In this document: piece after piece, positions 1 to 64,000 of the stretch
Position numbering within the stretch: the first letter of the stretch is position 1
Layout of the letters: every line of letters begins with the position of its first letter
DNA from: Terriglobia bacterium
GTDB taxonomy: Bacteria > Acidobacteriota > Polarisedimenticolia > Polarisedimenticolales > JAIQFR01
DNA length: 64,000 nucleotides
Reading direction: 5' to 3'
NCBI GenBank assembly: GCA_963748015.1
Contig: CAVVHE010000008.1
Span: 670,070-734,069 of the forward strand
The notes under the pieces: model-generated
Told to the model about the DNA's origin: nothing
Seen by the model: only the letters and a program-made list of their open reading frames with translations
The model's database searches: none
Program-made: the position numbers and the translations under genes

Positions 1-1457
1 ACCTGAAGCGTCATCGTGACGTGATCGCGAATAGCCTCCTGGAGCGCTCCCCCTTCCGGGTCGCCACGCAGGACGGCGAGACACGTCCGATTGAGAACAT
101 CGAGCGCGTCGCAGACGTCCCGGCTCGTGAAGCCCTCGCCGAACCGCTGCGCGGCGAGATCCCGGCAGTACGAGATGATCGCGCCCTTCTCGTGCGTCCG
201 CACGGCGCTGGTGAGGTGCCGAAGGAGCTGTCGCGCGTTCCAGGCAACTTGCTCCTCGCTCAGGCTCCGGTAGCTGGGAAGGCGCCCGGAGCGGGCCAGC
301 TCCACCAGGCGATTCGCGTATCGCCGGCAGATTTCCGACTCATGCCGCTCGAGAAGCTGGTAGACCCTGAGGTTGACGCGCAACTCGACCTGTTTTCGCG
401 CGGCGCGGTTGCGGCGATGCCATTCCACGGGGTCGGCCTTCATGTTTTCGATGAGGAACGGCAGCCTGCGGAGGATGCCCAATCGCGGCCGGGGCGCCCA
501 CGTAAGGAGCTGCCTGGAGCGCAGGGAGCTGACGAGGAGTTGCCGGTCGACGTAGTGGGACATCCAGGGGCGCTCGAACGGGGTCTCCCCGGCCATCGCG
601 CCGACGATGTTTCGCATCCTGATGCAGACGCCGCAGAGGTGCCTCGGAAGGAACAGGGGCCGGCCCGACTGGCCGTGGAAGCTGAGGTGCGCCAACTCGA
701 AGATCTCCCGATGAGAGACCGCGCCGTCGGGACTCGCGTTGAGCACCTGGCCCGGCTCGAGCTCGCCCAGTACGCCAAGTAGCTTCCGGAAGAACGGCGG
801 CACGTCCAGCACGTGGAGGTAGGGGATGGCCGACCGTCCCGTCCCCCCTAGGATCCGGCTGCACCACGAGCCGGAGAGCCACGTGCTCAGGAACATGAAC
901 AGCGGAAAGTACTCGCACCAGTCGGAGAACAGCGCGGCGAAACGAACGATGCAGCTGCGGAAGTCGGCGCGGTACTCCTTCAACATCTCCTCCCCCGCGC
1001 CCTTGGCCCTGGCGTAAATGTGATCGCCGTCGGCCGCACTGCTTTCCGACACCATGTCGCCCGCGCGAGGGAATCTGCACGCCGCCAGCGAGCTCCCGAA
1101 CACGAAATGGCGGATCCGAAGGTCCCGGCACGCGTCGAGCACGTTGCGGAGGCCGTGGACGCTCGTACGCCAGTACTCCGGGTGCTCCTCTCCGGAGAAG
1201 TCGTGGTGCGCCGCGAGGTGGATCACGGTCTCGGCGCCGCCGTGCTCGCGGATGCGGCGAAAGACATCTCCTAGCGTGCTCCGGTCGCCCACGTCCACCT
1301 GAAACCAGAGGACGTTCGGGTGTACCGGCGCGCCAGCCCGCGCCTGGGAGCGGCGCGCCAGGCCGAAAATCACATAGTCGTCCTTCAGCGCGTCCAGGAG
1401 GTGCCTTCCGACGAATCCGGACGCGCCGGTCACCAGCAGGCGCGGAAGGTCCGCCAT
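1..1457 (-). CDS. NAD-dependent epimerase/dehydratase (extended SDR) with additional C-terminal helical domain; 3' end runs off the window (partial)
   Basis: Reverse complement from ATG at 1457 reads MADLPRLLVTGASGFVGRHLLDALKD... (Rossmann TGxxGxxG). The frame stays open to position 1, so it is absent from the ORF track. Manual alignment shows about two-thirds identity to the divergent paralog at 1633..3243 over the first 70 residues. Confidence 0.8.
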   Translation of the reverse strand, partial: MADLPRLLVTGASGFVGRHLLDALKDDYVIFGLARRSQARAGAPVHPNVLWFQVDVGDRSTLGDVFRRIREHGGAETVIHLAAHHDFSGEEHPEYWRTSVHGLRNVLDACRDLRIRHFVFGSSLAACRFPRAGDMVSESSAADGDHIYARAKGAGEEMLKEYRADFRSCIVRFAALFSDWCEYFPLFMFLSTWLSGSWCSRILGGTGRSAIPYLHVLDVPPFFRKLLGVLGELEPGQVLNASPDGAVSHREIFELAHLSFHGQSGRPLFLPRHLCGVCIRMRNIVGAMAGETPFERPWMSHYVDRQLLVSSLRSRQLLTWAPRPRLGILRRLPFLIENMKADPVEWHRRNRAARKQVELRVNLRVYQLLERHESEICRRYANRLVELARSGRLPSYRSLSEEQVAWNARQLLRHLTSAVRTHEKGAIISYCRDLAAQRFGEGFTSRDVCDALDVLNRTCLAVLRGDPEGGALQEAIRDHVTMTLQ

Positions 1458-1632
1458 TGCCTCGATCATACCGCATTCGGAAGGCGAAACCCGCCCAACC
1501 GACCTTGAACCGGCGGCGGTCGTGGTGGTCTAATGCTCCTCGGGCCGCGACGGCTCGCCAGGCCGCCGGGACGACCGGCGTCGATGTCGGCCGGGAGTGA
1601 GGGATTCGCCGCCGGTTCCCGGGGAGCGACGC

Positions 1633-3243
1633 ATGGCGCTGCCTGCACTCATCGTCACCGGGGCGTCCGGTTTCGTGGGACGCCACCTTTTGGACGAGCT
1701 GAAGGACGAGTGCCGGATCTTCGGCATCGCGCGGCGCTCCCAGAAGGAGTGCGGCGCGCCGGTACATCCCAACATCGCTTGGATGCAGGTCGACGTCGGG
1801 GACCGCGAAGGTCTCGCGCGGACGTTTCGCGAGATCGCGTCCGCCGGCGGCGCCCGGATACTGATCCACCTGGCGGCGTACTACGATTTCTTCGGGACGG
1901 ATCATCCGGAGTACCGGAGGACGAACGTCGAGGGGACGAGAAACGTACTGGAGCTGGCCAAGGCTCTCGACCTCGAGCGGCTCGTCTTCGCCAGCTCCGT
2001 CGCGGCGTGCGATTTCCCTCGCCCCGAGGGGGCGATCACGGAGGCCACGCCGGCCGACGGCCCCCATGTGTATGCCTGGAGCAAGCGCCAGGGCGAAGAA
2101 CTCGTTCGGGCTCACTGCAGCTCGGTTCCGTCGTGCATCGTTCGATTCGGAGCCGTCTACAGCGACTGGTGCGAGTATCCGCCGCTCTTCATGTTCCTCG
2201 AAACCTGGCTCGGGCGCTCCTGGAAAGCGCGAATTCTCGCCGGGAAGGGGCAGACGGCCATTCCCTACATCCACGTGCGCGATATCGTGGCGTTCTTCAG
2301 GCGGCTCCTCGCGGTCCACCCGATGCTCGAGCCCGCGGAGATCCTCATCGCGAGCACCTCGGGTTCCACCTCCCACCACATTCTCCACTACCTCGCGACA
2401 CGCCATCACTCCGGCCAGCCGAGGACGCCCTTCTTTCTCCCCGCGCCGATTTGCGGCGCCGGAATCGTCGCAATGAACGCCTGGGGCCGCGTTACGGGGA
2501 AACTCCCTTTCGAGCGCCCCTGGATGCGGAAGTTCATCGATACGCAGCTCGTGGTGGACAACACGCGGACGATCGAGCGGGTCGGGTGGTCGGCCAGCCC
2601 CAGCCATCGGATAGAGCGAAGAATGCCGTACATGATCGAGCGGCTGAAGAGCGACCCGGCGACGTGGCGGATTCGAAACGAGGCGGCGATGAGGCGCGAG
2701 CCGCTCCGGCCCGACATGAGGATCTACCAAGCCCTGGCGGCGCTCGAGGATCACGTCATCTCGACGGTGGGCGACGCCGTCCGGGCCCGTGCCGGGTCGG
2801 ATCTGACGAGCTTCCAGGCGATGGACCCCGAGGAGCTGGGATGGTTCGTCCGCCTGCTGTACCGCCTCCTTCTGTCGTCCGTCCAGAGCAGCGATCGGAT
2901 GTTGCTCCAGAACTACCTGGAGGTGACCGGGATCAGCCGCTTCCGCGCCGGCTTCACCGCTCACGAGCTCACGCTTTTCCTCGATATCCTGAACGACACG
3001 ATCTTGGCTGCCCTCGAGCCCGCCGGGGAGATGAGGGATCTCACGCAGGCGGTCTACGATCGCATCTCGGTACCGATCGATTTCGGAAAGGACGAGATCG
3101 AGACGCAGTACGCGCGGTATCTGGCGGGGGGAGGCACCGCCCTGGCCGAGAAAGGGCGACCCGCAAGCGAGGTCCCGGCGGCCAGGACCCCCCGCGAGCT
3201 GCTGGAGGAGACCATCTGGAACTGCCTGGTCCAGAGGAAATGA
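1633..3243 (+). CDS. NAD-dependent epimerase/dehydratase (extended SDR) fused to a ~230-aa C-terminal helical domain
   Basis: ATG at 1633 preceded by GGGGAG. MALPALIVTGASGFVGRHLLDEL (Rossmann motif), YAWSK (YxxxK catalytic motif). C-terminal half (RIERRMPYMIERLK...RFRAGFTAHELTLFLDILNDTI) has no SDR motifs. The upstream part of ORF 1597..3243 is probably not translated. Confidence 0.85.
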   Translation: MALPALIVTGASGFVGRHLLDELKDECRIFGIARRSQKECGAPVHPNIAWMQVDVGDREGLARTFREIASAGGARILIHLAAYYDFFGTDHPEYRRTNVEGTRNVLELAKALDLERLVFASSVAACDFPRPEGAITEATPADGPHVYAWSKRQGEELVRAHCSSVPSCIVRFGAVYSDWCEYPPLFMFLETWLGRSWKARILAGKGQTAIPYIHVRDIVAFFRRLLAVHPMLEPAEILIASTSGSTSHHILHYLATRHHSGQPRTPFFLPAPICGAGIVAMNAWGRVTGKLPFERPWMRKFIDTQLVVDNTRTIERVGWSASPSHRIERRMPYMIERLKSDPATWRIRNEAAMRREPLRPDMRIYQALAALEDHVISTVGDAVRARAGSDLTSFQAMDPEELGWFVRLLYRLLLSSVQSSDRMLLQNYLEVTGISRFRAGFTAHELTLFLDILNDTILAALEPAGEMRDLTQAVYDRISVPIDFGKDEIETQYARYLAGGGTALAEKGRPASEVPAARTPRELLEETIWNCLVQRK

Positions 3244-3285
3244 CGCGTATCGGCTCGCTCGTCGGACGGGAAAATAGGGGGCGCG

Positions 3286-5277
3286 GTGAGAAGGCTGGGC
3301 TTTAGGACGAGGCTGCTCCTCGGTTTCTTCCTGGTCGTCGGCATCATGGCCACGGTGGCCACCTGGGCGGGCTTCTCGTTCATCTCCCAGACGATGGTGA
3401 AGGAGGCGATGCTCCGCGTGGAGATGGATCTCGGCGCCGCCTGGTCCGCCTACGAGGCGGAGAGGAACCAGATCCAGATCGTCGTCGGCATGGCTTCCCA
3501 AAACGACACGCTGCGGGCCGCCCTTCGGCCCCCCCGGCGGCTCGAGGGCGTCGGTAGGGAGCTCGAGGCCTATCGCAAGAAGTACAGGCTCGATTTTCTG
3601 ACGCTGGTGGACGCCGAGGGCGTTGCAACCGCGCGGTCACGCCCCCCCCTCGCGGCGGGAGACAAGGTCTGGAGCGATCCGATCCTCGAACGCGCGCTGA
3701 AGGGGAAAGCCGCGAGCGGCACGGTCGTAATGCCCGGCTCGGCCCTCGAGCTCGAGGGCGAGGAGCTCGAACAACGCGCCTACATCCCCGTGATCTTCAC
3801 CGACAGAGCTGTGCCCACCGAGAGGATTGCGGAGGACCGGGGACTGGTCCTCGAGGCCGCCATGCCGATCGTGGGCTCGGGGGACCGAGTGATCGGGGCG
3901 CTCACGGGGGGAGTCCTGCTGAACCGCAAGTTCGCATTCGTGGACCGGATCCGTGACGTCGTGTTCGGAGACAAGACCTTCGAGGGGAAGCCGGTGGGGA
4001 CGGTGACCCTCTTTCTGTCGGACGTCCGGATCGCCACCAACGTGATGCTCGACCCGGGAACCCGCGCCATAGGGACCCGGGTCTCGCAGGCGGTTTACGA
4101 GACCGTGGTCAAGCGCGGCGAGCGTTTCGCCAATCGGGCCTTCGTCGTCAACGACTGGTACCTGTCGGCGTATGACCCGATTCGCGATCCGGACAACCGG
4201 GTGATCGGGATCCTCTACGTGGGCTTGCTCGAGAAGAAGTACATGGAGTTCAAGTCGAGCCTCGCCGCCCGGTACGTGGGGATCAGTTTCGGCGCGCTCG
4301 TGCTGTCGACGGTCGTCGCGTTGTACCTCGCCAGCGGCTTCCGGCGGCCGATCCACGGCCTTGTCCGAGCGACCCGGGAGCTCTCGAGCGGCAACCTCGC
4401 GGCGCGGGTGCGGCTCGGATGGGCGAGCCGCGAGACCGCCGAGCTCGGCGACGCCTTCAACTCGATGGCGGAGGCCCTGGAGAGGCAAACCAGCCAAGTG
4501 CAGGAAGCTTCGGAGGCCCTCCAGAAGGCGTACAGGGAAACCGAGGAGAAGAACCGCGCCTACCTCGAGATGCTCGGCTTCGTGACCCACGAGTTGAAAT
4601 CCCCACTGGCCTCCATCGTCTTCGCGATCGGCGCCCTGCGCGATCGCATCCTGGGTCCGGTCAACGACGCACAGGAGCAGATCCTCAGGGCGGCCTCGAA
4701 CAGCGCGGATTACCTCCGGGACACCATCGCGAACTACCTCAACCTCAGCCGGATCGAGGAAGGCGAGCTGAGGCTTCGCTGGTCGGTGGTCGCCATTCGC
4801 GACGAGATACTGGCACCCGTCCTGGACCGGCTATCCGAGCTCGCCGCCGAACGCGGCATGCGGATCGAGTGCGAGGTTCCGCCCGACGTCGCCGGCGCGT
4901 GCGACCCCAGCCTGATCACGTCCGTTTTCCAGAACCTCCTGTCCAACGCCGTGAAGTACGGCCGGGAGGGGGGGCGGATCCGGGTCACCGCGGGGAGCGA
5001 CGGGACTTCCGGTTTCGTGCGGTTCCATGTCTGGAACGAGGGGGAGGGGTTCCCGAGTGGCGAAGGCGAGAAGCTCTTCCGGAAGTTCTCGCGTCTGACC
5101 CACGGCGGCGACGACACGAAATCCGGCACGGGCCTCGGGCTGTTCGTATCCCGGGTGATCGTCGAAAAGCACGGCGGTCGGATCGAGGCCGAGTCGGCAC
5201 CCGGGCAGTGGGCCGATTTCTCATTCACCCTTCCGACGGCCGTTCCACGTCCACAGATTCCGGTCCCGTCCGAGTAG
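3286..5277 (+). CDS. Sensor histidine kinase (N-terminal TM, periplasmic Cache-like domain, HAMP, HisKA, HATPase_c)
   Basis: GTG start. Two TM segments flank a ~290-aa periplasmic region. HAMP-like linker. H-box FVTHELKSPLASI. N/G boxes (NLLSNAVKYG, GTGLGLFVSRVIVEKHGG). Confidence 0.9.
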   Translation: MRRLGFRTRLLLGFFLVVGIMATVATWAGFSFISQTMVKEAMLRVEMDLGAAWSAYEAERNQIQIVVGMASQNDTLRAALRPPRRLEGVGRELEAYRKKYRLDFLTLVDAEGVATARSRPPLAAGDKVWSDPILERALKGKAASGTVVMPGSALELEGEELEQRAYIPVIFTDRAVPTERIAEDRGLVLEAAMPIVGSGDRVIGALTGGVLLNRKFAFVDRIRDVVFGDKTFEGKPVGTVTLFLSDVRIATNVMLDPGTRAIGTRVSQAVYETVVKRGERFANRAFVVNDWYLSAYDPIRDPDNRVIGILYVGLLEKKYMEFKSSLAARYVGISFGALVLSTVVALYLASGFRRPIHGLVRATRELSSGNLAARVRLGWASRETAELGDAFNSMAEALERQTSQVQEASEALQKAYRETEEKNRAYLEMLGFVTHELKSPLASIVFAIGALRDRILGPVNDAQEQILRAASNSADYLRDTIANYLNLSRIEEGELRLRWSVVAIRDEILAPVLDRLSELAAERGMRIECEVPPDVAGACDPSLITSVFQNLLSNAVKYGREGGRIRVTAGSDGTSGFVRFHVWNEGEGFPSGEGEKLFRKFSRLTHGGDDTKSGTGLGLFVSRVIVEKHGGRIEAESAPGQWADFSFTLPTAVPRPQIPVPSE

Positions 5278-5283
5278 TCCGGG

Positions 5284-5340
5284 CTAGGAGCCGGTCCGAG
5301 TAATCCCGCGGCCTACGGGATTACTCGGACCGGCTCCTAG
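5284..5340. terminator. Perfect 25-bp-stem hairpin between convergent kinase and receiver genes (bidirectional terminator candidate)
   Basis: CTAGGAGCCGGTCCGAGTAATCCCG / 7-nt loop CGGCCTA / CGGGATTACTCGGACCGGCTCCTAG. It starts 7 nt after the kinase stop (5275-5277) and contains the receiver gene stop codon (5337-5339). There is no obvious T-tract. Confidence 0.55.
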
Positions 5341-5777
5341 CGCTCGGCCTCTGTGGTGCCGGCAGCGCCGGCCAGCATCGCCTCGATCCTCGCGAGGATC
5401 TCCGCCGGCCTGATCGGCTTCTCGACGAACGCATCGACGGGAAGGAGCGCGGTGCCGATCCGGTCGCTGAAGTTCAGGTGGGTCTTCGCCGTCACGCTGG
5501 TCAGCATGATGATCGGGACGTTCGCGTAGGCCGCGAACGGCGACTCCGGTCCGCTTGCTCGAAGCTGACTGAGGACCCGGAACCCCGCCACGAAATCCTC
5601 CATGATCACGTCGAGGATGATCAGGTCGGGCTCGACTTCGCGGATTCTCCGCAGCCCTTCGGCGGCGGAATGCGCCGAGTGGAACTCGTAGCCCCTGGCG
5701 TCGCAGACCAGCTTGAACACGTTGACGAGGTTCACGTCGTCGTCGATCATCAGCAGCTTCTTCTTGCCCGCGTCCAT
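5337..5777 (-). CDS. Stand-alone response regulator receiver domain (CheY-like)
   Basis: KKLLMIDDD...DLIILDVIM (acidic pocket and phospho-acceptor Asp)...MLTS...EKP. No output domain. Confidence 0.9.
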   Translation of the reverse strand: MDAGKKKLLMIDDDVNLVNVFKLVCDARGYEFHSAHSAAEGLRRIREVEPDLIILDVIMEDFVAGFRVLSQLRASGPESPFAAYANVPIIMLTSVTAKTHLNFSDRIGTALLPVDAFVEKPIRPAEILARIEAMLAGAAGTTEAER

Positions 5778-5799
5778 CAGAGTCCTCCAGGTGTTGTGC

Positions 5800-6207
5800 T
5801 CAACCCCCGATCACGACCTTGTCGCCGGCGATCCGGACGGGAACGGACTCGAGAGGTCTGGGCGGGAGGCCGGTGATCACGCGGCCGTCGGCGTCGTAGA
5901 CGCCGCCGTGGCAGGGGCAGTGATAGCGGCGGTCGGAGGGCTCCCAGCGGACCTCGCATCCCTGGTGGGTGCAGCGGAGCGAGCGGGCGCTGATGCCGCC
6001 GCCGGTTCGAACGATCTCGACCGGGATCTCCGCCCACACCATCCGGACGCGCTTCCCCTCCGGCACCTGCGCCAGCGGGACCTCGAGGGGCGGGGCTGTG
6101 GGGCCGCAGCCCGCGAGGCCGAGCGCGTGCGCGGCAGCGGCCAGTCCCGCGGTCCGTCCCAGGATTCCCAGCGCTTCTCGCCGCCCGCACTCGCCGCCGC
6201 CGGTCAC
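5800..6207 (-). CDS. Rieske [2Fe-2S] domain protein with Tat-like signal
   Basis: CTHQGC...CPCHGG Rieske motifs. RREALGILGRTAGLAAAAHA twin-arginine-like leader. GTG at 6207 is preceded by GGAGGAGG, so I prefer it to the longer TTG start at 6276. A 22-nt gap to the receiver gene suggests an operon. Confidence 0.85.
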   Translation of the reverse strand: MTGGGECGRREALGILGRTAGLAAAAHALGLAGCGPTAPPLEVPLAQVPEGKRVRMVWAEIPVEIVRTGGGISARSLRCTHQGCEVRWEPSDRRYHCPCHGGVYDADGRVITGLPPRPLESVPVRIAGDKVVIGG

Positions 6208-6326
6208 GTGCCCCTCCTCCGCGCCGGACCGGATACCACGCGCCCCGGAAGGGTCGGCGGCAGCCGGGCCGGTCAAGTATCCTAAACGGGCAGGCGCGGA
6301 AATCCAACGGCGGGAGGCGGGCGATC

Positions 6327-8699
6327 GTGGACGGGACCGAGCGGGACGGGCGGGGGGGCGTCGTCGAGCGGCGCCGGCTCGTCTGCCGCGGCGCCGTCCA
6401 GGGGGTCGGGTTCCGTCCTTCGGTTCACCGGCTCGCGACGGAGTTGGGGCTTGCCGGCTGGGTGCGCAACGGTCCGGAGGGCGCCGTCGTCGAGTTGGAG
6501 GGCCCCCGGGCGCTCGTCGAGACTTTCCTCGCGAGGTTTCCCCGCGAGCTGCCGCCGCTCGCGCGCCTCGAGTCTCTCGACGCCGAGGAGATCGCGCCCG
6601 AGGGGAGCCGGTCGTTCCGCGTCGAGGAGTCGGAGGCCGGGCCGCGAAGCGGGGCCCTCGTACCGCCCGACGCGGCGCTCTGCGCGGACTGCCGGCGCGA
6701 GATGGAGGATCCCTCCGACCGCCGCCACCGGTACCCCTTCACCACCTGCACGAACTGCGGGCCGCGCTTCTCGCTGTGCCTCTCGTTCCCGTACGACCGC
6801 GTGCGGACCTCGATGGCCCGCTTCCCGCTCTGCGCCGACTGCGCCCGCGAGTATCGCGACCCCGGCGACCGGCGCTTCCACGCGGAGCCGGTCTGCTGCC
6901 CAGCCTGCGGGCCGCAGCTGTCCCTCGTGGATGCCGAGGGGAAGGTCGAGGCTACCGGTAGCGAGGCGCTCGAGGCCGCGCGGGGGGCGCTCGCCCGCGG
7001 CGCGATCGTCGCCGTGAAGGGACTCGGCGGCTTCCAGCTCGCGTGCCGCGCGGATCTCGTGCCGTCGCTCAGGCTCCTGCGCGAGCGGAAGCGGCGCCCG
7101 ACCAAGCCGCTCGCGGTCATGGTCCGCGATCTCGAGGCGGCGAGGCGCCTGGTCGTGCTGTCGGAGGAGGACGATAGCCTGCTCGAGTCGCCCCGGTCGC
7201 CGATCCTGCTCGCGGCGCGGCGGAGCCCGTCTCCGCTCCCCGCGGACGTGGCGCCGGGAATCGACGATCTCGGCGTGATGCTCCCGACCACGCCGCTGCA
7301 CGTGGAGCTCTTCCGCGGAACCCCCTACGACGCGCTGGTCATGACCAGCGGAAACGCCGGCGACGAGCCGATCTGCCGCGGCAACCACGAGGCCGTCGGA
7401 CGGCTCGCGGGCATAGCGGACCACTTCCTGCTCCACGATCGCGACGTGGTCCGCCGCGTGGACGACTCGGTGGCTCGCGCGCTCCCGGGGGGCGCCGCCG
7501 TCATGGTGCGGAGGTCGCGCGGCTGGGTCCCCGAGCCCGTCCCGCTCGCCGAGCCCGCGCCGGTCCCGATCCTCGCCCTCGGCGGGCACCTCGCGGTGAC
7601 GGCCTGCCTCGCCTCCGGCGGGCAAGCCTTCCCGTCCCAGCACGTGGGCGATCTCGACAGCGAGCCGGCCCGGGCCTTCCTGGTGGAGGTCGCGTTAGGA
7701 CTCGAGGAGTTCCTCGAATCGCGCGCCGGGGCGGTCGCGGTGGATCTCCACCCCGACTACCCGAGCACCTGGATCGGGGAGGACCTCGCGGCGCGGCGGC
7801 GGGTGCCGCTGATCCGGATCCAGCACCACCTCGCCCACGCCGCGTCCGTCCTCGCCGAGCACGGGGTCTTCCCGAGGCCGGGCGAGCAGGCGGGGGCGAT
7901 CGTGCTCGACGGGACCGGGTGGGGACCGGACGGTACCGCCTGGGGAGGGGAGTGGATCCTCCTGGAAGGCGACCTGCGCTGGCGGCGGCAGGCGCACCTC
8001 GCGGAGATCCCGCTCGTCGGCGGCGAGAGCGCGGTCCGCGAGCCGTGGCGCGTCCTGGCCGCGGCCCTGGCCCGGGAAGGTGCTTCGAGCCTGCTACCCC
8101 GACTCCCCGTCGCGGACCTCGTCGCGCCGGAGCGATTGCTCGAGGCAGCGCGCCTCGCCGCCAACCCCGCCTGGCCGCTCGCCGCGGGGGCAGGGCGGCT
8201 CTTCGAGGCGGCGGGGGCCCTTCTCGGCCTCGCGGCCGAGAACGGTTGGGAGGGGGAGGCCGCGGCCCGGCTCGAGTCGCTCGCGGCGAGCGATGCCGGC
8301 GACGCGATGGCCTGGCCGGAGGTCGGGCTTCGCGATCTGCCGCGAGGGCCGGTCGTGCCCGGGCCCGCCCTGCTCGCCGCGGCGGCGCGGCGGGTCGCGG
8401 CGGGAGAAGACCCGGCCCGGGTCGCGTCGGGGTTTCATGCTACCTTCTGCAAGCTGGCCGCGGAGGCGGCGTCCCGCGTGTTTCCCGCGGGGACCGCGGT
8501 CATAGCGCTCGGCGGCGGGTGCCTCGTGAACCGGCTGCTCTCGAGGGGCCTCGCGGCCCGCCTCGAGGAAGCCGGCTTCGCCGTGAGGACGCCGCGCGCG
8601 CTTCCGCCCGGCGACGGGGGGCTCTCCCACGGCCAGGCGGTCCTCGCCGCCCTCTCGCTCGCGCGCGGGCGCGAGCCGGAGCTGAAAGGAGCGGTCTGA
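6327..8699 (+). CDS. hypF: [NiFe]-hydrogenase maturation carbamoyltransferase HypF
   Basis: Acylphosphatase-like N-terminus (VQGVGFRPSVHRLA). Two CxxC-x18-CxxC zinc-finger pairs (CADCRRE...CTNCGPRFS; CADCARE...CPACGPQ). YrdC-like and Kae1-like C-terminal parts. GTG start with GGGAGG upstream. Confidence 0.95.
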   Translation: MDGTERDGRGGVVERRRLVCRGAVQGVGFRPSVHRLATELGLAGWVRNGPEGAVVELEGPRALVETFLARFPRELPPLARLESLDAEEIAPEGSRSFRVEESEAGPRSGALVPPDAALCADCRREMEDPSDRRHRYPFTTCTNCGPRFSLCLSFPYDRVRTSMARFPLCADCAREYRDPGDRRFHAEPVCCPACGPQLSLVDAEGKVEATGSEALEAARGALARGAIVAVKGLGGFQLACRADLVPSLRLLRERKRRPTKPLAVMVRDLEAARRLVVLSEEDDSLLESPRSPILLAARRSPSPLPADVAPGIDDLGVMLPTTPLHVELFRGTPYDALVMTSGNAGDEPICRGNHEAVGRLAGIADHFLLHDRDVVRRVDDSVARALPGGAAVMVRRSRGWVPEPVPLAEPAPVPILALGGHLAVTACLASGGQAFPSQHVGDLDSEPARAFLVEVALGLEEFLESRAGAVAVDLHPDYPSTWIGEDLAARRRVPLIRIQHHLAHAASVLAEHGVFPRPGEQAGAIVLDGTGWGPDGTAWGGEWILLEGDLRWRRQAHLAEIPLVGGESAVREPWRVLAAALAREGASSLLPRLPVADLVAPERLLEAARLAANPAWPLAAGAGRLFEAAGALLGLAAENGWEGEAAARLESLAASDAGDAMAWPEVGLRDLPRGPVVPGPALLAAAARRVAAGEDPARVASGFHATFCKLAAEAASRVFPAGTAVIALGGGCLVNRLLSRGLAARLEEAGFAVRTPRALPPGDGGLSHGQAVLAALSLARGREPELKGAV

Positions 8700-8929
8700 T
8701 GTGCCTGGCGATACCGATGGAGCTGATCGAGCGGGGAGAGTACGACGGCGAGGTGGAGCTGAACGGCGTGCGCCGCAAGGTCTCGCTGATGCTCCTCCCC
8801 GAGGCCGAGGTGGGGGAGTACCTCCTGATCCACGCCGGTTACGCCATCGGGAAGCTCGACGCCGAGGAGGCCAAGGAGACGATCGCCCTCCTCGAGGAGC
8901 TGGCCCGCGCGTCGGGGGATGCGCCGTGA
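8699..8929 (+). CDS. hypC: Hydrogenase maturation chaperone HypC
   Basis: MCLAIPMELIE... (N-terminal Cys2 signature), 76 aa. The ATG shares one nt with the hypF stop. Confidence 0.9.
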   Translation: MCLAIPMELIERGEYDGEVELNGVRRKVSLMLLPEAEVGEYLLIHAGYAIGKLDAEEAKETIALLEELARASGDAP

Positions 8930-10035
8930 CGGCCGACGCGCCCTTCTTCGATCCGAAGACGGTCGCGACCCTCGTTGCCCGCATTCGCGAGACCGCCGAG
9001 GCGCTCACCCGGCGGGTCGTTCTCATGGAGGTCTGCGGCACGCATACCCACGCGATCGCGGCCGCGGGCCTGCGCCGCCTCCTGCCCCCCGGCGTCCGGT
9101 TGATCTCGGGGCCGGGGTGCCCGGTGTGCGTCACGCCGGTGGACTACATGGACCGCGCCGAGGCGCTCTCGGCGCTTCCGGACACGATCGTGACCACCTT
9201 CGGCGACCTCATGCGGGTCCCGTCGAGCCGCGGGAGCCTCGAGCGGGCGAGGGCGAGAGGCGCGAGGATCGAGATCGTCTATTCGCCGCGCGACGCCCTC
9301 GACATCGCGCGCGCGGAGCCGAAGTCCCGCGTGATCTTCCTGGCGGTCGGGTTCGAGACGACGGCCCCCACCATCGTCGCGGCGGTCGAGGAGGCGGAGC
9401 GGCTCGGCATCCCGAACTTCCTGATCCTGCCCGGCAACAAGATCGTTCCCCCGCCGCTCCGGGCGCTCGCGAGCGACCCCGAGGTGCAGGTCAACGGCGT
9501 GCTCCTCCCCGGGCACGTCTCGGTCGTGACCGGCGCCTTGGAGTTCGAGTTCCTCGCGAAGGAATTCGGCGTCCCGTCCGCCGTCGTCGGGTTCACCCCC
9601 GCCGACGTGCTGCGCGGCGTGCTGGAGCTGGCGGAACAGCTTCGGGATGGGCGGGCCGAGGTCGCGAACCTCTACGGCCGCGTCGTGACGGCGGAGGGGA
9701 ACCTCCACGCGCGCGCGCTCCTCGACAAGTTCTTCGAGCCGGCCGACACGGCGTGGCGCGGCCTCGGGCGCATCCCGCTCTCGGGCTTGGCGCTTCGCCC
9801 CGCGTGGGCGCACCGCGACGCGTCGCGGATCGCCGTCGAGCTGCCGGAGCCGGTGGAGCCCGCGGGGTGCCGGTGCGGCGAGGTGCTGAAGGGCACGATC
9901 GATCCGCCGGAATGCCCGCTCTTCGCGGGCGACTGCACGCCGGAGACCCCCGTCGGCGCGTGCATGGTCTCGAGCGAGGGGACCTGCGCCGCCTGGTACC
10001 GGCACGACCGCTGGGCCGCCGGGGCGCGTTCTTGA
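8926..10035 (+). CDS. hypD: Hydrogenase maturation protein HypD
   Basis: GTG start overlaps the hypC stop (GTGA). MEVCGTHTHAI, GPGCPVCVTP, C-terminal Cys cluster (CxxxxxxC...C). Confidence 0.95.
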   Translation: MTADAPFFDPKTVATLVARIRETAEALTRRVVLMEVCGTHTHAIAAAGLRRLLPPGVRLISGPGCPVCVTPVDYMDRAEALSALPDTIVTTFGDLMRVPSSRGSLERARARGARIEIVYSPRDALDIARAEPKSRVIFLAVGFETTAPTIVAAVEEAERLGIPNFLILPGNKIVPPPLRALASDPEVQVNGVLLPGHVSVVTGALEFEFLAKEFGVPSAVVGFTPADVLRGVLELAEQLRDGRAEVANLYGRVVTAEGNLHARALLDKFFEPADTAWRGLGRIPLSGLALRPAWAHRDASRIAVELPEPVEPAGCRCGEVLKGTIDPPECPLFAGDCTPETPVGACMVSSEGTCAAWYRHDRWAAGARS

Positions 10036-11051
10036 GCGGCCCCGAGAAGATCCTCCTGGCCCACGGGTCGGGAGGACGGCTGACCCACGCCCTCGTGCGG
10101 GAGACCTTCCTTCCGGCGTTCGACAATCCGTTCCTCGCGACCCTCTCCGACAGTGCGATCCTGCCCGAGCTGCCGCCGGGGCGCCCCGCCCTGACCACCG
10201 ACGCGTTCGTCGTGGACCCGCCGGTCTTTCCGGGGGGCGACCTCGGCTACCTCTCGATCTGCGGCACGGTCAACGACCTCGCGGTCGCGGGAGCGCGGCC
10301 GCTGTGGCTCACCTTCGCGGTGATCCTCGAGGAGGGTCTCTCGGGCGAGCTGCTCGAGACGTTCGCGCAAGGCGCGGCTCGCGCCGCGGAAGAGGCGGGG
10401 GTCCGGGTCGTGGCCGGCGACACGAAGGTCGTCCCGCAGGGGAAGGGCGACCGCATGTACGCGGTGACGGCGGGTCTCGGCGTGGTTCCCCCGGGCCGGG
10501 AGCTTGGCGACCACCGGATCCGGCCGGGGGACGCCTTGCTGGTCTCCGGAACGCTCGGCGACCACGGCGCGACCGTGATGGCGTGCCGCCATGGGATGGC
10601 GGGGCCGGGCCTCAAGTCCGACTGCGCTCCCATCGCATCTCTCGTCGAGACGCTGCTCGCATCGGGCGCGGACGTCCACGCGATGCACGACCCCACCCGC
10701 GGCGGCGCGGCCGTCACCTGCAACGAGGTGGCCGGGCGGGCCGGCGTGCGCATCGTCCTCGACGAGGCGCGCCTGCCCGTGCGCGGCGAGGTCTCCGCGA
10801 TCTCCGAGATGCTCGGGCTCGACCCGCTCTACCTCGCCTCCGAGGGCCGCGTCCTCGCCTGGGTCGCCGGCCCCGACGCCGATCGCGCGCTCGACGCCCT
10901 CCGTTCCCACCCGCTCGGCCTCGGCGCCGTGCGGATCGGCGAGGTCACCGCCGCCCCGCCCGGGGCCGTCCCCGTCCTCCTCCGCACCCGGATCGGCGGC
11001 GAGCGCCCCGTCGACCTCCTCTCCGGCATGGACCTACCGCGCATCTGCTGA
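10032..11051 (+). CDS. hypE: Hydrogenase maturation protein HypE (carbamoyl dehydratase)
   Basis: TTG start overlaps the hypD stop (TTGA). AIR-synthase-like fold motifs (AHGSGG, GDTKV). Canonical C-terminal PRIC. Confidence 0.95.
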   Translation: MSGPEKILLAHGSGGRLTHALVRETFLPAFDNPFLATLSDSAILPELPPGRPALTTDAFVVDPPVFPGGDLGYLSICGTVNDLAVAGARPLWLTFAVILEEGLSGELLETFAQGAARAAEEAGVRVVAGDTKVVPQGKGDRMYAVTAGLGVVPPGRELGDHRIRPGDALLVSGTLGDHGATVMACRHGMAGPGLKSDCAPIASLVETLLASGADVHAMHDPTRGGAAVTCNEVAGRAGVRIVLDEARLPVRGEVSAISEMLGLDPLYLASEGRVLAWVAGPDADRALDALRSHPLGLGAVRIGEVTAAPPGAVPVLLRTRIGGERPVDLLSGMDLPRIC

Positions 11052-11080
11052 GCCGTCGCGCTCGCGCCGCCCTCGACCCC

Positions 11081-11337
11081 TTCTCGGTCGGGTCCTCGTC
11101 TCGTCCCCTGCCGGATGCGTTCTCGCCAACCCGAAAAAGGGTTGTCTCCGAACGCATCCGGCAGGGGACGAGACGTCCGGCTTCGTTCGAGTTGGTTCCG
11201 GATCCGGACGGAGACACCCCCACGGTCGCAGTACCACGCGCGAGGACGAGGCGGCATGGGTTCGGAGACGGCCCTTTTCCGGGCCGGCGAGAACCCATGC
11301 CGCCTCGTCCTCGCGGCTCGAGTGTCCCGGGTCTCGG
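11081..11337. repeat. Composite (BIME/REPIN-like) of two long covarying hairpin repeats in opposite orientation with a small central palindrome
   Basis: Hairpin 11097-11175 (core TCGCC-AACCC-GAAAAA-GGGTT-GTCTCC inside a ~26-bp outer stem). Palindrome TCCGGATCCGGA. Hairpin 11239-11325 (same core on the other strand, different outer stem). The whole unit recurs at 13594-13857. Confidence 0.85.
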
Positions 11338-11349
11338 TTCGGCTATGCG

Positions 11350-12882
11350 TCAGTGCGACGGCGCGGACGGGAGAGGGGGGAGCGGTTCGCGGGTGTAGCG
11401 GCCGGAGGCGAGGTCGAGGAGCGTGCGGTAGGCGACGCGGGCCTCGGATTCGAGGAGGGCGCCGCTCAGCGTGTCGGGGCGGTCGGACGGGAGGTGCAGG
11501 TGGTCGTAGGCGTGCGTCGCGGCGAAGTAGAGGGTGGGGACACCGGCCTCGCGGAACGGGGTCGCGTCGGCGCCGCCGCCGCCCCAGGTCTCGTCGGTCA
11601 TCGCGACACCAAGGACGCGGGCGCTCTCTCGCGCGAGCTTCCAGAGCGCGGGCGCGTCCTTGCCTCCGCCCGCCTGCACCGCGTCGCCGAAGCCGATGCA
11701 GTCGAGGTTCACCATCGCGACGGTGCGGTCGAGCGGGAAGGGGGGCGAGGCGGCGTACTTGCGGGCGCCGTCGAGGGAGTGCTCCTCGGAGGAGAAGAGG
11801 ACGAACACGACGGTGCGCGGAAGGCGCGGGCCCCGTGCGAGCGCTTCGGCCAGGGCAACGACCGCGGCCGAGCCCGAGGCGTTGTCGTTCGCGCCCGGGT
11901 AGACGACGCGGCCGGCCTGGCTGCCGACGTGGTCGAGATGCGCGCCGACCACGACGAACTCCTCGGCGGCCCCGGAATTCTCGCCGCGAAGGACCCCGAC
12001 GACGTTCATCGCGGGTGCCTCTCTCCGGTACTCTGCCCGGATGTCGAGCCGGGCGGTCGCGCGAAGGGGGAGGGAACCGGGGCGCTTCGCCGTCTCGATC
12101 CCGGACTCGAGGTCCTCGAGCGTGCGCCCGGTGCCGGCGAGCAGGTCCTCCGCGACGGCGGTTCCCACGTGAACGACCGGGAAGAGATCGTCTCTCTCGC
12201 CCTTTCCGTCCAGCAGGCTGCCGATCGGCTTCTGCGCGGGGGCCGGCTTCGGCGCGGACACGAGGAGCAGGCCGACGGCCCCGTGATCCGCGGCGGCTCG
12301 GGCCTTGGCGCGCGGGAGATCCGCCCCGGCCCAGTCCGCCCCGTCGATCTTCCACGACGGGGCGCCCTTGAACACGAGCGCGATCTTTCCCCGAACGTCG
12401 GTGTCGGAGTAGTCGTCGTAGCCACGACCGGGAATCGAGAGCCCCCAGCCTGCGAAGACCACGGGCGCGGCGAGGGTGGCCGAGCCGGTCAGGACGCGGC
12501 AGGCGTAGTCCTCGCCGAGGCGGTACTCGCGGACGCCCGACGCGTTTTCGACCGAGAGGTCGCAGCGCTCGATCCGGCTCGACTCGACGGTGAGATGCTG
12601 GAAGTAGCCGCCGTCCCCGCCGGGCTCGAGGCCCGCCGCGGCGAAGCGGTCGGCGACGTGCCGCGCCGCGCGGTCGTAACCCTCCGTGCCGGGCAGGCGG
12701 CCGTCCATCTCCGGAGAGGCGAGGATCCCGACCGTGCGGAGCAGCTCGGCGCGCGAGAGCGACGGGTCGGCAGCCGGCGCGCTCACGGGTTGCCGGCCGC
12801 CGCAGGCGGAAGCGGCCATCAGCGCGGCGACGGCGGCGACACGCACGACGCGACGGGGGATGCGGGGGCACGGTGAATTCAC
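11350..12882 (-). CDS. M28 family metallopeptidase with PA domain, probable lipoprotein
   Basis: Signal plus lipobox (AASACGG). GAHLDHVG, GANDNASG, SSEEHSLDG, NLDCIG zinc-ligand blocks typical of M28 aminopeptidases. Confidence 0.85.
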   Translation of the reverse strand: MNSPCPRIPRRVVRVAAVAALMAASACGGRQPVSAPAADPSLSRAELLRTVGILASPEMDGRLPGTEGYDRAARHVADRFAAAGLEPGGDGGYFQHLTVESSRIERCDLSVENASGVREYRLGEDYACRVLTGSATLAAPVVFAGWGLSIPGRGYDDYSDTDVRGKIALVFKGAPSWKIDGADWAGADLPRAKARAAADHGAVGLLLVSAPKPAPAQKPIGSLLDGKGERDDLFPVVHVGTAVAEDLLAGTGRTLEDLESGIETAKRPGSLPLRATARLDIRAEYRREAPAMNVVGVLRGENSGAAEEFVVVGAHLDHVGSQAGRVVYPGANDNASGSAAVVALAEALARGPRLPRTVVFVLFSSEEHSLDGARKYAASPPFPLDRTVAMVNLDCIGFGDAVQAGGGKDAPALWKLARESARVLGVAMTDETWGGGGADATPFREAGVPTLYFAATHAYDHLHLPSDRPDTLSGALLESEARVAYRTLLDLASGRYTREPLPPLPSAPSH

Positions 12883-12974
12883 GAGGGGATAGGATGCCCC
12901 GGGGAGCGCTGCTTCCGCAAGCGGCTTGCCTGGCTGGCGCCGATGTGGTTCTTTAGGGGGGCGGAGGAGAGACG

Positions 12975-13478
12975 ATGCCGATCTACGAGTTCTACTGTCG
13001 CGACTGCCACACGGTGTTCAGCTTCCTGTCGCGCGGCGTGAACCCGGGGAAGCGGCCCGCCTGTCCCCGCTGCGGGCTCGCCAATCTGCCGCGCCGCCCT
13101 TCGGCGTTCGCGATCTCGAAGGGGCGCAAGGAGGCCGAGGACGGCGGCGAGGAGGGCCTGCCCGACTTCGACGAGGCCAAGCTCGAGCGCGCCATGTCGT
13201 CCATGGCGGGCGAGATGGAAGGCCTCGACGAGAGCGACCCGCGCCAGGCCGCCCGCCTTGCGCGGAAGCTCTACGAGGCGGCCGGGATCCCGGTCGGGGG
13301 CGGTCTCGAAGAGGCGATCCGGCGCATGGAGGCGGGGGAAGACCCCGAGGCCGTCGAGGCCGAGATGGGCGACGTCCTCGACGCCGACCCCTTCGCGGCC
13401 ACCCCCGAGAAACGCCTCGCGCGCCTCCGCCGCAAGATGCTCCCCGCCGCCGTGGACACGACCCTCTACGAGCTTTGA
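12975..13478 (+). CDS. FmdB-family zinc-ribbon protein
   Basis: MPIYEFYCRDCHTVF...CPRCG (CxxC-x~24-CxxC at the N-terminus), acidic C-terminal tail. Confidence 0.75.
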   Translation: MPIYEFYCRDCHTVFSFLSRGVNPGKRPACPRCGLANLPRRPSAFAISKGRKEAEDGGEEGLPDFDEAKLERAMSSMAGEMEGLDESDPRQAARLARKLYEAAGIPVGGGLEEAIRRMEAGEDPEAVEAEMGDVLDADPFAATPEKRLARLRRKMLPAAVDTTLYEL

Positions 13479-13506
13479 CCTCCGTCCGCAACCGCGTGCC
13501 GGCGCT

Positions 13507-13857
13507 TTCTCGGCCGGGCCCTCGTCTCGTCCCCCGGCCGGATGCGTTCTCGCCAACCCGAAAAAGGGATGTCTCCGAACGCGTTCCGCCGATTTCTCGG
13601 CCAGGTCCTCGTCTCGTCCCACGGCCGGATGCGTTCTCGCCAACCCGAAAAAGGGTTGTCTCCGAACGCATCCGGCCGGGGGACGAGACGTGCGCTTCGT
13701 TCGGGCTGAGTTCCGGATCATCCGGATGGAGACACCCCACGCGGTTGCTGCCACCACACGCGAGGACGAGCCTGCATGGGTTCGTAGACGGCCCTTTTTC
13801 GGGTCGGCGAGAACCCATGCAGGCTCGTCCTCGCGGCCCGAGTGTCCGGGGTACGAC
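13507..13857. repeat. Second copy of the hairpin composite, with an ~87-bp tandem duplication of the left arm plus core
   Basis: Truncated unit 13523-13592, full hairpin 13610-13690, palindrome CCGGATCATCCGG, hairpin 13759-13845. Collinear with 11081-11337, with scattered substitutions that are compensatory in the stems. Confidence 0.85.
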
Positions 13858-13892
13858 GCCGAGACCGAGGACGGCAGGGGGCACGAGGGGAT

Positions 13893-14486
13893 CTAGCGGG
13901 TGCCGGCGGCGGCGGCGGCGCGGCCGGCCTCGAAGGCGTCGAGGTTGACCTTGCGCACCTTGGCCGGAACCAGGGCCCCGATCGCTTCCCGCCAGGCGTC
14001 CTCGCCGAAGTCGAGGTGCCGCGAGAGGGCGCCGATCATCACGACGTTGACCACGCGCACGTTCCCGAGATGCGTCGCGATCTCGAGAGCGGGGACCAGG
14101 TCGAGGCGCGGAAACGTGGCCCGGAGCTTCCCGTCGAGGTCCTCGGGCCACACGGACTGTCCCGTGGTGACGGTGACGGGGCGGATCTCCTGCTCGTTCA
14201 CCACGGCGAAGCCGCCCGGCTTGAGCTCGTGGGAGAACCGCAGCGCCTCGACCTTCTCGAACGACACGAGGAAGTCCGAGGTGCCCGTGGCGATCAGCGG
14301 GGAGGGAACGCGGTCGCCGATCCGGACCTGGCCGACGACGCTCCCGCCGCGCTGGGCCATCCCGTGGACCTCGCTCTTCTTGACGTCCTTCCCGCGGAGT
14401 AGGGCCACCTTGCAGAGGATCTCGCCCGCGAGGAGGATCCCCTGGCCGCCGACGCCCACCAGGGACACGTTGAGGATCGCGCTCAT
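13893..14486 (-). CDS. iorB: Indolepyruvate:ferredoxin oxidoreductase beta subunit (2-oxoacid:Fd oxidoreductase gamma-type)
   Basis: MSAILNVSLVGVGGQGILLAGEIL...VHGMAQRGGSV. ~197 aa. 4-nt overlap with the upstream alpha subunit. Confidence 0.85.
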   Translation of the reverse strand: MSAILNVSLVGVGGQGILLAGEILCKVALLRGKDVKKSEVHGMAQRGGSVVGQVRIGDRVPSPLIATGTSDFLVSFEKVEALRFSHELKPGGFAVVNEQEIRPVTVTTGQSVWPEDLDGKLRATFPRLDLVPALEIATHLGNVRVVNVVMIGALSRHLDFGEDAWREAIGALVPAKVRKVNLDAFEAGRAAAAAGTR

Positions 14487-16267
14487 GACGGCACCTTCTC
14501 GCTGACCGCCTCGAGGCGGCAGACCTGCACGCACATGCCGCAGCCCACGCAGAGCACGTCGTTGATCCGGACCTTGTGCTTCCCGGTCGCCTCGGCGACC
14601 GCGTCGGACGTCTCCATCGCGGGACAGCCGAGGCGGAGGCACGCGCCGCATCCCGAGCACTTGTCCGGCTCGATCTCGTACCGCTCCTCGATCTGGATCC
14701 GCGCCCCCAGGACGCAGGCCCGGCGGCTGACCACGACGGACGGCTCGGGGGTGTCCAGCTCCTCCTTGAGGGCCTGATAGGTCGCCTCGAGGTCGTACGG
14801 GTCCACGACGCGGACCCGCTTGACACCGAGGCCGTGCGCGACGTCCTCGATCTTCGTCTCGGGGGCCTCGGCGCCCATCAGCGTCTTGCCGGTTCCGGGA
14901 TGCTGCTGGTGGCCGGTCATCGCCGTCGTGCGGTTGTCGAGCACCACCACCGTCCCGTGGCTGTTGTTGTAGACCATGTTCAGGAGGCCGGTGATGCCGG
15001 AATGGAAGAAGGTGCTGTCGCCGATCACCGAGGCGATCCGGCCGCGCTGGCCGGCCTTCTCCATCCCGTGCGCGTTCGTCACGCTCGCCCCCATGCAGAC
15101 GATCGTGTCCATCGCGTCCAGCGGGGCGAAGGCGCCGAGCGAGTAGCAGCCGATGTCGCCGGTCACGATCGCGCGCAAACGGTGCAATGCGTAGAACACG
15201 CCGCGATGCGAGCAGCCCGGGCAGAGGACCGGCGGCCGCGCGGGGAGGCCGGACATCGGCGCCGGCAGGGGGGAGGGCTCGCGCCCCGCGACCTCGGCCG
15301 CGAGGTCGGCCAGCCGGTCCGGGTTGAGCTCGCCGATACGGAGCGAGTGCCGGGGCTTCTCGACGCGGATGCCGAGACCGACGATCTGCTCCTCGAGGTA
15401 GGCGTCCCCTTCCTCGACGACGTAGAGCTTCTCGACCGAGGCGGCGAACTCGCGCAGCAGGCGCTCGGGGAGCGGATGGGTCATGCCGAGCTTCAGGATC
15501 GAAGCGCCCGGAAAGGCCTCCCTCGCGTAGCCGTACCCGATGCCCGAGGTCACGATCCCGACCTTGTCGCCGCGCTCGATCTTCTGGAAGGCGCTGCGCT
15601 CCGCGTACTCCGCCAGCCGGTGGAGCTTCTCCTCGAGGCGGACCCTCATCACCTTCGCGTACATCGGCACGGGAATGGTCTTCGAGATGTCCTTCGTGTA
15701 ATTGCGGTCGCCGCGGGGCTTCCGCTCGAACGCGCCGAGGTCCACGACGCCGGAGGAGTGCGAGACGCGGGTCGTCGTCCGGACGAGCACCGGGACCTCG
15801 AACTCCTCGGAGAGATCGAGGGCGGTCCGGACCATGTCGTAGCAGTCCTGGCTGTCGGACGGCTCGAACATCGGCATCTTGCCGAACCGGGCGACGTGCC
15901 GGTTGTCCTGCTCGTTCTGCGAGCTGTGCATGCCGGGGTCGTCGGCCGTCACGACGACCATCCCGCCGTTCGCGCCGATGTAGGCGAAGGTCATGAGCGG
16001 ATCCATCGCGACGTTGAGCCCGACGTGCTTCATCGCGGTGAGGCACCGGGCGCCGGCGAACGAGGCCCCGATGACCACTTCCATCCCGACCTTCTCGTTG
16101 ACCGCCCACTCGCAGTAGATCTCCTTGAACTTCGCGACGTTCTCGAGGATCTCGGTGCTCGGCGTTCCGGGGTAGGCGGAGGCGACCTCGACGCCGCCGG
16201 CGAATGCCGCATGGGCGATGGCCTCGTTGCCGGAGAGGACCTTTCGGCTGGTGGTGGTGTCCGACAT
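14483..16267 (-). CDS. iorA: Indolepyruvate:ferredoxin oxidoreductase alpha subunit
   Basis: Start at MSDTTTSRKVLSGNEAIAHAA. TPP-binding region (GDSTFFHSG). Two C-terminal ferredoxin-type clusters (CSGCGACLRLGCP, CVGCGMCVQVC). The longer ORF to 16405 is not supported. Confidence 0.9.
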   Translation of the reverse strand: MSDTTTSRKVLSGNEAIAHAAFAGGVEVASAYPGTPSTEILENVAKFKEIYCEWAVNEKVGMEVVIGASFAGARCLTAMKHVGLNVAMDPLMTFAYIGANGGMVVVTADDPGMHSSQNEQDNRHVARFGKMPMFEPSDSQDCYDMVRTALDLSEEFEVPVLVRTTTRVSHSSGVVDLGAFERKPRGDRNYTKDISKTIPVPMYAKVMRVRLEEKLHRLAEYAERSAFQKIERGDKVGIVTSGIGYGYAREAFPGASILKLGMTHPLPERLLREFAASVEKLYVVEEGDAYLEEQIVGLGIRVEKPRHSLRIGELNPDRLADLAAEVAGREPSPLPAPMSGLPARPPVLCPGCSHRGVFYALHRLRAIVTGDIGCYSLGAFAPLDAMDTIVCMGASVTNAHGMEKAGQRGRIASVIGDSTFFHSGITGLLNMVYNNSHGTVVVLDNRTTAMTGHQQHPGTGKTLMGAEAPETKIEDVAHGLGVKRVRVVDPYDLEATYQALKEELDTPEPSVVVSRRACVLGARIQIEERYEIEPDKCSGCGACLRLGCPAMETSDAVAEATGKHKVRINDVLCVGCGMCVQVCRLEAVSEKVPS

Positions 16268-16400
16268 GGGCGTTCCTTCATCGGTGGGCCCGGGTGGCCC
16301 CGGGCGGAGTGAGGCCCATCGTAGCAGAGGGTCGGGGGAAGAAACAGGGCGCCGGCGGGCCGCGCGGACGCGGGAAGGGGAGGAGGTGGCGGGAGTGAAG

Positions 16401-16443
16401 AACAAAGAAAACCCCGGGCGCCGGACCGATCCGGCACCCGGGG
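16401..16443 (-). terminator. Rho-independent terminator
   Basis: On the minus strand: CCCCGGGTGCCGGA-TCGG-TCCGGCGCCCGGGG followed by TTTTCTTTGTT, 20 nt downstream of the stop of 16464..16913. Confidence 0.8.
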
Positions 16444-16463
16444 CTCGAAACCGAGGGACCGGA

Positions 16464-16913
16464 CTAGAGCGGTTCGGAGCGGGACTTGGTGAGGCCCTTC
16501 TTCTTGCCCTTGCCCTTGGTCAGCGGGTCCGACGCGGCCGCCGTCGGATCGGAGGCCGCCCGGTTGCCGAGCTCCTGGCCGAAGCTGTTGAGGAAGGCGT
16601 CGACCTGCGAGGGCGTGAAGATCGCCTGGGGATTCTGGGTGGTAACCTTGAGTCCCAGCGCCGACGCGATGGACGCCACCGACCCTTCGGTCAGCGTGTT
16701 GTCGAACCGCAGCTCGGGCAGCGCATATCCCGCGGCGCGGAGCGAGCCCGCCGCAGCGGCAGGATCGGCGGCCTCCAGGTGGTGAACTTTCGCGACGGCC
16801 ACCAGGAACTGCCCGGTCGTCACGTTGTCGGTTGCGGCGAAGGCGGCGGCTCCGGCCGTGAGCACCACCGCCGCGACCAGGATCGAAACGCAGAGTCTCG
16901 GAATTCGATTCAT
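16464..16913 (-). CDS. Small secreted protein of unknown function with Lys-rich C-terminus
   Basis: ATG at 16913 preceded by GGAGATGGAG. Signal peptide MNRIPRLCVSILVAAVVLTAGAAAFA. Tail GKGKKKGLTK. Followed by a strong terminator. Confidence 0.6.
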   Translation of the reverse strand: MNRIPRLCVSILVAAVVLTAGAAAFAATDNVTTGQFLVAVAKVHHLEAADPAAAAGSLRAAGYALPELRFDNTLTEGSVASIASALGLKVTTQNPQAIFTPSQVDAFLNSFGQELGNRAASDPTAAASDPLTKGKGKKKGLTKSRSEPL

Positions 16914-17116
16914 CGCTAGCTCCATCTCCTTCTGGCGAAAACTCGATAGAAAACAGCGCAACGGCCGATCGCCAAGTCGGGAAGATCGCCACACGCTCCC
17001 AGCGGTTCCCCCGAGCCCGGAAATCGGACCGCGCTTCTATTTACGGTCTCCCCGGGATTTCTGCAAGGGCGAGGCGCCGACAAGAGAGCCAGGCCGCGGT
17101 CGGGGCGTCCGCAGGG

Positions 17117-18319
17117 TCACTCCGCCCGGAGAGCCTCCACGGGGTCGAGGGCCGCGGCCCGGCGGGCGGGGAGGACGCCGCTCAGGAGGCCGACCGTGAG
17201 GCTGACGAGGAGCGCCGCGGCCACGAACCGGAAGGGGGTCTCGACGGGGAGACCGGGAAGGGTGCGGCGCAGGACGGCGGCGAGCCCCAGCCCCACCGCC
17301 ACCCCGAGCACACCCCCCGACAGCGAAAGGACGGAGGCCTCGAAGAGGAACATGGCGAGGATCTGGCCGGGCGCGGCGCCGAGGGCCTTCGCGAGGCCGA
17401 TCTCGGCGGTTCGCTCGTTCACCGAGATCCACATCATGGTCAGGATCCCGATGGCACCCACGACGAGCGAGATCGCCCCGATCCCGGCCACGGCGAACCC
17501 GACGATTCCTATGACACGCCCGAGGACGTCGAGCATCTCCGTCTGCGTGACGATGGTGAAGTCCTCCTCGCCGCCGTGCCGGGCCATCAAGGTCTTGCGG
17601 ATCCCCGCGACGACGAAGTCGGCGTCGAGGCGGTTCGAGAAAAGGACGTCGATCTCCACCAGGTCGTCGCGGTTGAAGAGCCGCTGGGCCGAGGCGACCG
17701 GGACGTAGGCGGTGTCGTCGAGATCGAAGCTCAGGAAACGTCCCTTCGGCTCCATGATGCCGATCACCACGAAGCGCCGCCCCCCGATTCGCACGTGCTC
17801 GCCGAGCGCGTTCGCCTCGCCGAAGAGCTCGCGCTTGAGCTTGGGCCCGAGCACCGCGAGGGGGGCCGCCCGCCAGGGGTCTCCGGCCGGCAGGAAGCGG
17901 CCCTGCCGGATCCGGAACTTCCAGACGTCCGGAACGTCCGGCGTGACGCCGTAGACGAACACGCTCCGCCCCCGCTCGCCGGCCTCGACGCGCGCCATCC
18001 CCATCGCGAGGGCGACGTACTTCTCGGCCCCGGGCACGCGCAGGATCTCTCTCGCGTCCCCGAGGGTCAGCTTCCGCACGGTGCCCACGACCGAGCCCGA
18101 GATCCCGGTGGTCTTGATCTTGCCCGGCTGGATCGCGAGCGTGTTCGTCCCGAACTGGGTGAACTCGGCCATGATGTACGCGCGCGCCCCCTCGCCGATG
18201 GACGTCAGCAGGATCACCGAGGCGACGCCGATCAGGATCCCGAGCATCGTGAGGCCCGACCGGAGCCGGTGGGCGACGATCGCTCCCCAGGCGAGACGGA
18301 GGAGGTCCTTCGAAGTCAT
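17117..18319 (-). CDS. ABC transporter permease, MacB/FtsX type
   Basis: N-terminal TM, ~220-aa periplasmic MacB_PCD-like region, and 3 C-terminal TMs (FtsX). Start ATG overlaps the upstream permease stop (ATGA). Confidence 0.85.
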   Translation of the reverse strand: MTSKDLLRLAWGAIVAHRLRSGLTMLGILIGVASVILLTSIGEGARAYIMAEFTQFGTNTLAIQPGKIKTTGISGSVVGTVRKLTLGDAREILRVPGAEKYVALAMGMARVEAGERGRSVFVYGVTPDVPDVWKFRIRQGRFLPAGDPWRAAPLAVLGPKLKRELFGEANALGEHVRIGGRRFVVIGIMEPKGRFLSFDLDDTAYVPVASAQRLFNRDDLVEIDVLFSNRLDADFVVAGIRKTLMARHGGEEDFTIVTQTEMLDVLGRVIGIVGFAVAGIGAISLVVGAIGILTMMWISVNERTAEIGLAKALGAAPGQILAMFLFEASVLSLSGGVLGVAVGLGLAAVLRRTLPGLPVETPFRFVAAALLVSLTVGLLSGVLPARRAAALDPVEALRAE

Positions 18320-19521
18320 CGGCCCGCCAGCGCGGCCACCGGGTCGAGCCGCGACGCGCGGCGCGCGGGGAGCGCGCCGAAGACCATGCCGACCGCGAGG
18401 GAGACCGCGAGCGCACCGGCGACGGCCCAGTTCGGGGGCGAGAACGGAAACGTCGGATAGAACGCCAGGAGGATCCGGTTCCCCGCGAGGCCGGCCAGGA
18501 GACCGAGAACGCCCCCCGACGTCGAGATCAGCGCGGCCTCCGTGAGGAACGCCGCCAGGATCTGCCCTTCCGTGGCCCCCACCGCCTTCAGCAGCCCGAC
18601 CTCGCGGCTCCGCTCGCTGACCGACACGAGCATCACGTTCATGATCCCGATGCCGGCGACCGAGAGGGAGATCGCCGCGATCCCGGCGAGCGCCGCGGTG
18701 AGGATCCCCAGGATCCGCCCGAAGGTCGCGACGACCGAGTCCTGCGTGAACACGGTCACGTCCTCGATCCCGTCGTGCCGCTCGGTCAGGATGCGGAGGA
18801 CCTCGCCCTTCGCCTCCTCGATCCGGTCGTGCGACGAGATCTCCACGAGCGCGCGGAACAGCCCGCGCCGGTTGAACATCCGCATCGCCGTGACCACGGG
18901 CACGTGCACGACCTCGTCGAGGTCGATTCCGAGCGAGGTCCCTCGCGGCGCGATCACGCCGATGACCCGGAAGCGCTCGTCGCCGATCCGCAGCATCTCG
19001 CCGAGGGGGTTCAGCCCCGCGAAGAGCTCCCCCTGGACCTTCGCCCCGATCACGCACACCCGCGGCGCCCTGGAGGTCTCGACGTCGGGAAGGTAGCTTC
19101 CGATGCCGATCTTGAGGCGCCGCACCCCGAGCATGTCGCGCGTCGTCCCGAAGACCGTGATCTCGCGGCTCAACCCCCCGAACCGCGCCGTCGCGGTGCC
19201 GACGGAGAGTGGCGCGACGCGCCGCACGAACGGGACCCGCCTCGGGAGCCCCTCCACGTCATCGACCGTCAGCTCGTGGACGGTGCCCCCGATGATCGGA
19301 GCCACCCCGGTCGTCTCGGTCTTGCCGGGGACCAGGATCAGGAGGTTGCTGCCGAGCGACGTGAACTCGCCGGTGACGTAGACCCGCGCTCCCTCGCCGA
19401 GACTGGTGAGCATCGTGACCGCCGCGACGCCGATCGCGATGCCGAGGAGGGACAGCCCCGTCCTCAGCCGGTGCCCGCGGAGCGCACCCGCCGCGAACCG
19501 GAGTAGGTCACCGAGACCCAA
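18316..19521 (-). CDS. ABC transporter permease, MacB/FtsX type (paralog)
   Basis: MGLGDLLRFAAGALRGHRLRTGLSLLGIAIGVAAV... Same architecture as 17117..18319. Confidence 0.85.
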   Translation of the reverse strand: MGLGDLLRFAAGALRGHRLRTGLSLLGIAIGVAAVTMLTSLGEGARVYVTGEFTSLGSNLLILVPGKTETTGVAPIIGGTVHELTVDDVEGLPRRVPFVRRVAPLSVGTATARFGGLSREITVFGTTRDMLGVRRLKIGIGSYLPDVETSRAPRVCVIGAKVQGELFAGLNPLGEMLRIGDERFRVIGVIAPRGTSLGIDLDEVVHVPVVTAMRMFNRRGLFRALVEISSHDRIEEAKGEVLRILTERHDGIEDVTVFTQDSVVATFGRILGILTAALAGIAAISLSVAGIGIMNVMLVSVSERSREVGLLKAVGATEGQILAAFLTEAALISTSGGVLGLLAGLAGNRILLAFYPTFPFSPPNWAVAGALAVSLAVGMVFGALPARRASRLDPVAALAGR

Positions 19522-19530
19522 GGGCGGCTC

Positions 19531-21264
19531 CTATCGCCGAGGGCCGCCCGCCCTGGCCTCGAGCTCTTCCACGAAGCCGGGCGGGAACCGGACACCGAGG
19601 CGGCTCGCCTCGCGAGCCTCCGCGAGGGCGCGGGGGAGATCCCCGAGACGGTAGGCGGCGACCGCGAGGCTGTAGTGCGCCTCGGCGAACCCGGGGTCCA
19701 GCCGGAGCGCCTCGGCGTATCGCGCTACGGCCTCGTCGAACCTTCCCTTCTCCGCCATCGCGAGCCCGAGGTTGTACTGCGCGTTCGCGTACCCCGGGTT
19801 CAGCCGGACCGCCTCCGTCAGGAACCCGATCGCCTCGTCGGTCTTCCCCTGCTGGAGCAGCGCGCCGCCGAGACTGCTCAGCGCGCCGATCTCCCGCGGC
19901 TCGATCCGGAGCGCCTCGCGGTACTGCGCGATCGCGTCGTCCACGCGGCCGCGCTTCGCGAGGGCGGTCGCGAGATGGCAGTGCGCCTGGGTGTTGCCCG
20001 AGGTCACGGCGACCGCCCGCTCGAACAGCGTGACGCCGTCGGACCAGTAGCGGGTCTCGGCGCGGGCGGCGGCGCCGAGCGCCAAGAGCGCCGCGATCGC
20101 CGGCACGCCGAGAGCCCAGGTCCTGCCCCGCGGGACGAAGCGATCGGCCAGGTCCGACAGCCCCCAGGCGGCGATCACGAAGAGCCCCACCAGCGGGAGG
20201 TAGGTGTAGCGGTTCGCCATGGACTGGAGCCCCACCTGGACGAGGCCGATCACCGGCACCAGCATCCCGAGATACCAGAGCCAGCCGACCGCGAGGTAGG
20301 GAAGCCGGCGGCCGAACCGCACGGCGAGGTAGGTGACCGCGGCCAGCACGGCAAGCGCCGCGAGCCACTTCCACGCGGCGATCCCGGAAAACGGGTGGGG
20401 ATAGTACACGGAGAGCCCGGACGGCACGACCGCCAGGATCGCGTAGCGAACGTACGCCACGAGGGCGTTCGCGATCCGGGCCGGCAGCGGAATGCGCTCG
20501 AGAAGCGTCACCGCGCCGGATGCGAGCTGGACGCCGTAGGTGACGGCGCTCGACGCCGCCGCCAGCGCGAAGAGCGGCCACTTCTCCCACGCGCGCGAGA
20601 GCAGGTCGCGGCCGAAACGCCCCGCTCCCCTCGACGCCGTCAGCCGCCCGAGCGGCCAGTAGTCGAGGAGCAGGAACACGAACGGGAGCGTGACGATCAT
20701 CGGCTTCGCCATGAGTCCCAGCGCGAAGAGCGCCGCGGTCAGCGCGTACCGGCCGCGCCCCCCGCGGCGCGCCCACGCGACGTAGGCGATCGCCGCGAGC
20801 AGGCCGAAGAAAGCGCTCAGGACGTCCTTGCGCTCGGCCACCCACGCGACGGACTCCACGTGCAGCGGGTGCAGGGCGAACAGCGCGGCGACGAACGCGC
20901 TGCGCCAGGTCCTCCCGGTCGCGCGATCGAGCAGGAGGAGCAGGAGGACCGCGTTGGCCGCGTGGAGGAGGAGACTCGTCAGGTGGTGGCCCCACGGGTC
21001 GAGGCCGTACCACCGGCAGTCCAGCATGTGCGAGATCCAGGTGAGCGGGTGCCAGTTGTAGGAGTGGTAGCCGGTGAACGCCCGGACGATCCCGTCGAGG
21101 GTCACCCCCCGGTTCACCATCGGGTTCGACGTGACGTAGTCGGCGTCGTCGTAGGCGTCGATGAAGCCGTTCCCGAGCGAGGGCGCGTACACGGCGATCG
21201 TCGCACCGGCCAGCAAAATGGCCGCCAGGACCGTGCGTTGGCGGCCCGCGACCCCGCGCGTCAT
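19531..21264 (-). CDS. Polytopic membrane protein (GT-C/PMT_2/TMTC-like N-terminus) with C-terminal TPR repeats
   Basis: N-terminal ~400 aa with about 10 TM segments (DDADYV...NWHPLTWISHMLD...HHLTSLLLHAANAVLL). C-terminal ~170 aa of TPR repeats (AIAQYREALRIEP, AVRLNPGYANAQYNLG, ALRLDPGFAEAHYSLA). Its ATG overlaps the upstream ATPase stop. Confidence 0.75.
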   Translation of the reverse strand: MTRGVAGRQRTVLAAILLAGATIAVYAPSLGNGFIDAYDDADYVTSNPMVNRGVTLDGIVRAFTGYHSYNWHPLTWISHMLDCRWYGLDPWGHHLTSLLLHAANAVLLLLLLDRATGRTWRSAFVAALFALHPLHVESVAWVAERKDVLSAFFGLLAAIAYVAWARRGGRGRYALTAALFALGLMAKPMIVTLPFVFLLLDYWPLGRLTASRGAGRFGRDLLSRAWEKWPLFALAAASSAVTYGVQLASGAVTLLERIPLPARIANALVAYVRYAILAVVPSGLSVYYPHPFSGIAAWKWLAALAVLAAVTYLAVRFGRRLPYLAVGWLWYLGMLVPVIGLVQVGLQSMANRYTYLPLVGLFVIAAWGLSDLADRFVPRGRTWALGVPAIAALLALGAAARAETRYWSDGVTLFERAVAVTSGNTQAHCHLATALAKRGRVDDAIAQYREALRIEPREIGALSSLGGALLQQGKTDEAIGFLTEAVRLNPGYANAQYNLGLAMAEKGRFDEAVARYAEALRLDPGFAEAHYSLAVAAYRLGDLPRALAEAREASRLGVRFPPGFVEELEARAGGPRR

Positions 21265-21935
21265 GCCGCGGTCTCCGACGCCACCGCCCCGTCCACGAGG
21301 CGGACCCGCCGGTGCGCGCGCCGTCCGATGGCGGGGTCGTGGGTCACGACGACGAGCGTCAGCCCGCCCGCGTTCAGTCCCTCGAGCAGCGAGACCACCT
21401 CGGCCCCCGAGGCGGAGTCGAGGTTCCCGGTCGGCTCGTCCGCGAGGAGGATGGAGGGCCCCATGACCACGGCCCGCGCGCTCGCGACGCGCTGCCTCTC
21501 ACCTCCCGAGAGCTGATCGGGACGGTGCTGGGCGCGCTCGGAGAGGCCCACGGAGCGGAGCGCGCTCGCGACCCGCTCGGCGCGCTCGGCGCGCTCGACG
21601 CCCGCGAACATCAAGGGGAGCTCGACGTTCTCCGCGGCGGTGAGCCGCGGCACGAGGTGGAAGGCCTGGAACACGAAGCCGATCTTGTGACGGCGCACCT
21701 TCGAGAGCTCGCCCTCGTCGAGCCGCGCGACCTCTTGCCCATCGAGGACGTACGACCCCGCGGTCGGCCGGTCGAGGCAGCCGAGGATGTTGAGCAGGGT
21801 GGACTTCCCGGAGCCCGAAGGGCCCATCACCGAGACGTACTCCCCCGGTCCGATCGACAGGTCGACCTCGCGGAGCGCGTGCACCGGCCGGCCTCCCACG
21901 CCGTACACCCTCGAGATGCCGCGCAGCTCGATCAC
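21261..21935 (-). CDS. ABC transporter ATP-binding protein (MacB/LolD-type)
   Basis: GTG start overlaps the adaptor gene stop (GTGA). Walker A GPSGSGKST, Q-loop, signature LSGGERQRVA, Walker B ILLADEPTGNLD. Confidence 0.95.
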   Translation of the reverse strand: MIELRGISRVYGVGGRPVHALREVDLSIGPGEYVSVMGPSGSGKSTLLNILGCLDRPTAGSYVLDGQEVARLDEGELSKVRRHKIGFVFQAFHLVPRLTAAENVELPLMFAGVERAERAERVASALRSVGLSERAQHRPDQLSGGERQRVASARAVVMGPSILLADEPTGNLDSASGAEVVSLLEGLNAGGLTLVVVTHDPAIGRRAHRRVRLVDGAVASETAA

Positions 21936-23086
21936 TTGAGCGTCTCGCCCGCGATCTCGACCGGTGCGCCTTCTTTGATCTCCGCGCGGTCGAGAGACAC
22001 CACGACCGCCTCGCCGGGGGCCGGCCCCTCCTTCACCTCGACGAACTCCCAGTTCCTGAGGCCGGTCTTGACCGGCACGGCGACGAGCTTTCCGCTCCGG
22101 ACCACCAACACCTTGCTCCCCTCGATCAACGCGTAGCTCGGAACGCGAAGCACCCCTTCGCGGGAATCGAGGATCACCTCGACGTCCGCCGACGTGCCGG
22201 GGAGCAACGACTTCGCGAACGCCGCGTCGTCGAGCTCGGCCTCGACCTCGAAGGTCCGGTTCTGCTCCTCGACGTCGAGCACGTAGGGGGCGACGCGCGT
22301 GACGCGCCCCGGGAACGAGCGGCCGGGGAGCGCGTCCATGGTGATCCGCACCGGCTGGCCCGGGCGGACCCGTCCCACGTCCACCTCGTCCATCGGCACG
22401 CTGACGTAGATCGCGTCGGGATCGATCAGCTCGAGCACGGGCGGGATCGGCAGGCCGGGAGGGGAGGGGGTGATGAACTCGCCGACCTCGGTCTTGAGGT
22501 CCGCCACGACACCGTCGAACGGCGCGCGCAGCACCGTCTTGGCGAGGGTGGCCCGCGCGACGTCGAGCGCCGCGGCCGCCTGCTCGATCCGCGCGCGCGC
22601 CGCATCGCACGAAGCCGCCGCCACCTCGCTCCGGCTCTCGAACTGGTCGAGGATCTCCTGGGAGACCACGCGGTCGCGCGCCAGCCTCGAGTAGCGGTCG
22701 AGATCCCGCGCCGATTGCTCGGCGGCGCGGCAGGCCTCCCGCTCCGAGGCGCGCGCGGCGTCGAGAGCGCGCTCCTGGAGAGCGACCTGCGCGCCGTACT
22801 CGGCCTGCGCGAGCCGCAGGAGGACCTCGCCCGCGCGGACCCTGTCCCCCTTTCTCGCGGTCAGCGTCTCGACGCGCCCGCCGACCTCCGCGCTGAGCGA
22901 TGCGCGCCGGCGGGACTGGACCGTGCCGGCCTTGCTGTTGGTGACGGTCTCCTCGACGCGCCCCGGCGCGGCGCGGAACACGGTGACCGGGACCGGCGCG
23001 CTCCGGAAGACCGTGAGGCGAAGGGCGACGATCGCGGCGGCGAAGAGGACCAAGGCGACGATCCGGCGCGTCCAGGGTGATCTCAT
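21932..23086 (-). CDS. Efflux periplasmic adaptor (HlyD/MacA-type membrane fusion protein)
   Basis: Start at MRSPWTRRIVALVLFAAAIVAL (single TM). Coiled-coil hairpin region, lipoyl/beta-barrel motifs (LRAPFDGVVAD, VLRVPSYAL). The longer ORF to 23251 is unsupported. Confidence 0.85.
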   Translation of the reverse strand: MRSPWTRRIVALVLFAAAIVALRLTVFRSAPVPVTVFRAAPGRVEETVTNSKAGTVQSRRRASLSAEVGGRVETLTARKGDRVRAGEVLLRLAQAEYGAQVALQERALDAARASEREACRAAEQSARDLDRYSRLARDRVVSQEILDQFESRSEVAAASCDAARARIEQAAAALDVARATLAKTVLRAPFDGVVADLKTEVGEFITPSPPGLPIPPVLELIDPDAIYVSVPMDEVDVGRVRPGQPVRITMDALPGRSFPGRVTRVAPYVLDVEEQNRTFEVEAELDDAAFAKSLLPGTSADVEVILDSREGVLRVPSYALIEGSKVLVVRSGKLVAVPVKTGLRNWEFVEVKEGPAPGEAVVVSLDRAEIKEGAPVEIAGETLK

Positions 23087-23177
23087 GGCGGGAATGGTAC
23101 AAGAAAAACAGGCGCGAGCCGCCGGGCGCCGGGGAGCGCCGGACGTCCTTCGGGGGCCGCGTCCCGGCCGCCGCGCG

Positions 23178-23756
23178 TCAGCGCCGGCGACGGGCCGTCT
23201 TCGCTGGTTTCTTCGGGCCGCAAGCCTTGTAGAGGACCACCTCGCGCCCACCCTTGCGGTGCTCGGCGTGGTCCATCAGCTCGCGCATGAGGAAGATGCC
23301 CCGTCCATGGGGAAGCTCCAGCCGTTCGGCGGAGCGGGGATCGGGCACCGCGGAGGGGTCGAACCCCGGCCCCTCGTCGCGGATGGCGAGGAGGATGCCG
23401 TCGTCGGGGTCTCCGTAGCACCGGAGCAGGACCTTCTTGTGGGAGTCGTTGTTGTTGCCGTGGATGATCGCGTTGGCGAGAGCCTCGCGGACGGCTATCT
23501 CGACGTCGGCCACGTCGGACGAGAGGCAGCCGGCTTCGCGCGCGACCGTCATGACCTTGTCGACGGCGAGGTTGATGGACTCCCTCGTGCTGGGGAGCAA
23601 CGCTCGGAACCGGAGGACGAGGCGACGTCGATCGAGCTTCACCGGAAGCCTCGAGGACCTCTCGGTGGCCACGGTTCTCGACGCTTTCGCCACGAAACCT
23701 CCCCGGGTCAGGACGCTGCGGGCGCCTGCCCGTGCCGGCACTAAGATACCGTTCAT
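23178..23756 (-). CDS. Anti-sigma regulatory factor-type Ser/Thr kinase (RsbW/SpoIIAB-like HATPase)
   Basis: EIAVREALANAIIHGN (N box), IRDEGPGFD (G1), GRGIFLMRELMD (G2). Start is uncertain: the ATG at 23756 was chosen because the longer ORF runs into the hairpin repeat. Confidence 0.7.
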   Translation of the reverse strand: MNGILVPARAGARSVLTRGGFVAKASRTVATERSSRLPVKLDRRRLVLRFRALLPSTRESINLAVDKVMTVAREAGCLSSDVADVEIAVREALANAIIHGNNNDSHKKVLLRCYGDPDDGILLAIRDEGPGFDPSAVPDPRSAERLELPHGRGIFLMRELMDHAEHRKGGREVVLYKACGPKKPAKTARRRR

Positions 23757-23791
23757 TACGGCGAATGACGAGCCGGAGTTTCGGCCCGCTT

Positions 23792-23860
23792 CGTCCCGGC
23801 TCGGACGTGTCCTCGCCAACCCGAAAAAGGGTTGTCTCCGGACACGTCCGAGCCGGGACG
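23792..23860. repeat. Solitary member of the covarying hairpin repeat family
   Basis: CGTCCCGGCTCGGACGTGTCC-TCGCC-AACCC-GAAAAA-GGGTT-GTCTCC-GGACACGTCCGAGCCGGGACG. Perfect 21-bp outer stem, 11 nt downstream of the 23871..24209 stop. Confidence 0.85.
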
Positions 23861-23870
23861 ACGCAGGTCG

Positions 23871-24209
23871 TTAGGTGGTGGCGAGCAGGGCGTCGATCTT
23901 GGCGGCGCAGATGAAGTCGTTCTCCGAGAGGCCGCCGATGGCGTGGGTGGTGTAGCGGACGCGGACGAGGTTGTAGCCCACCTCGAGGTCCGGGTGGTGG
24001 TCCTCGCGGTGGGAGATCCAGGCCGTGGCGTTCACGAACGCCATCGTTTCGTGGTAGTTCCGGAAGTTGAACAGCTTCTGGATCTCCTTGCCGGAGGGAT
24101 CGAGGGTCCAGTGGTCGAGCTTCGCTATCAGCTTGCGGGCCGCCTCGAGGGCGAGGGGCTCGACGCCGCCCTCGCAGGGCTTGCAGTGCTTCGTGGCCAG
24201 GTCGCTCAT
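23871..24209 (-). CDS. Pterin-4-alpha-carbinolamine dehydratase
   Basis: 112 aa. ...FNFRNYHETMAFVNATAWISHREDHHPDLEVGYNLVRVRYTTH... matches the PCD/DCoH signature (HHPD...V...TH). Confidence 0.9.
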   Translation of the reverse strand: MSDLATKHCKPCEGGVEPLALEAARKLIAKLDHWTLDPSGKEIQKLFNFRNYHETMAFVNATAWISHREDHHPDLEVGYNLVRVRYTTHAIGGLSENDFICAAKIDALLATT

Positions 24210-24338
24210 GTCTCACCTCATCCGGGGACGATCCCCGGGTCCGAGCGATCGATTATCGCCGGTGACGGCCTCGAGGGCGAGGGGGCCCGGCGGGCAAGGG
24301 ATCCTCCGGGGTTTCGGCGGGCCCCCGGATGCGCTCTA

Positions 24339-26123
24339 ATGTCCGTCCCGCCCTCGCGGGACGAGGTGACGATGCGCGGACGACGGCTCCCGGCTCTCGT
24401 GGCCTGGCTACTGGTAGTGGGCGTGGCGTTCGCGGCGCCGGGCGCGGGGGTGGCGCCCTCGCCGTCTAGCCCATCGCCGCGGCTCGCGGTGATCGTCGTG
24501 CTCGACGGCCTCTCCTGGGACGCGCTGGCGGGTGCCAAGCCCGCGTTCACGTCCGGTCTCAAGCGCTTGCTCGACGAGGGGCTCGTGGAGAGCGCCTGCC
24601 GGTACCGGCATCTCAACACCGAGACCGGCCCCGGCCACGCCTCCCTCTCCACCGGGGCGCCTCCTAGCGTCAACGGCATCGTCGCGAACGACTGGCACGA
24701 GATGGGGCCCGGCGGGAAGATGCGGCGGGTCTACTGCGCGGAAGAGGCCGGCGCCACGGGCGCCACGGCGAGGAAGGGGCCGTTCCAACTTGCCGCGCCG
24801 ACCCTCGGGGACCGGCTCGTCGAGCAGCGGCCGGGGGCCCGGGTCGTATCGATCTCCGGAAAGGACCGCGCCGCGATTTTCCTCGCCGGGAAGAACCCGA
24901 AGCACGTCGTCTACTGGCTCGATTCGCGCTCGGGGCAGTTCGTGACCACCCCGGCCTACGATCCGTCGGCCCCGGGCGCCCCGCGCGCGGCGGCGATCGT
25001 GGCCGCGTTCAACTCGTCCCGCGGCGGGGCCAAGCTCGGGGAGCGGTACGGGACCGTCTGGCGGAAGCTGGACGGCGGACCGCTGCCGGCGGGGGTCAAG
25101 GCACCGGCCGCGGAGGCCGACATCGCGCCCTACCAGGTGCCGGCGGTGGGGATCGGCTTCGACCATGACCTCGCGAAGGCGCCTTCGGGGTTCATTCGCG
25201 GCTTCTTCTTCAGCCCGTTTCAGGACGAGGCGATGACGGACCTCGCCGTCGACCTCCTGGGCGACGACGAGCTCGGGCTCGGGCGCGGCTCGGTGCCCGA
25301 CCTGCTTTGCGTCTCGTTCTCCGCGAACGACTACGTCGGGCACGCGTACGGGCCCGAGTCGGCCGAGAGCCTCGATCTCCTGCGCCGCTTCGATCGGTCG
25401 ATCGGGCGGCTCCTCGACGCCCTCGACCGGCGATTCGGCAAGGGGGGCGTCACGCTCGCCCTGTCCGCCGATCACGGGATGTCGCCGATCCCCGAGGTCG
25501 AGCGCAAGCGCGACCCGTCGTTCAAGGGGAAGCGCCTCTACGACCGGGAGACGGCATCCACGCTGACTACCTTTCAGGATTGGCTGGGACGGCTGATCGA
25601 CCGCGACCTCTGTCTCGACCCCGCGGCCCGTCCGATTCGCGGGTTGGGTTGCTGGTCGGTGTACTACGACCGGGACATCCTCCCGCTGCGAACGGTCGCC
25701 GGCCCGTGCGGCCCTGCGGGACGCGAGGTGACCACGGTGGACCTCGACGGGGCGCTCGAGCGGGTGGTCGCGCGGTTCTTCGCCGACGAGCTCGAGGGAG
25801 TCTTGCCGATTTCGCGCCAGGGCCATTGGCCGTCCGCGGACTCGGCGGTGCCGTTCGCGCGGAACGATCTCCACCCCGGCCGCTCGGGGGACGCGTTTCT
25901 CGTGCCTCGCTACGGCGTGATGCTCCAGGGAGACCCGGGGCGCGGGACCGGGCACGGCTCGCAGTTCGGCCCCGACACGCACGTCCCGCTGCTGTTCTGG
26001 GGCGCGGGCATCGTGCCGGGCGTCTCCGACGCGGACACGGCGCCCTACGACCTGGCGCCGACTCTCGCGAAGATCCTCGGCGTGCGCCTCCCCGACGCCA
26101 CCGGCCGCTCGCTGGTCCCGTAG
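24339..26123 (+). CDS. Alkaline-phosphatase-superfamily phosphodiesterase/nucleotide pyrophosphatase-like secreted enzyme
   Basis: Signal peptide (alternative start ATG 24372, MRGRRLPALVAWLLVVGVAFA). VVLDGLSWD metal/nucleophile region, TGPGHASLSTG, SADHGM, GHGS blocks typical of type I phosphodiesterases. Confidence 0.8.
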   Translation: MSVPPSRDEVTMRGRRLPALVAWLLVVGVAFAAPGAGVAPSPSSPSPRLAVIVVLDGLSWDALAGAKPAFTSGLKRLLDEGLVESACRYRHLNTETGPGHASLSTGAPPSVNGIVANDWHEMGPGGKMRRVYCAEEAGATGATARKGPFQLAAPTLGDRLVEQRPGARVVSISGKDRAAIFLAGKNPKHVVYWLDSRSGQFVTTPAYDPSAPGAPRAAAIVAAFNSSRGGAKLGERYGTVWRKLDGGPLPAGVKAPAAEADIAPYQVPAVGIGFDHDLAKAPSGFIRGFFFSPFQDEAMTDLAVDLLGDDELGLGRGSVPDLLCVSFSANDYVGHAYGPESAESLDLLRRFDRSIGRLLDALDRRFGKGGVTLALSADHGMSPIPEVERKRDPSFKGKRLYDRETASTLTTFQDWLGRLIDRDLCLDPAARPIRGLGCWSVYYDRDILPLRTVAGPCGPAGREVTTVDLDGALERVVARFFADELEGVLPISRQGHWPSADSAVPFARNDLHPGRSGDAFLVPRYGVMLQGDPGRGTGHGSQFGPDTHVPLLFWGAGIVPGVSDADTAPYDLAPTLAKILGVRLPDATGRSLVP

Positions 26124-26163
26124 TGCGCCGGCGTCCCTCGTCGACCTTCCCGTAACGCCGGCC

Positions 26164-26240
26164 CGCGAGGGCGAGGCCGGGAGCGTCCGAAGACGCCCCT
26201 TTTCCGGGGCGGCGAGGACGCTCCCGGCCTCGTCCTCGCG
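26164..26240. repeat. Solitary member of the covarying hairpin repeat family (core on opposite strand)
   Basis: CGCGAGGGCGAGGCCGGGAGCGTCC-GAAGAC-GCCCC-TTTTCC-GGGGC-GGCGA-GGACGCTCCCGGCCTCGTCCTCGCG. 25-bp outer stem with one mismatch, between convergent gene ends. Confidence 0.85.
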
Positions 26241-26261
26241 GACCACCACGTTGTTTGCGGG

Positions 26262-27965
26262 CTAGCGTCCCGCCCGAGGCGTGGGCTGGCGGCGGAACGC
26301 GGCGAGCAGGTAGAACCGGTCCGGGTAGGCGTGGTGGAAGACCCGCTCGGCGCCGAGGCTCCGCGCGAGGTCGTCGATCCACGGCTCGCCGGGTTCAGCG
26401 GGGCCGGCGGGGCGCAGGTACCAGCGCCGGAACTCGGGGGACTGGAAGATCGCGTTCTCCTCGGGGGACCAGGGGAGGAGGCTCAGCCCCTCCGGGGGGC
26501 GCTCCGGGTCTCCCTTCGCCGCGAACACGAGCACGACGAGCTCGGGGCGCTTGTCGAAGAGGTAGGCCGGGTCGTACTGCTTGAGCAGGAAGGTGCCGGG
26601 GCTCTTCGCGATGTGGCGGTCCGTGAGACCCGTGATGTCCAGGACCCGCAGTTCGTCGCAGAGATAGCCCACGATACCGATGTCCATCAGCGCGACCGTG
26701 TCGCCGGGCCTCGCGGCGCCGCCGCGCAGCCATTCGGCCAGGGCGCGGTGCCCTTCCGCGTAGCCGCGGGCGCGGACCGTGACGATCCGCTCGAACGCCG
26801 CGCGCACGTCGGACTGGGTCCACGCCGCGAGCGGCACCAGCGCGACGAGGAGGAGCGGGGCCAGCCAGCGGGGCCTCGCGAGCCAGCGCCCGGCGATCCC
26901 GGCCCAGCCCATCGCGACCGCGCAGGCGGCGAGCGGAAGGACCGGCACGATGAGCCGCCAGCCGAGCATCCAGTCGGGGCCGGTGGCGAGGGGAAGGAGG
27001 GCGCCCGCCACCGCCAGGGCCAGGAGCGGCGCCGCCGCGCGGCGGCGGATGCCGCCGAAATACCAGCCCGCGATCGCGGCGGCGATTCCCACGACACCCA
27101 GGACCGGCGGAAGCGCTCCCTGGCGCACGTAGGTCCAGGAGGTCATCGAGCCGACGCCGCCCGCCTTCGCGTAGTACGTGTTCGGGAGCCACTCGCCGTC
27201 GTAGGCGATCCAGCGGAAGGCGTACTGAGCCGCCGTGGCGGAGCCTACGATCGCCCCGTCCAGGATCGGCAGCCGGAGACGTCCGACGACCTCGCGGAAG
27301 GAAGATCGAATCTCACCCGGCCCGCCGCTCCAGGCCACGGCGGCCTGTGCGACCGCCCAAGCGCCGAACAGCGCCGGTCCCTCCGGCCGCGTCAGCGCCG
27401 CCGCCGCGAAAGCCAACCCCGCGCCGCGCCACCGGCCGTCCTCTCCCGCCCGGACACCGAGCAGCACGCCTAGCCCGAGGAGCGCGGTGAAGAACGCCGT
27501 CTCGAGCCCGCTGACGGCGTTGACGGTGTAGGAGGGTGCGACCGCCAGGAGTCCCGCCGCGACGGCGCCGACCACTCCCGGGCTCGCGCCGCCTCGCTCG
27601 AAGGGCTCCACCAGCCGCCTGCAGAGCAGGAAGGAGATCGCCAGGCCGCCCGCGCCGCAGAGGAGGCCCAGCCCCTTCGCGAAAAGGGGCACGGCGCCTT
27701 CTCCCCCGAGCGCGAACACCGGCGCCATGACGAGCATCCAGAGGAGGTTCGAGTACCCCTCGACGCGCTCGCCGGGATTGAAGTAGGGCCCGCGCCCGGT
27801 GGCGAGGAAACGGCTGTACCGGAACGTGATGTACGCGTCGTCATTCACGTACCGCAGGAGCTCGGCCGCCTGCGCGAGGAATAACACGATGGCCGCGACG
27901 AGCAGGACGGCGCCGAGCCATCGCGCGGCCCCGCCTCCGCCGGCCGCCGCCTTGCGCGCCCTCAT
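26262..27965 (-). CDS. Polytopic membrane protein, GT-C-like glycosyltransferase candidate
   Basis: About 12 TM segments. N-terminal loop motif YVNDDAYITFRYSRF (acidic DD motif after TM1, as in GT-C enzymes). Soluble C-terminal ~190 aa. Its ATG overlaps the upstream sulfatase-like gene stop. Confidence 0.6.
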   Translation of the reverse strand: MRARKAAAGGGGAARWLGAVLLVAAIVLFLAQAAELLRYVNDDAYITFRYSRFLATGRGPYFNPGERVEGYSNLLWMLVMAPVFALGGEGAVPLFAKGLGLLCGAGGLAISFLLCRRLVEPFERGGASPGVVGAVAAGLLAVAPSYTVNAVSGLETAFFTALLGLGVLLGVRAGEDGRWRGAGLAFAAAALTRPEGPALFGAWAVAQAAVAWSGGPGEIRSSFREVVGRLRLPILDGAIVGSATAAQYAFRWIAYDGEWLPNTYYAKAGGVGSMTSWTYVRQGALPPVLGVVGIAAAIAGWYFGGIRRRAAAPLLALAVAGALLPLATGPDWMLGWRLIVPVLPLAACAVAMGWAGIAGRWLARPRWLAPLLLVALVPLAAWTQSDVRAAFERIVTVRARGYAEGHRALAEWLRGGAARPGDTVALMDIGIVGYLCDELRVLDITGLTDRHIAKSPGTFLLKQYDPAYLFDKRPELVVLVFAAKGDPERPPEGLSLLPWSPEENAIFQSPEFRRWYLRPAGPAEPGEPWIDDLARSLGAERVFHHAYPDRFYLLAAFRRQPTPRAGR

Positions 27966-29356
27966 TGCGCCGGGCGCCCGACGTAGCCGAGGGAGCGCAG
28001 CCGCTCGAGGGCCTCGCGATCCCCCTCGCCGTCGCCGAAGGGCTGGTCGCGGTAGGGCTGCATCGCGTCGAGGATCGCGAGGAGCCGGGTGGCTTCCTCT
28101 CGGGCGTCGCCATAGCGGTTCCTTAGCTCACCCGGATCGTCGGCCGTACGGAACATCTCGCTCCGGTCGGGGAAGTTCCGTCTCAGGATCAGCTTCCACG
28201 CGCCGTCGGTGACGCAGTAGAGCCGGCCGTCGAGCGGCCTGCCGCGAAGCACGTCCGCGTTGAGGTCGAACTCGTTGAGCTGCTCGGCGTAGGCGATCCG
28301 CGGGGGCTCGGCCTCTCCGGCGATCAGCCGGCGGAGGCTGTGCTCCCTCATCCTTCCGGGAGGCGCGATGCCCAGCGAGTCGAGCACGGAGGGAAAGATG
28401 TCGATCGTCCGGACGACCCCGGAGACGGCCTTCCCGCGCGGCCCGCCGGGCAGCCGCACGAGGAGCGGAACGTGGATCTGCTCCTGGTAGAGGAGTTGGT
28501 GTCCGGGCCAGCCGTGATCCCCGAGCCCCTCTCCGTGGTCCGCGACGACGACGACGATCGTGTTCTCGTACTTGCCGGCGGATTTGAGCGCGGAGACGAT
28601 TCGCCCGATCTGGAGGTCCATGTAGTAGACCTCCGCGTCGTAGATCGCTCGCTTGACGTCGAGGGGCGCTAACCCCTCCGGCGGGAAGCGGCGGAGGATC
28701 TCGTCGGGGGGACGGATGTAGGTGTCGTGCGGATCGAAGAAGTGGACCCAGGCGAAGAACGGCCCCCGGGCCTTGCCGAGCCACTCGAGCGCCCGGTCCG
28801 CGGTCGCGTCGGAGCGGCGCTGGTTCGGGGCGAGGGCCCACAGCCACGGCCCGTCCTGGCGAGGCTGGACCAGGATCGAGCCGACCGGCTTCGCGAGGCC
28901 GTTGTCCCACCGCTCGAAGCCGCGCTCGAGGCCGAAGTACTCGGAGACGGTGAAGGCGCTCAGGAACGCCCCGGTGCTCCAGCCCTTCTCTCCGAGGACG
29001 GTCGCGAGGGTCGGGACGGAGTCCGGCAGGCGATGGCCCGCGGGCGCGTAGATGACGCGCAGCCCGTGCTGGAACGGGTACAGCCCGGTAAGGATGGACG
29101 CATGCGATTGCGGCGTCGAGCCGGACGCGGAATAGGCGGCGTCGAAGCGGATCCCGTCCGCGGCCAGCGCGTCGAGGTTCGGGGTCGTCCCGCGCTTTCC
29201 GCCGTAGCAGCCGAGCCGGTCGAGGCGCGTCGTGTCGAGGGTGACGAGGAGAACGTTGGGACGGTCCGACGCGCCTCGACCCGAGCAAGCGCCGGCGACG
29301 AGAGCCGCCGCGAGGGCCGCGCCCACGATCGAAACCGCTCCGGCTCTGCGCCGCAA
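27962..29356 (-). CDS. Sulfatase-like (alkaline phosphatase superfamily) hydrolase/transferase, probable lipoprotein
   Basis: NVLLVTLDTTRLDRLGCYG, VVVADHGE, GHQLLYQEQIHVPL blocks of the sulfatase family. The nucleophile segment is SGSTPQSHASILTG, so the canonical C/S-x-P-x-R is not intact (Arg replaced). Lipobox-like VAGAC. Confidence 0.8.
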   Translation of the reverse strand: MRRRAGAVSIVGAALAAALVAGACSGRGASDRPNVLLVTLDTTRLDRLGCYGGKRGTTPNLDALAADGIRFDAAYSASGSTPQSHASILTGLYPFQHGLRVIYAPAGHRLPDSVPTLATVLGEKGWSTGAFLSAFTVSEYFGLERGFERWDNGLAKPVGSILVQPRQDGPWLWALAPNQRRSDATADRALEWLGKARGPFFAWVHFFDPHDTYIRPPDEILRRFPPEGLAPLDVKRAIYDAEVYYMDLQIGRIVSALKSAGKYENTIVVVVADHGEGLGDHGWPGHQLLYQEQIHVPLLVRLPGGPRGKAVSGVVRTIDIFPSVLDSLGIAPPGRMREHSLRRLIAGEAEPPRIAYAEQLNEFDLNADVLRGRPLDGRLYCVTDGAWKLILRRNFPDRSEMFRTADDPGELRNRYGDAREEATRLLAILDAMQPYRDQPFGDGEGDREALERLRSLGYVGRPAQ

Positions 29357-29429
29357 GAAATCCTCGTCTCCCCGGCCCGACCCGGTTTTCGTATCCGAAG
29401 TCGCGGCAATCCGCGCGCCTCGCAGCCCG

Positions 29430-31076
29430 CTACTTCTTCTGCTCCCTGCGCACCGCCTCCTTGAGCCGCTGGATGTGGCCGCGGCCCATCCCCTTCACCT
29501 CGCACCCCAGCTCGAAGTAGCGGCGGATCCGGTCGTCGTCGAGGACGCAGAAGCAGTCCACGATCGCGCAGGGCTTCCCGACGGCGGCGACGACCTTCTC
29601 GGGAGCGAGGTCGAGGTAGGGCGCGTGCCGCACCGCGAAGACGATCGCGTCCCTCCCGCGCATCGCCTTGAAGAGGTCCTTCTCGATCCGGAGATCGGTC
29701 AGCCGGTCCTGCCGGTGGAAGAACCGCGCGCGGCTCTGGCCCGGCCCCGGGTAGCTTTCCTGGGACTCGAACTCCCACCAGTGCTCCACGTACGGGTCGT
29801 GGACGCGGAGGTCGGCCCCCATCTCGCCGAGCCGCCTGACGAGGACCTCCGAGCCGCTGTACCGCGTGTCCCCGACGTCCTCGCGATAGGCCGCGCCGAG
29901 GATCAGCACCGCCGCGGAGGCGATCGGACGGCCGAGGTTCCTCAGGGCATCGCGTACGAGCTGCGCGGCGTGGAGCGCACGCGTGTCGTTGATGTCGATC
30001 GCGAGCGGTGTCAGCTTGAAGATGTCGTCCTCGAATCCGTGGATGTGCTTGTAGGCCCAGACGCCCAGGCCCCCGTCCTTGGGGAGGCAGTACCCGCCGA
30101 TGCCCGGGCCGGGGAAGATCATGTTCGAGTGGGTCGGCCGAACCTTGATCGCCTCGATCACCTTCTTGAGGTCGACGCCGTTCCGCTCGGAGAAGAGCGA
30201 CCATTCGTCCAGGAACGCGAGGATCGTCGCGCGGTAGCTGTTCTCGATGATCTTGGCGGTCTCGGACTCGATCGGCCGGTCGAGGACGGTCAGCGGGAAG
30301 CGCTCGGTGTTCAGGACCTCGGTCAGGAACTTCTTCACCTTCCGCTTCGACTTGTCGTTGACGCCGCTGCACACGCGCCAGAAGTCCCGGATCGAGCGGA
30401 CGTAGTCGCGCCCCGGCATGACGCGCTCGTAGCTGTGGGCGAGCAGGGGATCGCTCTTGATCCCGCGCTGCTCGAAGACCTTCTTCATGATCGGGTAGGC
30501 GATCTGCTCCGTTGTGCCGGGCGCCACCGTCGTCTCGATCAGCACGAGGGCCCCGGGCTCGATCTTTTCGGCGATCACCGCCATCGAGGCCTCGAGCGCC
30601 TCCATGTCGGCCGAACCCTCGCGGCAGTTGCCGAGAGAGCTCTTGAGGTAGTCGCACTGGACGTCCACCACCACGACGTCGGCGAGGGACAGGGCGTCGT
30701 AGGTGTAGGTCGCGCAGAGCGTCTTCTTCTCTTGGACGCAGCGGGCGATCAGCACGTCCACCTCCGGGTCCTCGGACTTCACGGGGGACAGCCCGCGGTT
30801 CAGGAGGGGGATCTTCCAGAAGCTGCGGGGGCTCGGCCGCTGCATCCCGATGACGAACTTCCCCGGCTTCCCCTTGCGGTCCGTGGAATCGGCGACGACC
30901 GCCGCCATGACGGCGCCGACGAACCCGACGCCGACGACCACGACGATCTCTTTCCCGTCCTTCTTGTGGGCCGCCGCGAGACGCTTCAGCCGGTCGAACT
31001 CGGACTTGTAGTCGGCGGGGGAAGGGAGAGGGAACTTCTCGCCGCTCGGGCTCACGGAGTACTGCTGGGTCGCCAT
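29430..31076 (-). CDS. Nucleotide-sugar dehydrogenase (UDP-glucose/GDP-mannose dehydrogenase family)
   Basis: Start at MATQQYS. Rossmann VVVGVGFVGAVMA, catalytic region GPGIGGYCLPKD, C-terminal UDP-binding domain. The longer ORF to 31157 is unsupported. Confidence 0.85.
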   Translation of the reverse strand: MATQQYSVSPSGEKFPLPSPADYKSEFDRLKRLAAAHKKDGKEIVVVVGVGFVGAVMAAVVADSTDRKGKPGKFVIGMQRPSPRSFWKIPLLNRGLSPVKSEDPEVDVLIARCVQEKKTLCATYTYDALSLADVVVVDVQCDYLKSSLGNCREGSADMEALEASMAVIAEKIEPGALVLIETTVAPGTTEQIAYPIMKKVFEQRGIKSDPLLAHSYERVMPGRDYVRSIRDFWRVCSGVNDKSKRKVKKFLTEVLNTERFPLTVLDRPIESETAKIIENSYRATILAFLDEWSLFSERNGVDLKKVIEAIKVRPTHSNMIFPGPGIGGYCLPKDGGLGVWAYKHIHGFEDDIFKLTPLAIDINDTRALHAAQLVRDALRNLGRPIASAAVLILGAAYREDVGDTRYSGSEVLVRRLGEMGADLRVHDPYVEHWWEFESQESYPGPGQSRARFFHRQDRLTDLRIEKDLFKAMRGRDAIVFAVRHAPYLDLAPEKVVAAVGKPCAIVDCFCVLDDDRIRRYFELGCEVKGMGRGHIQRLKEAVRREQKK

Positions 31077-31185
31077 GGGAGTCTCCTGTTCGCGCCGCGG
31101 ACCCGCGGGTGGCCGGGATCCTCCCGCCTCCCCACGCCGCAAAGCGGGGAATATCATAGGCGATTTCGCCGCGCCGGTCGCCGGC

Positions 31186-32433
31186 TCAGTCGATTTCGGC
31201 CAGCGCCTTGCCGAGGCGGTCGATCTCTTCCGGGGTGTTGTAGTGGAGCAGGCCGACGCGCACGAGGCCGTTCGGCTCGAGTCCGAGCGCTTCGGTCACC
31301 GCGAGCGCGTAGAAGTTGCCGCTCCAGACGAAGATCCCTTCGCGCGCGAGATGCTTCGCCACCTCGAGGGGCGTCTTGCGCTCGTGGGTGAAGGAGAACG
31401 TCGGCGTCCTTCGATCGAGCCGGCCGCGGTCCGTCATGCCGTACACCTTGACGCTCCGCAGCGCCGACAGCCTCTCGAGGAGGCGCCCCGAGAGCCCGAG
31501 CTCGTACGCGCGGATCGAGTCGAAGGCCGCGGCGAGTGCTTCCCGCCGCTCCCCCGACGCTCGCGCCGCGGAGTGACCTAGCCCGGCGAGATAGTCGATC
31601 GCGGCGAGCGTGCCCGCGATCCCCTCGTGGTTCTGCGTCCCGGTCTCCCAGCGGTGCGGCAACTCGTCCGGCGACGGCCGGAGCTTGTAGGCCGGCAGCG
31701 ACGCGAGGAGCTCCCGCTTCCCGTAGAGGACCCCGACGTGGGGGCCGAAGAATTTGTAGGCCGAGCAGGCGAGAAAATCGCAATCCCATGCCTCGACGTC
31801 GATCAGCGCGTGGGGGGCGAAGTGGACGGCGTCGAGGAAGACGCGCGCCCCCGCGGCGTGCGCCATCGCGACGATCTCTCCCACGGGGCTGATCGTGCCC
31901 ACCGCGTTGGACGCGCAACCGGCCGCGACGAGACGCGTCCTCCCGGAGAGCTTCGCGCGCAGGTCGTCGAGGTCGAGGGTGCAGTCCCCGGGGCGGAGCG
32001 CGACGTGGCGCACCGTCGCCCCCGCGTCGGATGCGGCCTGGATCCACGGGGAGATGTTGGCGTCGTGATCGAGGCGCGTGACCAGCACCTCGTCCCCCGG
32101 CCGCCACGTTCGCGATAGGGCGCGGGCGAGCGAGAGCGTGAGCGTCGTCATGTTCGCGCCGAACGCGATGCACCCCGGATCCCGCGTTCCCACGAGGTCG
32201 GCCGCGGCGCGGTGCGCCTCGTCGAGCATCGCGTCGGTCTCGACACTCGTGGCGAAGACGCCGCCGGAGTTCGCGTTGCTTCCCCCGAGATAGCGCGAGA
32301 CCGCCTCGATCACCTCTTTGGGGACCTGGCTCCCCCCGGGGCCGTCGAGGTAGACCGCGGGGAGGCCGGCCACGGCCTTCGAGAGCGCGGGGAAGAGGGC
32401 TCGGCAACGCTCCACGTCGAAAGGTACGGTCAT
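31186..32433 (-). CDS. Class V aminotransferase / cysteine desulfurase-like PLP enzyme
   Basis: Only the last 415 codons of ORF 31186..34503 look real. MTVPFDVERCRALFPAL..., PLP-lysine motif ACSAYKFFGPHVG, HYNTPEEIDRL. Confidence 0.85.
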   Translation of the reverse strand: MTVPFDVERCRALFPALSKAVAGLPAVYLDGPGGSQVPKEVIEAVSRYLGGSNANSGGVFATSVETDAMLDEAHRAAADLVGTRDPGCIAFGANMTTLTLSLARALSRTWRPGDEVLVTRLDHDANISPWIQAASDAGATVRHVALRPGDCTLDLDDLRAKLSGRTRLVAAGCASNAVGTISPVGEIVAMAHAAGARVFLDAVHFAPHALIDVEAWDCDFLACSAYKFFGPHVGVLYGKRELLASLPAYKLRPSPDELPHRWETGTQNHEGIAGTLAAIDYLAGLGHSAARASGERREALAAAFDSIRAYELGLSGRLLERLSALRSVKVYGMTDRGRLDRRTPTFSFTHERKTPLEVAKHLAREGIFVWSGNFYALAVTEALGLEPNGLVRVGLLHYNTPEEIDRLGKALAEID

Positions 32434-32456
32434 GATCCTGTCGTCCTCCGTGCGGC

Positions 32457-34508
32457 TCAGCGCATCCGCTCGCGGGCGATTCGGTTCAGGGGATCGTCCT
32501 CGAGCACGATCGCGTAGCAGGCGCGTGCGTCGTCCTGGCGCTTCAGGCGCCAGTAAGCCGCCGCGAGGTTGTTGTAGATCTCGTAGTAGCGTCCGCCGCT
32601 CGCCGCCGCCGCGCGGGAGAGACGCGCGGCCGCCGACTCCGCCTCGCCGCGGAAGAGGTGGAAGAGGCCGAGCTGGTAGTCCTCGGTCGGGAACTTCTCC
32701 GTCCGCACGAGTCCCGCGAGCCAGGTCGCGAGCGGCCCCTCCCTCGGCGTCGCCCCGAGGCCGGGGAGGTCGCGAATCGCGGTGGCGGGGACCGGCGGCG
32801 GGACGGCGTCGCCGGGCGAAGCGCCTCCCGGCGCGTCGCGGCGCACGAAGACCGCCGCGAGCGCGTCCACGTGGGCGAGCCTCCACCTCGGATCGCGGCT
32901 GATCCGCGAGAGGAGCTCCGGGGAGATGGCGTACGGGAAGGCGGACCACCTGATGCCGTACCGGGCGACGGCGGCCTCCATCGCTTCCGTCGAGGCGAGC
33001 GTTCGCCGGTATTCGTCGAAGAACGACTCGCCCATGACCTCGAGCCGCCCGTCGATGTACACGGGATCGGGGAGGGACCACATCAGCCAGCCGCCGAAAT
33101 TCAGGTGGTTGAGCACCGGCCCGTCGAGCCCCGTTCTCCGCGCGAACTCCGCCGCGTCCAGCGGGAGCGCGATCCCGTTCCAGCCGAGGCCGAACCGGTC
33201 GGTTCGGCGGCTCGCGATGTAGTACGCATCGTGCACGACGCGCAGCGTCGTCACGAGCGCGATCGCCGCGACGCCGGCCAGGGCCGCGCGCCGGAGCCAG
33301 ATCCCGGCGCCGCGGGCGAGCTTGCGCCCCTGCCGTCCTTCCATCGCCGCCGTGAGGCCCCACGCGGTCGCGGGCAGGGTCGCAACGACGAGGAGCGGCA
33401 CGTTCCGGATCATCCTCGAGGCGAGGGCCATGAACGCCAGCCAGAGGAGGCCGCACCAGAAGCGCCTCGCTTTCAGGAGCGGCCACAGCGCGACGAGCGA
33501 CAGCGCCGCGAGCGCCCGGAACGCGAAGACCGGGACGCGCGGGTAGAAAGGGAACTGCTGGGAGAGGCCGAGGGAGAACGGCGAGACGAACTCGCCGATC
33601 GACTGCGCGAACACGTTTCCGGCCTCGAGACGCGTCGCGAGCTCGAGCGGGAAGAGCATCCCGCGCCAGCCGTAGGGGTTCAGGATCGTCACGCCCACCG
33701 AAGCGGCCGCCCACGCGAGCAGCCGGCGGTCGAAGCGCCGCTCCTTGATCGCGAGGCCGGCGACGAAGCAGCCCTCCGCGACCCAGCCGAGCACGAAGAG
33801 GCCGTGGAGGTTCGCCCAGAGGAGATGGATCGGTACGAGCAGCCAGAGGGGCGTGGGCTTGCCCAGGGCGTGGCGGTGGAGGAGGTGGAGGACGACGGCG
33901 AGAAGCAGATACGAGACCAGCTCCGGCCGCGCCTCGAAGCGCATCTCGGCCGCGAGACCGCCGAGCAGAAGGGTCGACGGGAGCGCGAGCGGCCCCGCCG
34001 GGAGGAGCTTCGCGGTGCGGAGCAGCACGCCGAAGATCGCCAGCACGAGCGCGGCGTGGAGAAGGATCAGTCCCGCCGCCCCGCCGCGCGGCGCGCCAGC
34101 GCCGCGACGACCTGGTACCCCCAGCTCGTGTCCACGTACGGCGTGGTCGCGCACGGTGAACGTGAACGGGTCGAGCCGCGGCCAGCCGCCGCCCGAGAGG
34201 ATCCGCTCGCCCGCCTTGAGATGGAACCCGATGTCGGGGCTCGCGACCTGGCGCAAAGCCAGCACGGCGAGGAGGGCGAAGATCATCCCGATCGCGACCC
34301 ATGCGAAGGCGGCGTCGCCTTGCCGCACGGATTCGCCGGCGGCCGGCCGCGGTCCGCGATCTTCTCCCGGTGCGGCGTCGCTCTCTCGTGGCTCCCTCCT
34401 CGGGCGACCGGCAGCGTGGGGAGCATAGCAGGGGCGCCTCCTGCTGGCGTCCGGGCTCGCGGGGGACCCGCTTCGGCGACCGGCGGAATCTGCTGTGATG
34501 CAAGTCAC
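32457..34508 (-). CDS. Polytopic membrane protein with periplasmic domain and C-terminal TPR-like repeats (GT-C-like candidate); possible local compensated frameshift
   Basis: GTG start next to an AT-richer promoter region. About 11 TM segments. C-terminus YYEIYNNLAAAYWRLKRQDDARACYAIVLEDDP (TPR). Residues encoded at about 34067-34142 look off-frame (see findings). Confidence 0.6.
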   Translation of the reverse strand: MTCITADSAGRRSGSPASPDASRRRPCYAPHAAGRPRREPRESDAAPGEDRGPRPAAGESVRQGDAAFAWVAIGMIFALLAVLALRQVASPDIGFHLKAGERILSGGGWPRLDPFTFTVRDHAVRGHELGVPGRRGAGAPRGGAAGLILLHAALVLAIFGVLLRTAKLLPAGPLALPSTLLLGGLAAEMRFEARPELVSYLLLAVVLHLLHRHALGKPTPLWLLVPIHLLWANLHGLFVLGWVAEGCFVAGLAIKERRFDRRLLAWAAASVGVTILNPYGWRGMLFPLELATRLEAGNVFAQSIGEFVSPFSLGLSQQFPFYPRVPVFAFRALAALSLVALWPLLKARRFWCGLLWLAFMALASRMIRNVPLLVVATLPATAWGLTAAMEGRQGRKLARGAGIWLRRAALAGVAAIALVTTLRVVHDAYYIASRRTDRFGLGWNGIALPLDAAEFARRTGLDGPVLNHLNFGGWLMWSLPDPVYIDGRLEVMGESFFDEYRRTLASTEAMEAAVARYGIRWSAFPYAISPELLSRISRDPRWRLAHVDALAAVFVRRDAPGGASPGDAVPPPVPATAIRDLPGLGATPREGPLATWLAGLVRTEKFPTEDYQLGLFHLFRGEAESAAARLSRAAAASGGRYYEIYNNLAAAYWRLKRQDDARACYAIVLEDDPLNRIARERMR

Positions 34509-34607
34509 AATCTATAAAGTGGACAAAAAGGGTCCATCACCGTAATTTCACGCGCGCACCGGTTTTGCCCCGACTCGGGGCGCACACCACGTCGACAGGG
34601 AGGCAAC

Positions 34608-35358
34608 ATGACGACGGCTTCGGGAAGAAACATGCGAGGGATGGCGTACCTGGCACTCGGGACTGCTGGTCGTGACCGGCACGGCCGCCGTGACCGGATG
34701 CTCGAGCGACAGCACGGACAACTCGGGGAACGCAACGGAAACCACGTACCAGGGGACCATCGTCGGTCCGATGGGCGAGAGCGGGTTCATCGAGGTGACG
34801 GTTACGACCCCGGCGGCCGCGATGTCGTCCGGCGGCGTCATGGTCGCCGCCGCGGCCTCGAAGCCGGCCACCGGGCGCATGAAGCTCGACGACGGCTGCC
34901 AGAACGACCTCGCGGGGACGTTGTCGGGAACCACCCTCGTGATGACCGGAACGGGCACGTGCGGAAACTACGACCTCGCGGGGACCGTTGCCGGCAGCCA
35001 GATCGCCGGGACCTTCACCGCCGCCAGCGGGCACACGGGGACGTTCGTGTGCGAGGAGTCGGCCGGATCCAACTCCGTGACGGTCTTCTGCGGCAGGTGG
35101 GTCGAGGTGGAGAGCGGCACGCCGACGGGGACGGAGGGACCGTGGAACATGGTCGTGAAGTCGAGCTCGATCCAAGGCGTGGCTTACGATTCCAGCGATA
35201 CGGCGATCCCTCTCACGGGGACTCGGACCGGCGACGGCGTGACCATTCTCGCCGGTGGGACGCAGATCGCCACGGGGACCATCTCGGGGACGCAGATCTC
35301 CGGAGACTACGACATCGGCTCCAGCGCCGGCACCTGGTCGGGGCAGGTCTGCCAGTAG
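34608..35358 (+). pseudogene. Lipoprotein gene with an apparent 1-nt frameshift inside the signal-peptide region (body in frame of 34672..35358)
   Basis: GGGAGG-N4-ATG at 34608 encodes MTTASGRNMRGMAYLALG. After CTCGGG-A-CTGCTG, the next frame continues LLVVTGTAAVTGCSSDS... (h-region plus lipobox VTGC) and the Gly/Thr-rich body. The 34608 frame downstream is Arg-rich nonsense. Confidence 0.55.
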
Positions 35359-35383
35359 CAAGTCCAAGGGCAAAGGAAACAAC

Positions 35384-35420
35384 GAGGGCGGGCGGCGCGG
35401 GCTGCCCGCCCTCATCGTTT
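35384..35420 (+). terminator. Candidate intrinsic terminator
   Basis: GAGGGCGGGC-(10-nt loop)-GCCCGCCCTC followed by ATCGTTTG, 26 nt after the lipoprotein stop. Confidence 0.5.
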
Positions 35421-35447
35421 GAGCGCCGATCGGGGTAACATTCGGGC

Positions 35448-36698
35448 ATGCCCAAGGCGGCGCTGCTCATCGTCGGCTCGGAGATGCTCGATCCCCGGCG
35501 GCCGGACGCGAACGGTCCCCTGGCGCGCGAGCGCCTCGCGGAGCTCGGGATCCCGCTGTCGCAGGTCGTTCGCGTGGAGGATCGCGAGGAGTCGATCGCC
35601 GCCGCCCTCCGCGCGGCCCTCGAGACGTCGGACGTCGTGATCGCCTCGGGGGGGCTCGGCCCGACAGGGGACGACCTGACCCGGCAGGGCGTCGCCCGGC
35701 TCCTCGGTCGTGGGGTCGCTGCCGACGGGCCCTGGCTCCTGGAGCTGACGCGGCGGGTCGAGGCGCGCGGCCGGCCGCTCACCGAGGCGGGGCGCCGCCA
35801 GGCGCTGGTCGTCGAGGGGGCGGAGCCGATCCCGAATCCGCGGGGCCTCGCCTGCGGCTCGTTCCTCGAGATCGAGGGGAAGGTGATCGCGCTCCTCCCC
35901 GGGGTCGTCCCCGAGTTCGCGGGGATGCTCGAGGGGTTCGTCCTCCCCCGCCTCGCGGCGCGCTTCCCCGAGCGGCCGGAAGTCCGCGTCGTGCGCGCGG
36001 TGCTCGCGGGGCTGCCCGAGGTCCACGTCGAGCCGGTGCTCGAGCCGTGGTACGCGAAGCCCGGTGTCGCCGTCTCCGTCCTTCCGGTCCTCGGGGTGCT
36101 GCGGGTCACGCTCACCTTGACCGATCCCCCCGCGGGAGCGCTCGCTCCCCTGGAGGACGAGGCGCGCCGGCGGCTCACGGCCGGCTTCGCCGGACATCTC
36201 GTGAGCCTCGACGGCGTCTCCCTCGAGGAGCGGATCGGCGAGCTGCTTCTCGAGAGGGGATGGACCCTCGCCGCGGCGGAGTCGTGCAGCGGCGGGCGCG
36301 CCGCCCACAAGATCGTCACGGTGCCCGGCGCCTCCCGCTACTTCCTGGGCGGTGTCGCGGCCTACGCGAACGAGGCGAAGCGGGACCTGCTGGGCGTTCC
36401 GGCCGAGCTGCTCGAGCGACACGGCGCGGTCAGCGAGGAGGTCGCGCTCGCGATGGCGCGCGGCGCGCTCCGCCGCTTCGGCGCCTCGTGCGCGATCTCG
36501 ATCACCGGGATCGCCGGGCCCGACGGGGGGACCGCCGAGAAGCCCGTCGGCCTCGTCCACGTGGCCGCGGCGACGCCGGAGAGCGAGAGGGGGCGCCGGG
36601 TCCTCTTCCCGCTCGATCGCGCTTCGGTGATGGAGCTCTCCGCGAACTACGCCCTGTACACGCTCTGGCAGCTCCTCTCCGGCTCGCCGCGAGGATGA
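35448..36698 (+). CDS. cinA: CinA family protein (MoCF-type N-terminal domain plus nicotinamide-nucleotide amidase PncC-like C-terminal domain)
   Basis: AALLIVGSEMLDPRRPDANGP...SGGLGPTGDDLT (MoCF/CinA N-domain). AAAESCSGG...ISITGIAGPDGG (CinA C-domain). Confidence 0.9.
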   Translation: MPKAALLIVGSEMLDPRRPDANGPLARERLAELGIPLSQVVRVEDREESIAAALRAALETSDVVIASGGLGPTGDDLTRQGVARLLGRGVAADGPWLLELTRRVEARGRPLTEAGRRQALVVEGAEPIPNPRGLACGSFLEIEGKVIALLPGVVPEFAGMLEGFVLPRLAARFPERPEVRVVRAVLAGLPEVHVEPVLEPWYAKPGVAVSVLPVLGVLRVTLTLTDPPAGALAPLEDEARRRLTAGFAGHLVSLDGVSLEERIGELLLERGWTLAAAESCSGGRAAHKIVTVPGASRYFLGGVAAYANEAKRDLLGVPAELLERHGAVSEEVALAMARGALRRFGASCAISITGIAGPDGGTAEKPVGLVHVAAATPESERGRRVLFPLDRASVMELSANYALYTLWQLLSGSPRG

Positions 36699-36747
36699 CC
36701 CGCGTCCCGTCCCGTGCCCGCGAACCCGGCCCCCGAAGCGCCGCCTT

Positions 36748-37545
36748 TCAGCTGCTCGCGGACGTGTAGCGGCCGATGGAGTGGAGCCACACGAGGCGGG
36801 CGGCCAGGGCGAAGATCGCCGAGCCGCCGAGTGCCGAGGCGAGCGTGGGCCAGGAGAGCTTGCCGAGCATGGCCAGCGCCGGGTAGGTGGTCAGGAGCGC
36901 GAGCGGGATCACGAAGGTGAAGACGATGCTCAGGAACCCGCGGAACACCGAGGACGGCCAGCGCGCCGCGTCGAAGATCGCCCCGAAGAGGAACGTCAGG
37001 TTGTCCACCCGCACGACGTAGAACGCGGCGCTCACGGTGAGGATCCAGAGCGAGTAGAGAAGCACGGTCGAGCTGGCGAGCAGCAGCGCCGCGCCGAGGA
37101 GTCCCACGAGGGAGGGCGGCCGTCCGAGAAGGTGGAACGCGTACGCGAAGATCGCCGCCGAGGTCAGGACGTTCGTCGCCTTCCACGGCTGGAAGCGCGC
37201 TGTCGAGACCAGGAACTGCGCGTCCGCGGGCTTCAAGAGGACGAAGTCCAGAGTTCCCTTGCGGATGTGCTCGACGACGCTCGTGAGGCTCGGGTTGATC
37301 GCCCCCTCGAGAATCCCCTGGAGCAGCGTGAACCAGCCGACGACCAGCAGTGCTTCGCCGAACGACCATCCCGCGATCTCCCTGCGGTCGCGGAAGACGA
37401 CGAAGAGCGGCACGAGCGCGGTCCCCGCCCACACGATCTCGAGCAGCCCCTCGGTGAAGAAGTCGAAGCGGTACTGGAGGAGCTGCAGCCCCGATGCGCG
37501 AAGCTGCACGAGCAAGAGCCTGCCGTAGCGCGCCGCCAGGCCCAT
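36748..37545 (-). CDS. ABC-2 family transporter permease
   Basis: 265 aa, 6 predicted TMs. Start at MGLAARYGRLLLVQLR. Operon partner of 37551..38357 and 38354..39367. Confidence 0.75.
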   Translation of the reverse strand: MGLAARYGRLLLVQLRASGLQLLQYRFDFFTEGLLEIVWAGTALVPLFVVFRDRREIAGWSFGEALLVVGWFTLLQGILEGAINPSLTSVVEHIRKGTLDFVLLKPADAQFLVSTARFQPWKATNVLTSAAIFAYAFHLLGRPPSLVGLLGAALLLASSTVLLYSLWILTVSAAFYVVRVDNLTFLFGAIFDAARWPSSVFRGFLSIVFTFVIPLALLTTYPALAMLGKLSWPTLASALGGSAIFALAARLVWLHSIGRYTSASS

Positions 37546-37550
37546 CAGCC

Positions 37551-38357
37551 TCAGCCCCCGTACGCGGCGAACTTCTTCAGGCCGCCCTTCCAGAGCGCGA
37601 CCGCCGCGACGCCGCAGCCGCCCACCCAGAGCCACTGCCGTGCGAGCATCGCGAGGGCCTCCCCCCGCCCGTGCGCCGAGGTCATGATCTCGACGGGAAG
37701 ACCGATCTGGTACCGGAAGGGGAGCCAGTCGGCGAGCGCACGGACCCCGGGGGGAAAGAGCTCGATCGGGATCATGTACCCGCTGAAGACGAAGAACAGC
37801 GCGAGCCAGAGCTCCATCGCGTGGATGCTGCTCTCGAGGTAGAACGCGAGGCAGCCCATCGCGAACCCCGCGAGGTACCCGATCAGCCACGCTCCCACCA
37901 TCGCCGCGCACCACGTCGCCCAGAGAGCCGGGTCGCGCGGGAGAGGCGAGGAGCCGACCGTCGCGAGCGCGACGACCGCGACGGGGATCGCGACCACGAG
38001 CCTCATGGGCTGCGCCGCGAGGTTCTGCGCGGCGAAGGCGAGCATCGGGTGGACGGGGCGCAGGAGGCGCAGCGCGAGCGTTCCCTGCCGGATCTCGTAG
38101 TTCATCTCCCACGAGACCCAGGACGACGTCAGCTGGCGCACGATGAACGTCGCGAGGAAGTACGCGGCGAACTCCTTCTCCCCGAAGCGCTGCACCGGCC
38201 CGTCGCGGGCGACGGCGCTCCAGAGGGCCAGCATGATGAGCGGCATCGTCGTGGAGAGGATCCAGACGAGGAACTCGGCCCGGTACGCGACCGCCTCGGC
38301 GAAGCCGACCTTGAGGAGCGTCGGCAGGGCGCGCGCGGACGCGCCGGGGCGGATCAT
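37551..38357 (-). CDS. ABC-2 family transporter permease
   Basis: 268 aa, 6 predicted TMs. Start at MIRPGASARALPTLLKVGFAEAVAYR. The ATG overlaps the ATPase stop (ATGA). Confidence 0.75.
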   Translation of the reverse strand: MIRPGASARALPTLLKVGFAEAVAYRAEFLVWILSTTMPLIMLALWSAVARDGPVQRFGEKEFAAYFLATFIVRQLTSSWVSWEMNYEIRQGTLALRLLRPVHPMLAFAAQNLAAQPMRLVVAIPVAVVALATVGSSPLPRDPALWATWCAAMVGAWLIGYLAGFAMGCLAFYLESSIHAMELWLALFFVFSGYMIPIELFPPGVRALADWLPFRYQIGLPVEIMTSAHGRGEALAMLARQWLWVGGCGVAAVALWKGGLKKFAAYGG

Positions 38358-39367
38358 GGTTCCTTCGCGGACGCCGCGGCCTCGGCCTCCCTCGCCGCGC
38401 GGCTCCGGGAGAACAGCTCGCTCATCACCTCCTCGAGCGGGGCGTTCTCCACCGTGAGGTCCTTCACCGGAAGCGACGCGAGCGCCCGGGTCACGATCGC
38501 GCTCACCGCGTCCTGGTGGACCTGCAGCACCGCCTCGGCCGGGCCGAGGGAAACGACGTTGCCGAGCGAGGCGAGGTCGGCCCGCTCCACCGGCCGCTCG
38601 AGGTGGAGCGCGATGCGCTTCTCCGGCCGCACGCGTCGCACCAGCTCGTCGAGCCTTCCGTCGTACGACAGCGTTCCCTTGTCGATGACGACGACCCGGG
38701 GACACAGGGCGGCCACGTCGTCCATGTAGTGGCTCGTCAGGAGGATCGTCGCGCCGTTCCGCTCGTTGTACCGGCGGATGAACGCGCGAATCGTCGCCTG
38801 CATCGACACGTCGAGGCCGATGGTCGGCTCGTCGAGGAAGAGCACCTTCGGGCCGTGAACGAGCGCGGCCGCCAGCTCGCACTTCATCCGCTCGCCGAGC
38901 GAGAGCTGGCGCGTGGGCTTGGTGAGCAGGCCGCCGAGCTCCAGGAGCTCGGAGAGCTCCCTGACCCTCTCCCGGAACAGCGCGCGGGGGACGTCGAAGA
39001 CCGCCCGGTTCAGCTCGAGGGTCTCGGCGGGCGGCAGGTCCCACAGGAGCTGCTGCTTCTGCCCCATGACGAGCGTGATCTTCTTGAGGAATTCGGTCTC
39101 GCGGCGCCGGGGAACGTGGCCGTCCACCCTGGCCTCGCCTCCGCTCGGGTGAAGGAGCCCCGACAGGACCTTCAGCGTCGTCGTCTTCCCCGCGCCGTTG
39201 GGCCCCAGGAAGCCGACACGCTCCCCCGGGGCGACGTCGAACGTCACCCCGTCCACCGCCTTGACCGTCGTGGTGGCCCGCCGGAACAGCGAGCGCACGG
39301 CGGCTTTCATCCCCGGCTCGCGCCGGTGGACCTCGTAGAACTTTCGCAGGTCCCGTACTTCGATCAT
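38354..39367 (-). CDS. ABC transporter ATP-binding protein
   Basis: Walker A GPNGAGKTT, signature LSLGERMKCE, Walker B VLFLDEPTIGLD, H-loop TSHYM, and a ~100-aa C-terminal extension. Confidence 0.9.
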   Translation of the reverse strand: MIEVRDLRKFYEVHRREPGMKAAVRSLFRRATTTVKAVDGVTFDVAPGERVGFLGPNGAGKTTTLKVLSGLLHPSGGEARVDGHVPRRRETEFLKKITLVMGQKQQLLWDLPPAETLELNRAVFDVPRALFRERVRELSELLELGGLLTKPTRQLSLGERMKCELAAALVHGPKVLFLDEPTIGLDVSMQATIRAFIRRYNERNGATILLTSHYMDDVAALCPRVVVIDKGTLSYDGRLDELVRRVRPEKRIALHLERPVERADLASLGNVVSLGPAEAVLQVHQDAVSAIVTRALASLPVKDLTVENAPLEEVMSELFSRSRAAREAEAAASAKEP

Positions 39368-39410
39368 GGCCGAACGGAGAGTATAACGAGAGGGGAGGCG
39401 GCCGCCCCGC

Positions 39411-39845
39411 CTACCTCGGACCGGTCCGGCCTCGCCGCGGCTTGCGCCCGGCGGCGCCCCTGCTCTCGCCGGGAACCCACCGGTAGCGGCCGAGGTCGAG
39501 CGTCCCGTTCGGCTTGAACTCGATCCCCTCCGCCTCGAGCATGGCGCGCTGGAGCCCGGGGGGGATGTCGGGAAGCCGCTCGGTGGAGCACCCGCCGGAG
39601 GCGTTGACCACGCGCTGCCACGGGACGTCCTCCGGGCAGCCGTGCATCGCCCAACCGACGGCCCTCGGCGAGAGGCGGTTCTCGATGAGCGTGGCGATCT
39701 GGCCGTAGGTCATCACGCGGCCGCGGGGGATCCGGCGCGCGACGGCGAAGACCGCCTGCCAGGCGTTGGACCTCCCGCCGCGGACGTCGCCGTGGACGCG
39801 CGCCGACGCGGCGAGAAGGGCTCGTGGAGGACGCGTGCGAGGCAT
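39411..39845 (-). CDS. MGMT-family DNA-binding protein lacking the catalytic Cys (alkyltransferase-like, ATL)
   Basis: RIPRGRVMTYGQIA...SPRAVGWAM...VPWQRVVNASG. The PCHRV active-site Cys position is occupied by Trp, as in ATL proteins. Confidence 0.75.
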   Translation of the reverse strand: MPRTRPPRALLAASARVHGDVRGGRSNAWQAVFAVARRIPRGRVMTYGQIATLIENRLSPRAVGWAMHGCPEDVPWQRVVNASGGCSTERLPDIPPGLQRAMLEAEGIEFKPNGTLDLGRYRWVPGESRGAAGRKPRRGRTGPR

Positions 39846-39917
39846 GGTTCGCCCCCATGATACCCGCACCCCACCCCCCGCGCCCTGCGGTATCCTCGTG
39901 CCAACCAGGAGGTAGCG

Positions 39918-41723
39918 ATGACGGAGAAGGGTGGCACGGAAGCGGCGCCGCGGAGGGAGTGGGGGCGGCGCTCGGTGTTGAAGGCGATCTCGGCGGCCGG
40001 GATCGGCTCCGCGGTCTTCTCTCGCGCGCTCGAGGCGCTCGCGCAGGGGCCGAACGGTCCGAAGGTGACCCCGGAGATGCTCCAGCAGGCGGAGTGGATC
40101 TCGGGGGTCAAGCTGACGGACGAGCAGCGCAAGCTGATGCTCGAGGGGGCGGGGCAGCAGCTCGGGGACTTCGCGAAGCTCCGCGCCGTCCCCCTCGACA
40201 ACGGCGTGCCGCCGGCGCTGCTGTTCGACCCCTCGCCGTTCGATCTCGCGGTGGCGCCCGGACCCCTCGACCTGCCCGAGCAGGAGGGGCCCGACGAGCC
40301 GGATTCGTGGGACGACCTCGCGTTCGCGCCGGTCACCGAGCTGGCGGCGCACCTCCGCAGCCGCCAGGTGTCGTCGGTCGAGCTGACCCGGACCTACCTC
40401 GACAGGATCTCCCGCTTCGGCAAGACGCTGTCCTGCTTCGTGAGCGTCCTCGAGGAGCCCGCGCTGAAGCAGGCCGAGAAGGCGGACCGCGAGATCGCCG
40501 CCGGACGCTACCGCGGGCCGCTGCACGGGATCCCGTGGGGCGTCAAGGACCTCTTCTCGGTGCCCGGCACCAAGACGACGTGGGGAGCGGCGCCGTTCAA
40601 GGACCAGACCCGGCACGAGCGGGCCACGGTGGTCGCGCGCCTCGACGAGGCCGGCGCGGTGCTCGTCGGCAAGACGAGCGTCGGAGAGCTGGCCTGGGGG
40701 GACACCTGGTTCGGCGGCGTCGCCAAGAACCCGTGGAAGACCGACCAGGGCTCGAGCGGCTCCTCGGCCGGCTCCGCCTCGGCGACGGCCGCGGGGCTGG
40801 TGGGGTTCGCCATCGGCACGGAGACGTGGGGGAGCATCGTGTCGCCGTGCACGCGCTGCGGGGCCAGCGGGCTCCGGCCGACATTCGGCCGGGTCAGCCG
40901 CTACGGCGCGATGGCGCTCGCGTGGAGCATGGACAAGGTCGGCCCGATCGCTCGCTCGGTCGAGGATTGCGCGATCGCCTTCCACGCCATCCAGGGTTCG
41001 GACGGGCTCGACGCGACGGCCGTGGACCGGCCCTTCGACTGGCGGCCGAGGCGCGACCTGCGCACGCTCAGGATCGGCGTGGCCGAGTCGCTGTTCGACG
41101 AGGACTACACGAAGTGGGCGGACAAGGACGACGAGAAGCCCGGCTTCAAGGAGTGGAAGGAGATCGATCGCGCGACCCTCGCGACGCTCGAGGAGCTGGG
41201 TCTCGAGCTCAAGCCGGTGAAGTTCCCCGACGCCCTTCCCGTGGGCGCGCTGTCGCTCATCCTCTCCGCGGAGGCCGCGACCGCGTTCGACGAGTTGACC
41301 CGGTCCGGGCGCGACGCGCAGCTCGTCCGGCAGGTCGCCGACGCCTGGCCGACGGTGTTCCGCCTCGGCCAGACTATTCCGGCGGTGGAGTACATCCGCG
41401 CGAACCGCGTCCGGACCCTGGTCATGCGAGAGACGGCAAAGCTCATGGAGGACTTCGACGTGATCGTCGTGCCGAGCTTCGGCGGAGACGTGCTGCTCCG
41501 CACGAACCTGACGGGGCACCCCGCGGTCGTCGTCCCGAACGGCTTCCGCCGCTCGGACGGGACCCCGACGAGCATCACCTTCCTGGGCCGGTTGTGGGGA
41601 GAGTCCGAGGCGCTGCAGCTGGCGGCGGCGTTCCAGGAAGCGACGGACTTCCACCTCCTCCGCCCGCCGCGCTTCGCGCCCGGCGAGGAGCCGGGCGAGC
41701 CCGAGGGGCAAATCCGGAGCTGA
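39918..41723 (+). CDS. Amidase-signature family enzyme with Tat signal
   Basis: AGGAGG-N7-ATG. RRSVLKAISAAGIGSAVF twin-arginine leader. GIPWGVKD, GSSGSSAGSASATAAG...GTETWGSIVSPC (amidase signature). Confidence 0.85.
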   Translation: MTEKGGTEAAPRREWGRRSVLKAISAAGIGSAVFSRALEALAQGPNGPKVTPEMLQQAEWISGVKLTDEQRKLMLEGAGQQLGDFAKLRAVPLDNGVPPALLFDPSPFDLAVAPGPLDLPEQEGPDEPDSWDDLAFAPVTELAAHLRSRQVSSVELTRTYLDRISRFGKTLSCFVSVLEEPALKQAEKADREIAAGRYRGPLHGIPWGVKDLFSVPGTKTTWGAAPFKDQTRHERATVVARLDEAGAVLVGKTSVGELAWGDTWFGGVAKNPWKTDQGSSGSSAGSASATAAGLVGFAIGTETWGSIVSPCTRCGASGLRPTFGRVSRYGAMALAWSMDKVGPIARSVEDCAIAFHAIQGSDGLDATAVDRPFDWRPRRDLRTLRIGVAESLFDEDYTKWADKDDEKPGFKEWKEIDRATLATLEELGLELKPVKFPDALPVGALSLILSAEAATAFDELTRSGRDAQLVRQVADAWPTVFRLGQTIPAVEYIRANRVRTLVMRETAKLMEDFDVIVVPSFGGDVLLRTNLTGHPAVVVPNGFRRSDGTPTSITFLGRLWGESEALQLAAAFQEATDFHLLRPPRFAPGEEPGEPEGQIRS

Positions 41724-41758
41724 ACGCCAGCGCGTCGTTGTGCTGCTTGCGCGCGGGG

Positions 41759-41920
41759 GCCGGGGGTCCGCCTCCGGGGCCGCCCCCCGCGGCACGCTGC
41801 GGCGATGCGCGGCGAACTTCGCCGCGCCACCTTGCTCCGCTCTTCGCTCGGCCGTCCGAGGAAGAGACGGCCTCGCGAAGAGAGGGCCGCGGGGGGCGGC
41901 CCCGGATGCGGACCCCCGGC
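41759..41920. repeat. 162-bp element bounded by 35-bp inverted repeats (1 mismatch) with internal hairpins
   Basis: Left arm 41759-41793 GCCGGGGGTCCGCCTCCGGGGCCGCCCCCCGCGGC. Right arm 41886-41920 is its reverse complement except one base. The interior contains GCGCGGCGAA/TTCGCCGCGC and CTCTTCGC..GGCCGTC...GACGGCC..GCGAAGAG hairpins. It sits between convergent gene ends. Confidence 0.8.
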
Positions 41921-41963
41921 GTGGCCGTCGCGGATCGAGTGCGCTCGATTCTCTCCGGACGGG

Positions 41964-42803
41964 TCAGCCGGCGGCGACGGAGCCCTTTCCGCCCAGAAGC
42001 TGCTTCGCGGCCGCGACGAGGAGGAGCGCGGCGCCGAAGGTGGCGACGATCGTCGCGCCGGTCGGGAGGTCGAGGAGGAACGAGAGCGCGACGCCTCCCG
42101 CCGAGACCGCGGCGCCCATCGCCCAGCCGATGGCGAGACGGACGCCGAGGCGGGTCGAGAAGAGCATGGCGGTCACCGACGGGACGATGAGGAAGCAGAA
42201 CACCAGCAGCACGCCGGCGATCGCGACCGACGACGTCACCACGAAGCCGAACGAGACGTAGAACAGGAAGTCCCAGAAGCGGATGCTGATGCCGCGCCGC
42301 TCGGCCTCGGCCTGGTCCATGGAGATCAGCAGGAATCGCTCGCGGAAGGCATAGTGGAAAGCCCCGACGATCGCGTAGAGGACCGCGGTCTTCGCCAGCT
42401 CGGGCCAGGTCACGGAGAGGATGTTCCCCACGAGCATGTCCTTGAGGTGCTCCGTCTCCGCACTCGCCTTGGACATGACGAGGATCGCCACCGCGGCGGA
42501 CACCGCGTAGACGATCCCGATGATCGCCTCCTGCGGGATGCGCGTCTTCCGGTGCACGCGGGTGACCGCGAAGATCGCCGCCCCGATGAAGGTGAAGCCG
42601 AGCGACCAGATCCATGCCTGGTCGGAGTGCAGGTCGTGGCCCGCGAGGTAGGCGACGGTGGTGCCGAGCGCCGCGATCTGGGCCAGCGACAGGTCCACGA
42701 AGATCACCCCGCGCTCCACCACGTGGACGCCGAGGTAGGCGTGGATCCCGGTCAGGATCAGGCTCGCCACGAACGCCGGCAGGAGGATCTCCAGGACGGT
42801 CAT
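41964..42803 (-). CDS. Metal (Zn/Mn-type) ABC transporter permease, ZnuB/TroC family
   Basis: 279 aa, about 8 TMs. MTVLEILLPAFVASLILTGIHAYLGVHVVERGVIFVDLSLAQIAALG is typical of ABC-3 permeases. The ATG overlaps the upstream binding-protein stop. Confidence 0.85.
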   Translation of the reverse strand: MTVLEILLPAFVASLILTGIHAYLGVHVVERGVIFVDLSLAQIAALGTTVAYLAGHDLHSDQAWIWSLGFTFIGAAIFAVTRVHRKTRIPQEAIIGIVYAVSAAVAILVMSKASAETEHLKDMLVGNILSVTWPELAKTAVLYAIVGAFHYAFRERFLLISMDQAEAERRGISIRFWDFLFYVSFGFVVTSSVAIAGVLLVFCFLIVPSVTAMLFSTRLGVRLAIGWAMGAAVSAGGVALSFLLDLPTGATIVATFGAALLLVAAAKQLLGGKGSVAAG

Positions 42804-43717
42804 GCGCCCTCCTTCATCGCCGCGACGAACGCGTCGAGGTCGCGGTCGAAGATCGAGAAGTAGTCGCCGATCTCCTTCGTGCCGCCCACCGACGGGTAGA
42901 ACACCAGGACCTTGGCGCCGGTCTTGTCCGCGATGAACCGGGGGGTCTTCAGATCGAAGTACGGCTCGACGAGGATGACGCGGATCTTCTCGCGCTGGAT
43001 CAGGTTGATGATGTCGAGGGTGTGCGTGGGGCTCGGCGGGATGCCCGGCTTCGGCTCGACCTGGCCCGCGACTTCCAGCTTGAAGTACTTCGCGAAATTC
43101 GGCCAGGAGTCGTGGAACGTGACGACCTTCGTCCCCGCGTACGGCGCCATCTTCGCCGCCCACTCCTTCTCCTTGGCGGTCAGCTTGCTCTCGAACGCGG
43201 CAAGGCCCGCGGCGTAGGCGGCCGAGCCCGCGGGGTCGAGCGCCGACAGCCGCGCCGCGACGGCGCGCGCGATCACGCGTCCGTTCGACGGGTCTGTCCA
43301 GTAGTGCGGATTGCCGTACGGGTGGACGTCCCCCATCGCGCGCGTCACCTGGATGGCCGGGCGCTGCAGGATGTCGCAGCCGACGGAGGCGTCGAGGTAG
43401 CCGGGCCCGCCGGGATGGATCTTGTCGTTGCGGCTCTGGTCGAGCAGCGGCGGCAGGTAGCCGATCTCGAGCTCGAGGCCGGCGACGACGAGGAGGTCCG
43501 CCCGCGAGAGCTGCAGGATGAAGGACGGCTTCGCGTCCACGAAGTGCGGGTCCTGGTACCCCCGCGCGAGGGCGAACGTCTCGACGCGGTCCCCCCCGAT
43601 CGACTGCGCGATCGACGCGAGATCCTCGAGGGTGGTGACGACGCGGACCTTGGCGAACGCGGCGCCGGAAAGGACGGCGCCGAGCGCAGCGGCGAGAGCG
43701 ATTCTCGAGAGATTCAT
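42800..43717 (-). CDS. Metal ABC transporter substrate-binding protein (ZnuA/TroA cluster 9 family)
   Basis: GGAGG-N7-ATG at 43717. Signal peptide MNLSRIALAAALGAVLSGAAFA. Metal-ligand blocks DPHF, HPYGNPHYW, FHDSW. Confidence 0.85.
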   Translation of the reverse strand: MNLSRIALAAALGAVLSGAAFAKVRVVTTLEDLASIAQSIGGDRVETFALARGYQDPHFVDAKPSFILQLSRADLLVVAGLELEIGYLPPLLDQSRNDKIHPGGPGYLDASVGCDILQRPAIQVTRAMGDVHPYGNPHYWTDPSNGRVIARAVAARLSALDPAGSAAYAAGLAAFESKLTAKEKEWAAKMAPYAGTKVVTFHDSWPNFAKYFKLEVAGQVEPKPGIPPSPTHTLDIINLIQREKIRVILVEPYFDLKTPRFIADKTGAKVLVFYPSVGGTKEIGDYFSIFDRDLDAFVAAMKEGA

Positions 43718-43727
43718 GGCAGCCTCC

Positions 43728-44810
43728 TCAGAAGGTGTGGGCGCCGTGCGCACCGATGGCGAACTGGAGCTGGAGCAGGAGCTCGTCGGCGGTCTCGCCG
43801 TTGGCGTAACTGCGCCTGCGAAGCTCGCCCCGGAGGCGCGAGTACTCGCTCGGGCAGAACGTCAGCAGCGCGGCCGCCCCGCTGTCGTGCAATGAGTCGT
43901 CGTCCGCGTGCTCGGAGCGCTCGAAGCGCGCCCCGACGAGCCACCGCTTCGCGAACTGGTACTCCCCCGACAGCAGCCAGCCGGTCGCGGTCGCGCTCCC
44001 CGCCGCCAGTTCCTTCCGGCTCCCGATGAGCTCCGCGCGGACCATCGCCGACCGGTACGTCGCGGTCCGGAGCGGCTTCCACCGGAGCGTCACGTCCAGC
44101 GAGGAGAGACGGGTCTTCGAGGTCTCCGTGAGCCCATTGGGGCCGAGGCCGTAGGACAGGCCGAAGTCGAGGTTCGTCGCCTCGGTGAGGTCGCTGAAGA
44201 TCCTGTAGTGGCCGTTGTACGCCACTTCGCGCCGGCCCGGCGGCACCAGGAAGAGCTCGCCGGAGTCCCCGTTGAAGACCTGCAGGGTCGCCTCGGAGAA
44301 GACGTCGCCGGGGAGCGGGATCAGCTTCGCGACGGACAGGCCGTCCCCGATCCAGCCTTCCTCTCCCCCGAGGAGATTCGCGAGCGGGAGGGGCTCGTCG
44401 GCCCAGGGCAGGACGTGGAGGTGGAGCGTGTTGATCTTGCCGAACGTCGCGCGCATGCGCCCGACCTTCACGAGGAGGCCCCAGGGGAGCGAGGTGAAGG
44501 TGGCGTATCCTTCCTCCACGTCCACCCCCTGGTCCGAGAAGGACAGGAAGATGTCGGCTCGCGCGTACGGGTCCACGACCGCCGAGAGACCCAGCTCCAG
44601 CTCGCGCAGGCTCAATGCCGGGAGGTCCTCGGTGTCGTTGGCGCCCACCACGCCGAGAAAGTCGCCGATCAGGGAGATGCTCGGGTTGAAGTAGTTCGAG
44701 CCCTGCTGCGGCACGGCCGCCGGGGGCGGAGGCGCCTGCGGCGGGTCATCCGCGAGCGCGAGTCCCGCGGCCGTCAGCAGCAGCGCGAAGATGGGAATCC
44801 GCTTGTCCAT
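43728..44810 (-). CDS. Outer-membrane beta-barrel porin-like protein, first gene of the metal-uptake operon
   Basis: Signal peptide MDKRIPIFALLLTAAGLALA. Alternating amphipathic strands, C-terminal ...FAIGAHGAHTF (terminal Phe). 10-nt gap to the binding-protein gene. Confidence 0.6.
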   Translation of the reverse strand: MDKRIPIFALLLTAAGLALADDPPQAPPPPAAVPQQGSNYFNPSISLIGDFLGVVGANDTEDLPALSLRELELGLSAVVDPYARADIFLSFSDQGVDVEEGYATFTSLPWGLLVKVGRMRATFGKINTLHLHVLPWADEPLPLANLLGGEEGWIGDGLSVAKLIPLPGDVFSEATLQVFNGDSGELFLVPPGRREVAYNGHYRIFSDLTEATNLDFGLSYGLGPNGLTETSKTRLSSLDVTLRWKPLRTATYRSAMVRAELIGSRKELAAGSATATGWLLSGEYQFAKRWLVGARFERSEHADDDSLHDSGAAALLTFCPSEYSRLRGELRRRSYANGETADELLLQLQFAIGAHGAHTF

Positions 44811-44957
44811 CCGGATGTTCCCGCTACGAGAGGACCCGAGGGGGCGCGAATCTTCATCGGATCGCGGTCGTTGCACGATGCCGTTCTCCGGAAAAAATTG
44901 AAACTACCCCCGTGCCCATGGGCTGTCAAACGGACTGTCCCGTAGAATGGGCGGCCC

Positions 44958-45656
44958 ATGATTCGAGTACCCGCAAGATTCCCCATCCCGAGACCCCCGC
45001 AGGCGGTGCTGTTCGACATGGACGGCGTCCTGGTGGACACGTTCGACGCCTGGGTCGCGGTGCTCGACGAGTGCCGCGAGAGGCGGGGCATGGCGCCGCT
45101 CGGGCCGGGCCCGGTGCGCGCCTGCTGGGGCCAGGGGCTCAAGGCGGACTGCGAGACGCTCTTTCCGGGCGAATCGCCCGAGATCCTGGCCCGCGAGTAC
45201 GACGAGGGGTTCGAGCGGCACCTCGGAAAGGTCCGGGGCGAGCACGGGGTCGGCGAGACCGTCAGGGCGCTCCGCGCCGCCGGCCTCGAGACCGCCGTCG
45301 TCACCAACAGCCCGGCGGCGCTCGCGCGCCGCATCCTCCGCCTCCTCGACCTCGAGAGCGGTTTCGACGCGGTGGCGGGCGGCGACGAGGTCCCGCGCGG
45401 CAAGCCCGACCCCGACCTCGTGACGCTCGCCCTCGACCGCCTCGGCTGCCCGCCCCGCCTCGCCGTCCTCGTCGGGGACACCCTGCTCGACGTCACCGCC
45501 TCGCGCGCCGCCTCCGTCCCCGTCGTCGGCTACAAGCTGGATGGCGGCGACGCCCGCATCGACCGCCTCGTCGACCTGCTCCCGCTCCTCGGCGTCGCCG
45601 GGGAGGAGGGGGGAGGGCTCGAGTCCCGCCTCCGGCACTTCGCCTTCGGCTCGTGA
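44958..45656 (+). CDS. HAD-superfamily hydrolase (phosphoglycolate phosphatase-like)
   Basis: Motif I LFDMDGVLVDT, motif II VVTNS, motif III/IV KPDPD...VGDTLLD. Confidence 0.85.
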   Translation: MIRVPARFPIPRPPQAVLFDMDGVLVDTFDAWVAVLDECRERRGMAPLGPGPVRACWGQGLKADCETLFPGESPEILAREYDEGFERHLGKVRGEHGVGETVRALRAAGLETAVVTNSPAALARRILRLLDLESGFDAVAGGDEVPRGKPDPDLVTLALDRLGCPPRLAVLVGDTLLDVTASRAASVPVVGYKLDGGDARIDRLVDLLPLLGVAGEEGGGLESRLRHFAFGS

Positions 45657-45678
45657 CCGGCCCCGCGGCGGGGCCGGC

Positions 45679-45729
45679 TTGACCCCTGCCCTGCCCGCGT
45701 GGTATGAAAACTGTCACGAACGTAATACC
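45679..45729 (+). promoter_or_regulatory. Candidate sigma70-type promoter with overlapping NikR-operator-like inverted repeat
   Basis: TTGACC (45679-45684), 18-nt spacer, TATGAA (45703-45708, preceded by TGG). GGTATGA-N15-TAATACC (45701-45729) resembles the E. coli NikR operator GTATGA-N16-TCATAC. It lies 10 nt upstream of the nikR ATG. Confidence 0.45.
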
Positions 45730-45738
45730 GGAGGAGCG

Positions 45739-46176
45739 ATGGAGCTCGAGCGAATCAGCCTTGCCATCGAAAAGGACCTCGTCGAGCAGTTCGACGCGCT
45801 CGTGGCCCGGGCCGGGAAGGGGAATCGTTCGGAGGCGATTCGCGACCTGATCCGGAAGCGCCTCGTGGAGGAGGAGTGGGAGCGGGGGAAGAAGGAGGCC
45901 GTCGCGACCCTCACGCTGGTCTACGATCACGGCAAGCGCGAGCTCTCCGACCGGCTCGTGGGCGCGGGACACGATCACCACCACCGGGTCCTCGCGACGT
46001 TGCACGTCCACCTGGACCACGACCTGTGCCTCGAGGTGATGGCCCTGCGCGGGAAGCCGGCGGACCTCCGCCACATCTCGGAGCATCTGATCGGCTTGAA
46101 GGGCGTCAAGCACGGTCAACTGGTGATGAGCTCGGCGAGCGTGGGAGGTCCCGAGCCGAGAGGGGGAAGGCGATGA
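45739..46176 (+). CDS. nikR: Nickel-responsive transcriptional regulator NikR
   Basis: GGAGGAGCG-ATG. Ribbon-helix-helix N-terminus (ERISLAIEKDLVEQFDALV...GNRSEAIRDLIR). C-terminal metal-binding domain with His cluster (HDHHH...H.H..H..C). Confidence 0.9.
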   Translation: MELERISLAIEKDLVEQFDALVARAGKGNRSEAIRDLIRKRLVEEEWERGKKEAVATLTLVYDHGKRELSDRLVGAGHDHHHRVLATLHVHLDHDLCLEVMALRGKPADLRHISEHLIGLKGVKHGQLVMSSASVGGPEPRGGRR

Positions 46177-46277
46177 CTCGACCCGCGGGTCTGCCGGGAG
46201 GCGTCGGGGCGGACGCCACGGCCCCGCGTTCCGGCGATGCGCCCAAGGCCGCGGCGCACTGAGGCTCGGAGGATCCG

Positions 46278-47222
46278 ATGCACATTCCCGACGGCTTCCT
46301 CGGCCCCGGTGTCGCGGTCTCGACGTGGGCGGTCGCCGGCGGGAGCATCGCGCTCGCCCTGCGCGCCGAGCGTTACGACGCCGCGCCGATGCCGGCGGGG
46401 ATCCTCGGCTCGGTGGCGGCGTTCCTGTTCGCCGCGCAGATGGTGAACGTCCCCGTCGCGCCGGGCACTAGCGGTCACCTGGTCGGGGGCATGCTGGCGG
46501 CGGTGCTGCTCGGGCCTTGGCGCGCGATGCTGGCCATGGCGACCGTTCTCGCGGTGCAGGCTCTGCTCTTCCAGGACGGCGGCATCACGGCGTTCGGCGC
46601 CAACTTCATCGACATGGGGGTGGCGGGGTGTGTCGTGGGCTACGCGGTCGCCCACCTGGCGAGCCGGCGGATCCGCGGACCTCGGGGCGTCGCGGCCGGA
46701 GCGGTCCTGGGTGCGTTCGCCTCCACCGTCTGCGGGGCCGCGCTGGTGGCGGCCTGGCTGAGCCTGTCCGGCTTGTACCCGCTGCGGGGCATCCTGCCCG
46801 TGATGCTCGTGACCCACGTCGCGATCGGCCTGCTCGAGGCGGCGCTGACCGGCGCGATTCTCGTCACGATCCTGAAGTGGCGGCCGGATCTCGCGCTCGG
46901 CATCGGCGCCGCGCCCGCGGAGCGAAGGCCGATGGCGCTCGGGGTCGGGGTCCTCGGCGTGGCGCTCCTCGTCGCCGCGTTCGTCGCGCCCTTCGCGTCG
47001 TCGCTTCCCGACGGGCTGGACAAGACCGCGCAGGCGCTCGGATTTGCCGAGCGGGCCCGCGCTCTCTGGCCCGCGCCCATGCCGGAATACGGACTCCCCT
47101 GGGCAAGGCTGGCGGTCGTGGCGCCGGCCGTGGCGGGCATCATCGGCACGCTCGCCGTGGCGATCCTGGCCTGGGCGATCAGCCGGTCCCTGGCGATCCG
47201 CGACGATGCGTCCCATCGCTAG
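46278..47222 (+). CDS. nikMN: ECF-type Ni/Co transporter substrate component, CbiM/NikM fused to a PDGLE (CbiN/NikN-like) segment
   Basis: N-terminal MHIPDGFL (metal-binding N-terminus of CbiM/NikM), 7 TMs, C-terminal SSLPDGLDKTAQALGF plus a final TM. Nickel assignment is inferred from the adjacent nikR. Confidence 0.8.
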   Translation: MHIPDGFLGPGVAVSTWAVAGGSIALALRAERYDAAPMPAGILGSVAAFLFAAQMVNVPVAPGTSGHLVGGMLAAVLLGPWRAMLAMATVLAVQALLFQDGGITAFGANFIDMGVAGCVVGYAVAHLASRRIRGPRGVAAGAVLGAFASTVCGAALVAAWLSLSGLYPLRGILPVMLVTHVAIGLLEAALTGAILVTILKWRPDLALGIGAAPAERRPMALGVGVLGVALLVAAFVAPFASSLPDGLDKTAQALGFAERARALWPAPMPEYGLPWARLAVVAPAVAGIIGTLAVAILAWAISRSLAIRDDASHR

Positions 47223-47841
47223 GCCGGGGGCCGTCCTGGCGGCGGGGCTCCTCGTCGTCGTGTGCGCGGCGCTCTTGCCGGCCGGGCTCGACGGCCGGCG
47301 GGTTCCGGCGTCGAGCTGGATCTCCTGGACCGTCGTCCTGATCGGATCCCTCGCGGTCCTCTACGCCGCGAACGCGAGCGTCGTCAAGGCGGTGCGCGGC
47401 ATGGCCTGGCTCCTGCCGACCGTCTTGCTGCTCACGCTGCCCGCGGTGGCGTTCGCCGCCGGGGGAAGGGGGGCCGGCGTCGCCCTGGCCCTCGTCCTGC
47501 GCGCGTTGACCGCCGCGACCGCGGGCCTCGCGACCGTCACCGCCCTCGGCCCGTGCGGGCTCGTTCACGGTCTCCGGTCGCTGCGCGTTCCATCGCGCCT
47601 CGTCGAGATCGTCCACGCCATGCTGGTCGGTCTCGCCGCCATCGGGCGGCAGGTCTCGGGCATGCTGCGGGCGCGCGCCGCTCGACGCACGAGCCACGCG
47701 CCGTGGTCGGCGCTGGCCGCAGCGCCGATCGAGACGCTGCGGGGTTTCGGACGCCTGATCGGCGCGCTGCTCCTGCGCTCCATCGAGCGCGCGGAGTCGC
47801 TCGAGCGGGCCCGCCGCGCCCGCGGAGGGCTCGACGCATGA
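47206..47841 (+). CDS. nikQ: ECF transporter transmembrane (T) component, CbiQ/NikQ-like
   Basis: 211 aa, about 5 TMs. C-terminal ...RGFGRLIGALLLRSIERAESLERARRARG (conserved Arg-rich coupling helices of EcfT/CbiQ). The start (ATG 47206) is uncertain. Confidence 0.7.
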   Translation: MRPIARPGAVLAAGLLVVVCAALLPAGLDGRRVPASSWISWTVVLIGSLAVLYAANASVVKAVRGMAWLLPTVLLLTLPAVAFAAGGRGAGVALALVLRALTAATAGLATVTALGPCGLVHGLRSLRVPSRLVEIVHAMLVGLAAIGRQVSGMLRARAARRTSHAPWSALAAAPIETLRGFGRLIGALLLRSIERAESLERARRARGGLDA

Positions 47842-48614
47842 CGGCGCCCGCGCGACCGGTGGCGGTAGCGGTCGACCGGCTCGACTATCACTATCCCGAC
47901 GGCGTCGGCGCGCTCTCCGGCGTTCGGATCTCGGTCGAGCCCGGTGAGCGGGTCGGGCTCCTCGGCCCGAACGGGGCCGGCAAGTCGACGCTCCTCCTGC
48001 ACCTCGCCGCGCTGCTGCCCGAGCGCCAGCGCTACGCGCACCGGCACGCCCTCTCGGACGTCGTGCACCGCCACGACGCGGCTCCCCACGTCACGATCGA
48101 CGGGATCGCGGTCTCCTCGAAGACGGTCCGCGAGATCCGCGAGCGGGTCGGGATCGTCTTCAGCGATCCGGACGACCAGCTCATCGGCCTGACGGTCCGG
48201 GAGGAGGTCGAGTTCGGTCCTCGCACCCGCCGGTGGCCCGAGGCGGAGATCGACGACGTGGTGACCGAGGCGCTCGACGCGGCCGGGCTCGCCGGCTTCG
48301 AGCACCGCTCGCCGCATCATCTCTCCGCCGGGGAGAAGCGGCGGCTTTGCATCGCGGGCGTGCTGGCGTGCCGTCCGGGGCTACTGCTCCTGGACGAGCC
48401 GTCGGGCGGGCTCGATCCGCGGGGGCGCCGGGAGCTCGGGGACCTGCTCCGGGGCCTCCGGGCAACCCAGGTCGTGGCGTCGCACGATCTCGAGTTCGTG
48501 GCGCGGCTGTGCTCGCGGGTCGTGATCCTGGATCGAGGCTCCGTCGTCGCGCAGGGAGACACTCCGGCGATTCTCTCCGACCGGTCTCTACTGAGGCGGC
48601 ACGGCCTCGAATGA
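47838..48614 (+). CDS. nikO: ECF transporter ATPase, CbiO/NikO-like
   Basis: ATG overlaps the nikQ stop. Walker A GPNGAGKST, signature LSAGEKRRLCIA, Walker B LLLLDEPSGGLD, H-loop ASHDL. Confidence 0.9.
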   Translation: MTAPARPVAVAVDRLDYHYPDGVGALSGVRISVEPGERVGLLGPNGAGKSTLLLHLAALLPERQRYAHRHALSDVVHRHDAAPHVTIDGIAVSSKTVREIRERVGIVFSDPDDQLIGLTVREEVEFGPRTRRWPEAEIDDVVTEALDAAGLAGFEHRSPHHLSAGEKRRLCIAGVLACRPGLLLLDEPSGGLDPRGRRELGDLLRGLRATQVVASHDLEFVARLCSRVVILDRGSVVAQGDTPAILSDRSLLRRHGLE

Positions 48615-48650
48615 ACCCCTGACCACGGTGAGCCGCGGAGCCGCCTCGCG

Positions 48651-50105
48651 TCAGGGTGCTGTGGTCTTGCCCGCCTGCGGCGCGGGGCGGGTCCTCGCGA
48701 GAATCCACTGCGAGATCGTGTCGAGGAATCCCGGCACGAACTCCTTCTTGAGGGTGGCGTACTCCGACACGCCGCCGGTGACGGCGGCCTGGTAGAGGTG
48801 ATTGGCGCCCGCGAAGACTTTCACGGTGACGTCGGGATTCCCTCCCTTCGCGAGGGCCGCGACGATGGCCAACCGGTTCGGCTCGGCGGGGACCTGCAGG
48901 TCCTTCTCGCCGAGGAGGACGAGCACCGGGCACTTCACCTTCTCGAGGGTCGGCGCCGGGTCGTAGTCGAGGAAGAACTTGAACCAGGGGCTCTTCGCCA
49001 TCGCGAGCGGCCCCTCGATCATCATGTCCGCGTACCGGTCCGGGTCCGGGATCGTCTTCCGCTGGGCCTCGGACATCTTCGCGAAGCGCGCGAGCGCCGC
49101 GTTCTTCAAGTCGGCGCGCGCGTCCTCCCAGCCTTTCCCCGAGCGAATCGCGGCGAAGATCTTCTTCTGGATTTCCCGCTCCTGCGCGACCTCCTGCTCG
49201 GAGGAGCCCCCGGCGCGGCCGATCAGCTCGGCTTGCTCGAGGAGGATCTTCTCGCCGGTGACCCCCATGCCGGACATCAGCACGACGAACGCGACGCCGC
49301 CCTTCCTCGCCGCGACCATCGGAGCGACGATCCCGCCCTCGCTGTGGCCGAGGAGGCCGATCCGCGCGGGATCGATCTCAGGGCGGGACTTGAGGAACGC
49401 GACGGCGGCCGCGGCGTCGCCCGCGAAGCTCTCCGTGGTCGCCCGGAGGGAACTGCCCGTGGATGCGCCGACGCCGCGGTCGTCGTAGCGGAGGACGGCG
49501 ATCCCGCTCCGCGTCAGGTGGTCGGCGAGGAGCTTGAACGGCTTGAAGCCGAAGATCTCCTCGTCGCGGTTCTGCGGCCCGCTCCCCGTGATCAGGACCA
49601 CGGCCGCGAAGGGGCCGCCGCTCGGAGGAATCGTGAGGGTTCCCGCGAGCGTCGCTTCTTCCCCGTTCTTGAACTTCACCTCCTCCTGCCTGTACGGAGG
49701 AGGCGCCTCCTTCGGAGGCTCGGGCTTGGCCGCCGTGCCGCGCTTCAGGCGGAACGTTCCCTCCGCACCGGCCTGGAGGAACTTCCCGGCGATCTCGTCC
49801 CCCTTCACCTCTCCGTCGAACGTCGCGACGCCGGGACCGGCGGGCAGCTCGAAGTGGATCTTGGGCGCGTCGTAGCGGAGGCTCGAGAGAGGAAGAGCCA
49901 TCGCTCCCTGGATGGGGATGTCGATGGTGGCCGCGAGGCCGCCCTGCGCGGACTGGAAGTCCACCTTGATCTCGAGGTCCACTCCCATCACGGTGATGGC
50001 TCCCTCGAAGTGGCCTGCGGGCGCGGGCTCGGCCGACGAGAGGGGCGGAGCGGCGAGCAGCAGCGCCGCGCCCAGGAGGAGCAGGACCGGACCTCGCATC
50101 TTCAT
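48651..50105 (-). CDS. Secreted alpha/beta hydrolase with N-terminal beta-rich domain
   Basis: Signal peptide. Nucleophile elbow GHSEGG. GEKDLQVP and ANHLY blocks consistent with the Asp/His of the triad. Confidence 0.8.
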   Translation of the reverse strand: MKMRGPVLLLLGAALLLAAPPLSSAEPAPAGHFEGAITVMGVDLEIKVDFQSAQGGLAATIDIPIQGAMALPLSSLRYDAPKIHFELPAGPGVATFDGEVKGDEIAGKFLQAGAEGTFRLKRGTAAKPEPPKEAPPPYRQEEVKFKNGEEATLAGTLTIPPSGGPFAAVVLITGSGPQNRDEEIFGFKPFKLLADHLTRSGIAVLRYDDRGVGASTGSSLRATTESFAGDAAAAVAFLKSRPEIDPARIGLLGHSEGGIVAPMVAARKGGVAFVVLMSGMGVTGEKILLEQAELIGRAGGSSEQEVAQEREIQKKIFAAIRSGKGWEDARADLKNAALARFAKMSEAQRKTIPDPDRYADMMIEGPLAMAKSPWFKFFLDYDPAPTLEKVKCPVLVLLGEKDLQVPAEPNRLAIVAALAKGGNPDVTVKVFAGANHLYQAAVTGGVSEYATLKKEFVPGFLDTISQWILARTRPAPQAGKTTAP

Positions 50106-50138
50106 CGGTGCACTCCCTGCCGGCCGGTGCCGCCGGCG

Positions 50139-51248
50139 TCAGTTGGTCAGCGTCGCCACGATCGCGAGCAGGAGGACGAGCGCGACGAGTCCCCCCACGA
50201 GCGCGACCGCCTTCGGGTTCCCGAAGTTGATCGTGTAGCCGATGCCGAATCGCCGCTCGACCAGGAACGAAGGGTCGTCGCGGTTCACGTAGAACATGCC
50301 GAGGACCCACTGCCGGTTGTCGGCGAGGCCGTTGGTCAGCGGGGTGTCGTTGCGCGCTTGCTCGAGCCGCGCACCCCCCTGGCCGTAGCGCAGCGCGAGG
50401 TAGATCCCGCCTCCCACCGCGTAGACGGCCACCAGGATGGCCACGACGGGCATCGCGGAGGGCAGCCTGCGGCTCGCTCCGAGCCCGACACGGATGGATC
50501 CGACGGTGATCAGGGTCAGCATGGCGATGGCGAGGAGCGACACGCCGCACAGGTAGCGGGTCACGGCGGCGCGGAAGCGGAGCTGGGCCTCGAGCGAGGT
50601 CCGCTCGGCGGAGCGCCTCAGCGCCCTCTTCGCGTGAGCGGTGAGCCAGGCCATGCCGCCGAGGAACGTCCCGATCACCAGCACCATGATCGGCAGGAGC
50701 ATCACGGTGAAGAACGACTTCGGCCGGAAGGCATCCGGCTCGCCCGAAGGGCCGAAGTGCGTCGGGATCGTGCCGGGCAGCTCCGCGTAGTGGGCCCAGG
50801 CGTACGCGATGACGAACGCGCCGCAGGCGACCCCCGCCGCGAGCGTCAGCGCGGGAAGCCAGGCGCTCGTTCCCGGGGTCTCGAACAGCGGCGCGACGGC
50901 CGGGGGCGGGGGGCCCGGCGACGCGAGCGCCCTCGCGCGGAAGTACGCTCGGAAGTAGAGAGCCAGGAAGGCCAGGAGCTGGATGTGCACCGGCACGACG
51001 ACCGCCCACGGCTCGGGGGCGGACAGCGCGAGGATCGCGCCGAGAGCGACGCAGGCGGCGAGCGAGGCGAAGATCCCCCGATTCCAGCCCCGGGTGATCG
51101 CGAGCGCCGCTTCCCCCTCGGACGTCGCCTCCCCGACGTACACGCCGAACAGCAACCCCTTGCGCACGACGCGGGGGTAGAGCAGCGCGAAGCCCCCGAC
51201 CAGCAGGTTCTCGAACAGGGACACGGCCAGGAGGACCCACGGCTTCAT
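50139..51248 (-). CDS. Membrane protein with DUF1648-like and DUF5808-like regions
   Basis: LPGTIPTHFGPSGEPDAFRPK (DUF1648-type motif). C-terminal RFGIGYTINFGNPKA (DUF5808-type). About 9 TMs. SD GGAGGAGGG lies inside the end of the upstream GntR gene. Confidence 0.6.
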   Translation of the reverse strand: MKPWVLLAVSLFENLLVGGFALLYPRVVRKGLLFGVYVGEATSEGEAALAITRGWNRGIFASLAACVALGAILALSAPEPWAVVVPVHIQLLAFLALYFRAYFRARALASPGPPPPAVAPLFETPGTSAWLPALTLAAGVACGAFVIAYAWAHYAELPGTIPTHFGPSGEPDAFRPKSFFTVMLLPIMVLVIGTFLGGMAWLTAHAKRALRRSAERTSLEAQLRFRAAVTRYLCGVSLLAIAMLTLITVGSIRVGLGASRRLPSAMPVVAILVAVYAVGGGIYLALRYGQGGARLEQARNDTPLTNGLADNRQWVLGMFYVNRDDPSFLVERRFGIGYTINFGNPKAVALVGGLVALVLLLAIVATLTN

Positions 51249-51252
51249 GGAA

Positions 51253-51669
51253 TCAACCCTCCTCCCCGGCGCGCCCGGCCGCGAGTGCCGCGATCTCGCG
51301 CTCCGCGAGCCGCCGCAGCTCGTCGGGCGGGAAGCCGGCCTGGCGCATCCTCTCCAGCACGTCGCGCAGCGCGCCCCGCAGCCGGTCCCGCGCGGCGGCG
51401 TCGGGGCGGGAGGGGGGCGCCACCACCTCCGCCCCCGAGCGGTGCCGGATCCTCACGAACCCCTCGTCCTCGAGCAGCCGGTAGGCCCGCGCCACGGTGT
51501 TGAGGTTCACGCCGAGGTCCGACGCGAGGGTCCGGACCGGGGGCAGGGACGTTCCCGGGGCCAGGCTGCCGGACGCGATCTGGGCGCGGATCTGCGTGGC
51601 GATCTGCTCGTAGACCGGCTCGTCCGAAGACCAATCGACCGCGAGTACGGCGTCTCTCATCTCGGCCAT
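51253..51669 (-). CDS. GntR-family (YtrA-like, short) transcriptional regulator
   Basis: EPVYEQIATQIRAQIASGSLAPGTSLPPVRTLASDLGVNLNTVARAYRLLEDEGFV (winged HTH of GntR). Short C-terminal helical part. The start may be ATG 51669 or 51660. Confidence 0.85.
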   Translation of the reverse strand: MAEMRDAVLAVDWSSDEPVYEQIATQIRAQIASGSLAPGTSLPPVRTLASDLGVNLNTVARAYRLLEDEGFVRIRHRSGAEVVAPPSRPDAAARDRLRGALRDVLERMRQAGFPPDELRRLAEREIAALAAGRAGEEG

Positions 51670-51693
51670 CTGTATACTATTCAGTATACAGAT
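51668..51693. promoter_or_regulatory. Perfect 11-bp inverted repeat, candidate GntR operator
   Basis: ATCTGTATACT-ATTC-AGTATACAGAT, overlapping or abutting the GntR start codon. It is the most AT-rich palindrome in the window. Confidence 0.55.
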
Positions 51694-51914
51694 TGTCAAG
51701 GGAGCCGGACCGGATCGTGCGGCGCGATTCTCCCGCTCGGTATCGGCAGGCCCAGCGTACCCTCCAGGGATCGTCAAATCTGGGTTGCCAAATCGCAACC
51801 CTGTTCTCATTTCCCGGTGGCCCCTCGAGCACTTTGAGAGTGTATTAATGCCACCGTGATCGTCCGGCGGACCGCGGCCCGAGGCGGGCATGCGCCGGCG
51901 CCGCAAGGCGCCCC

Positions 51915-53153
51915 GTGCCCGCCGGGAGGGGGAGAGAGGCCGCGCGACCGGACACCGAGGATGGGGGCGCGGTGGAACGACAAGAACAGGAGCAGGGGAA
52001 CCGCAAGTTCGGGGAGTACCTCCGCAAGGTCCGGGAGGGCCGCCGTCTCTCGCTGGATTCCGTCGAGGAAATGTCGGCGGGCTTTCCGGAGCGGGTCACC
52101 AAGTCGCACCTCTCGCGAATCGAGAACGGCCTCGCCTATCCGACGTTCACGCGCCTGTTCGCGCTGAGCCGGATCTACGGCGTGCCGATCGCGTCCATCG
52201 CCGAGCGGTTCGACCTGGCGCTCCAGAAGCAGATGGAGCCGCCGGAGGCCGTCTCGAGAACGGGGCCGGAGACGCTTCAGGAAGGGAGGACGCTGGTCCT
52301 GACCGGCCGGTACTCCGAGGCGCTCGCCCTCTTCTCGCGGGCGCTCGATGGAAGGCCCGGCCGCGCGGCCGCGGACGACGAGCCCGGCCTCACCATCGAT
52401 CTGCGGCTGTTCTTCGTGGACTGCCTGGCGCATCTCGGCCGCTACGAGTTCGCGAAGTCCGAGGTGGAGGATCTCCTCGGCCATCCCGCCCTCTCGGACA
52501 AGCAGCGCCTGATGGCCCTTCAGCTGTTCGTGATCTGCTGCTACCGCCTCGGGCGTTACACCGTGGCATTGATGGGGCTCGAGGACGTCGCGCGGCGAAA
52601 GGGGTCGGCGGACGCGCCGCCGGACGTCTGGGCGGCCCTCGAGTCGATCCGGGGCAACGTGCTCCAGTCCATGGGCCGCGTGGAGGGGGCCCTGGCGGCC
52701 CACCGTGCGGCGCTCGCGCTCTACGAGGACGCGGCGATGCGCTTCGAGGCGTGCCGGGCGCGAGTGAACCTGGGCGGTGTGCTGATGGACGCGGGTGACG
52801 CCGAGGCCGCGCGCCGGTACCTCGAGGAAGGGCTGACGGAGGCGGAGTCCTCGGGATACGACCGGCTGCGGGCCGTCGCGCTGAGCCTGCTCGTCATTCT
52901 CTCTTACCTCTCGGGGGACCACCCGGCCGCCGAGGCCTACGCGCTGCGCTCCAACGCCATAGCGAGGCCTCGGGAGTACCTGCCTATCGTCTTCCGGAAT
53001 TGCTACTACCTGTGGAAGATCGCCCACGCTCGAAACGACGCCGCCGGCGTCAGGACGAACGAACGGACCCTTCGCGCCTACGTGGGTCGAATCGAGGAGC
53101 AGATGCCCGAGGTCGAAGCCTATCGTTCCCATGCGTCGGGAGGTGAGGCATGA
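51915..53153 (+). CDS. XRE-family HTH regulator fused to a long TPR-like domain
   Basis: FGEYLRKVREGRRLSLDSVEEMS...SHLSRIENG (XRE HTH), followed by ~300 aa of TPR-like helical repeats. The start may be GTG 51915 or GTG 51972. Confidence 0.75.
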   Translation: MPAGRGREAARPDTEDGGAVERQEQEQGNRKFGEYLRKVREGRRLSLDSVEEMSAGFPERVTKSHLSRIENGLAYPTFTRLFALSRIYGVPIASIAERFDLALQKQMEPPEAVSRTGPETLQEGRTLVLTGRYSEALALFSRALDGRPGRAAADDEPGLTIDLRLFFVDCLAHLGRYEFAKSEVEDLLGHPALSDKQRLMALQLFVICCYRLGRYTVALMGLEDVARRKGSADAPPDVWAALESIRGNVLQSMGRVEGALAAHRAALALYEDAAMRFEACRARVNLGGVLMDAGDAEAARRYLEEGLTEAESSGYDRLRAVALSLLVILSYLSGDHPAAEAYALRSNAIARPREYLPIVFRNCYYLWKIAHARNDAAGVRTNERTLRAYVGRIEEQMPEVEAYRSHASGGEA

Positions 53154-53509
53154 ACTCCCGCAGCCGCGCCGTCAGGGCGCTTCTCCTGACCTGCGCCGTC
53201 GCTCTCGCCTTCCTCCCCTGGCGCCCGGCGCTGGCCGACCTCGGCTCGAAGGCCGACAGGGTGTCCGGTAGCGCCATCACGATCGGGAGAACGGTCCCCC
53301 TCACCGCGATCGGGGACGATCCGGACCCCGTGCCGATGGGTGCTCTCGCTTCGCCCGATCCCGGCCGGCCCGCCGTCGCCCCGTCTCGCTTCGCGGACTG
53401 GAGTCAGCGCCTCGCGATGGTCCTGTCCGCCATCACCGGCGTCCCGCCCTCGACGTGGACGCCTCTTCCGAGCGGCGATTCGTCACCGCGATTGCGCGCG
53501 CAGCATTGA
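53150..53509 (+). CDS. Small secreted protein of unknown function, translationally coupled to the XRE-TPR gene
   Basis: ATG overlaps the upstream stop (ATGA). Signal peptide MNSRSRAVRALLLTCAVALAFLPWRPALA. Third-position GC is high, like real genes here. The last 27 nt overlap the convergent 53483..54748 gene. Confidence 0.5.
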   Translation: MNSRSRAVRALLLTCAVALAFLPWRPALADLGSKADRVSGSAITIGRTVPLTAIGDDPDPVPMGALASPDPGRPAVAPSRFADWSQRLAMVLSAITGVPPSTWTPLPSGDSSPRLRAQH

Positions 53510-54748
53510 CGGCGTGACGGGCCGCTCCAGGATGTCGAAGAACCGCTTCGCGCGGTCCGGGCCGCCGCCGAGGTAGGCCTTCACCAGGTCCTCGCCGGCG
53601 GTGTAGGTGTACTCGTAGGCCCGGTAGGTCTTCGCGAACGCGATCGACTTCCGCGCGCGGGCCTCGTCCTCCAGCCCGTAGCGGCGCAGGAAAGCCAGGA
53701 CCTCCGTCTCGCTCTTCTCCTCGTCGAGGAGCATCCGCGCGGCCTCTCCGGAGACGTACCGGAGCGGCTCCATCGCCTTGCGCACCTCCTCCGCCTTCTC
53801 GAAGTCGAGGCCGGTGAGGCCGGCGATGGGCGCCAGGACTTCCCTCTCGAAGGCGAGCCGCTCGGCGTCGGTCATGACCAGCTCGATCCCGGCGTTCGCG
53901 GTCCCCTCCGAGATCACCGAGTTCGGCGAGAACAGCGGGGCCACCGTGAACTCCTTCCAGCCCTTGCCCCGGACCAGCTTCTGCTCCACGAGGGCGTTAT
54001 AGGTGTGGTGCCCGGGGTACCCCTCGTGCGCCAGCGTGCTCAGGAGCGACACGAGGTTCACCGGCAGGTCGGTGTTCACGTCGATCAGGCTCGACAGGTT
54101 TCCCTGGTACCAGTTGTAGGCGCCCCACGGCTTGCCGGCCACGAGGGAGACGCGGAACGACTCGCCCGGGGGAAGCTGGACCATGGTCGAGGTGCGGCGG
54201 CGCAGTTCGGCAAGACAGGCGTCGGCGACCTTCGGCAGGCGATCCGGGGGCACGGTGAACTTGTCCCGGAATCCCTTGAGGCGCGCGGCGAGATCTCCTT
54301 CCCCCGGCAGCAGCGCCTCGAGGCGGGTCATGGCGGCCTCGAGCTCCTGCGGGCGCGGGGCCGGCGGCGCGATGTCGTAGAGGAGGCGGGCCTCGTCGGC
54401 GAGGGTCAGCCGTTCTCCCGAGAGGCGGCGCAGGAACGCCTCCACGGACACGAGCTGTTTCTCGAGGGAATCGCGCCGGTCCGAAGGGGCCGCCGCCCGT
54501 ACTCGCGCGAGCAGCTCCCGCGTCCGGCCAAGCAACTCGTTCAGGGGAACGGGGTTGCCCTTTCGCGCGGCTTCCTCCCAAGCCTTCGGCCCGTAGTAGG
54601 CGTCCACGTAGTCCGCGTCGTGCCGGCCGATCGCGAGCGCCAGCTTGACGTACTCCTCCGCGGAAGCATCGAGCGGATCGCGGGGGGCGCAGCCCGCGAG
54701 CAGCGCGGCGGCGGCCGCGACGACGACGACGAACGGCATCGAGCGCAT
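53483..54748 (-). CDS. DUF885-like lipoprotein (putative metallopeptidase fold)
   Basis: Lipobox LLAGCAP. HEGYPGHH motif (HExxPGH of DUF885). Confidence 0.7.
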   Translation of the reverse strand: MRSMPFVVVVAAAAALLAGCAPRDPLDASAEEYVKLALAIGRHDADYVDAYYGPKAWEEAARKGNPVPLNELLGRTRELLARVRAAAPSDRRDSLEKQLVSVEAFLRRLSGERLTLADEARLLYDIAPPAPRPQELEAAMTRLEALLPGEGDLAARLKGFRDKFTVPPDRLPKVADACLAELRRRTSTMVQLPPGESFRVSLVAGKPWGAYNWYQGNLSSLIDVNTDLPVNLVSLLSTLAHEGYPGHHTYNALVEQKLVRGKGWKEFTVAPLFSPNSVISEGTANAGIELVMTDAERLAFEREVLAPIAGLTGLDFEKAEEVRKAMEPLRYVSGEAARMLLDEEKSETEVLAFLRRYGLEDEARARKSIAFAKTYRAYEYTYTAGEDLVKAYLGGGPDRAKRFFDILERPVTPSMLRAQSR

Positions 54749-54871
54749 CCTGGATCCCTCCCCGGAGAAGACTACCCGCCGCGGGCCCGCGGATCAATCC
54801 GTCGCGCGAGCCAGGCTTCCAACCGATCGGCGCGGCGTGTAGGATCCCCTGAAGAGAGGGGAGGGCAGCGC

Positions 54872-56578
54872 ATGGAAGCACCCTGGTGCCGTTTCCGCGA
54901 CAAGGGCGTTCCCGGTACGATCGACATTCCGGACTGGACGGTCCCCGATCTCCTCGATCGCGCCGCGGAGAAGTTCGCGGACCACATTGCCCTCCAGTTC
55001 CACGTGGACGCCAAGCTCTCTCCGTCGTCCATGACCTACCGGCAGCTACACGACCAGACCCTGCGCTTCGCAACCGCGCTGTTCCAGCTCGGCGTGCGCA
55101 AGGGGGACCGGGTCGCGATCATGTTGCCGAACTGCCCGCAGTTCGTCGTGGCGTTCTTCGGGGCGCTGCGCTTAGGCGCGATCGTGGTGAACACGAACCC
55201 CCTCTACGTCTCCCGGGAGATGCGCGAGCAGTTCGAGGACTCCGCGTGCGAGACGGTCATCCTCCTCGACCAGTTCTTCCCGCGGCTCCGGGAGATCCAG
55301 GCGGCTACGCGCATCCGCCGGGTGATCGTCGTGGACGTGGCGGGCACGCTGCCGTGGCCGGCGCGCACGCTGGTGCACCTGGTGCAGCGCAAGCGCGGCG
55401 AGTACGTGAAGATCCACCGCCAGTCGGACATCTACCACTTCTCGCACCTCCTCGCGAAGTACCCCGCGAGCCCTCCGGGCGCGTCGCTTCGCCCTTCCGA
55501 CACGGCGGTCTTCCAGTACACCGGCGGGACCACGGGGGTGCCGAAGGCCGCGATGCTGACCCACCGGAACCTCGTGGCGAACGCCCTGCAGCTCGAGGCG
55601 CTCTTCGCCGGCTTCGAGCCCGGGAAGGAGGTCTTCATGGCCGCCGTCCCGTTCTTCCACGTCTACGGGATGACGACCTGCATGGTCCTCGCGACGCACC
55701 TCGGGGCGGAGATCGCGATCATCCCGAGGCCGCGCCCGGTGGAGCTCGTCATGCACGTGGTGCAGAAGCGGCGGGCGACCGTGTTCCCGGGGGTCCCGAC
55801 CCTCTACAACGCCATCAACCACCACCCCCGCGTGAACGACTTCGACCTGCGCAGCGTGAAGTTCTGCGTCAGCGGCGCGGCCCCGCTCCCCAAGGAGGTG
55901 CAGGACAGCTTCGAGAAGCTGACGGGGGGCAAGCTTGTCGAGGGATACGGCCTAACCGAGGCGTCGCCGGTCACTCACGCGAACCCGATCTACGGCATGC
56001 GGAAGGCGGGGAGCATCGGGATCCCGGTCCCCGGGGTGGACGCCAGGATCGTGGACCCCGAGACTCGCGAGCCGATGCCGCCGGGGCAGGACGGCGAGCT
56101 GGCGGTCCGCGGGCCGCAGGTCATGAAGGGGTACTGGAACCGTCCCATCGAGACCGCCTCGGCGATCGCGGACGACTGGCTCCTGACCGGGGACATCGCC
56201 CGGATGGACGAGGACGGCTACTTCTACATCGTGGACCGCAAGAAGGAGATGATCGACGTCTCCGGGTTCAAGGTCCTTCCTCGCGAGGTCGAGGAGGTGC
56301 TGTACATGCACCCGAAGGTGTTCGAGGCCGTCGCGGCGGGCGTCCCGGACCCGCACCGCGGCGAGACCGTGAAGGCGTGGGTCGTCCTCAAGGAGGGGCA
56401 GCAGGCGACCGCCGACGAGATCATCGACTTCTGCAAGCTGCACTTGGCACCCTTCAAGATCCCCCGGCACGTGGAGTTCCGCTCCGAGCTTCCCAAGACC
56501 ATGGTCGGGAAGTTCCTGCGGCGGGTGCTGGTCGAGGAAGAGAAGGCTAAGCTCGAGGGCGGCGCGAGCGTCACCTAG
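54872..56578 (+). CDS. fadD: Long-chain-fatty-acid--CoA ligase (AMP-forming acyl-CoA synthetase)
   Basis: AMP-binding motif FQYTGGTTGVPKAAMLTH. GYGLTEASP, TGDIARMDEDGYFYIVDRKK, and the C-terminal PKTMVGKFLRR. Confidence 0.9.
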   Translation: MEAPWCRFRDKGVPGTIDIPDWTVPDLLDRAAEKFADHIALQFHVDAKLSPSSMTYRQLHDQTLRFATALFQLGVRKGDRVAIMLPNCPQFVVAFFGALRLGAIVVNTNPLYVSREMREQFEDSACETVILLDQFFPRLREIQAATRIRRVIVVDVAGTLPWPARTLVHLVQRKRGEYVKIHRQSDIYHFSHLLAKYPASPPGASLRPSDTAVFQYTGGTTGVPKAAMLTHRNLVANALQLEALFAGFEPGKEVFMAAVPFFHVYGMTTCMVLATHLGAEIAIIPRPRPVELVMHVVQKRRATVFPGVPTLYNAINHHPRVNDFDLRSVKFCVSGAAPLPKEVQDSFEKLTGGKLVEGYGLTEASPVTHANPIYGMRKAGSIGIPVPGVDARIVDPETREPMPPGQDGELAVRGPQVMKGYWNRPIETASAIADDWLLTGDIARMDEDGYFYIVDRKKEMIDVSGFKVLPREVEEVLYMHPKVFEAVAAGVPDPHRGETVKAWVVLKEGQQATADEIIDFCKLHLAPFKIPRHVEFRSELPKTMVGKFLRRVLVEEEKAKLEGGASVT

Positions 56579-56656
56579 CCCAGCGCGCGGCCGTGCAGGG
56601 GTCCCCGTCGCCTCGGGCATTGTCGCCGCGGGGTGATCCACGGACGATCGCGGGAA

Positions 56657-56689
56657 AGCGACGGCAACCGTCTTTCGGTTGCCGTCGCT
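56657..56689. terminator. 14-bp perfect hairpin between convergent genes
   Basis: AGCGACGGCAACCG-TCTTT-CGGTTGCCGTCGCT, 7 nt downstream of the minus-strand porin stop. Only a weak U-tract (TTT on the minus strand). Confidence 0.5.
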
Positions 56690-56695
56690 CGCCGT

Positions 56696-57907
56696 TCAGA
56701 ACGCGAAGTCGAGACGCAGGGTGAAGTAGTCCTCGGTGGCGTCGGGCAGGTTCGTTGCCCGGTAGCTCGTGGTGCGGTTCGAGTACTCGACGTGCAGGGC
56801 GATCTGGTCCTCGAAGTAGTAGCGGAGGCCGGCGGTGTAACGCGTGAGGGAGTCCTCGATGGAGACGTCGGGAGGGCTCACCCAGTCGTAGCGCGCGAAG
56901 CAGACGAAGTCGGTCCGCGGCTGGTAGAGGAGCTCGCCGAAGCCGCCGGAGTAGGTGGGGTCGCTCGTGGCTCCGGGCCAGAAGACCTTGCTGTCCTCGG
57001 CGTAGAGGTACTGGAGGGAGAGGTTCACCTGCCTGAAGTTGAGGCTCGCGTCGAGGCCGTAGCGCGTGAAGGTCTCCCGCGAGTCGGGTCCCTCGACGAT
57101 CCACGGACGGGCCTTACCCTGGTACGCGATCACCCCGAGCCGGTGACCGGCGGTCTGTCCCTCGCCGGCGCCGATCACGGCGTCGAACCGCGCGTAGAAG
57201 TCCGAAGGGGAGTCGTCCGACTGGCTGCTGTTCGATCCGTCGAGGATGCCCGCGGCGTAGTGAAGCCCCTTCCCTCCTCGCCCGAAGACCTCGATGCCGG
57301 TCTGCGTCTCGGAGAGCGGGATGCCGTCCGCGAACGTGTAGTCGTAGATCTCGTACGGGGAGACGGTGAGCCGGCGCTTCACGCTGAAGCCCACTAAATC
57401 CGGCTCGAACCGGCCCGCGCGGACGTTGAGCCAGCTCGAGCGGGCAAGGCGCGCGAAGACGGCGTTGGCCGACTCGAGCGTTCCTTCCTGGGGCGCGACG
57501 CCGCGGGTCCCCTCGTTGATCTGGGGCGTGTACACCGCGAAGTAGCCCACGTTCGAGCCGAGCAGGCCGGCCGAGAGGATGTCGAGCCCCTCGAGGCGGA
57601 ACTCATTGACGTCGGAGGCGTCGGAGTTGTTGAACGAGTCGTAGACGTAGCCCGCGCTGGTCCGGAGCGCGATCGGCGTGGGACTGTTCAGCACCGTGCG
57701 CTCCTCGTTCTCGCGGCCCGGGAGGCGGTAGCCGTTCTCGCGGTAGTTCGAGCCGAAATCGTTGAGCCGCGGGAAGGCGGAATGGCACATCGTGCAGTTG
57801 AACCCGTACTTCCGGGCGAACGCCGGGATGGCGCGGGATTCCCCCGGCCAGGCCACGGCGAGCAGCACCAGGGCGAGGAGCGGAACGGAGAGAGCCGCGC
57901 GCTTCAT
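56696..57907 (-). CDS. Fused mono-haem cytochrome c / outer-membrane beta-barrel protein (Cyc2-like)
   Basis: Signal peptide MKRAALSVPLLALVLLAVAWPGESRA. Then IPAFARKYGFNCTMCHSAFPRLNDFG with a single CxxCH (nt 57782-57796). ~360 aa of alternating beta-strand-like sequence ending ...FTLRLDFAF. The ATG overlaps the upstream peroxidase stop. Confidence 0.65.
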   Translation of the reverse strand: MKRAALSVPLLALVLLAVAWPGESRAIPAFARKYGFNCTMCHSAFPRLNDFGSNYRENGYRLPGRENEERTVLNSPTPIALRTSAGYVYDSFNNSDASDVNEFRLEGLDILSAGLLGSNVGYFAVYTPQINEGTRGVAPQEGTLESANAVFARLARSSWLNVRAGRFEPDLVGFSVKRRLTVSPYEIYDYTFADGIPLSETQTGIEVFGRGGKGLHYAAGILDGSNSSQSDDSPSDFYARFDAVIGAGEGQTAGHRLGVIAYQGKARPWIVEGPDSRETFTRYGLDASLNFRQVNLSLQYLYAEDSKVFWPGATSDPTYSGGFGELLYQPRTDFVCFARYDWVSPPDVSIEDSLTRYTAGLRYYFEDQIALHVEYSNRTTSYRATNLPDATEDYFTLRLDFAF

Positions 57908-58944
57908 CGTGCACCTCCCTGCGAGGGCGAGTCCTCCGGCAGTGCCGGCTTCTTGATCGCGGGCAGGGTACCGGTGAGAGCCTCCATGAACGCCACGAGA
58001 TCGGCCTTCTCGCTCGCGGTCAGCCTGAGCGGCAGCATGAGCGGGTCGAGATCGGGGTTCGCCTCCCCGCCGCGATCGTAGACCCCGACCACGTCCATGA
58101 GCGTCTTCGCCGAGCCGTCGTGGAGGTAGGGGCCGGTGAGGGCGACGTTGCGCAGCCCGGGGGTCTTGAACTTCCCGCGGTCCGCGGGATTCTTCGTGTG
58201 GGCCTCGCGGCCGAGATCGGGATTGGGCTTGCCCATCCCGACGCCGAGGTTGTGGAAGGACTGGTCGGAGAACGCCGGGCCGCTGTGGCAGGGCGTGCAG
58301 TGGGCCTTGCCGTTGAAGAGATTCATTCCCCGGACGGCGGCCGCGCTCATCGCGCTCTTCTCGCCGAGGAGGTACCGGTCGTAGGGGGACGGGCCGGAAA
58401 CGACCGTGCGCTCGAAGGCGGCGATCGCCTTGGCGATCCCGTCGGTGTCCACGTCGGTCCCGAAGACCTCCTTGAACTGGGCGCGGTAGCCGGGGATCGC
58501 GTTGAGCTTCTTCACCACGTTCTCGAGGGTCTCGCCCATCTCGATCGGGTTGTGGATCGGCCCGAGGGCCTGCTCCTCGAGGGAGCCCGCTCGGCCGTCC
58601 CAGAACTGGAATCGCATGTAGGCGGAGTCGAGGATCGTACCGGAGTTCCTCCCGCCGACCTGCCCCTTGATCCCCGTGTCGGTCGGGTCGTGGTTCGCCC
58701 ACGCGGCGTCGGGTTTGTGGCACGTGGCGCAGCTGATCGTGTTGTCCGCGGAGAGCCGCGGGTCGAAGTAGAGCTGGGCCCCGAGACGGACCTTGGCGTC
58801 GGTCTGCGGGTTGTCCGGCGGCACCGGGACGGGGGGTAGCGGGCCGTTCGAAAGGAACCCGCCCCCGGCGTGGGCCGCCGGCAACCGGGCCGCGGCGGCC
58901 AGGAGAAGCGCGGCGAGCAGGACAACCGGAACACGTCGTCGCAT
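57904..58944 (-). CDS. Di-haem cytochrome c peroxidase (CCP/MauG family)
   Basis: Signal peptide. Two CxxCH motifs (CATCH, CTPCH). FWDGRA, GPIHNPIEMG, KFKTPGLRNV, PYLHDGS blocks of bacterial CCPs. Confidence 0.9.
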   Translation of the reverse strand: MRRRVPVVLLAALLLAAAARLPAAHAGGGFLSNGPLPPVPVPPDNPQTDAKVRLGAQLYFDPRLSADNTISCATCHKPDAAWANHDPTDTGIKGQVGGRNSGTILDSAYMRFQFWDGRAGSLEEQALGPIHNPIEMGETLENVVKKLNAIPGYRAQFKEVFGTDVDTDGIAKAIAAFERTVVSGPSPYDRYLLGEKSAMSAAAVRGMNLFNGKAHCTPCHSGPAFSDQSFHNLGVGMGKPNPDLGREAHTKNPADRGKFKTPGLRNVALTGPYLHDGSAKTLMDVVGVYDRGGEANPDLDPLMLPLRLTASEKADLVAFMEALTGTLPAIKKPALPEDSPSQGGAR

Positions 58945-59095
58945 CAGACCCCCTTTTCCCTCGCGGCCGGGATCCGTCGTCGCGGCTGCCCGGCCGGCAG
59001 GATGCGCTGGGCCGTCGAGGAAGGCCCGACGGCGAATGGGGGCGATTCTATCAACGACGACGACCGCGGAGAAGATCGGGAGCAGAAGAAAAGGA

Positions 59096-60214
59096 TCAGC
59101 CGGCGATGGGATGGAGGCCGAACAGCCTCCCGGCGAGGACTCTTCGCCGGAGGACGGGGACCCCGATGACGGCGGGCACCACGACGGGAAGAAGGGGACG
59201 AACGGCGGTCGCCGCCGCGCGCCGGATGCGCCCCGGCCTGCCGTAGCGGGCGAGGACGCGGGTCACGTAGGGGGAAAGCGTTTCGCGAGAGATGCCCCCG
59301 CCCGAGCGGAGCGCTTCGAGGATCGTCGCGGCGGCATCGAGGCCGGTCTCGATCGCGGTGCGGATACCCTCGCCGGAGACCCGCGCCGCGAAGCCTCCGG
59401 CGTCCCCCACGAGAAGCCATCGGTCTCCGGCCGTTCCTGCCGCGCCGCCCGGGTCGTAAACGCGGTACGCGTGGCCGCGGGCGCGTTCGAGGAACTTCGC
59501 ATCCAGGACTCCCCGGCGCTCGAGGCCGGCGAGCAGCCCGTTCCACCGCGACCGCACGTCGCCGTAAAAGCCTCCGATGCCGGCGTTGAGGTACTCGCCC
59601 TTGGCCACGACCCAGGCGTATCCGCGTAGGTCCGCCTGGACGATCAGCTCCATCCTCCCGGACAGCGGCCCCTTTGCCAGCGCCGGACCGATGCGAGTCT
59701 CGCTCTCGATCGCCGCGACCACGGGGTCGCTGCGCCGGAAGCCGGCCCGCCGCGCCAGCGGGCAGAAGTGGCCCCCGGCCCCGACGGCGACGGGGGCCCG
59801 CCACGTGCGACCCCCGGCCTCGGCCTCGACCCCGTCCTCGCGGAGCTCGACGCGCTCGACGCCGGCGCGCTCGACGACCGCGGCCCCGGCCGTTGCCGCC
59901 TCCCGGAGGATCCGGTGGTCGAACTCCCTGCGCAGGATGCCGAAGCTGACGGTCTCGCCGAAGTCGGTCTCCCGCGTCGTCGAGCCCGACCGCACGACGA
60001 GGCCGCGAAAGGGCTGGAGGGTCCCCTCGTAGTCCTCGGCGCGCCAGCCGAGCAGGGGAAGCACCTCGGGGGTGATCCAGCCGGCGCACGGCTTGGGGCG
60101 GGGGAACGCCGCCCGGTCGAGCAGGGCGACGGCCACCCCCGCGCGGGCCAGCTCGCGGGCGCAGGTGGCGCCGGCGGGGCCGCCGCCTACGACGAGGACG
60201 TCGGGCGAGCTCAC
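59096..60214 (-). CDS. FAD-dependent oxidoreductase of the geranylgeranyl-reductase family
   Basis: GTG start overlaps the upstream stop (GTGA). DVLVVGGGPAGATCARELARAG (dinucleotide fold), PKPCAGWI, LVGDAGGF. Confidence 0.8.
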   Translation of the reverse strand: MSSPDVLVVGGGPAGATCARELARAGVAVALLDRAAFPRPKPCAGWITPEVLPLLGWRAEDYEGTLQPFRGLVVRSGSTTRETDFGETVSFGILRREFDHRILREAATAGAAVVERAGVERVELREDGVEAEAGGRTWRAPVAVGAGGHFCPLARRAGFRRSDPVVAAIESETRIGPALAKGPLSGRMELIVQADLRGYAWVVAKGEYLNAGIGGFYGDVRSRWNGLLAGLERRGVLDAKFLERARGHAYRVYDPGGAAGTAGDRWLLVGDAGGFAARVSGEGIRTAIETGLDAAATILEALRSGGGISRETLSPYVTRVLARYGRPGRIRRAAATAVRPLLPVVVPAVIGVPVLRRRVLAGRLFGLHPIAG

Positions 60215-60645
60215 CGCGGGGACGCCCGCCTCGCGGCAAGCGCCAGCGCCCGCCGCGGGCCGAGCAGCCGGAGCGCGAGCATGGCGGCCGGCGACGGCCG
60301 CCAGTGGGCGAAGAACCCCTTGATCGCCATCACGCAAAGAAGGTCCCCCTCGATCCGCAACCGCCCGTCCGCGTACGCCCGCCCCCACTCGTCGAGGGGC
60401 GCGGCGAGGAGCTCCTCGAAGGCGCGCTCCTCGAGGCGGATCGTGGCGTCGGGCCGGGGGTCGAGGCGGCTCTCGATCGACCAGCGGTCCGGGTCGCGGA
60501 AATCGAGGCGCCACGGCTCGACCGACCCGTCCGCCTTCTCGATCGCGAACTGGAGGCACGAGCCGGTGTAGCCCGCCAGGTGCGGGTGCTCCCGGACCAC
60601 CGAGGGAAGCAGCGTCCCGAAGAACAGCCGAGCGGTCTCGCTCAT
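60211..60645 (-). CDS. SCP2 (sterol carrier protein 2)-like lipid-binding domain protein
   Basis: 144 aa. ...CLQFAIEKADGSVEPWRLDF...ATIRLEERAFEELLAAPLDEWGRAYADGRLRIEGDLLCVMAIKGFF matches the SCP2 pattern. The ATG overlaps the upstream stop (ATGA). Confidence 0.7.
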   Translation of the reverse strand: MSETARLFFGTLLPSVVREHPHLAGYTGSCLQFAIEKADGSVEPWRLDFRDPDRWSIESRLDPRPDATIRLEERAFEELLAAPLDEWGRAYADGRLRIEGDLLCVMAIKGFFAHWRPSPAAMLALRLLGPRRALALAARRASPR

Positions 60646-61544
60646 GGCTCGAGGACCATCGCGCGCCTCGTGAGCGGCCGCTCGGGGCGCGCCGAGTAGG
60701 GAACGAACGGGCGGGCGAGGATCTGGTAGACGTGGTTGTGGTTGCCGGCGAACGACTTCGCGGAGCCCGCGAGGTAGAGCTTGTAGTACCGGATCGTGGC
60801 CCGGTCCGCGATCCCTTCCGCCACGAGCTTCTCCTCGGCGGCCTCGAGGTTCCGGAGCCAGCGCTCGCAGGTGAGGGCGTAGTGGTCCGTCAGGGACTCC
60901 ACGTCGAGCACCTCGAAATCCTCCTCCTCGAGGGCCGCGACGTGGTAACCGAGCGGCTTCAGCTCGCCCACCGGGAAGATGTAGGTCTTGAGGAACTCCC
61001 AGCTCCCCGTACCGGGGAGCTTCTCCACGGGGCGCGGCGTCATGATCGAGTGGAGGAGCACGAGCCCGCCGGGCCGCGTGTACTCCCGCAGGCGGCGGAA
61101 GAACGGGGGCTTGTCCTCCACGTGCTCGCTCATGCCGATCACCGCGACCTTGTCCCAGGGCCGGTCCACGGGGAGACTCGCCCCGTCGGCCTCTACGACC
61201 TCGACGCGGCCGCCGAGACCCCGCCGTTCCACCTCGGTCCGGATGTGGCGAACTTGCTCCTCCGCGAGGTTGACCGCGGTCACGGCGCAGCCTCGCTCCT
61301 CCGCGGCGTGGAACGCGAAGTTCCCCCAGCCGCAGCCGAGGTCGAGCACTCGGTCGCCCGGCTCGAGTTCGAGCTTGCGCGCGACGAGCTCCAGCTTGTG
61401 CCTCGCCGCCTCCTCGAGCGATTCGTCCGGGCGCATGAAGTAGCAGCAGGTGTACGTGAGCGTCGGCCCGTCGAGGAACGCTCGAAAGAAGTCGTTCGAC
61501 AGCGAGTAGTGGTGGTCGAGGCCTTCCTTCAGCTTGGCGGCCAT
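60642..61544 (-). CDS. Cyclopropane-fatty-acyl-phospholipid synthase family SAM-dependent methyltransferase
   Basis: HYSLSNDFFRAFLDGPTLTYTCCYF, SAM motif VLDLGCGWG, IGMSEHV, ...HNHVYQIL, typical of the CMAS family. Confidence 0.9.
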   Translation of the reverse strand: MAAKLKEGLDHHYSLSNDFFRAFLDGPTLTYTCCYFMRPDESLEEAARHKLELVARKLELEPGDRVLDLGCGWGNFAFHAAEERGCAVTAVNLAEEQVRHIRTEVERRGLGGRVEVVEADGASLPVDRPWDKVAVIGMSEHVEDKPPFFRRLREYTRPGGLVLLHSIMTPRPVEKLPGTGSWEFLKTYIFPVGELKPLGYHVAALEEEDFEVLDVESLTDHYALTCERWLRNLEAAEEKLVAEGIADRATIRYYKLYLAGSAKSFAGNHNHVYQILARPFVPYSARPERPLTRRAMVLEP

Positions 61545-61711
61545 GACACCCTCCGACCCGGAATTGCCTCCAATCTACCACGGGACCGTCTCGCCGTTCG
61601 CGTCCTCGCGGGCCGGAGACGTCGAGCCGTGGCGCGGAGGAACGGGGCGAGGGGTTATCCTGCGGTCGCCCGGATTCGATGACGACCGGCCCCGCGCCGA
61701 GAGGAGAGACC

Positions 61712-62152
61712 ATGAAGACCGTCATCGTCGTCGTGCTGGCCTCGCTGGCCAATGCCGTGGGAGAGGTGCTCGTGAGCCAGGGGATGAAGCGCTTCGGCGA
61801 GCGCGATTGGTCGCAGCCATCGGAGTGGCTCGAGCTGCTGCTGGTGGTGTTGCGGAGCCCACGCGTCCTGGCCGGGGTGGCGTTCATGGCGGGGTTCTTC
61901 TACCTCTTCCTCGCCGCACTCACCTGGGCCGATCTGAGCTACCTGAACCCCCTGACCGCCACGACCTACGTCTTCACCGCGGCGTTCGCCCGGCTGTTCC
62001 TGGGCGAGGAGCTTTCGTGGAGACGGTGGGTCGGCACGATCATCGTCGTCGCCGGCGTCGCCCTGATCTCGCTCGACACCCCCGCCACCAAGGGGCTGTA
62101 CGGTCGCGTGGATCCGCCCTCGATGCGGCAGGGAGCATCGTCCTCTCGGTGA
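61712..62152 (+). CDS. Small EamA/DMT-like membrane protein
   Basis: GGAGAGACC-ATG. 146 aa with 4 TM segments. ...FLGEELSWRRWVGTIIVVAGVALIS (EamA-type C-terminal helix). Confidence 0.65.
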   Translation: MKTVIVVVLASLANAVGEVLVSQGMKRFGERDWSQPSEWLELLLVVLRSPRVLAGVAFMAGFFYLFLAALTWADLSYLNPLTATTYVFTAAFARLFLGEELSWRRWVGTIIVVAGVALISLDTPATKGLYGRVDPPSMRQGASSSR

Positions 62153-62554
62153 GCCCGGCGCGACTTGCCGGAGCGGCGGAAAGGGCCTGTTTTGGCTGAG
62201 AAAGCCCGCCGCATTTTTCGCCTTGATTTCGCCGTAATTTTTCGAGGTCTTGGATTGATCCAAAACGATGGATTCAATTGTGGCCAAGAAAGGGTCGGTA
62301 TGAGAGGGGAAGGAGAAGAATAGATCTGTTCAAATCGCTGACCTGTAATGATTTACTCGACAAGTGCCGATCCGATGGCGAGATGGGCAACCGGCTTGCA
62401 ACGGCGGAACCGGGGGGCAAAGCCCCTGAAAATGTGTCGGCGACCCGGGCCGGAGCTCCGCGTGCAGTTCCGCTCCGCTTGGGCGCCGCAGGAACGGAAC
62501 AGGCAAGGCCAGGAATCACCCGAAAATCGGGGAGGAAAAAGGAGGCAGCGGGTA

Positions 62555-64000
62555 ATGAGAAAGTTCGTAATGTTCGGGCTGTGCGCGATGCTGGTGGCGG
62601 CGTTCGTCGCGCCGCAAGTTCTCGCGGCTGACGACGAGGCGAAGTTCAAGTTCTCCGGCGAGGTCCGGACCCGGTTCGAGTACGTCGAGAACTACCTCGA
62701 CTTCACCAACAACAGCGACTACGACACGGGCGACAACTTCTCGTTCTGGCCCTACCGGGTGCGGCTCGCGATGGAAGGCAGCATCGCGGACAACGTGACG
62801 GTCTTCGGCGAGCTCCAGAACGCGGGCCACTTCGGGTCGAACCCCTACTACTTCCCCGGCGACGCGAGCCTCGGGCGGATCGACCCGCTCATGTACGCGT
62901 ACCCCCTCTTCACGTCGCTCCAGGACCCGGCTTTCGGGACGGGTGACTTCGGCCCGTACTCCCCCTACTCCTCGGGCCGGAACGTGAACCTCTACCAGGG
63001 CTACGTCCAGCTCGACAAGCTGTTCACCAACAACCTCTCGATCCGCGTGGGCCGCCAGGAGCACACCCTCGGCACCCAGCTCCTCCTGGGCGACAACGAG
63101 TTCTACAACGGAATCAGCTACGACGGCGCCCACATCATGTGGCACCCCGAGAAGTACAAGGTCGACGGCTTCTATTACAAGCTGAACGAGCTGTACCAGG
63201 CCTCGTCCGACGCCAACCTCTTCGGCGTGACGGGCAACTTCGACCTCGGCAAGAAGCTCGGCAACATCGACGGCTACGTGATCGTCTACCAGAACCTCGC
63301 GGACACCGAGAACGTTCCCGCCCCCTCGTGGCTGCAGTGGAACGACATGGCCCTCACGACGTACGGCGTGCGCTGGGGCCGGATGGTCAAGAACGCCGAC
63401 GACATGAAGGAAGGCGCGTTCGACTGGAACGCGGAGTTCGCGATGCAGAACGGCGACTCCACGTACTACGGTGACTACAAGTACACCTTCAAGGGAAGCA
63501 TCTTCGAGGGTTGGTTCGGCTGGAACTTCGCGACCGGCGGCGGACGCAGCCGCGTCCACGTCGGAGCCCTGATGGCGTCCGGCCAGCCCGAGGATCAGAC
63601 CTCCACCGAGACCGGCGAGGACTGGAAGGGTTTCATCCCGCTGTTCGGCAACACCTGGGCCTACAACCGCCTGGGTGACCTCGACCTGTTCGACACGACC
63701 GGCATCAACGACATCAACCTCGGCTACTGCTTCTCCAGCGGCAACGACAAGCACAACGTGATGGTGACGCTGCACTCGTTCCAGCTGGCGGAAGACATCA
63801 CGATCGGCGATCCCGCGAACGAGACCAGCAACAAGTACAACAAGCTCGGCGAGGAGATCGACGTTCGCTACACGATGAACGTCAACAAGATGACCTCGTT
63901 CAGCGCGGGTCTCGCCACCCTCATGCCCGGCGAGGCCTTCGACCAGCTTTGGAAGGAAGGCAGCTGGAACGGCGAGACCTCGACGGTCACCAGCGCCGAC
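62555..64000 (+). CDS. Outer-membrane porin of the alginate-export-like family (partial, 3' end beyond window)
   Basis: GGAGG-N10-ATG. Signal peptide MRKFVMFGLCAMLVAAFVAPQVLA. FKFSGEVRTRFEY, IRVGRQEHTLGTQLLLGDNEFYNGISYDGAHIMW. The frame is open to the window end. Codon usage is rich in AAC/TAC/TTC/AAG. Confidence 0.7.
   Translation, partial: MRKFVMFGLCAMLVAAFVAPQVLAADDEAKFKFSGEVRTRFEYVENYLDFTNNSDYDTGDNFSFWPYRVRLAMEGSIADNVTVFGELQNAGHFGSNPYYFPGDASLGRIDPLMYAYPLFTSLQDPAFGTGDFGPYSPYSSGRNVNLYQGYVQLDKLFTNNLSIRVGRQEHTLGTQLLLGDNEFYNGISYDGAHIMWHPEKYKVDGFYYKLNELYQASSDANLFGVTGNFDLGKKLGNIDGYVIVYQNLADTENVPAPSWLQWNDMALTTYGVRWGRMVKNADDMKEGAFDWNAEFAMQNGDSTYYGDYKYTFKGSIFEGWFGWNFATGGGRSRVHVGALMASGQPEDQTSTETGEDWKGFIPLFGNTWAYNRLGDLDLFDTTGINDINLGYCFSSGNDKHNVMVTLHSFQLAEDITIGDPANETSNKYNKLGEEIDVRYTMNVNKMTSFSAGLATLMPGEAFDQLWKEGSWNGETSTVTSAD

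Follow-up and report, generated by a model that had tools for sequence, protein, structure and literature searches.

A lineage-specific family of long two-tier hairpin repeats at gene ends, probably spread as REP-like DNA palindromes

Copies, neighbourhood and architecture

The window analysed in this study, a continuous 64-kb stretch of DNA with ~71% G+C, contains at four intergenic sites a family of hairpins built in two tiers, the positions of which are collected in Table 1 together with those of the adjoining genes. Genes were called from third-position G+C and annotated with Pfam (55 genes and a few extra ORFs). All seven copies of the hairpin are intergenic, about 5-50 nt from a stop codon, and three of the four sites lie between convergent genes, in agreement with a preliminary description of the same sequence. 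The more general statement made there, that copies are placed downstream of gene ends, holds for every copy in the window but not for a few related copies found elsewhere, which are located upstream of genes or operons (nuoA, an ECF sigma factor, dus).

Searched with the pattern TCGCC-N5-GRAAAA-N5-GTCTYC at up to two mismatches, the window gave eight matches, namely the seven family copies with 0-1 mismatch each and a two-mismatch match at 60964 that is taken to be chance. The number of core matches expected by chance is 0.08, this being the mean over dinucleotide-preserving shuffles, in which the maximum was 1. Both the seven positions and the shared core of the preliminary description were thus recovered, the latter with at most one mismatch in all seven copies. 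The core starts at 11123, 13550, 13637 and 23813 on the plus strand in the units designated type A (c1, c3, c4 and the variant c6), and at 11290, 13810 and 26215 on the minus strand in those designated type B (c2, c5 and the variant c7).

Table 1. Hairpin copies, their cores and the neighbouring genes in the window
Feature	Position	Strand	Remarks
hypE	10032-11051	+	last gene of hypFCDE; c1 follows
Composite 1	11081-11332		type A unit, spacer, inverted type B unit; between hypE and the M28 peptidase gene
Copy c1, type A	11097-11175	+	perfect 26-bp outer stem; 96.5 bits
c1 core	11123-11149	+	TCGCC AACCC GAAAAA GGGTT GTCTCC
Small palindrome	11196-11208		TTCCGGATCCGGA; in spacer of composite 1
Copy c2, type B	11239-11315	-	perfect 25-bp outer stem (CGCGAGGACGAGGCGGCATGGGTTC / complement); 94.4 bits
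c2 core	11264-11290	-	inner stem GGCCC/GGGCC
M28 peptidase gene	11350-12786	-	c2 follows
Zn-ribbon gene	12975-13478	+	remnant, then c3/c4, follow its end
Remnant 3′ half-unit	13479-13505	+	CCTCC GTCCGC AACCGCGTGCCGGCGC; directly 3′ of the Zn-ribbon stop codon
Copy c3, type A	13523-13592	+	core 13550-13576; right arm short and diverged, 13 pairs; 62.5 bits
Composite 2	13593-13852		left member c4, right member c5
Copy c4, type A	13608-13692	+	27 pairs; core 13637-13663; 95.4 bits
Small palindrome	13711-13726		TTCCGGATCATCCGGA; counterpart in spacer of composite 2
Copy c5, type B	13759-13835	-	25-bp stem; 89.2 bits
c5 core	13784-13810	-	GTCTAC variant
IOR beta/POR gene (indolepyruvate ferredoxin oxidoreductase beta subunit)	13893-14486	-	stop 48-58 nt from c5
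RsbW-like ATPase gene	23178-23642	-	one side of c6
Copy c6, single unit	23785-23867	+	distinct outer stem (GGCTCGGACGTGTCC...); core 23813-23839; 89.8 bits
PCD (pterin-4a-carbinolamine dehydratase) gene	23871-24209	-	other side of c6
Phosphodiesterase gene	24489-26123	+	convergent; flanks c7
Copy c7, single type-B-like unit	26161-26243	-	core 26189-26215, GCCCC/GGGGC, GTCTTC variant; 92 bits
Unlabelled gene	26262-27887	-	convergent partner flanking c7

Every unit is composed of an outer stem, an asymmetric internal loop with TCGCC on its 5′ side and GTCTNC on its 3′ side, an inner stem of 5 bp (NNCCC/GGGNN) and an apical loop of six bases (RRAAAA). As described earlier, the inner stem varies among the window copies (AACCC/GGGTT, GGCCC/GGGCC, GCCCC/GGGGC), with a single mismatch each in c3 (GGGAT) and c5 (GACCC/GGGCC). 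The outer stem comprises 25-27 pairs in six of the seven copies and 13 in the truncated c3; when window and related sequences are considered together, complete copies measure 77-95 nt and have 25-32 outer pairs in addition to the 5 inner ones. Folded as single-stranded DNA, the units reach -38 to -46 kcal/mol at z-scores of -7.5 to -15.8 (c1: -42.1 kcal/mol, z = -13.0), and the intergenic region holding composite 1, folded as RNA, reaches -192.9 kcal/mol (z = -10.5).

Conservation extends beyond the hairpin. Type A units are bordered by a conserved 16-nt leader, TTCTCGGYCGGGYCCT (in c1, 11081-11096, TTCTCGGTCGGGTCCT), and by the trailer GGCTTCGTTCG, which is also that of c1, and the flanks of type B units add imperfect pairing that in c2 continues to about 11204-11343. 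A 10-nt motif, CTCGTC(C/T)(T/C)CG, precedes the core (5′) in type A units, where its complement follows 3′; in type B the order is reversed, the complement coming before the core and the motif after it. Two related copies, L114 and L110a, have the motif as a direct repeat on each flank of a minimal unit with a 14-bp stem. Since five of its six occurrences in the window fall within type B arms, the motif belongs to the element rather than to a common target. One may speculate that a minimal unit with direct-repeat flanks was turned into a longer perfect palindrome when one flank was copied onto the other strand, and, equally speculatively, that the flank so copied would have decided between type A and type B.

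Units of the two types are joined into an inverted A/B doublet of ~250 nt, of which the window has two, each with a small palindrome in the spacer between its opposed hairpins, just as the preliminary description had it. The two composites are homologous from end to end, the ~60-nt spacer included, with 86% identity over alignment columns; because the homology covers the full length, the doublet itself must have been copied. Head-to-tail arrangement is likewise found. Copies c3 and c4 represent two periods of an 87-nt tandem array (13484-13570 against 13571-13657, 87% identical), which opens with a half-unit remnant that fits the 87-nt register and recurs in the same place in a relative, L097. 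The last unit of this array, c4, is at the same time the left member of composite 2. Tandem arrays also occur in L106 (three units, 100-nt period), L110 (two units) and L097, the periods overall being 85-100 nt, and in all arrays the full complement of the left arm is present solely in the last unit, the right arm being short in all others. Interpretation of such an array as CRISPR was rejected, given that the would-be spacers are themselves repeated (87% identity at the 87-nt period; 100-nt period in L106); no cas genes were found in the window by Pfam. The attC sites of integrons consist of RYYYAAC ... GTTRRRY boxes in cassette arrays with an integrase nearby. They were rejected as well, on account of the reversed polarity of the arms (GTTC ... 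GAAC beside the core), the housekeeping character of the convergent neighbours and the lack of an integrase.

Covariation and evolutionary history of the family

Twenty-seven distinct copies from the window and from metagenomes were aligned, anchored on the core alone, and a structure of 26 + 5 pairs was imposed on them. Standard pairs occupy 85.4% of the cells, compared with 68% after column shuffling and 28-46% when the 3′ partners were slid by 1-3 columns, the cells not being independent events as the copies fall into subfamilies. Changes on both sides occurred in 24 of the 31 stem pairs, and the covariation score was 0.465 as compared to 0.173 for the control. The compensatory nature of the stem changes, asserted before on the seven copies, is thereby borne out. 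The further claim that they reveal selection on a structure carrying a recognition site is supported, with a reservation: the core is indeed conserved and strand-specific, but compensatory changes in a DNA palindrome are no proof of selection on a folded molecule, because founder effects in subfamilies and correction of one arm by the other yield the same pattern. It must be added that the invariance of the core among metagenome copies is partly there by construction, those letters having been fixed in the search pattern.

A covariance model built from this alignment and run on the window without filters retrieved the seven copies at 62-96 bits and no further member of the family, consistent with the membership proposed earlier. 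The opposite strand of the same copies scores 41-47 bits, which marks the core as strand-specific; the model also matches an unrelated perfect 26-bp hairpin at 5280-5344. Comparison with Rfam, suggested in the preliminary description, gave no match over the whole window at gathering thresholds, so that the hairpin corresponds to no described Rfam family, and a permissive scan of 11000-13900 returned only sub-threshold matches to generic miRNA hairpins.

Metagenomes searched with a family-specific pattern yielded 18 contigs, one of them (L102) a chance match, and thus 17 family-bearing loci with about 25 copies. At 11 of these 17 loci a copy lies within about 200 nt of the contig end, and a short-read contig with the same peptidase and Zn-ribbon genes (L096) is broken at repeats at both of its ends. 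Assembly breaks of this sort are typical of dispersed repeats. Relatives with ~90% protein identity (L097, L105, L071) have copies at the same sites that differ in the number of units and in the inner stems: L097 shows a half unit and two units, one of which has GGCCC as its inner stem in place of the AACCC of the window; L105 opens with a complete unit at the position of the truncated c3; and in L071/L111 composite 1 is present with mirrored insertions in both arms. The family is thus still being reshuffled in its lineage. L071, an orthologue of composite 1, was found in a genome collection, where this 2-kb contig of a metagenome-assembled genome is labelled Rectinemataceae; among named relatives of the window, the nearest bears the label 'Acidobacteriia bacterium' (P0130).

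More distant relatives present a different picture. In L116, L117/L118 and L119, whose IOR-alpha is 83-85% identical to that of the window and in which gene order is conserved, the covariance model with filters off detected no copy in 58 kb, compared to about six expected at the density of the window. The junction between the POR and Zn-ribbon genes measures 8-20 nt in relatives at 83-85% identity and 414 nt, with repeats, in the window; the PCD/ATPase intergenic region is 116 nt long without a hairpin in L117 and 228 nt long in the window, where it holds c6; and hypE and the Zn-ribbon gene, adjacent in L117 and L119, are separated in the window by the peptidase gene and composite 1. Absence of the family from syntenic relatives, together with the near-abutting orthologous genes, leads us to conclude that it was gained and amplified recently, after the split from the relatives at 83-85% identity. 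Exact insertion ends or a target duplication were not obtained from the pairs of empty and filled sites, because the 3′ ends of the genes have diverged. The M28 peptidase and IOR-alpha of the window have counterparts of 100% identity, P0001 and P0123, recorded on a 908,629-nt contig; the contigs for P0124 and P0126 stop inside the POR gene, and the pterin dehydratase ORF had no entry on record. Decayed copies are rare (one degenerate copy, L100, and half-unit remnants), a scarcity as compatible with recent spread as with purifying selection in situ.

This history bears on the idea, already disfavoured, that nothing mobile is involved and that ordinary terminators have come to resemble one another by convergence or were homogenised by gene conversion. 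The hairpins do share their niche with unique terminator-like hairpins at other genes, and orthologous copies persist in the relatives at ~90% identity. Nevertheless, leader, trailer and spacer are conserved outside the hairpin, the 250-nt doublets are homologous throughout (86%), tandem arrays exist, assemblies break at the copies, and syntenic relatives, in which the genes directly adjoin each other, lack the family completely; we consider this explanation most improbable. Very unlikely, too, is a non-autonomous cut-and-paste element of the MITE type, with the arms as terminal inverted repeats of a DDE transposase and with target-site duplication. Presence and absence between lineages fit insertion, and an 8-nt direct repeat, TCGTCCTC, directly flanks the short-stem hairpins of L114 and L110a, with a near-repeat in L104. 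Yet the same TCGTCCTC appears at different sites, is absent from other copies or, mostly, complemented on one side, and in the window lies within the arms of the element (five of the six occurrences in type B arms), and so behaves as a part of the element and not as a target. The remaining copies have no consistent duplication, the conserved letters are internal (apical and internal loop) rather than terminal, tandem arrays of fixed period are atypical of MITEs, and no transposase was found in the window or among the genes checked on related contigs.

On the collective evidence, the family is very probably a DNA palindrome of REP-like kind that proliferates.

DNA or RNA: the level at which the core might act

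In complete copies, 95% of the stem pairs are of Watson-Crick type. G·T would count as a wobble that RNA of the core strand tolerates, and A·C as a wobble on the other strand. Counts of 25 G·T and 28 A·C overall (3 and 10 in complete copies) reveal no wobble signature for either strand, a result not decisive against selection on RNA since a bidirectional terminator would also be restricted to Watson-Crick pairs. In 18 of 25 copies, folding is slightly more favourable for the strand that does not carry the core. Of ~16 informative copies, ~12 have the core in sense and ~4 (c6, L100, L110, L112) in antisense orientation to the closest gene upstream; for c6, the core is antisense to the sole transcript able to read into it. 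In both composites, each core is sense for its nearer gene and each gene meets a sense core first. Stem composition, folding and orientation, together with the few related copies upstream of operons, speak against an RNA element confined to the sense strand and agree with a constraint acting on both strands, and as regards DNA or RNA the data lean towards DNA.

Intrinsic termination of the canonical kind was considered and rejected, as no family hairpin is followed by a T-run in a terminator scan of 8000-27900. The type A hairpin continues into GGCTTCGTTCG and the type B hairpin into GCGTGGT, neither of which is a U-tract. The one match of the scan inside a family copy takes the apical loop of c5, TTTTT, as the tail; the one convincing terminator with a U-tract, at 16446-16409, is unrelated to the family.

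The principal competitor is a modular 3′-UTR element: its long stem would end or stabilise the transcript, and the loops of the core would serve as a protein-binding or RNase cleavage site, duplication at the DNA level being merely how the element spreads. A phage T7-type RNase III site with an asymmetric loop provides one precedent. Placement of the window copies shortly past stop codons would suit such a role, as would the sense orientation of the core for the nearest gene in both composites and in ~12 of ~16 informative copies, the strong strand specificity of a core (~90 against 45 bits) that is constant while the stems change, and the rarity of decayed copies, suggestive of selection in place. 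Moreover, other convergent gene pairs of the window bear unique long hairpins (5280-5344, 41724-41963, 56652-56694), so 3′-end hairpins appear to be the norm here; the hairpin at 5280-5344, though unrelated, is equally free of G·U. Watson-Crick stems as such are compatible with a role in RNA, because a hairpin on which two genes converge has to form in the transcript of either. Against the proposal, L100, c6 and the two units of L110 read antisense to the sole or closest gene that could transcribe them, the core strand is not enriched in G·U, it is the antisense strand that folds slightly better, some related copies are upstream of operons, no Rfam family matches, and the hairpins are devoid of a U-tract in a region where a canonical U-tract terminator does exist. 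Taken jointly, RNA function and DNA-level spread by mere duplication strike us as unlikely, if by no means negligible.

We favour, somewhat guardedly, the view that the hairpins form a family of palindromic DNA repeats, REP/BIME-like and specific to one lineage, which has multiplied in 3′ intergenic regions and whose core is a recognition site for a protein. To proceed in this way, the unit would fold as a hairpin of single-stranded DNA, for example on the lagging-strand template, and a protein encoded elsewhere would recognise the asymmetric internal loop, which is invariant, in combination with the A-rich apical loop and the short inner stem. The same protein might then copy or move the unit, the best precedent, by analogy, being a Y1/HUH nuclease of the RAYT/TnpA type. 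The outer stem would need only to pair, and could drift in sequence while being kept perfect. Copies would persist at gene ends where insertion is presumably harmless, and the strong G+C-rich hairpin may at the same time terminate or stabilise the 3′ ends of transcripts from either converging gene or from both.

Several points stand against this best explanation. The proposed enzyme is pure inference: Pfam detected no Y1_Tnp or other transposase in the window (55 called genes and a few ORFs, unannotated ORFs being considered to E = 1), in line with the lack of a RAYT noted in the preliminary description, and no transposase, Y1/HUH gene or RAYT among the ten genes of the short related contigs. 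The units are without the tags of the REP superfamilies and are two to three times longer; a stem restricted to Watson-Crick pairs is also what a bidirectional RNA terminator needs; and the ~12 of ~16 cores in sense orientation hint at a role of the core at the RNA level.

A wider distribution of the core was looked for in a genome collection, in which a loose core pattern gave at least 95 loci, almost all of them chance single matches; among the matches listed, a filter for stem complementarity was passed only by L071 and three Acidobacteriaceae loci. The latter, from three species (L022, L027, L068), contain a 45-nt element, GAGATCCC TCGCC CCGCTGAAAAACGCGG GTCTTC GGGAT, with a 5-bp outer stem (ATCCC/GGGAT), a 4-bp inner stem and an A-rich loop. 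It scores 22-27 bits in the covariance model, which is not independent evidence as the loci were chosen by the core letters. The Acidobacteriaceae loci have no Rfam match, viral contigs gave no match to the family, and plasmids none to composite 1 or to the Acidobacteriaceae element. TIRYT genes specific to Acidobacteria have been described (PMC3733652). Because the 45-nt element shares the layout, and given the Acidobacteriia label of the nearest named relative, one might think of the internal loop as the tag of a third class of tagged palindromes, served by an enzyme other than a classical RAYT and shared across distant Acidobacteriota-like lineages, an extension that we regard as distinctly doubtful.

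Significance and comparison with known repeat systems

REP-type repeats are known mainly from Proteobacteria. The family described here has interest in that its two-tier architecture separates a module that must pair from a module that must be of a given sequence, and its conserved letters are internal, so that the recognition site can readily be defined and mutated. Sequenced relatives offer clear orthologous sites, occupied in some and empty in others, which make the gain datable and the spread traceable in metagenomes. Identification of the protein that reads the core would reveal whether expansions of this kind are driven, outside Proteobacteria, by RAYT-like enzymes or by something else. 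Should the core work both as single-stranded DNA and as RNA, the element would couple its own spread to the formation of transcript ends. Significance would rise further if the core were a recognition tag across Acidobacteriota, or if the driver were not a RAYT. On the practical side, the repeats fragment short-read assemblies of this uncultured high-GC lineage, and the covariance model can flag them.

Long hairpin-forming intergenic repeats of 70-150 nt are represented by ERIC/IRU, Correia/NEMIS and the SMAG of Stenotrophomonas, which are co-transcribed and can affect mRNA ends, ERIC and Correia having terminal inverted repeats and target duplications. The present family resembles them in length and folding, but it has no sequence relationship to any of them, and target duplications are not consistent in it. 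In the IS200/IS605 elements (IS608, ISDra2), TnpA recognises subterminal imperfect palindromes as hairpins of single-stranded DNA, and recognition rests on irregularities of the hairpin (an extrahelical base, the loop) rather than on the sequence of the stem (background in PMC6006769). This is the very logic proposed here for the asymmetric internal loop. In contrast, the IS200/IS605 ends are on the same strand and flank genes, whereas the present units are gene-less, inverted in the doublets and much longer, and no cleavage site or guide sequence was identified in them.

The CGTC-tagged REPs (Di Nocera et al. 2013), among them dRS3 of Neisseria and RPE-4/6 of Rickettsia, are without a known dedicated transposase and mostly form head-to-head dimers downstream of genes; they have an unpaired tag, stems of 8-9 bp, loops of 4-5 nt and a CCA tail (PMC3733652). 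Likeness is seen in the palindromic character, in having no known dedicated transposase, in the dimeric arrangement downstream of genes and in the recurrence within the present arms of CTCGTC(C/T)(T/C)CG, which contains CGTC. The difference is that CGTC occurs here solely in paired arms (CGTCTCG..., CTCGTCCTCG) of a two-tier hairpin whose stem and loop sizes are others.

The closest correspondence is with the REP/BIME/REPIN elements of Proteobacteria and their RAYT/TnpA-REP, for which doublets, clusters and location downstream of ORFs are all on record (PMC3733652, PMC6006769). Shared with them are the many copies of an extragenic palindrome (7 in 64 kb and about 25 on 17 metagenome contigs), the inverted heterodimers of two subtypes (Y and Z units in the BIMEs of E. 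coli, A and B here; two such doublets in the window) and the clusters (arrays in the window, L106, L110 and L097), a layout that the preliminary description had likened to BIME/REPIN, as well as the position past the ends of ORFs, for the most part where genes converge or run in the same direction, the polarity conferred by asymmetry and the lineage-specific distribution. Dissimilar are the dimensions, which had also been remarked on before: REP units are 20-40 nt long with stems of 5-13 bp (PMC3733652), compared to 79-87 nt here (77-95 nt over the complete copies, as noted above) and stems of 20-27 bp plus 5 bp, about two to three times longer. The GTAG REPs bear, at the 5′ foot of their hairpin, a GT[AG]G tag that is unpaired (PMC6006769, PMC3733652), and none was found in the flanks of 30 copies; the type A stem is preceded by a ...GGYCCT leader, and type B does have GTGG, but on the core strand this comes after the hairpin, on its 3′ side (as CCAC on the 5′ side of the opposite strand), so that the polarity is wrong for a REP tag. 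Conserved letters are situated in the internal and apical loops instead of at the foot, and no cognate RAYT, which among REPs would be flanked by the units as a REPtron, was found in the window or among the ten genes of related contigs. With neither an unpaired GT[AG]G nor an unpaired CGTC tag, with longer stems and with its conserved letters inside, the family is therefore no member of the GTAG or CGTC superfamilies; it is a previously uncatalogued one, REP/BIME-like in behaviour.

Hairpins of other sequence at gene ends

The formation of long hairpins at the ends of genes extends beyond the family of two-tier repeats. A perfect hairpin located between convergent sensor-kinase and response-regulator genes lacks the family core and occurs only once within the window. 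It shows that the presence of long hairpins free of G·U where genes end is general in this genome. A nested palindrome, enclosed by convergent amidase and ABC-3 permease genes, exhibits 93% complementarity between its arms and an RNA fold of -191.8 kcal/mol. Given that the same two genes lie just 21 nt apart in the syntenic relative L117, the palindrome is likewise a lineage-specific hairpin insertion, belonging to a sequence family other than that of the main repeats. The only convincing canonical intrinsic terminator within 8000-27900 immediately follows an unannotated ORF of 153 amino acids and shows that the organism is able to use U-tract terminators.

Features in the window and in related loci
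Feature	Location	Strand	Description
NAD-dependent epimerase/dehydratase paralogues	window 3-1469; 1690-3243	minus; plus	divergent
Inverted repeat	window 1282-1433 / 1654-1805		152 nt, 76% complementary; longest in window
Perfect hairpin	window 5280-5344		26-bp stem, 7-nt loop; GCTAGGAGCCGGTCCGAGTAATCCCG CGGCCTA ...
Type A outer stem	window 11110-11120 / 11152-11163		TGCCGGATGCG...CGCATCCGGCA
M28 peptidase gene and promoter region	window 11350-12974		between hypE and Zn-ribbon gene
Intrinsic terminator	window 16409-16446	minus	17-bp stem, then TTTTCTTTGTTCT
Unannotated ORF	window 16464-16925		153 aa
MacB/FtsX-type permease genes	window 17117-19521		two, tandem paralogues
Nested palindrome	window 41724-41963		240 nt; arms 41759-41798 / 41881-41920, inner hairpin 41836-41886
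AT-richer intergenic region	window 62153-62554		402 nt
hypE/Zn-ribbon locus	L117 12384-13926		genes adjacent
Degenerate family copy	L100 53-114		25.5 bits
45-nt element	L022 3612-3656		
45-nt element	L027 about 215-260	minus	
45-nt element	L068 1587-1631		

Genomic setting of the repeats

The inverted A/B doublet of the family (composite 1) borders an inserted M28 peptidase gene on the 3' side of that gene; in relatives of 83-85% protein identity (L117, L119), hypE and the Zn-ribbon gene are adjacent, with a gap of 19-20 nt. Other repeats of the window involve coding sequence: the longest inverted repeat represents the 5' parts of the two epimerase/dehydratase genes, and the direct repeats at 1199 nt spacing (listed as D4, D6 and D7 in the repeat scan) arise because the permease genes are tandem paralogues. 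The G+C content is 0.66-0.67 at the left end (1-6000), 0.62 at the right end (62000-64000) and 0.69-0.75 elsewhere, with the AT-richer intergenic region of the right end located upstream of an alginate-export-like porin gene.

Decayed copies and resemblance to other elements

Decayed family copies are very few overall. One of them, on the related metagenome contig L100, lies directly upstream of an intact copy, and its core is replaced by TCGGC GGCCC GAAAA GCGCC GCGAC. An element identical in three Acidobacteriaceae species, GAGATCCC TCGCC CCGCTGAAAAACGCGG GTCTTC GGGATGACGC, for which Rfam gave no match, has short stems but otherwise resembles the window family in layout, with an outer stem followed by TCGCC, an inner stem, an A-rich loop and GTCTTC; the three loci were picked by core letters, so that the stems alone count as independent evidence. 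The type A outer stem has 11 bases in common with the E. coli REP sequence TGCCGGATGCGGCGTGAACGCCTTATCCGGCCTAC, a 35-mer which is multi-copy in 5,426/5,426 E. coli genomes. Since the stems differ in other subfamilies, this likeness to E. coli REP is probably a coincidence.

Follow-up and report, generated by a model that had tools for sequence, protein, structure and literature searches.

Fe(II) oxidation has been established or proposed for homologues of Cyc2, and their family signature consists of the motif AXPXFAR[Q/K][T/Y], a CXXCH and a PXL, with a minimum length of 365 aa (Keffer et al. 2021, PMC8406198). According to that study, Cyc2PV-1 oxidises Fe(II) and has an Em of +208 mV. Among di-haem enzymes, canonical bCCPs as a rule bind the electron-transfer (E) haem through a His-Met pair, and an inter-haem Trp is kept in both bCCPs and MauG-type enzymes (PMC11892367). 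His-Tyr enzymes react in the diferric state with H2O2 to give Fe(IV)Fe(IV)=O; the dye-linked peroxidase activity of the characterised MauG-type enzymes is generally poor, and two of them modify partner proteins instead of detoxifying H2O2 (PMC11892367). BthA, a His-Tyr enzyme, is still catalytic in H2O2 reduction with an external donor (PMC6405878).

The locus described here places genes related to these two families side by side, and we found no description of a pairing of a di-haem peroxidase with a cytochrome-porin in the literature. MtrAB/MtoAB/PioAB and the Geobacter Pcc systems resemble it in combining an outer-membrane barrel with one or more haem proteins, in compact clusters, for electron passage across the outer membrane. 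In those conduits, however, 26-strand barrels sheath separate multihaem cytochromes, whereas here one haem motif is fused to a predicted 16-strand barrel, and the place of the multihaem wire is taken by a putatively peroxide-activating periplasmic enzyme.

The locus and its two genes

Both genes lie on the minus strand of the window, by which we mean the whole 64,000-nt stretch of DNA analysed (Table 1). The ATGA overlap between them, noted originally, was read in the sequence: the plus strand carries tcat, giving ATGA on the minus strand, with the ATG at 57907-57905 and the TGA at 57906-57904. With 517 relatives in the databases in one case and more than 7900 in the other, both are real and strongly conserved genes and not chance ORFs. 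A 675-aa ORF in the porin frame was rejected as a GTG-start artefact; every homologue begins at the MKR... position. The hairpin past the porin stop folds at -37.9 kcal/mol (z -4.95), none of 200 shuffles folded equally well, and it is probably the terminator of the two-gene unit.

Genes within ~5 kb of the pair encode an HTH-TPR regulator, a DUF885-like protein, an acyl-CoA synthetase, an FAD oxidoreductase, an SCP2 protein, a CMAS-type methyltransferase and an EamA protein. As had been stated originally, no cytochrome-maturation or respiratory genes occur among these neighbours. Upstream of the pair we found neither a Fur nor a PerR element, nor any other sign of iron- or peroxide-dependent regulation.

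Table 1. Features of the gene pair, with positions in the window, ordered along the minus strand.
Feature	Position	Strand	Basis
CCP/MauG-superfamily di-haem enzyme gene, periplasmic, 346 aa, first of pair	57904..58944	-	ORF, Pfam CCP_MauG
Sec-type signal peptide of di-haem enzyme, MRRRVPVVLLAALLLAAAARLPAAHA	58867..58944	-	read from translation, cleavage site inferred
First CXXCH (CATCH, aa 72-76), peroxide-binding (P) haem	58717..58731	-	aligned with first haem motif of solved bCCPs
GIKGQ (aa 91-95), Ile92 at distal-His position of P haem	58660..58674	-	alignment
FWDGR (aa 114-118), inter-haem Trp115	58591..58605	-	invariant in 101 coupled enzymes
Second CXXCH (CTPCH, aa 216-220), E haem	58285..58299	-	alignment
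VYDRGG (aa 288-293), Tyr289 at E-haem axial-ligand position	58066..58083	-	alignment
GGAGG, Shine-Dalgarno-like, 6 nt 5' of porin ATG, within end of di-haem gene	57914..57918	-	sequence
ATGA start/stop overlap of both genes	57904..57907	-	sequence
Cyc2-family fused cytochrome-porin gene, 403 aa plus stop, second of pair	56696..57907	-	ORF
Porin signal peptide (aa 1-26, ...GESRA)	57830..57907	-	by inspection, cleavage site inferred
AIPAFARKY (aa 26-34), Cyc2 motif AXPXFAR[Q/K][T/Y]	57806..57832	-	translation
CTMCH (aa 38-42), only haem-binding motif of porin	57782..57796	-	translation
PRL (aa 46-48), PXL motif	57764..57772	-	translation
16-strand beta-barrel (aa 79-403), ends at C-terminal Phe	56699..57673	-	AlphaFold2 strand list
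GAGEGQTAG (aa 246-254), 9-residue turn between strands 8 and 9	57146..57172	-	model and conservation
Strong hairpin, 2 nt past porin stop, between convergent genes	56651..56694	-	RNA fold

The cytochrome-porin and its Cyc2 relatives

The translation of the downstream gene and its AlphaFold2 model agree with the original description of a signal peptide, a single CXXCH, a barrel and a final Phe. The protein begins with MKRAALSVPLLALVLLAVAWPGESRA and ends with ...RLDFAF; its sole CXXCH falls in the segment IPAFARKYGFNCTMCHSAFPRLNDFG, and the other Cys (aa 336) is isolated. AlphaFold2 predicted an N-terminal helix (aa 2-18), the same N-terminal layout is seen in about 75 homologues, and cleavage at the predicted site would leave the AIPAFARKY motif at the mature N-terminus. 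Residues P28, F30, A31, R32, K33 and Y34 of this region are invariant in 101 sequences, as is L48 of the PXL motif, whose Pro is the fourth residue past CXXCH (H42-S-A-F-P46-R-L48). The spacing from AIPAFARKY to the Cys is 3 residues, as in the Methylocystis Cyc2-like protein AVPSFARQTGQPCATCH.

The AlphaFold2 model contains 16 strands over aa 79-402, with a mean pLDDT of 79 and values mostly above 80 in the barrel. Its best PDB structural match by Foldseek was OprP 2o4v (E 1.2e-12), followed by OprO and general porins, with OprO 4rjw/4rjx within the top six; OprP is also the template reported for Cyc2 (PMC8406198). Pfam Porin_O_P was matched at aa 336-403 (E 4.9e-7). The 16-strand barrel that had been anticipated was thus recovered, while the haem domain expected to be plugged inside it lies in a region (aa 20-75) modelled only at pLDDT <50. 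An outer-membrane location is predicted from two features, the C-terminal Phe and the barrel fold.

All of the Cyc2 sequence and architecture features tested were found, namely the signal peptide, one CXXCH, both motifs, 16 strands and 403 aa. Kinship with Cyc2-like proteins is further supported by a profile comparison in which the N-terminal cytochrome domain, and only this domain, matched the Methylocystis Cyc2-like protein (hhalign probability 97%, E 8e-11), a proteobacterial protein whose gene adjoins genes for c-type cytochromes, and by tblastn matches to Cyc2-like genes of Ralstonia, Caballeronia and Methylocystis. HMM matches of the porin run continuously down to 3764 clusters, and many or most of the barrel invariants are common to the coupled porins and the uncoupled Cyc2-like outgroups. 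The protein resembles A. ferrooxidans Cyc2, Mariprofundus Cyc2PV-1 and Leptospirillum Cyt572 in its signal peptide, single CXXCH, both motifs and length of ~400 aa, as well as in the predicted 16-strand barrel, the OprP/OprO structural match and an N-terminal domain homologous to proteobacterial Cyc2-like proteins. These sequence and model data support its placement in the Cyc2 fused cytochrome-porin family, as a member of an unusually conserved and unannotated subfamily; its homologues are about 400 aa long, and every one is annotated "hypothetical protein".

The subfamily differs from the described Cyc2 proteins in several respects. Barrel identity is 32-72% across phyla (mean 48%), compared with 16-50% reported among the Cyc2 of iron oxidisers, in which the porin part is poorly conserved. 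The hosts are uncultured non-proteobacterial lineages. A di-haem CCP/MauG-type gene obligately precedes the porin gene, and Cyc1/c4, HiPIP, cupredoxin or oxidase genes are absent from the arrangement. The nearest uncoupled relatives, by contrast, have other neighbours: in Caballeronia (L081) these are a HiPIP and a di-haem cytochrome of the c4 type, in Methylocystis (L082) three cytochromes of the c type, and in a third locus (L164) a cupredoxin together with a di-haem cytochrome. The literature describes the same canonical cytochrome context for Cyc2 genes, and validated iron oxidisers lack the peroxidase-porin arrangement. The di-haem enzyme here fills the slot that a soluble c4-type (Cyc1-like) cytochrome occupies beside canonical Cyc2 genes. 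A further difference is the turn GxGEGQTxG, an invariant element of the coupled porins that the uncoupled outgroups have either lost or changed. All 101 sequences keep G248, G250, Q251 and G254 of this turn, and aa 248-252 have low pLDDT. By strand count in the model the turn would be periplasmic, making it a candidate docking site for the di-haem partner.

The di-haem enzyme and its ligand positions

The assignment of the upstream gene to the di-haem CCP/MauG family held, with a Pfam CCP_MauG match of E 5.6e-60 and CXXCH motifs at aa 72-76 and 216-220. Over its whole sequence it is matched best by canonical bCCPs (200-222 bits, with E from 1e-59 to 1e-64), which are also its best structural matches. 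Among PDB sequences, bCCP 3o5c scored 222 bits, MbnH 6e1c 164 and MauG 105, and identity is 38-39% to canonical bCCPs versus 30-33% to MauG-type enzymes. The NCBIfam models for MauG (TIGR03791, 253 bits vs 444) and MbnH (TIGR04039, 240 vs 363) were both matched below their cut-offs.

Like the canonical bCCPs (N. europaea 1IQC, S. oneidensis 3O5C, Geobacter CcpA/MacA), the enzyme is predicted to be periplasmic and keeps the peroxide pocket, with the Gln, Glu and Pro of QFWDGRA..LEEQA.GP; this pocket and the inter-haem Trp are fully conserved in the coupled enzymes. The haem ligands, however, differ. Tyr289 occupies the position of the E-haem axial Met of 3hq9, 3o5c and 1iqc (Met258 of 1iqc by count), standing 14 residues past His275 of PYLHDG and just before an insertion of 10 residues that canonical bCCPs lack, and no conserved Met occurs near it in the enzyme alignments. 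It is aligned with the Tyr of MbnH 6e1c (IYSEGG) and is invariant in 101 coupled enzymes. Ile92, conserved at 90% or more, aligns with the distal His of 3o5c, 1iqc and 3hq9 (sigHhwq, sigHkwq and stgHgwq), a residue present in these three aligned bCCPs, with coordination varying among canonical bCCPs. Directly after the first CXXCH, the enzyme has Lys/Asp-Pro where the three aligned bCCPs have Asn. The donor differs too, being a soluble cytochrome or cupredoxin in canonical bCCPs and, putatively, the predicted outer-membrane cytochrome-porin here.

Judged by these alignments, the enzyme has the fold of a canonical peroxidase but is not one, having neither the His-Met pair at its E haem nor the distal His. 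His/Tyr ligation of the E haem, of the MauG/MbnH type, appears probable instead, and the P haem would be permanently open because no distal His is present. The choice between "CCP" and "MauG-like" that had been left standing is settled in part: the ligand pattern speaks for the MauG/MbnH type and against a canonical peroxidase. The enzyme shares with MauG, MbnH and BthA the CCP_MauG fold, two c-haems, the inter-haem Trp and the absence of a distal His on the P haem, as well as the E-haem Tyr in Y-x-x-G-G followed by an insertion, in a segment closest to MbnH 6e1c. As in MauG-type systems, its gene adjoins that of a specific envelope partner protein. It departs from them in a sequence and fold nearer to canonical bCCPs, in a partner that is a haem-bearing outer-membrane barrel and not pre-MADH or MbnP, and in that the enzyme gene comes first. 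No mauA/mauB or mbnP substrate gene was found within ~5 kb, and the cytochrome-porin gene is the sole conserved neighbour in 80 loci.

The likeness to MauG and MbnH raises the main rival to the explanation we prefer below, a maturation pair in which the enzyme would use H2O2 to modify the porin post-translationally and be dispensable afterwards. The modification could be an aromatic oxidation or cross-link, or an altered haem or ligand, comparable to the action of MauG on pre-methylamine dehydrogenase and of MbnH on MbnP. Tyr289 and the MbnH-like E-haem segment fit such a role; bis-Fe(IV) is formed by every His-Tyr enzyme characterised, and the protein partners of MauG and MbnH are encoded close by. 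The porin itself has no obvious distal haem ligand (its one Met belongs to the CXXCH motif, and of other residues H372 alone is fairly conserved), its Tyr34, Tyr60, Tyr188 and Tyr238 are invariant, and an unusual haem group was reported for the Cyc2 relative Cyt572 (PMC8406198). Yet MauG and MbnH are known to act on Trp, of which the coupled porins have no invariant example (W310 is conserved in one clade only), and most invariant aromatics are also found in uncoupled Cyc2-like outgroups without such an enzyme. Gene order is also at odds with this reading: in the known pairs mbnPH, corAB and mopE-MCA2590 the substrate gene is first, whereas here the enzyme gene is first and translationally coupled to that of an outer-membrane protein. 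The NCBIfam MauG and MbnH scores, well under the cut-offs, also speak against it. We consider a maturation pair unlikely.

Conservation of the pair and its possible role

In 79 of the 80 genome loci a di-haem homologue immediately precedes the porin gene in the same orientation; the loci are all from MAGs and span at least 13 phylum-level groups, and the sole exception is a contig edge. The pairing also occurs in 51 metagenome loci, and the subfamily porin was never found without the enzyme (79/79 informative genome loci), in line with the conserved neighbourhood that the original prediction had made its test. The two genes overlap (-4 nt) in 25 loci, and most of the remaining loci have 6-27 nt between them. 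No third conserved gene was found; the next families occur in at most about 11-20 loci, the larger ones being shadow ORFs. Between the identity matrix of the enzymes and that of the porins the correlation is r 0.78 (n=101 pairs), a value reached in 0 of 999 permutations. Taken together, these data point to a self-contained, so far undescribed envelope module. Adjacency and co-evolution would look alike for an enzyme and its maturation substrate.

Such strict pairing bears on the possibility that the two proteins are co-regulated and work independently, with Cyc2-like Fe(II) oxidation feeding unlinked carriers and an oxidase, and the peroxidase handling reactive oxygen species. Each half of this picture has precedent, in the Fe(II) oxidation established or proposed for Cyc2 homologues and in the detoxification of periplasmic H2O2 by bCCP-family enzymes. 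Moreover, close enzyme relatives occur without the porin; five of them are very close (70-77% identity), and some enzyme relatives have Leu for Tyr. The porin, however, was in no genome or metagenome locus without the enzyme directly upstream, the overlap or gap of <30 nt is kept across the phylum-level groups, the two proteins co-vary, and the invariant periplasmic turn is specific to the subfamily, thereby suggesting a dedicated protein contact. Validated iron oxidisers lack this arrangement, and many groups named in the host labels, such as Elusimicrobiales, Aminicenantes, Bacteroidales and Fibrobacteraceae, are not known as aerobic lithotrophic iron oxidisers. Independent action seems very unlikely.

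We favour, tentatively and with slightly less than even confidence, an explanation in which Fe(II) electrons passing via the porin haem would reduce the peroxide-oxidised di-haem enzyme, so that H2O2 is consumed without an inner-membrane partner. The diferric enzyme would react with periplasmic H2O2 to a high-valent, bis-Fe(IV)-like state, which the cytochrome-porin haem would re-reduce in two one-electron steps. The porin haem would in turn be reduced by an external donor that enters the pore; the most probable one is dissolved Fe(II), which has been shown to serve other Cyc2 proteins. The net reaction at the envelope would be 2 Fe(II) + H2O2 + 2 H+ -> 2 Fe(III) + 2 H2O. If this is true, both Fenton reagents would be removed, and as no inner-membrane partner takes part, there would be no obvious energy conservation. 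The explanation presumes that the two proteins touch, that electrons flow from porin to enzyme, and that Fe(II) donates them and H2O2 accepts them; a direct link between the two proteins and a fixed stoichiometry, both proposed originally, may likewise apply. The EfeUOB-type ferrous iron peroxidase offers an analogy in its way of working only, as an envelope haem peroxidase that oxidises Fe(II) with H2O2; it is unrelated, being composed of the DyP-type EfeB, EfeO and the permease EfeU, serving iron uptake at the cytoplasmic membrane and having no outer-membrane component. The generally poor peroxidase activity of MauG-type enzymes and the action of two of them on partner proteins, the enzyme's better overall match to canonical bCCPs, the stand-alone enzyme relatives and those with Leu for Tyr, and the failure to find a Fur/PerR element upstream of the pair speak against Fe(II)-peroxide coupling.

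The donor to the porin haem could be other than Fe(II). The same wiring might serve other chemistry, with the high-valent enzyme drawing electrons via the porin haem from Mn(II), reduced humics or phenolics, or with electrons flowing outward from a low-potential di-haem protein via the porin haem to an extracellular acceptor; we regard this as distinctly unlikely. The barrel has some dozen charged residues that are invariant, which suggests that its lumen is selective. The E-haem potentials of MauG-type enzymes are low, about -100 to -200 mV (PMC11892367), and would suit an electron donor role. Most of the barrel invariants, however, are common to relatives in classic Cyc2-type contexts, and no reductase or quinol-linked partner is encoded nearby. 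The fully conserved Gln, Glu, Pro and inter-haem Trp of the peroxide-activating pocket argue for H2O2 chemistry rather than for a plain shuttle. Improbable to a still greater degree, in our judgement, is a peroxide-powered trans-outer-membrane oxidase, in which the MauG-type enzyme would hold two oxidising equivalents taken from periplasmic H2O2 as bis-Fe(IV), and these "holes" would be exported via the porin haem and aromatics to substrates beyond Fe(II). If true, it would open a novel path for oxidation outside the cell, by which uncultured soil and sediment bacteria would oxidise extracellular Mn(II), humic or phenolic matter independently of a respiratory chain.

By their labels, the MAGs come from lake sediment or water column (Lac Pavin, Loclat, Kiruna, K_DeepCast_250m), fen, peat and permafrost soil; lakes, fens, peat and permafrost are settings with Fe(II)/O2 interfaces.

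Organization of the gene pair and the Cyc2-family porin

The original prediction had described a di-haem CCP/MauG gene followed by, and overlapping with, a gene for a fused cytochrome-porin, and this two-gene layout was borne out in every detail by the sequence, the ORFs and the Pfam matches. Positions 57904-57907 read tcat on the plus strand, which is ATGA on the coding strand, so that the porin ATG overlaps the TGA of the enzyme gene as predicted, and a GGAGG sequence lies 6 nt upstream of this ATG. Translation confirmed a signal peptide, a single CXXCH and a terminal Phe in the downstream product, in which AIPAFARKYGFNCTMCHSAFPRLNDFG is followed by about 325 residues and the C-terminus ...RLDFAF, and the CCP/MauG-family assignment of the upstream product was supported by a CCP_MauG match in Pfam (E 5.6e-60). 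A 675-aa ORF in the porin frame was rejected as an artefact of a far-upstream GTG; the homologues all begin at the MKR position. The flanking genes (regulator, DUF885-like, acyl-CoA synthetase, FAD oxidoreductase, SCP2, CMAS and EamA) included no respiratory or cytochrome-maturation genes, again as predicted. Between the convergent porin and acyl-CoA synthetase genes, which lie 117 nt apart, a hairpin with no more than a short U/T run at each flank could act as a bidirectional transcription terminator. The closest relatives of the window are Acidobacteriota/Terriglobia MAGs.

Positions of the gene pair and adjacent hairpin in the window, and of the pair in locus L061 from an Ignavibacteriaceae MAG
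Feature	Position	Strand	Description
Di-haem gene, window	57904-58944	-	346 aa; Sec-type leader; two CXXCH, aa 72-76 and 216-220
Porin gene, window	56696-57907	-	403 aa; begins MKRAALSVPLLALVLLAVAWPGESRA, then AIPAFARKYGFNCTMCHSAFPRLNDFG
Hairpin, window	56651-56694		15-bp perfect stem; -37.9 kcal/mol; z -4.95; starts 2 nt past porin stop
L061 copy 1, enzyme	4373-5245		
L061 copy 1, porin	5353-6564		
L061 copy 2, enzyme	8250-9122		
L061 copy 2, porin	9230-10441		

Keffer et al. defined the Cyc2 family by six features (PMC8406198): a signal peptide, one CXXCH, AXPXFAR[Q/K][T/Y] just upstream of CXXCH (described as unique to Cyc2), PXL four residues past CXXCH, a length of at least 365 aa, and a 16-strand porin modelled on OprO/OprP. 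In the window porin, AIPAFARKY, CTMCH and PRL are all correctly placed. An AlphaFold2 model built on a 36-sequence alignment contained 16 strands at aa 79-402 (mean pLDDT 79, pTM 0.78), and a Foldseek search against the PDB returned OprP (2o4v) first and OprO within the top six, in agreement with the barrel that had been expected. The haem domain (aa 20-75) was modelled at a pLDDT below 50, and its position relative to the barrel is not readable from the model. Pfam matched only the C-terminal Porin_O_P region, and no NCBIfam model was found for the porin.

As a comparison set, in place of biochemically validated Cyc2 sequences, we used plasmid-borne Cyc2-like genes, which tblastn detected in Ralstonia, Caballeronia and Methylocystis. 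The family profile matched the Methylocystis protein in the cytochrome domain (AVPSFARQTGQPCATCHTAFPELTSYGRRFKLNGYT) with 97% probability (E 8e-11), while BLASTP against the annotated Caballeronia CDS gave a weak match, because that annotation begins past the haem motif. Homology among accepted Cyc2 proteins is likewise described in the literature as limited to the N-terminus. The family motifs and the Methylocystis profile match thus sustain the predicted Cyc2 architecture and identify the window porin, at the sequence level, as a Cyc2-family fused cytochrome-porin. An exhaustive HMM search with the porin yielded 3764, 1431 and 119 clusters (50% identity) at E <=1e-3, <=1e-10 and <=1e-30, respectively, and the porins with a di-haem gene directly upstream (coupled porins) are a tight subfamily within this large Cyc2-like superfamily.

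Conservation and limits of the pairing

Searches seeded from two clades returned 517 and 1256 clusters (90% identity) of porin relatives. A locus scan with one genome per species gave 80 loci, all from MAGs of uncultured bacteria, with at least 13 phylum-level labels (Acidobacteriota/Terriglobia, Armatimonadota, Elusimicrobia, Eisenbacteria, Myxococcota, Lentisphaerae, Pseudomonadota, Krumholzibacteria, Bacteroidota, Ignavibacteriota, Zixibacteria, Calditrichota, Aminicenantes and Fibrobacteraceae). The adjacency of the two genes held in 79 of the 80 loci, where the porin gene is directly preceded on the same strand by a di-haem homologue (49-87% identity); in the remaining locus the contig extends only about 150 bp upstream of the porin. 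These data ruled out a chance adjacency or a mis-called ORF. The two genes overlap by 4 nt in 25 loci, and in nearly all others they are 6-27 nt apart. Mere co-regulation of two independent functions is very unlikely, as the porin is absolutely dependent on the presence of the enzyme gene.

All-against-all ORF clustering of the 80 loci revealed no third widely shared gene; the recurrent neighbours were mutually unrelated and comprised BNR-repeat proteins, response regulators, kinases, beta-lactamase-fold proteins and, in four loci of the Bacteroidota/Ignavibacteriota clade, CDF transporters. The CDF gene (Pfam Cation_efflux and ZT_dimer) directly follows the porin gene at L045:9241-10284 and in three other clade-B loci, a possible, though not general, sign of a connection with metal handling. 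In the Ignavibacteriaceae MAG, the entire pair occurs twice in tandem (L061:4373-10441) with identical match statistics, as the result of a recent duplication or of a repeat in the assembly.

Enzyme and porin gave correlated pairwise identity matrices over 101 complete pairs (r 0.78, Mantel 0/999); common ancestry by itself could account for part of this correlation. The two main clades are mixed in their phylum labels, with Eisenbacteria, for example, in both, which points to horizontal transfer of the cassette. Seen from the enzyme, the association was strong but incomplete: the porin lies downstream in 51 of 71 informative metagenome loci with an enzyme relative, and is lacking there for five close relatives (70-77% identity) and for every one of the 15 at 52-58% identity.

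On the porin side, coupling ends at the subfamily boundary. The nearest uncoupled outgroup porins (292 and 241 bits) adjoin regulators or another Cyc2-like gene, and a 201-bit relative has a cupredoxin on one side and a di-haem c-type cytochrome on the other. Genes for a HiPIP and a c4-type di-haem cytochrome border the Caballeronia gene, and the Methylocystis gene has three c-type cytochromes downstream; cupredoxin, HiPIP and c-type cytochrome neighbours are known from the literature as the classic Cyc2 contexts of iron oxidisers. The nearest outgroup locus, L165:1107-2947, holds tandem Cyc2-like genes, the second beginning ...IPAFAKAYRMSCASCH, downstream of a STAS/HATPase regulator gene and with no peroxidase gene.

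Hybrid character of the enzyme and invariant features of the porin

The best sequence and fold matches of the enzyme were canonical peroxidases (3o5c, 222 bits; 1iqc, 215 bits; 38-39% identity), followed by MbnH (164 bits, 33%) and MauG (105 bits, 30%). The curated NCBIfam models for MauG and MbnH both scored well below their cut-offs, and the enzyme is therefore not an orthologue of either. Its AlphaFold2 model (pLDDT 68.5, shallow alignment) was used for fold assignment only. In canonical bCCPs, the electron-transfer (E) haem has a Met ligand 14 residues past the His of P-Y-(F/L)-H (Met258 of 1iqc by count), whereas the window enzyme has Tyr289 (VYDRGG) at this position, followed by a 10-residue insertion; the Met of 3hq9 aligns directly with Tyr289, and the best match of the VYDRGG segment is MbnH (IYSEGG), Tyr to Tyr. 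Tyr289 is invariant in the 101 coupled enzymes, with no conserved Met nearby, and the alignments suggest that the E haem is ligated by Tyr. The distal His of the peroxide-binding (P) haem in all three aligned bCCPs is replaced by Ile92. The same 101 enzymes invariably keep the inter-haem Trp115 and the Gln/Glu/Pro peroxide pocket. A canonical peroxidase with a cytochrome donor was rejected as a full description on account of Tyr289 and Ile92, and the enzyme is best viewed as bCCP-like overall and putatively MauG/MbnH-like at the haems. Ligation by His-Met is that of canonical bCCPs, whose E haem lies at +200 to +450 mV, and His-Tyr is that of MauG-type enzymes, at -100 to -200 mV, which in the diferric state react with H2O2 to give Fe(IV)Fe(IV)=O (PMC11892367, PMC6405878).

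Close enzyme relatives of up to 77% identity stand alone among unrelated genes in several metagenome loci (L114, L130, L131, L134, L136, L148 and L163). Some stand-alone relatives retain the Tyr (VYDEGG, FYNRGG), and others have Leu at its position (FLDMGG, FLDAGG, FLDDGG) and would be without the Tyr ligand.

Invariance in the porin was counted across 101 coupled sequences. The haem motif was invariant, as were about 12 charged barrel residues (R82, D109, E145, R163, E168, R178, E206, R282, D305, R362, E374 and D400) and a nine-residue turn, G246-x-G-E-G-Q-T-x-G254. In the AlphaFold2 model, the turns on the face of 246-254 have 2, 9, 4, 9, 2, 2 and 2 residues and the opposite face carries the long loops; the strand count would place turn 246-254 on the periplasmic side. 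Most of the barrel invariants are shared by the uncoupled outgroups and the turn is not, which makes it the best candidate for a contact with the enzyme.

A predicted A-x-A| cleavage directly precedes xPxFAR(K/Q)Y in essentially all homologues (window 57806-57841, aa 23-34), so that the family motif would form the mature N-terminus of the porin. In cytochrome f (YPIFAQQ...), the haem is ligated by the N-terminal amino group. The porin N-terminus resembles this sequence with a different spacing, a lead only; a PDB sequence search with the isolated porin haem domain returned nothing meaningful and left the idea unsupported. The mature porin has no Met outside CXXCH, and H372 is the sole fairly conserved His, without a counterpart in uncoupled relatives; it thus has no obvious distal haem ligand. 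This would suit a MauG-like maturation of the porin by the enzyme, for which there is precedent in the partner proteins oxidised by MauG and MbnH (literature including PMC6405878). We consider such a maturation unlikely, however, as no Trp is invariant across both clades of the 101 coupled porins and the enzyme gene comes first in the gene order.

Proposed electron path and its implications

The best-supported reading, which we put forward tentatively and rate at slightly less than an even chance, is a two-protein electron path from an outside donor through the porin haem and the enzyme to H2O2. The porin haem would be reduced by the donor, for which Fe(II) is the most probable candidate, as in other Cyc2 proteins (Cyc2PV-1 has an Em of +208 mV, PMC8406198), and would in turn reduce the peroxide-oxidised di-haem enzyme, and H2O2 would be reduced to water. 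In its gene position, the enzyme takes the place of the Cyc1-type di-haem cytochromes beside canonical cyc2 genes. An open P haem and a low-potential, Tyr-ligated E haem would fit reaction with H2O2 first and reduction afterwards, and BthA, too, can use an external donor to turn over H2O2 (PMC6405878). As the enzyme itself would be the terminal peroxide reductase, this path would require no inner-membrane component, and the absence of any other conserved gene fits. The same wiring with another substrate or in the other direction is rather improbable. According to the MAG labels, the samples came from lake sediments, anoxic water columns, fen, peat and permafrost, which we take to be settings compatible with a role at Fe(II)/O2 interfaces.

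Members of the porin family are all annotated as 'hypothetical protein' and the enzyme as 'cytochrome c peroxidase', all in metagenomes or MAGs. A Cyc2-peroxidase or Cyc2-MauG pairing was not found in the literature covered, which included the main Cyc2 and bCCP papers and was incomplete, so that an earlier notice is possible. Both kinds of protein are known; what sets this case apart is their obligate pairing, the hybrid enzyme and the conserved, putatively periplasmic turn. Metagenome studies use Cyc2 as a marker of microbial iron oxidation, for instance through FeGenie, and here a large, environmentally widespread subfamily fits the published Cyc2 signature, yet is tied to a MauG-type di-haem gene and no respiratory chain. 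Matches to this subfamily should not be counted as lithotrophic iron oxidation if the two proteins act as an Fe(II):H2O2 oxidoreductase; in that case, the pair would represent a new way for bacteria to disarm Fenton chemistry at oxic-anoxic interfaces and supply a His-Tyr di-haem enzyme, for the first time, with a physiological electron donor. A maturation pair would instead predict an unknown protein-derived or modified-haem cofactor in an outer-membrane cytochrome. On either reading, the cassette, with just two genes, is compact enough to be tested directly in a heterologous host.

No Fur- or PerR-like boxes were found in 134 upstream regions, and a sigma-70 consensus scan detected no promoter. 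The upstream sequences suggest that the pair may bring or acquire its own promoter. At a distance of about 80-100 nt ahead of the enzyme start, hexamers resembling a -10 element (TAGAAT, TAGACT, TATAAT, TACACT) occur at 58990-59010 in the window and in the loci L001, L086, L087 and L092, within surrounding sequence that is otherwise unalignable.

Follow-up and report, generated by a model that had tools for sequence, protein, structure and literature searches.

Positions 59096 to 61544 of the window, the whole 64,000-nucleotide stretch of DNA that was analysed, are occupied by three minus-strand genes coding for a methyltransferase, a small lipid-binding-type protein and a flavoprotein of the geranylgeranyl reductase (GGR) family. 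The features are as follows.

60642–61544, minus strand: CMAS-family SAM methyltransferase gene, ATG start, 300 aa
60642–60645, minus strand: ATGA stop/start overlap joining the methyltransferase gene to the SCP2 gene (translational coupling)
60211–60645, minus strand: SCP2 gene, ATG start, 144 aa
60211–60214, minus strand: GTGA stop/start overlap of the SCP2 and TmpA-like genes
59096–60214, minus strand: TmpA-like GGR-family FAD flavoprotein gene, GTG start, 372 aa

Both overlaps were read directly in the sequence at the positions given in an earlier note on this DNA, and the three family assignments made there were borne out by the profile searches described below. The three ORFs carry a strong coding signal for a genome of 70% GC, since the GC3 in the proposed frames was 0.93 (methyltransferase), 0.95 (SCP2) and 0.90 (flavoprotein) compared to 0.54–0.77 in the other frames. 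A Shine-Dalgarno-like motif, GGAGGG, precedes the methyltransferase ATG by 5 nt, and the GTG start of the flavoprotein is backed by its alignment to published TmpA N-termini and by a 372-aa homologue (P0001). The conserved neighbour of the operon is a long-chain fatty-acid CoA ligase; the neighbouring FadD is 82% identical to a MAG protein labelled 'Acidobacteriia bacterium'. No isoprenoid biosynthesis genes were found near the operon and no tRNA genes in the 64-kb window, and the regulatory RNA, promoter and terminator signals sought around the operon did not rise above chance.

The order of the outer genes, with the methyltransferase upstream of a GGR-like flavoprotein on the same strand, is that of the tmpBA ('ten-methyl palmitate') operon, which pairs a CFA-synthase-like methyltransferase with a GGR-like flavoprotein and was described in Desulfobacter, Desulfobacula, Marinobacter hydrocarbonoclasticus and Thiohalospira halophila (Blitzblau et al., 2021; PMC7791843). 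According to the same study, tmpBA is present in bacteria containing 10-methyl-16:0, including Desulfobacter and Desulfobacula species, and expression of TmpB in E. coli and yeast yielded 10-methylene fatty acids, whereas TmpA, the presumed reductase, was inactive in both hosts. As opposed to tmpBA, the CMAS and tmpA-like genes of the window are separated by the 435-nt SCP2 gene. Moreover, published TmpB is a single chain of about 370–440 aa with an N-terminal DUF7884 (residues 44–121 in the Marinobacter protein), while the window methyltransferase has 300 aa and no such domain.

The methyltransferase matched the CMAS family (PF02353) with an E-value of 1.4e-66 and 225 bits against a cut-off of 27. 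It starts exactly at the CMAS domain and consists of the catalytic domain only, the ~100–140-aa N-terminal domain (DUF7884) of full-length TmpB and CFA synthases being missing. In BLAST comparisons, it was 36–38% identical to the catalytic parts of Marinobacter and Thiohalospira TmpB, with the alignments beginning at TmpB residue ~122–146, 37% identical to BfaB and 30% to E. coli Cfa; thus, the catalytic domains of TmpB and BfaB are its better matches. The NCBIfam equivalog cut-offs for Cfa were missed in all three cases (PRK11705, 168.9 against 400; CfaB, 228.9 against 650; Brucella CFA synthase, 169.3 against 600). The GCGWG SAM motif is kept, as are all five residues corresponding to the bicarbonate site of E. 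coli Cfa (C139, E239, H266, I268 and Y317). Since this site is conserved in both types of enzyme, a methylene-forming and a cyclopropane-forming methyltransferase cannot be separated by sequence. The mycobacterial CmaA, PcaA and MmaA are likewise CMAS-only enzymes of about 290–300 aa lacking the N-domain. However, the window protein scored 132.9 bits (E 1.6e-38) against the NCBIfam mycolic_MTase cut-off of 390, and the mycobacterial enzymes are not known to have an SCP2 partner or an adjacent GGR-like gene. Common indels define the window-type short methyltransferases (window, L086 and L087) as a subfamily of their own.

The flavoprotein was 36% identical to Marinobacter TmpA (MARHY3376) over residues 1–368 (E 9e-55), 36% to the Thiohalospira homologue and 29% to those of Desulfobacter and Desulfobacula. 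With the GGR subfamily model TIGR02032, it reached 146.5 bits (E 1.3e-42), just under the cut-off of 158.8, which Marinobacter TmpA passes (168.4) and Desulfobacter TmpA fails (131.3). The best PDB match of its profile was the Thermoplasma GGR 3OZ2 (E 8e-30). The same structure was the top Foldseek match (TM 0.78) of its AF2 model (pLDDT 89.7), followed by the Sulfolobus GGR with a TM of 0.74–0.76. The segment PRxKxCAGW aligns with the GGR cysteine near the flavin, and GYxWxxxKG..LNxGxG aligns with the GGR motif YxWxFPx7-8GxG, with the proline replaced. This protein is presumed to be a methylene (C=C) reductase.

A BfaA-type identity was rejected for the flavoprotein, as BLAST gave no match to M. 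smegmatis BfaA; the presumed reductase does belong to another flavoenzyme family, as had been claimed in the earlier note, which had also suggested the comparison with bfaA and bfaB. The actinobacterial tuberculostearic-acid pathway encoded by bfaAB (tmsAB) follows the same logic of methylenation of an unsaturated phospholipid acyl chain and subsequent flavin-dependent reduction (Machida et al., 2017; Blitzblau et al., 2021). It differs, however, in that BfaA, annotated as an FAD oxidase, comes from another flavoprotein family and shows no meaningful homology to TmpA (Blitzblau et al., 2021), and in that BfaB is a full-length protein with DUF7884. The scheme of methylenation followed by reduction, as proposed in the earlier note, therefore remains reasonable, with a GGR-family flavoprotein in the place of BfaA. 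Its presentation as an undescribed, non-orthologous version does not hold, since the operon contains homologues of TmpA and TmpB and corresponds to the published tmpBA type. What is new here is an architecture variant of tmpBA, in which a short CMAS protein is accompanied by a separate SCP2.

The SCP2 protein matched PF02036 with 41.6 bits (E 1.7e-10; cut-off 21.3), while its score for DUF7884 (PF25371) was 13 bits, under the cut-off of 27 (E 0.12). It carries a basic two-helix tail at the C-terminus (residues ~115–144). The top Foldseek matches of its AF2 model (pLDDT 83.6) were yeast and human SCP2 and UbiJ-SCP2, with E-values of 1e-7 to 1e-5 against 4JGX, 1IKT and 1C44 and a TM of up to 0.82 on the target. 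A remote homology of this protein to the DUF7884 N-domain of TmpB and CFA synthases is supported by several profile comparisons: the SCP2 HMM matched the N-terminal region of full-length TmpB-like ORFs at about 30 loci, hhalign of the protein with TmpB N-domains gave 96.6–96.9% (E 1e-10) over about 50 columns, and the TmpB N-domain profile matched the N-domain of the solved CFA synthases 7QOS and 5Z9O. In an exhaustive search of a library of 1.84 billion proteins, the window SCP2 was nearer to canonical SCP2 domains than to DUF7884, so that its origin may lie in the recruitment of an SCP2 rather than in the detachment of an N-domain. A simple fission of a TmpB gene is not established as its origin, both for this reason and because the short methyltransferases form the indel-defined subfamily mentioned above.

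Compared to the CFA synthases of E. coli and Lactobacillus (7QOS, 5Z9O), the window system has the CMAS catalytic domain in common, and its SCP2 resembles the family of their small N-domain. It is distinguished by the natural split, by a partner that scores as SCP2 and not as DUF7884, and by the attached reductase gene. In E. coli Cfa, the N and C domains remain together even if each is expressed as a polypeptide of its own (Hari et al., 2018, as cited in PMC9851988). No publication linking SCP2 to CFA synthases was found in the literature searches.

The co-occurrence survey suggested in the earlier note was carried out on genome loci collected with a TmpA-like profile. A same-strand CMAS gene was present within 400 nt of the TmpA-like gene in 62 of 80 loci, and in 41 of 45 among the better-scoring TmpA relatives; low-scoring GGR relatives were mostly without an adjacent CMAS gene. 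The loci came from MAGs labelled Acidobacteriota, Planctomycetota, Nitrospirota, Gammaproteobacteria, Rokubacteria, Binatia, Myxococcota and others, with TmpBA-like pairs being frequent in those labelled Acidobacteriota (Bryobacteraceae, Acidobacteriaceae, Terriglobia and Vicinamibacteria). Four of the low-scoring loci were labelled as archaeal (L034, L066, L067 and L069), and a CMAS gene was found only in L034, which is probably a misbinned MAG. The genome scan gave no relative above 44%.

The three-gene order was kept in relatives down to 55–58% identity. The 4-nt overlap between the methyltransferase and SCP2 genes also occurs in the P0002, P0121 and P0130 contigs and at L085, L086 and L087/L088, even though the identity of the SCP2 to the window protein falls to 27% (L085) and 33% (L086). 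Because gene order and overlap recur in such diverged relatives, the three-gene arrangement is not due to chance. At L086 and L087/L088, short CMAS genes and SCP2 genes are paired with the same overlap in the absence of TmpA, the third gene in L087/L088 coding for a di-iron FA_hydroxylase-family protein. This indicates that SCP2 is the partner of the methyltransferase and not of the reductase. The latter role was rejected on a second ground as well, namely the existence of full-length TmpB–TmpA pairs without SCP2.

Indeed, the presence of a small partner gene follows the length of the methyltransferase. Loci with full-length TmpB had none, whereas genuinely short CMAS genes beside TmpA were accompanied either by a DUF7884 gene (L013, L015, L031, L034 and L035) or, in the window clade, by an SCP2 gene. 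The exception was an Omnitrophica locus (L001), where short CMAS genes beside a TmpA-like gene had neither partner. The loci with a free DUF7884 protein belong to Rokubacteria, Tectomicrobia and a deltaproteobacterial MAG and resemble the window in combining a truncated CMAS protein and a small N-domain-type protein with a tmpA-like gene. They differ from it in gene order (SCP2-like, tmpA, short CMAS) and in the small protein, which passes the DUF7884 cut-off and not that of SCP2. Their short methyltransferases lack the indels common to the window, L086 and L087 proteins, which makes this split independent of the one in the window; no description of it was found in the literature searched. CFA-synthase-like enzymes have thus been naturally split at the boundary of the N-domain and the catalytic domain at least twice, in one lineage with a canonical-looking SCP2 as the partner.

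The earlier note had regarded SCP2 as a dedicated lipid-binding protein inserted into the pathway. Its reading as an extra carrier in a complete pathway is contradicted by the lack of DUF7884 in the methyltransferase, to which the SCP2 is remotely homologous, and by the company that SCP2 keeps with truncated CMAS genes even without TmpA. We propose instead that it is a trans-acting lipid-binding subunit of the truncated methyltransferase. On balance, the operon probably represents a tmpBA-type system for introducing a mid-chain methyl branch into a lipid acyl chain, with the methyltransferase made as two polypeptides. [quoted passage not shown] SCP2 would provide in trans the lipid-binding or membrane-docking role that DUF7884 plays in cis in TmpB and CFA synthases. 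In the second step, a predicted TmpA-type reduction, the GGR-family flavoprotein with reduced FAD would convert the exomethylene C=C into a saturated methyl branch.

An unlikely alternative concerns this second step: the methyltransferase–SCP2 pair would modify acyl chains (to cyclopropane, methylene or methyl-alkene products), and the flavoprotein, instead of reducing a methylene group, could desaturate or oxidise the methylated intermediate, comparable to furan fatty-acid pathways; a saturated methyl branch would then not be the end product. The inactivity of TmpA in E. coli and yeast is in line with such a role, as is the occurrence of monooxygenases and halogenases in the wider flavoprotein superfamily, and the di-iron FA_hydroxylase-family gene following the short CMAS–SCP2 pair in L087/L088 suggests that the downstream partner is interchangeable. 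However, true C=C reductases (GGR 3OZ2 and 3ATQ) are the best structure and profile matches of the flavoprotein, which retains the GGR cysteine and the YxWxF motif. Furthermore, the saturated 10-methyl-16:0 of tmpBA-bearing Desulfobacter and Desulfobacula, both strict anaerobes, fits reduction and speaks against O2-dependent chemistry.

It is rather improbable that the system acts on an isoprenoid (polyprenol, quinone side chain, squalene or a carotenoid-like compound) and not on a fatty acyl chain, with a double bond being methylated and then saturated by GGR-type chemistry and with SCP2 holding the isoprenoid in the way UbiJ holds ubiquinone intermediates. The GGR family normally acts on isoprenoids, the structures matched by the SCP2 model included UbiJ-SCP2, and the methyltransferase is just 36–38% identical to the tested TmpB enzymes. 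On the other hand, its characterised close relatives (TmpB, BfaB and Cfa) all act on fatty acyl chains, and the conserved neighbour is the fatty-acid CoA ligase, with isoprenoid biosynthesis genes absent from the vicinity; hence, the context argues for an acyl substrate. That the genes are functionally unrelated neighbours, coding for a common cyclopropane synthase, for a generic SCP2 and for a housekeeping flavoprotein, is scarcely credible: the 4-nt overlaps join all three genes, the CMAS–TmpA adjacency extends over many phyla, the three-gene order persists in diverged relatives, and methyltransferases without the N-domain are accompanied by SCP2 or DUF7884 genes (except at L001).

In a modest reading, the short CMAS protein and SCP2 would form a previously unrecognised two-subunit lipid C-methyltransferase, which would be reused with TmpA, with a di-iron hydroxylase-family protein or with neither. 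The natural splits support the N-domain as a lipid-handling module and offer a natural two-component system for its study, and the window-type operons supply further candidates for the predicted reduction by TmpA. The occurrence of TmpBA-like pairs far outside their described hosts, sulfate reducers and Gammaproteobacteria, is relevant to work that relies on 10-methyl fatty acids as taxon-specific biomarkers of soils and sediments.

Given a probable acidobacterial host and the frequent occurrence of TmpBA-like pairs in Acidobacteriota-labelled MAGs, a more speculative role may be considered, which we regard as a long shot: the enzyme set could be responsible for the additional methyl groups at C5/C6 of iso-diabolic acid and of the membrane-spanning brGDGT lipids. 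The literature searches gave no paper tying TmpBA to brGDGT methylation. With a Δ5 double bond as the target, SAM-dependent attack at one or the other carbon and subsequent reduction would lead to the 5-methyl and the 6-methyl isomers, which underlie the brGDGT temperature and pH proxies.

The operon at 59096-61544 is a new variant of the tmpBA-type system, a split methyltransferase with an SCP2 partner, of which no description was found in the literature searched. Its three reading frames and their overlaps, as proposed in the earlier note, were confirmed by reading the sequence:

61544..60642, minus strand: CMAS methyltransferase, 300 aa (Pfam CMAS, E 1.4e-66)
60645..60211, minus strand: SCP2 protein, 144 aa (Pfam SCP2, E 1.7e-10)
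60214..59096, minus strand: flavoprotein, 372 aa, GTG start (TIGR02032, 146.5 bits, cut-off 158.8)

The first two frames overlap by ATGA (60645-60642) and the last two by GTGA (60214-60211), and a GGAGGG motif lies 5' of the methyltransferase ATG. GC3 of these frames, at 0.90-0.95, is far above that of the alternative frames, in a window of ~70% GC. The proposed family assignments were borne out by Pfam and NCBIfam, with the flavoprotein slightly under the cut-off of the geranylgeranyl-reductase (GGR) subfamily model. Promoter, terminator and riboswitch searches around the operon and a tRNA search of the window gave nothing of note.

Two routes to 10-methyl fatty acids have been described, bfaAB of actinomycetes and tmpBA ("ten-methyl palmitate"), the latter in Desulfobacter, Desulfobacula, Marinobacter hydrocarbonoclasticus and Thiohalospira halophila (Blitzblau et al. 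2021, PMC7791843). TmpB, a CFA-synthase-like methyltransferase, gave 10-methylene palmitate with four of the five operons expressed in E. coli; TmpA, similar to archaeal geranylgeranyl reductases, is a putative methylene reductase, inactive in E. coli and yeast (PMC7791843). Compared with the published Tmp and Bfa sequences (supplement of PMC7791843), the flavoprotein of the window shares 36% identity with TmpA of Marinobacter (residues 1-368, E 9e-55) and of Thiohalospira and 29% with those of Desulfobacter and Desulfobacula; it had no hit to BfaA. The methyltransferase shares 36-38% identity with TmpB and BfaB over their catalytic parts, versus 30% with E. coli Cfa. A dedicated TmpA model is absent from NCBIfam; the published TmpAs and the window flavoprotein have the same NCBIfam hit profile. 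Because the window proteins match TmpA and TmpB, not BfaA, the supposed non-orthologous GGR-family version of the pathway is the tmp system: the logic of methylenation followed by reduction was right, but its novelty does not hold, since tmpBA was already published (PMC7791843). As to bfaAB, relatedness extends to the catalytic part of BfaB and stops at the flavoprotein, which is unlike BfaA.

The window methyltransferase keeps all five bicarbonate-site residues of E. coli Cfa and the GCGWG SAM motif. As these residues are conserved alike in cyclopropane-forming and methylene-forming enzymes, either product is compatible with the sequence. Among solved relatives, the flavoprotein profile best matches 3OZ2, the digeranylgeranylglycerophospholipid reductase of Thermoplasma (E 8e-30, full length), and the flavoprotein model (pLDDT 89.7) has its closest superpositions with 3OZ2 and Sulfolobus GGR (TM 0.74-0.78). 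An invariant Cys in PRxKxCAGW aligns to the GGR cysteine, and GYxWxxxKG..LNxGxG to the GGR motif YxWxFPx7GxG. Given this GGR kinship, a role of the flavoprotein other than methylene reduction is unlikely. An isoprenoid substrate, which the earlier note had admitted alongside acyl chains, is more doubtful still; the acyl substrates methylenated by TmpB-type enzymes are Δ9-Δ11 monounsaturated, C14-C18 (PMC7791843).

A TmpA-like protein profile retrieved 80 loci from species-representative genomes. A same-strand CMAS gene lies within 400 nt in 62 of them, and in 41 of the 45 better-scoring relatives (≥140 bits); chance adjacency of the three window genes is very unlikely. These loci belong to MAGs with the labels Acidobacteriota, Planctomycetota, Nitrospirota, Gammaproteobacteria (including Marinobacter and Thiohalophilus), Rokubacteria, Binatia, Geobacteraceae, Myxococcota, KSB1 and others. 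Nitrospira, anammox bacteria and Methylomirabilis contain mid-chain methyl fatty acids. The CMAS neighbour is mostly absent in low-scoring GGR relatives (for example Promethearchaeota/Methanosarcinales-labelled loci L066, L067 and L069; Bradyrhizobium) and present in a fourth archaeon-labelled locus, L034, from a probably misbinned 'Nitrosocosmicus' MAG. The common order is full-length tmpB followed by tmpA, with the reverse in a few loci.

The window methyltransferase and flavoprotein are homologous to the TmpB catalytic part and TmpA; they differ from the published system in that TmpB carries an N-terminal DUF7884, absent here, where an SCP2 gene is present instead. The window enzyme starts right at the CMAS domain, lacking the N-terminal ~100-140 residues of TmpB, BfaB and Cfa, which are DUF7884 in Pfam. 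The small protein is a true SCP2, scoring above the Pfam threshold. Its AlphaFold model (pLDDT 83.6) resembles yeast SCP2, human SCP2 and UbiJ-SCP2, and an exhaustive HMM search through 1.84 billion representative proteins placed canonical SCP2 domains nearest to it outside its clade. It is also, by profile comparison, remotely homologous to the TmpB N-domain. In ~30 loci its HMM matches the N-terminal part of the ORF immediately 5' of tmpA, and among the 4,921 ORFs it matches little else; aligned with 52 or 20 TmpB N-domains, it gives hhalign probabilities of 96.6-96.9% (E ~1e-10, ~50 columns), with (A/D)GR(L/I)x(I/V)(E/D)GDL common to both. The N-domain profile matches the N-terminal 80-95 residues of the solved CFA synthases 7QOS and 5Z9O. 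Since the methyltransferase is truncated and SCP2 remotely homologous to the lost part, the better reading of SCP2 is that it would stand in, in trans, for the missing N-domain, rather than being the added carrier first proposed. When the two domains of E. coli Cfa, N and C, are made as separate chains they stay associated (Hari 2018, as cited in PMC9851988), so that a natural two-subunit methyltransferase is plausible. Residues ~115-144 of SCP2 (60211-60300, minus strand) form a basic C-terminal tail of two helices (WRPSPAAMLALRLLGPRRALALAARRASPR). The window clade and P0134 have this tail, whereas P0136 and P0155-P0157, which are shorter SCP2 partners, lack it; it may serve for docking to the membrane or to a partner.

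A small gene and a full-length TmpB complement each other in occurrence: loci with full-length TmpB have no small gene. Five loci in which the CMAS beside tmpA is truly short (L013, L015, L031, L034 and L035; MAGs labelled Rokubacteria, Tectomicrobia, deltaproteobacterium and the 'Nitrosocosmicus' one) carry a free-standing small gene 5' of tmpA, in the order small gene, tmpA-like, short CMAS (~5560-8100 in each). The small gene passes DUF7884 in the first four; the scanned stretch of L035 gave no Pfam match, and a weak SCP2-HMM match is the sole basis for its link. The window clade carries SCP2 in place of the DUF7884 gene. SCP2 proteins of the same subfamily that are further removed from the window protein (27-33% identical where compared) directly follow a short CMAS with the 4-nt overlap kept, as in L086, where a membrane protein gene comes next, and in two loci with TetR:

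L087, 2432-4401: TetR / short CMAS (315 aa), SCP2 (120 aa, 4-nt overlap), FA_hydroxylase-family PF04116
L088, 1222-3191: TetR / short CMAS (315 aa), SCP2 (120 aa, 4-nt overlap), FA_hydroxylase-family PF04116

No tmpA accompanies the pair in these three loci; SCP2 therefore goes together with the methyltransferase rather than with the reductase. The di-iron enzyme in place of TmpA in L087 and L088 suggests a different lipid modification by the same two-component methyltransferase. The methyltransferases of the window, L086 and L087 (44-45% identity where measured) have common indels missing in the DUF7884-type split enzymes; the CMAS-short/SCP2 module is therefore a separate lineage, and the N-domain has been split off at least twice. 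In the Omnitrophica MAG GCA_016209275.1 (L001, 6893-16070), a TmpA-like gene forms part of a more extensive cluster of lipid genes: KASIII-like, TmpA-like, CMAS (331 aa), KASIII-like, a second CMAS (331 aa), hydrolase, AMP-ligase and NAD_binding_4 reductase. The short CMAS genes there, whose products are 23% identical to the methyltransferase of the window, are without an SCP2 or DUF7884 partner.

In the proposed mechanism, the window methyltransferase would perform TmpB-type methylenation, SCP2 would supply lipid handling in trans, and the flavoprotein would reduce the exomethylene via reduced FAD, a step that is putative as for the whole TmpA family. That the operon might act in methylating C5/C6 of iso-diabolic acid and brGDGT lipids in acidobacteria, a step for which the literature checked named no enzymes, is speculation from taxonomy and chemistry.

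Other genes of the window are as follows:

1597-3240, plus strand: epimerase/NAD_binding_4 ('male sterility', fatty-acyl-reductase-like), 548 aa
6327-8696, plus strand: HypF hydrogenase maturation carbamoyltransferase
14486-16405, minus strand: 2-oxoacid:ferredoxin oxidoreductase-like protein with 4Fe-4S domains
26265-27965, 32460-34508 and 43731-44876, minus strand: three long ORFs, strongly coding by GC3 (≥0.90), no Pfam match at E ≤1e-5
54872-56578, plus strand: FadD-type long-chain acyl-CoA ligase, convergent with the operon
56699-58944, minus strand: di-haem cytochrome c peroxidase (PF03150, E 6e-60), then porin-like outer-membrane protein (weak Porin_O_P), directly downstream of the operon
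61679-62152, plus strand: half-size EamA/DMT-family membrane protein, 157 aa, divergent from the methyltransferase gene
62348-64000, plus strand: Alginate_exp-family outer-membrane porin, running past the window end

The best named relative of FadD (82% identity) comes from a MAG labelled 'Acidobacteriia bacterium'. Related metagenome contigs likewise have a FadD orthologue close to the operon, a proximity that may reflect mere relatedness. The EamA neighbour recurs in the 95%-identical P0121 contig, and the Alginate_exp porin stretch has 62% GC versus ~70%.
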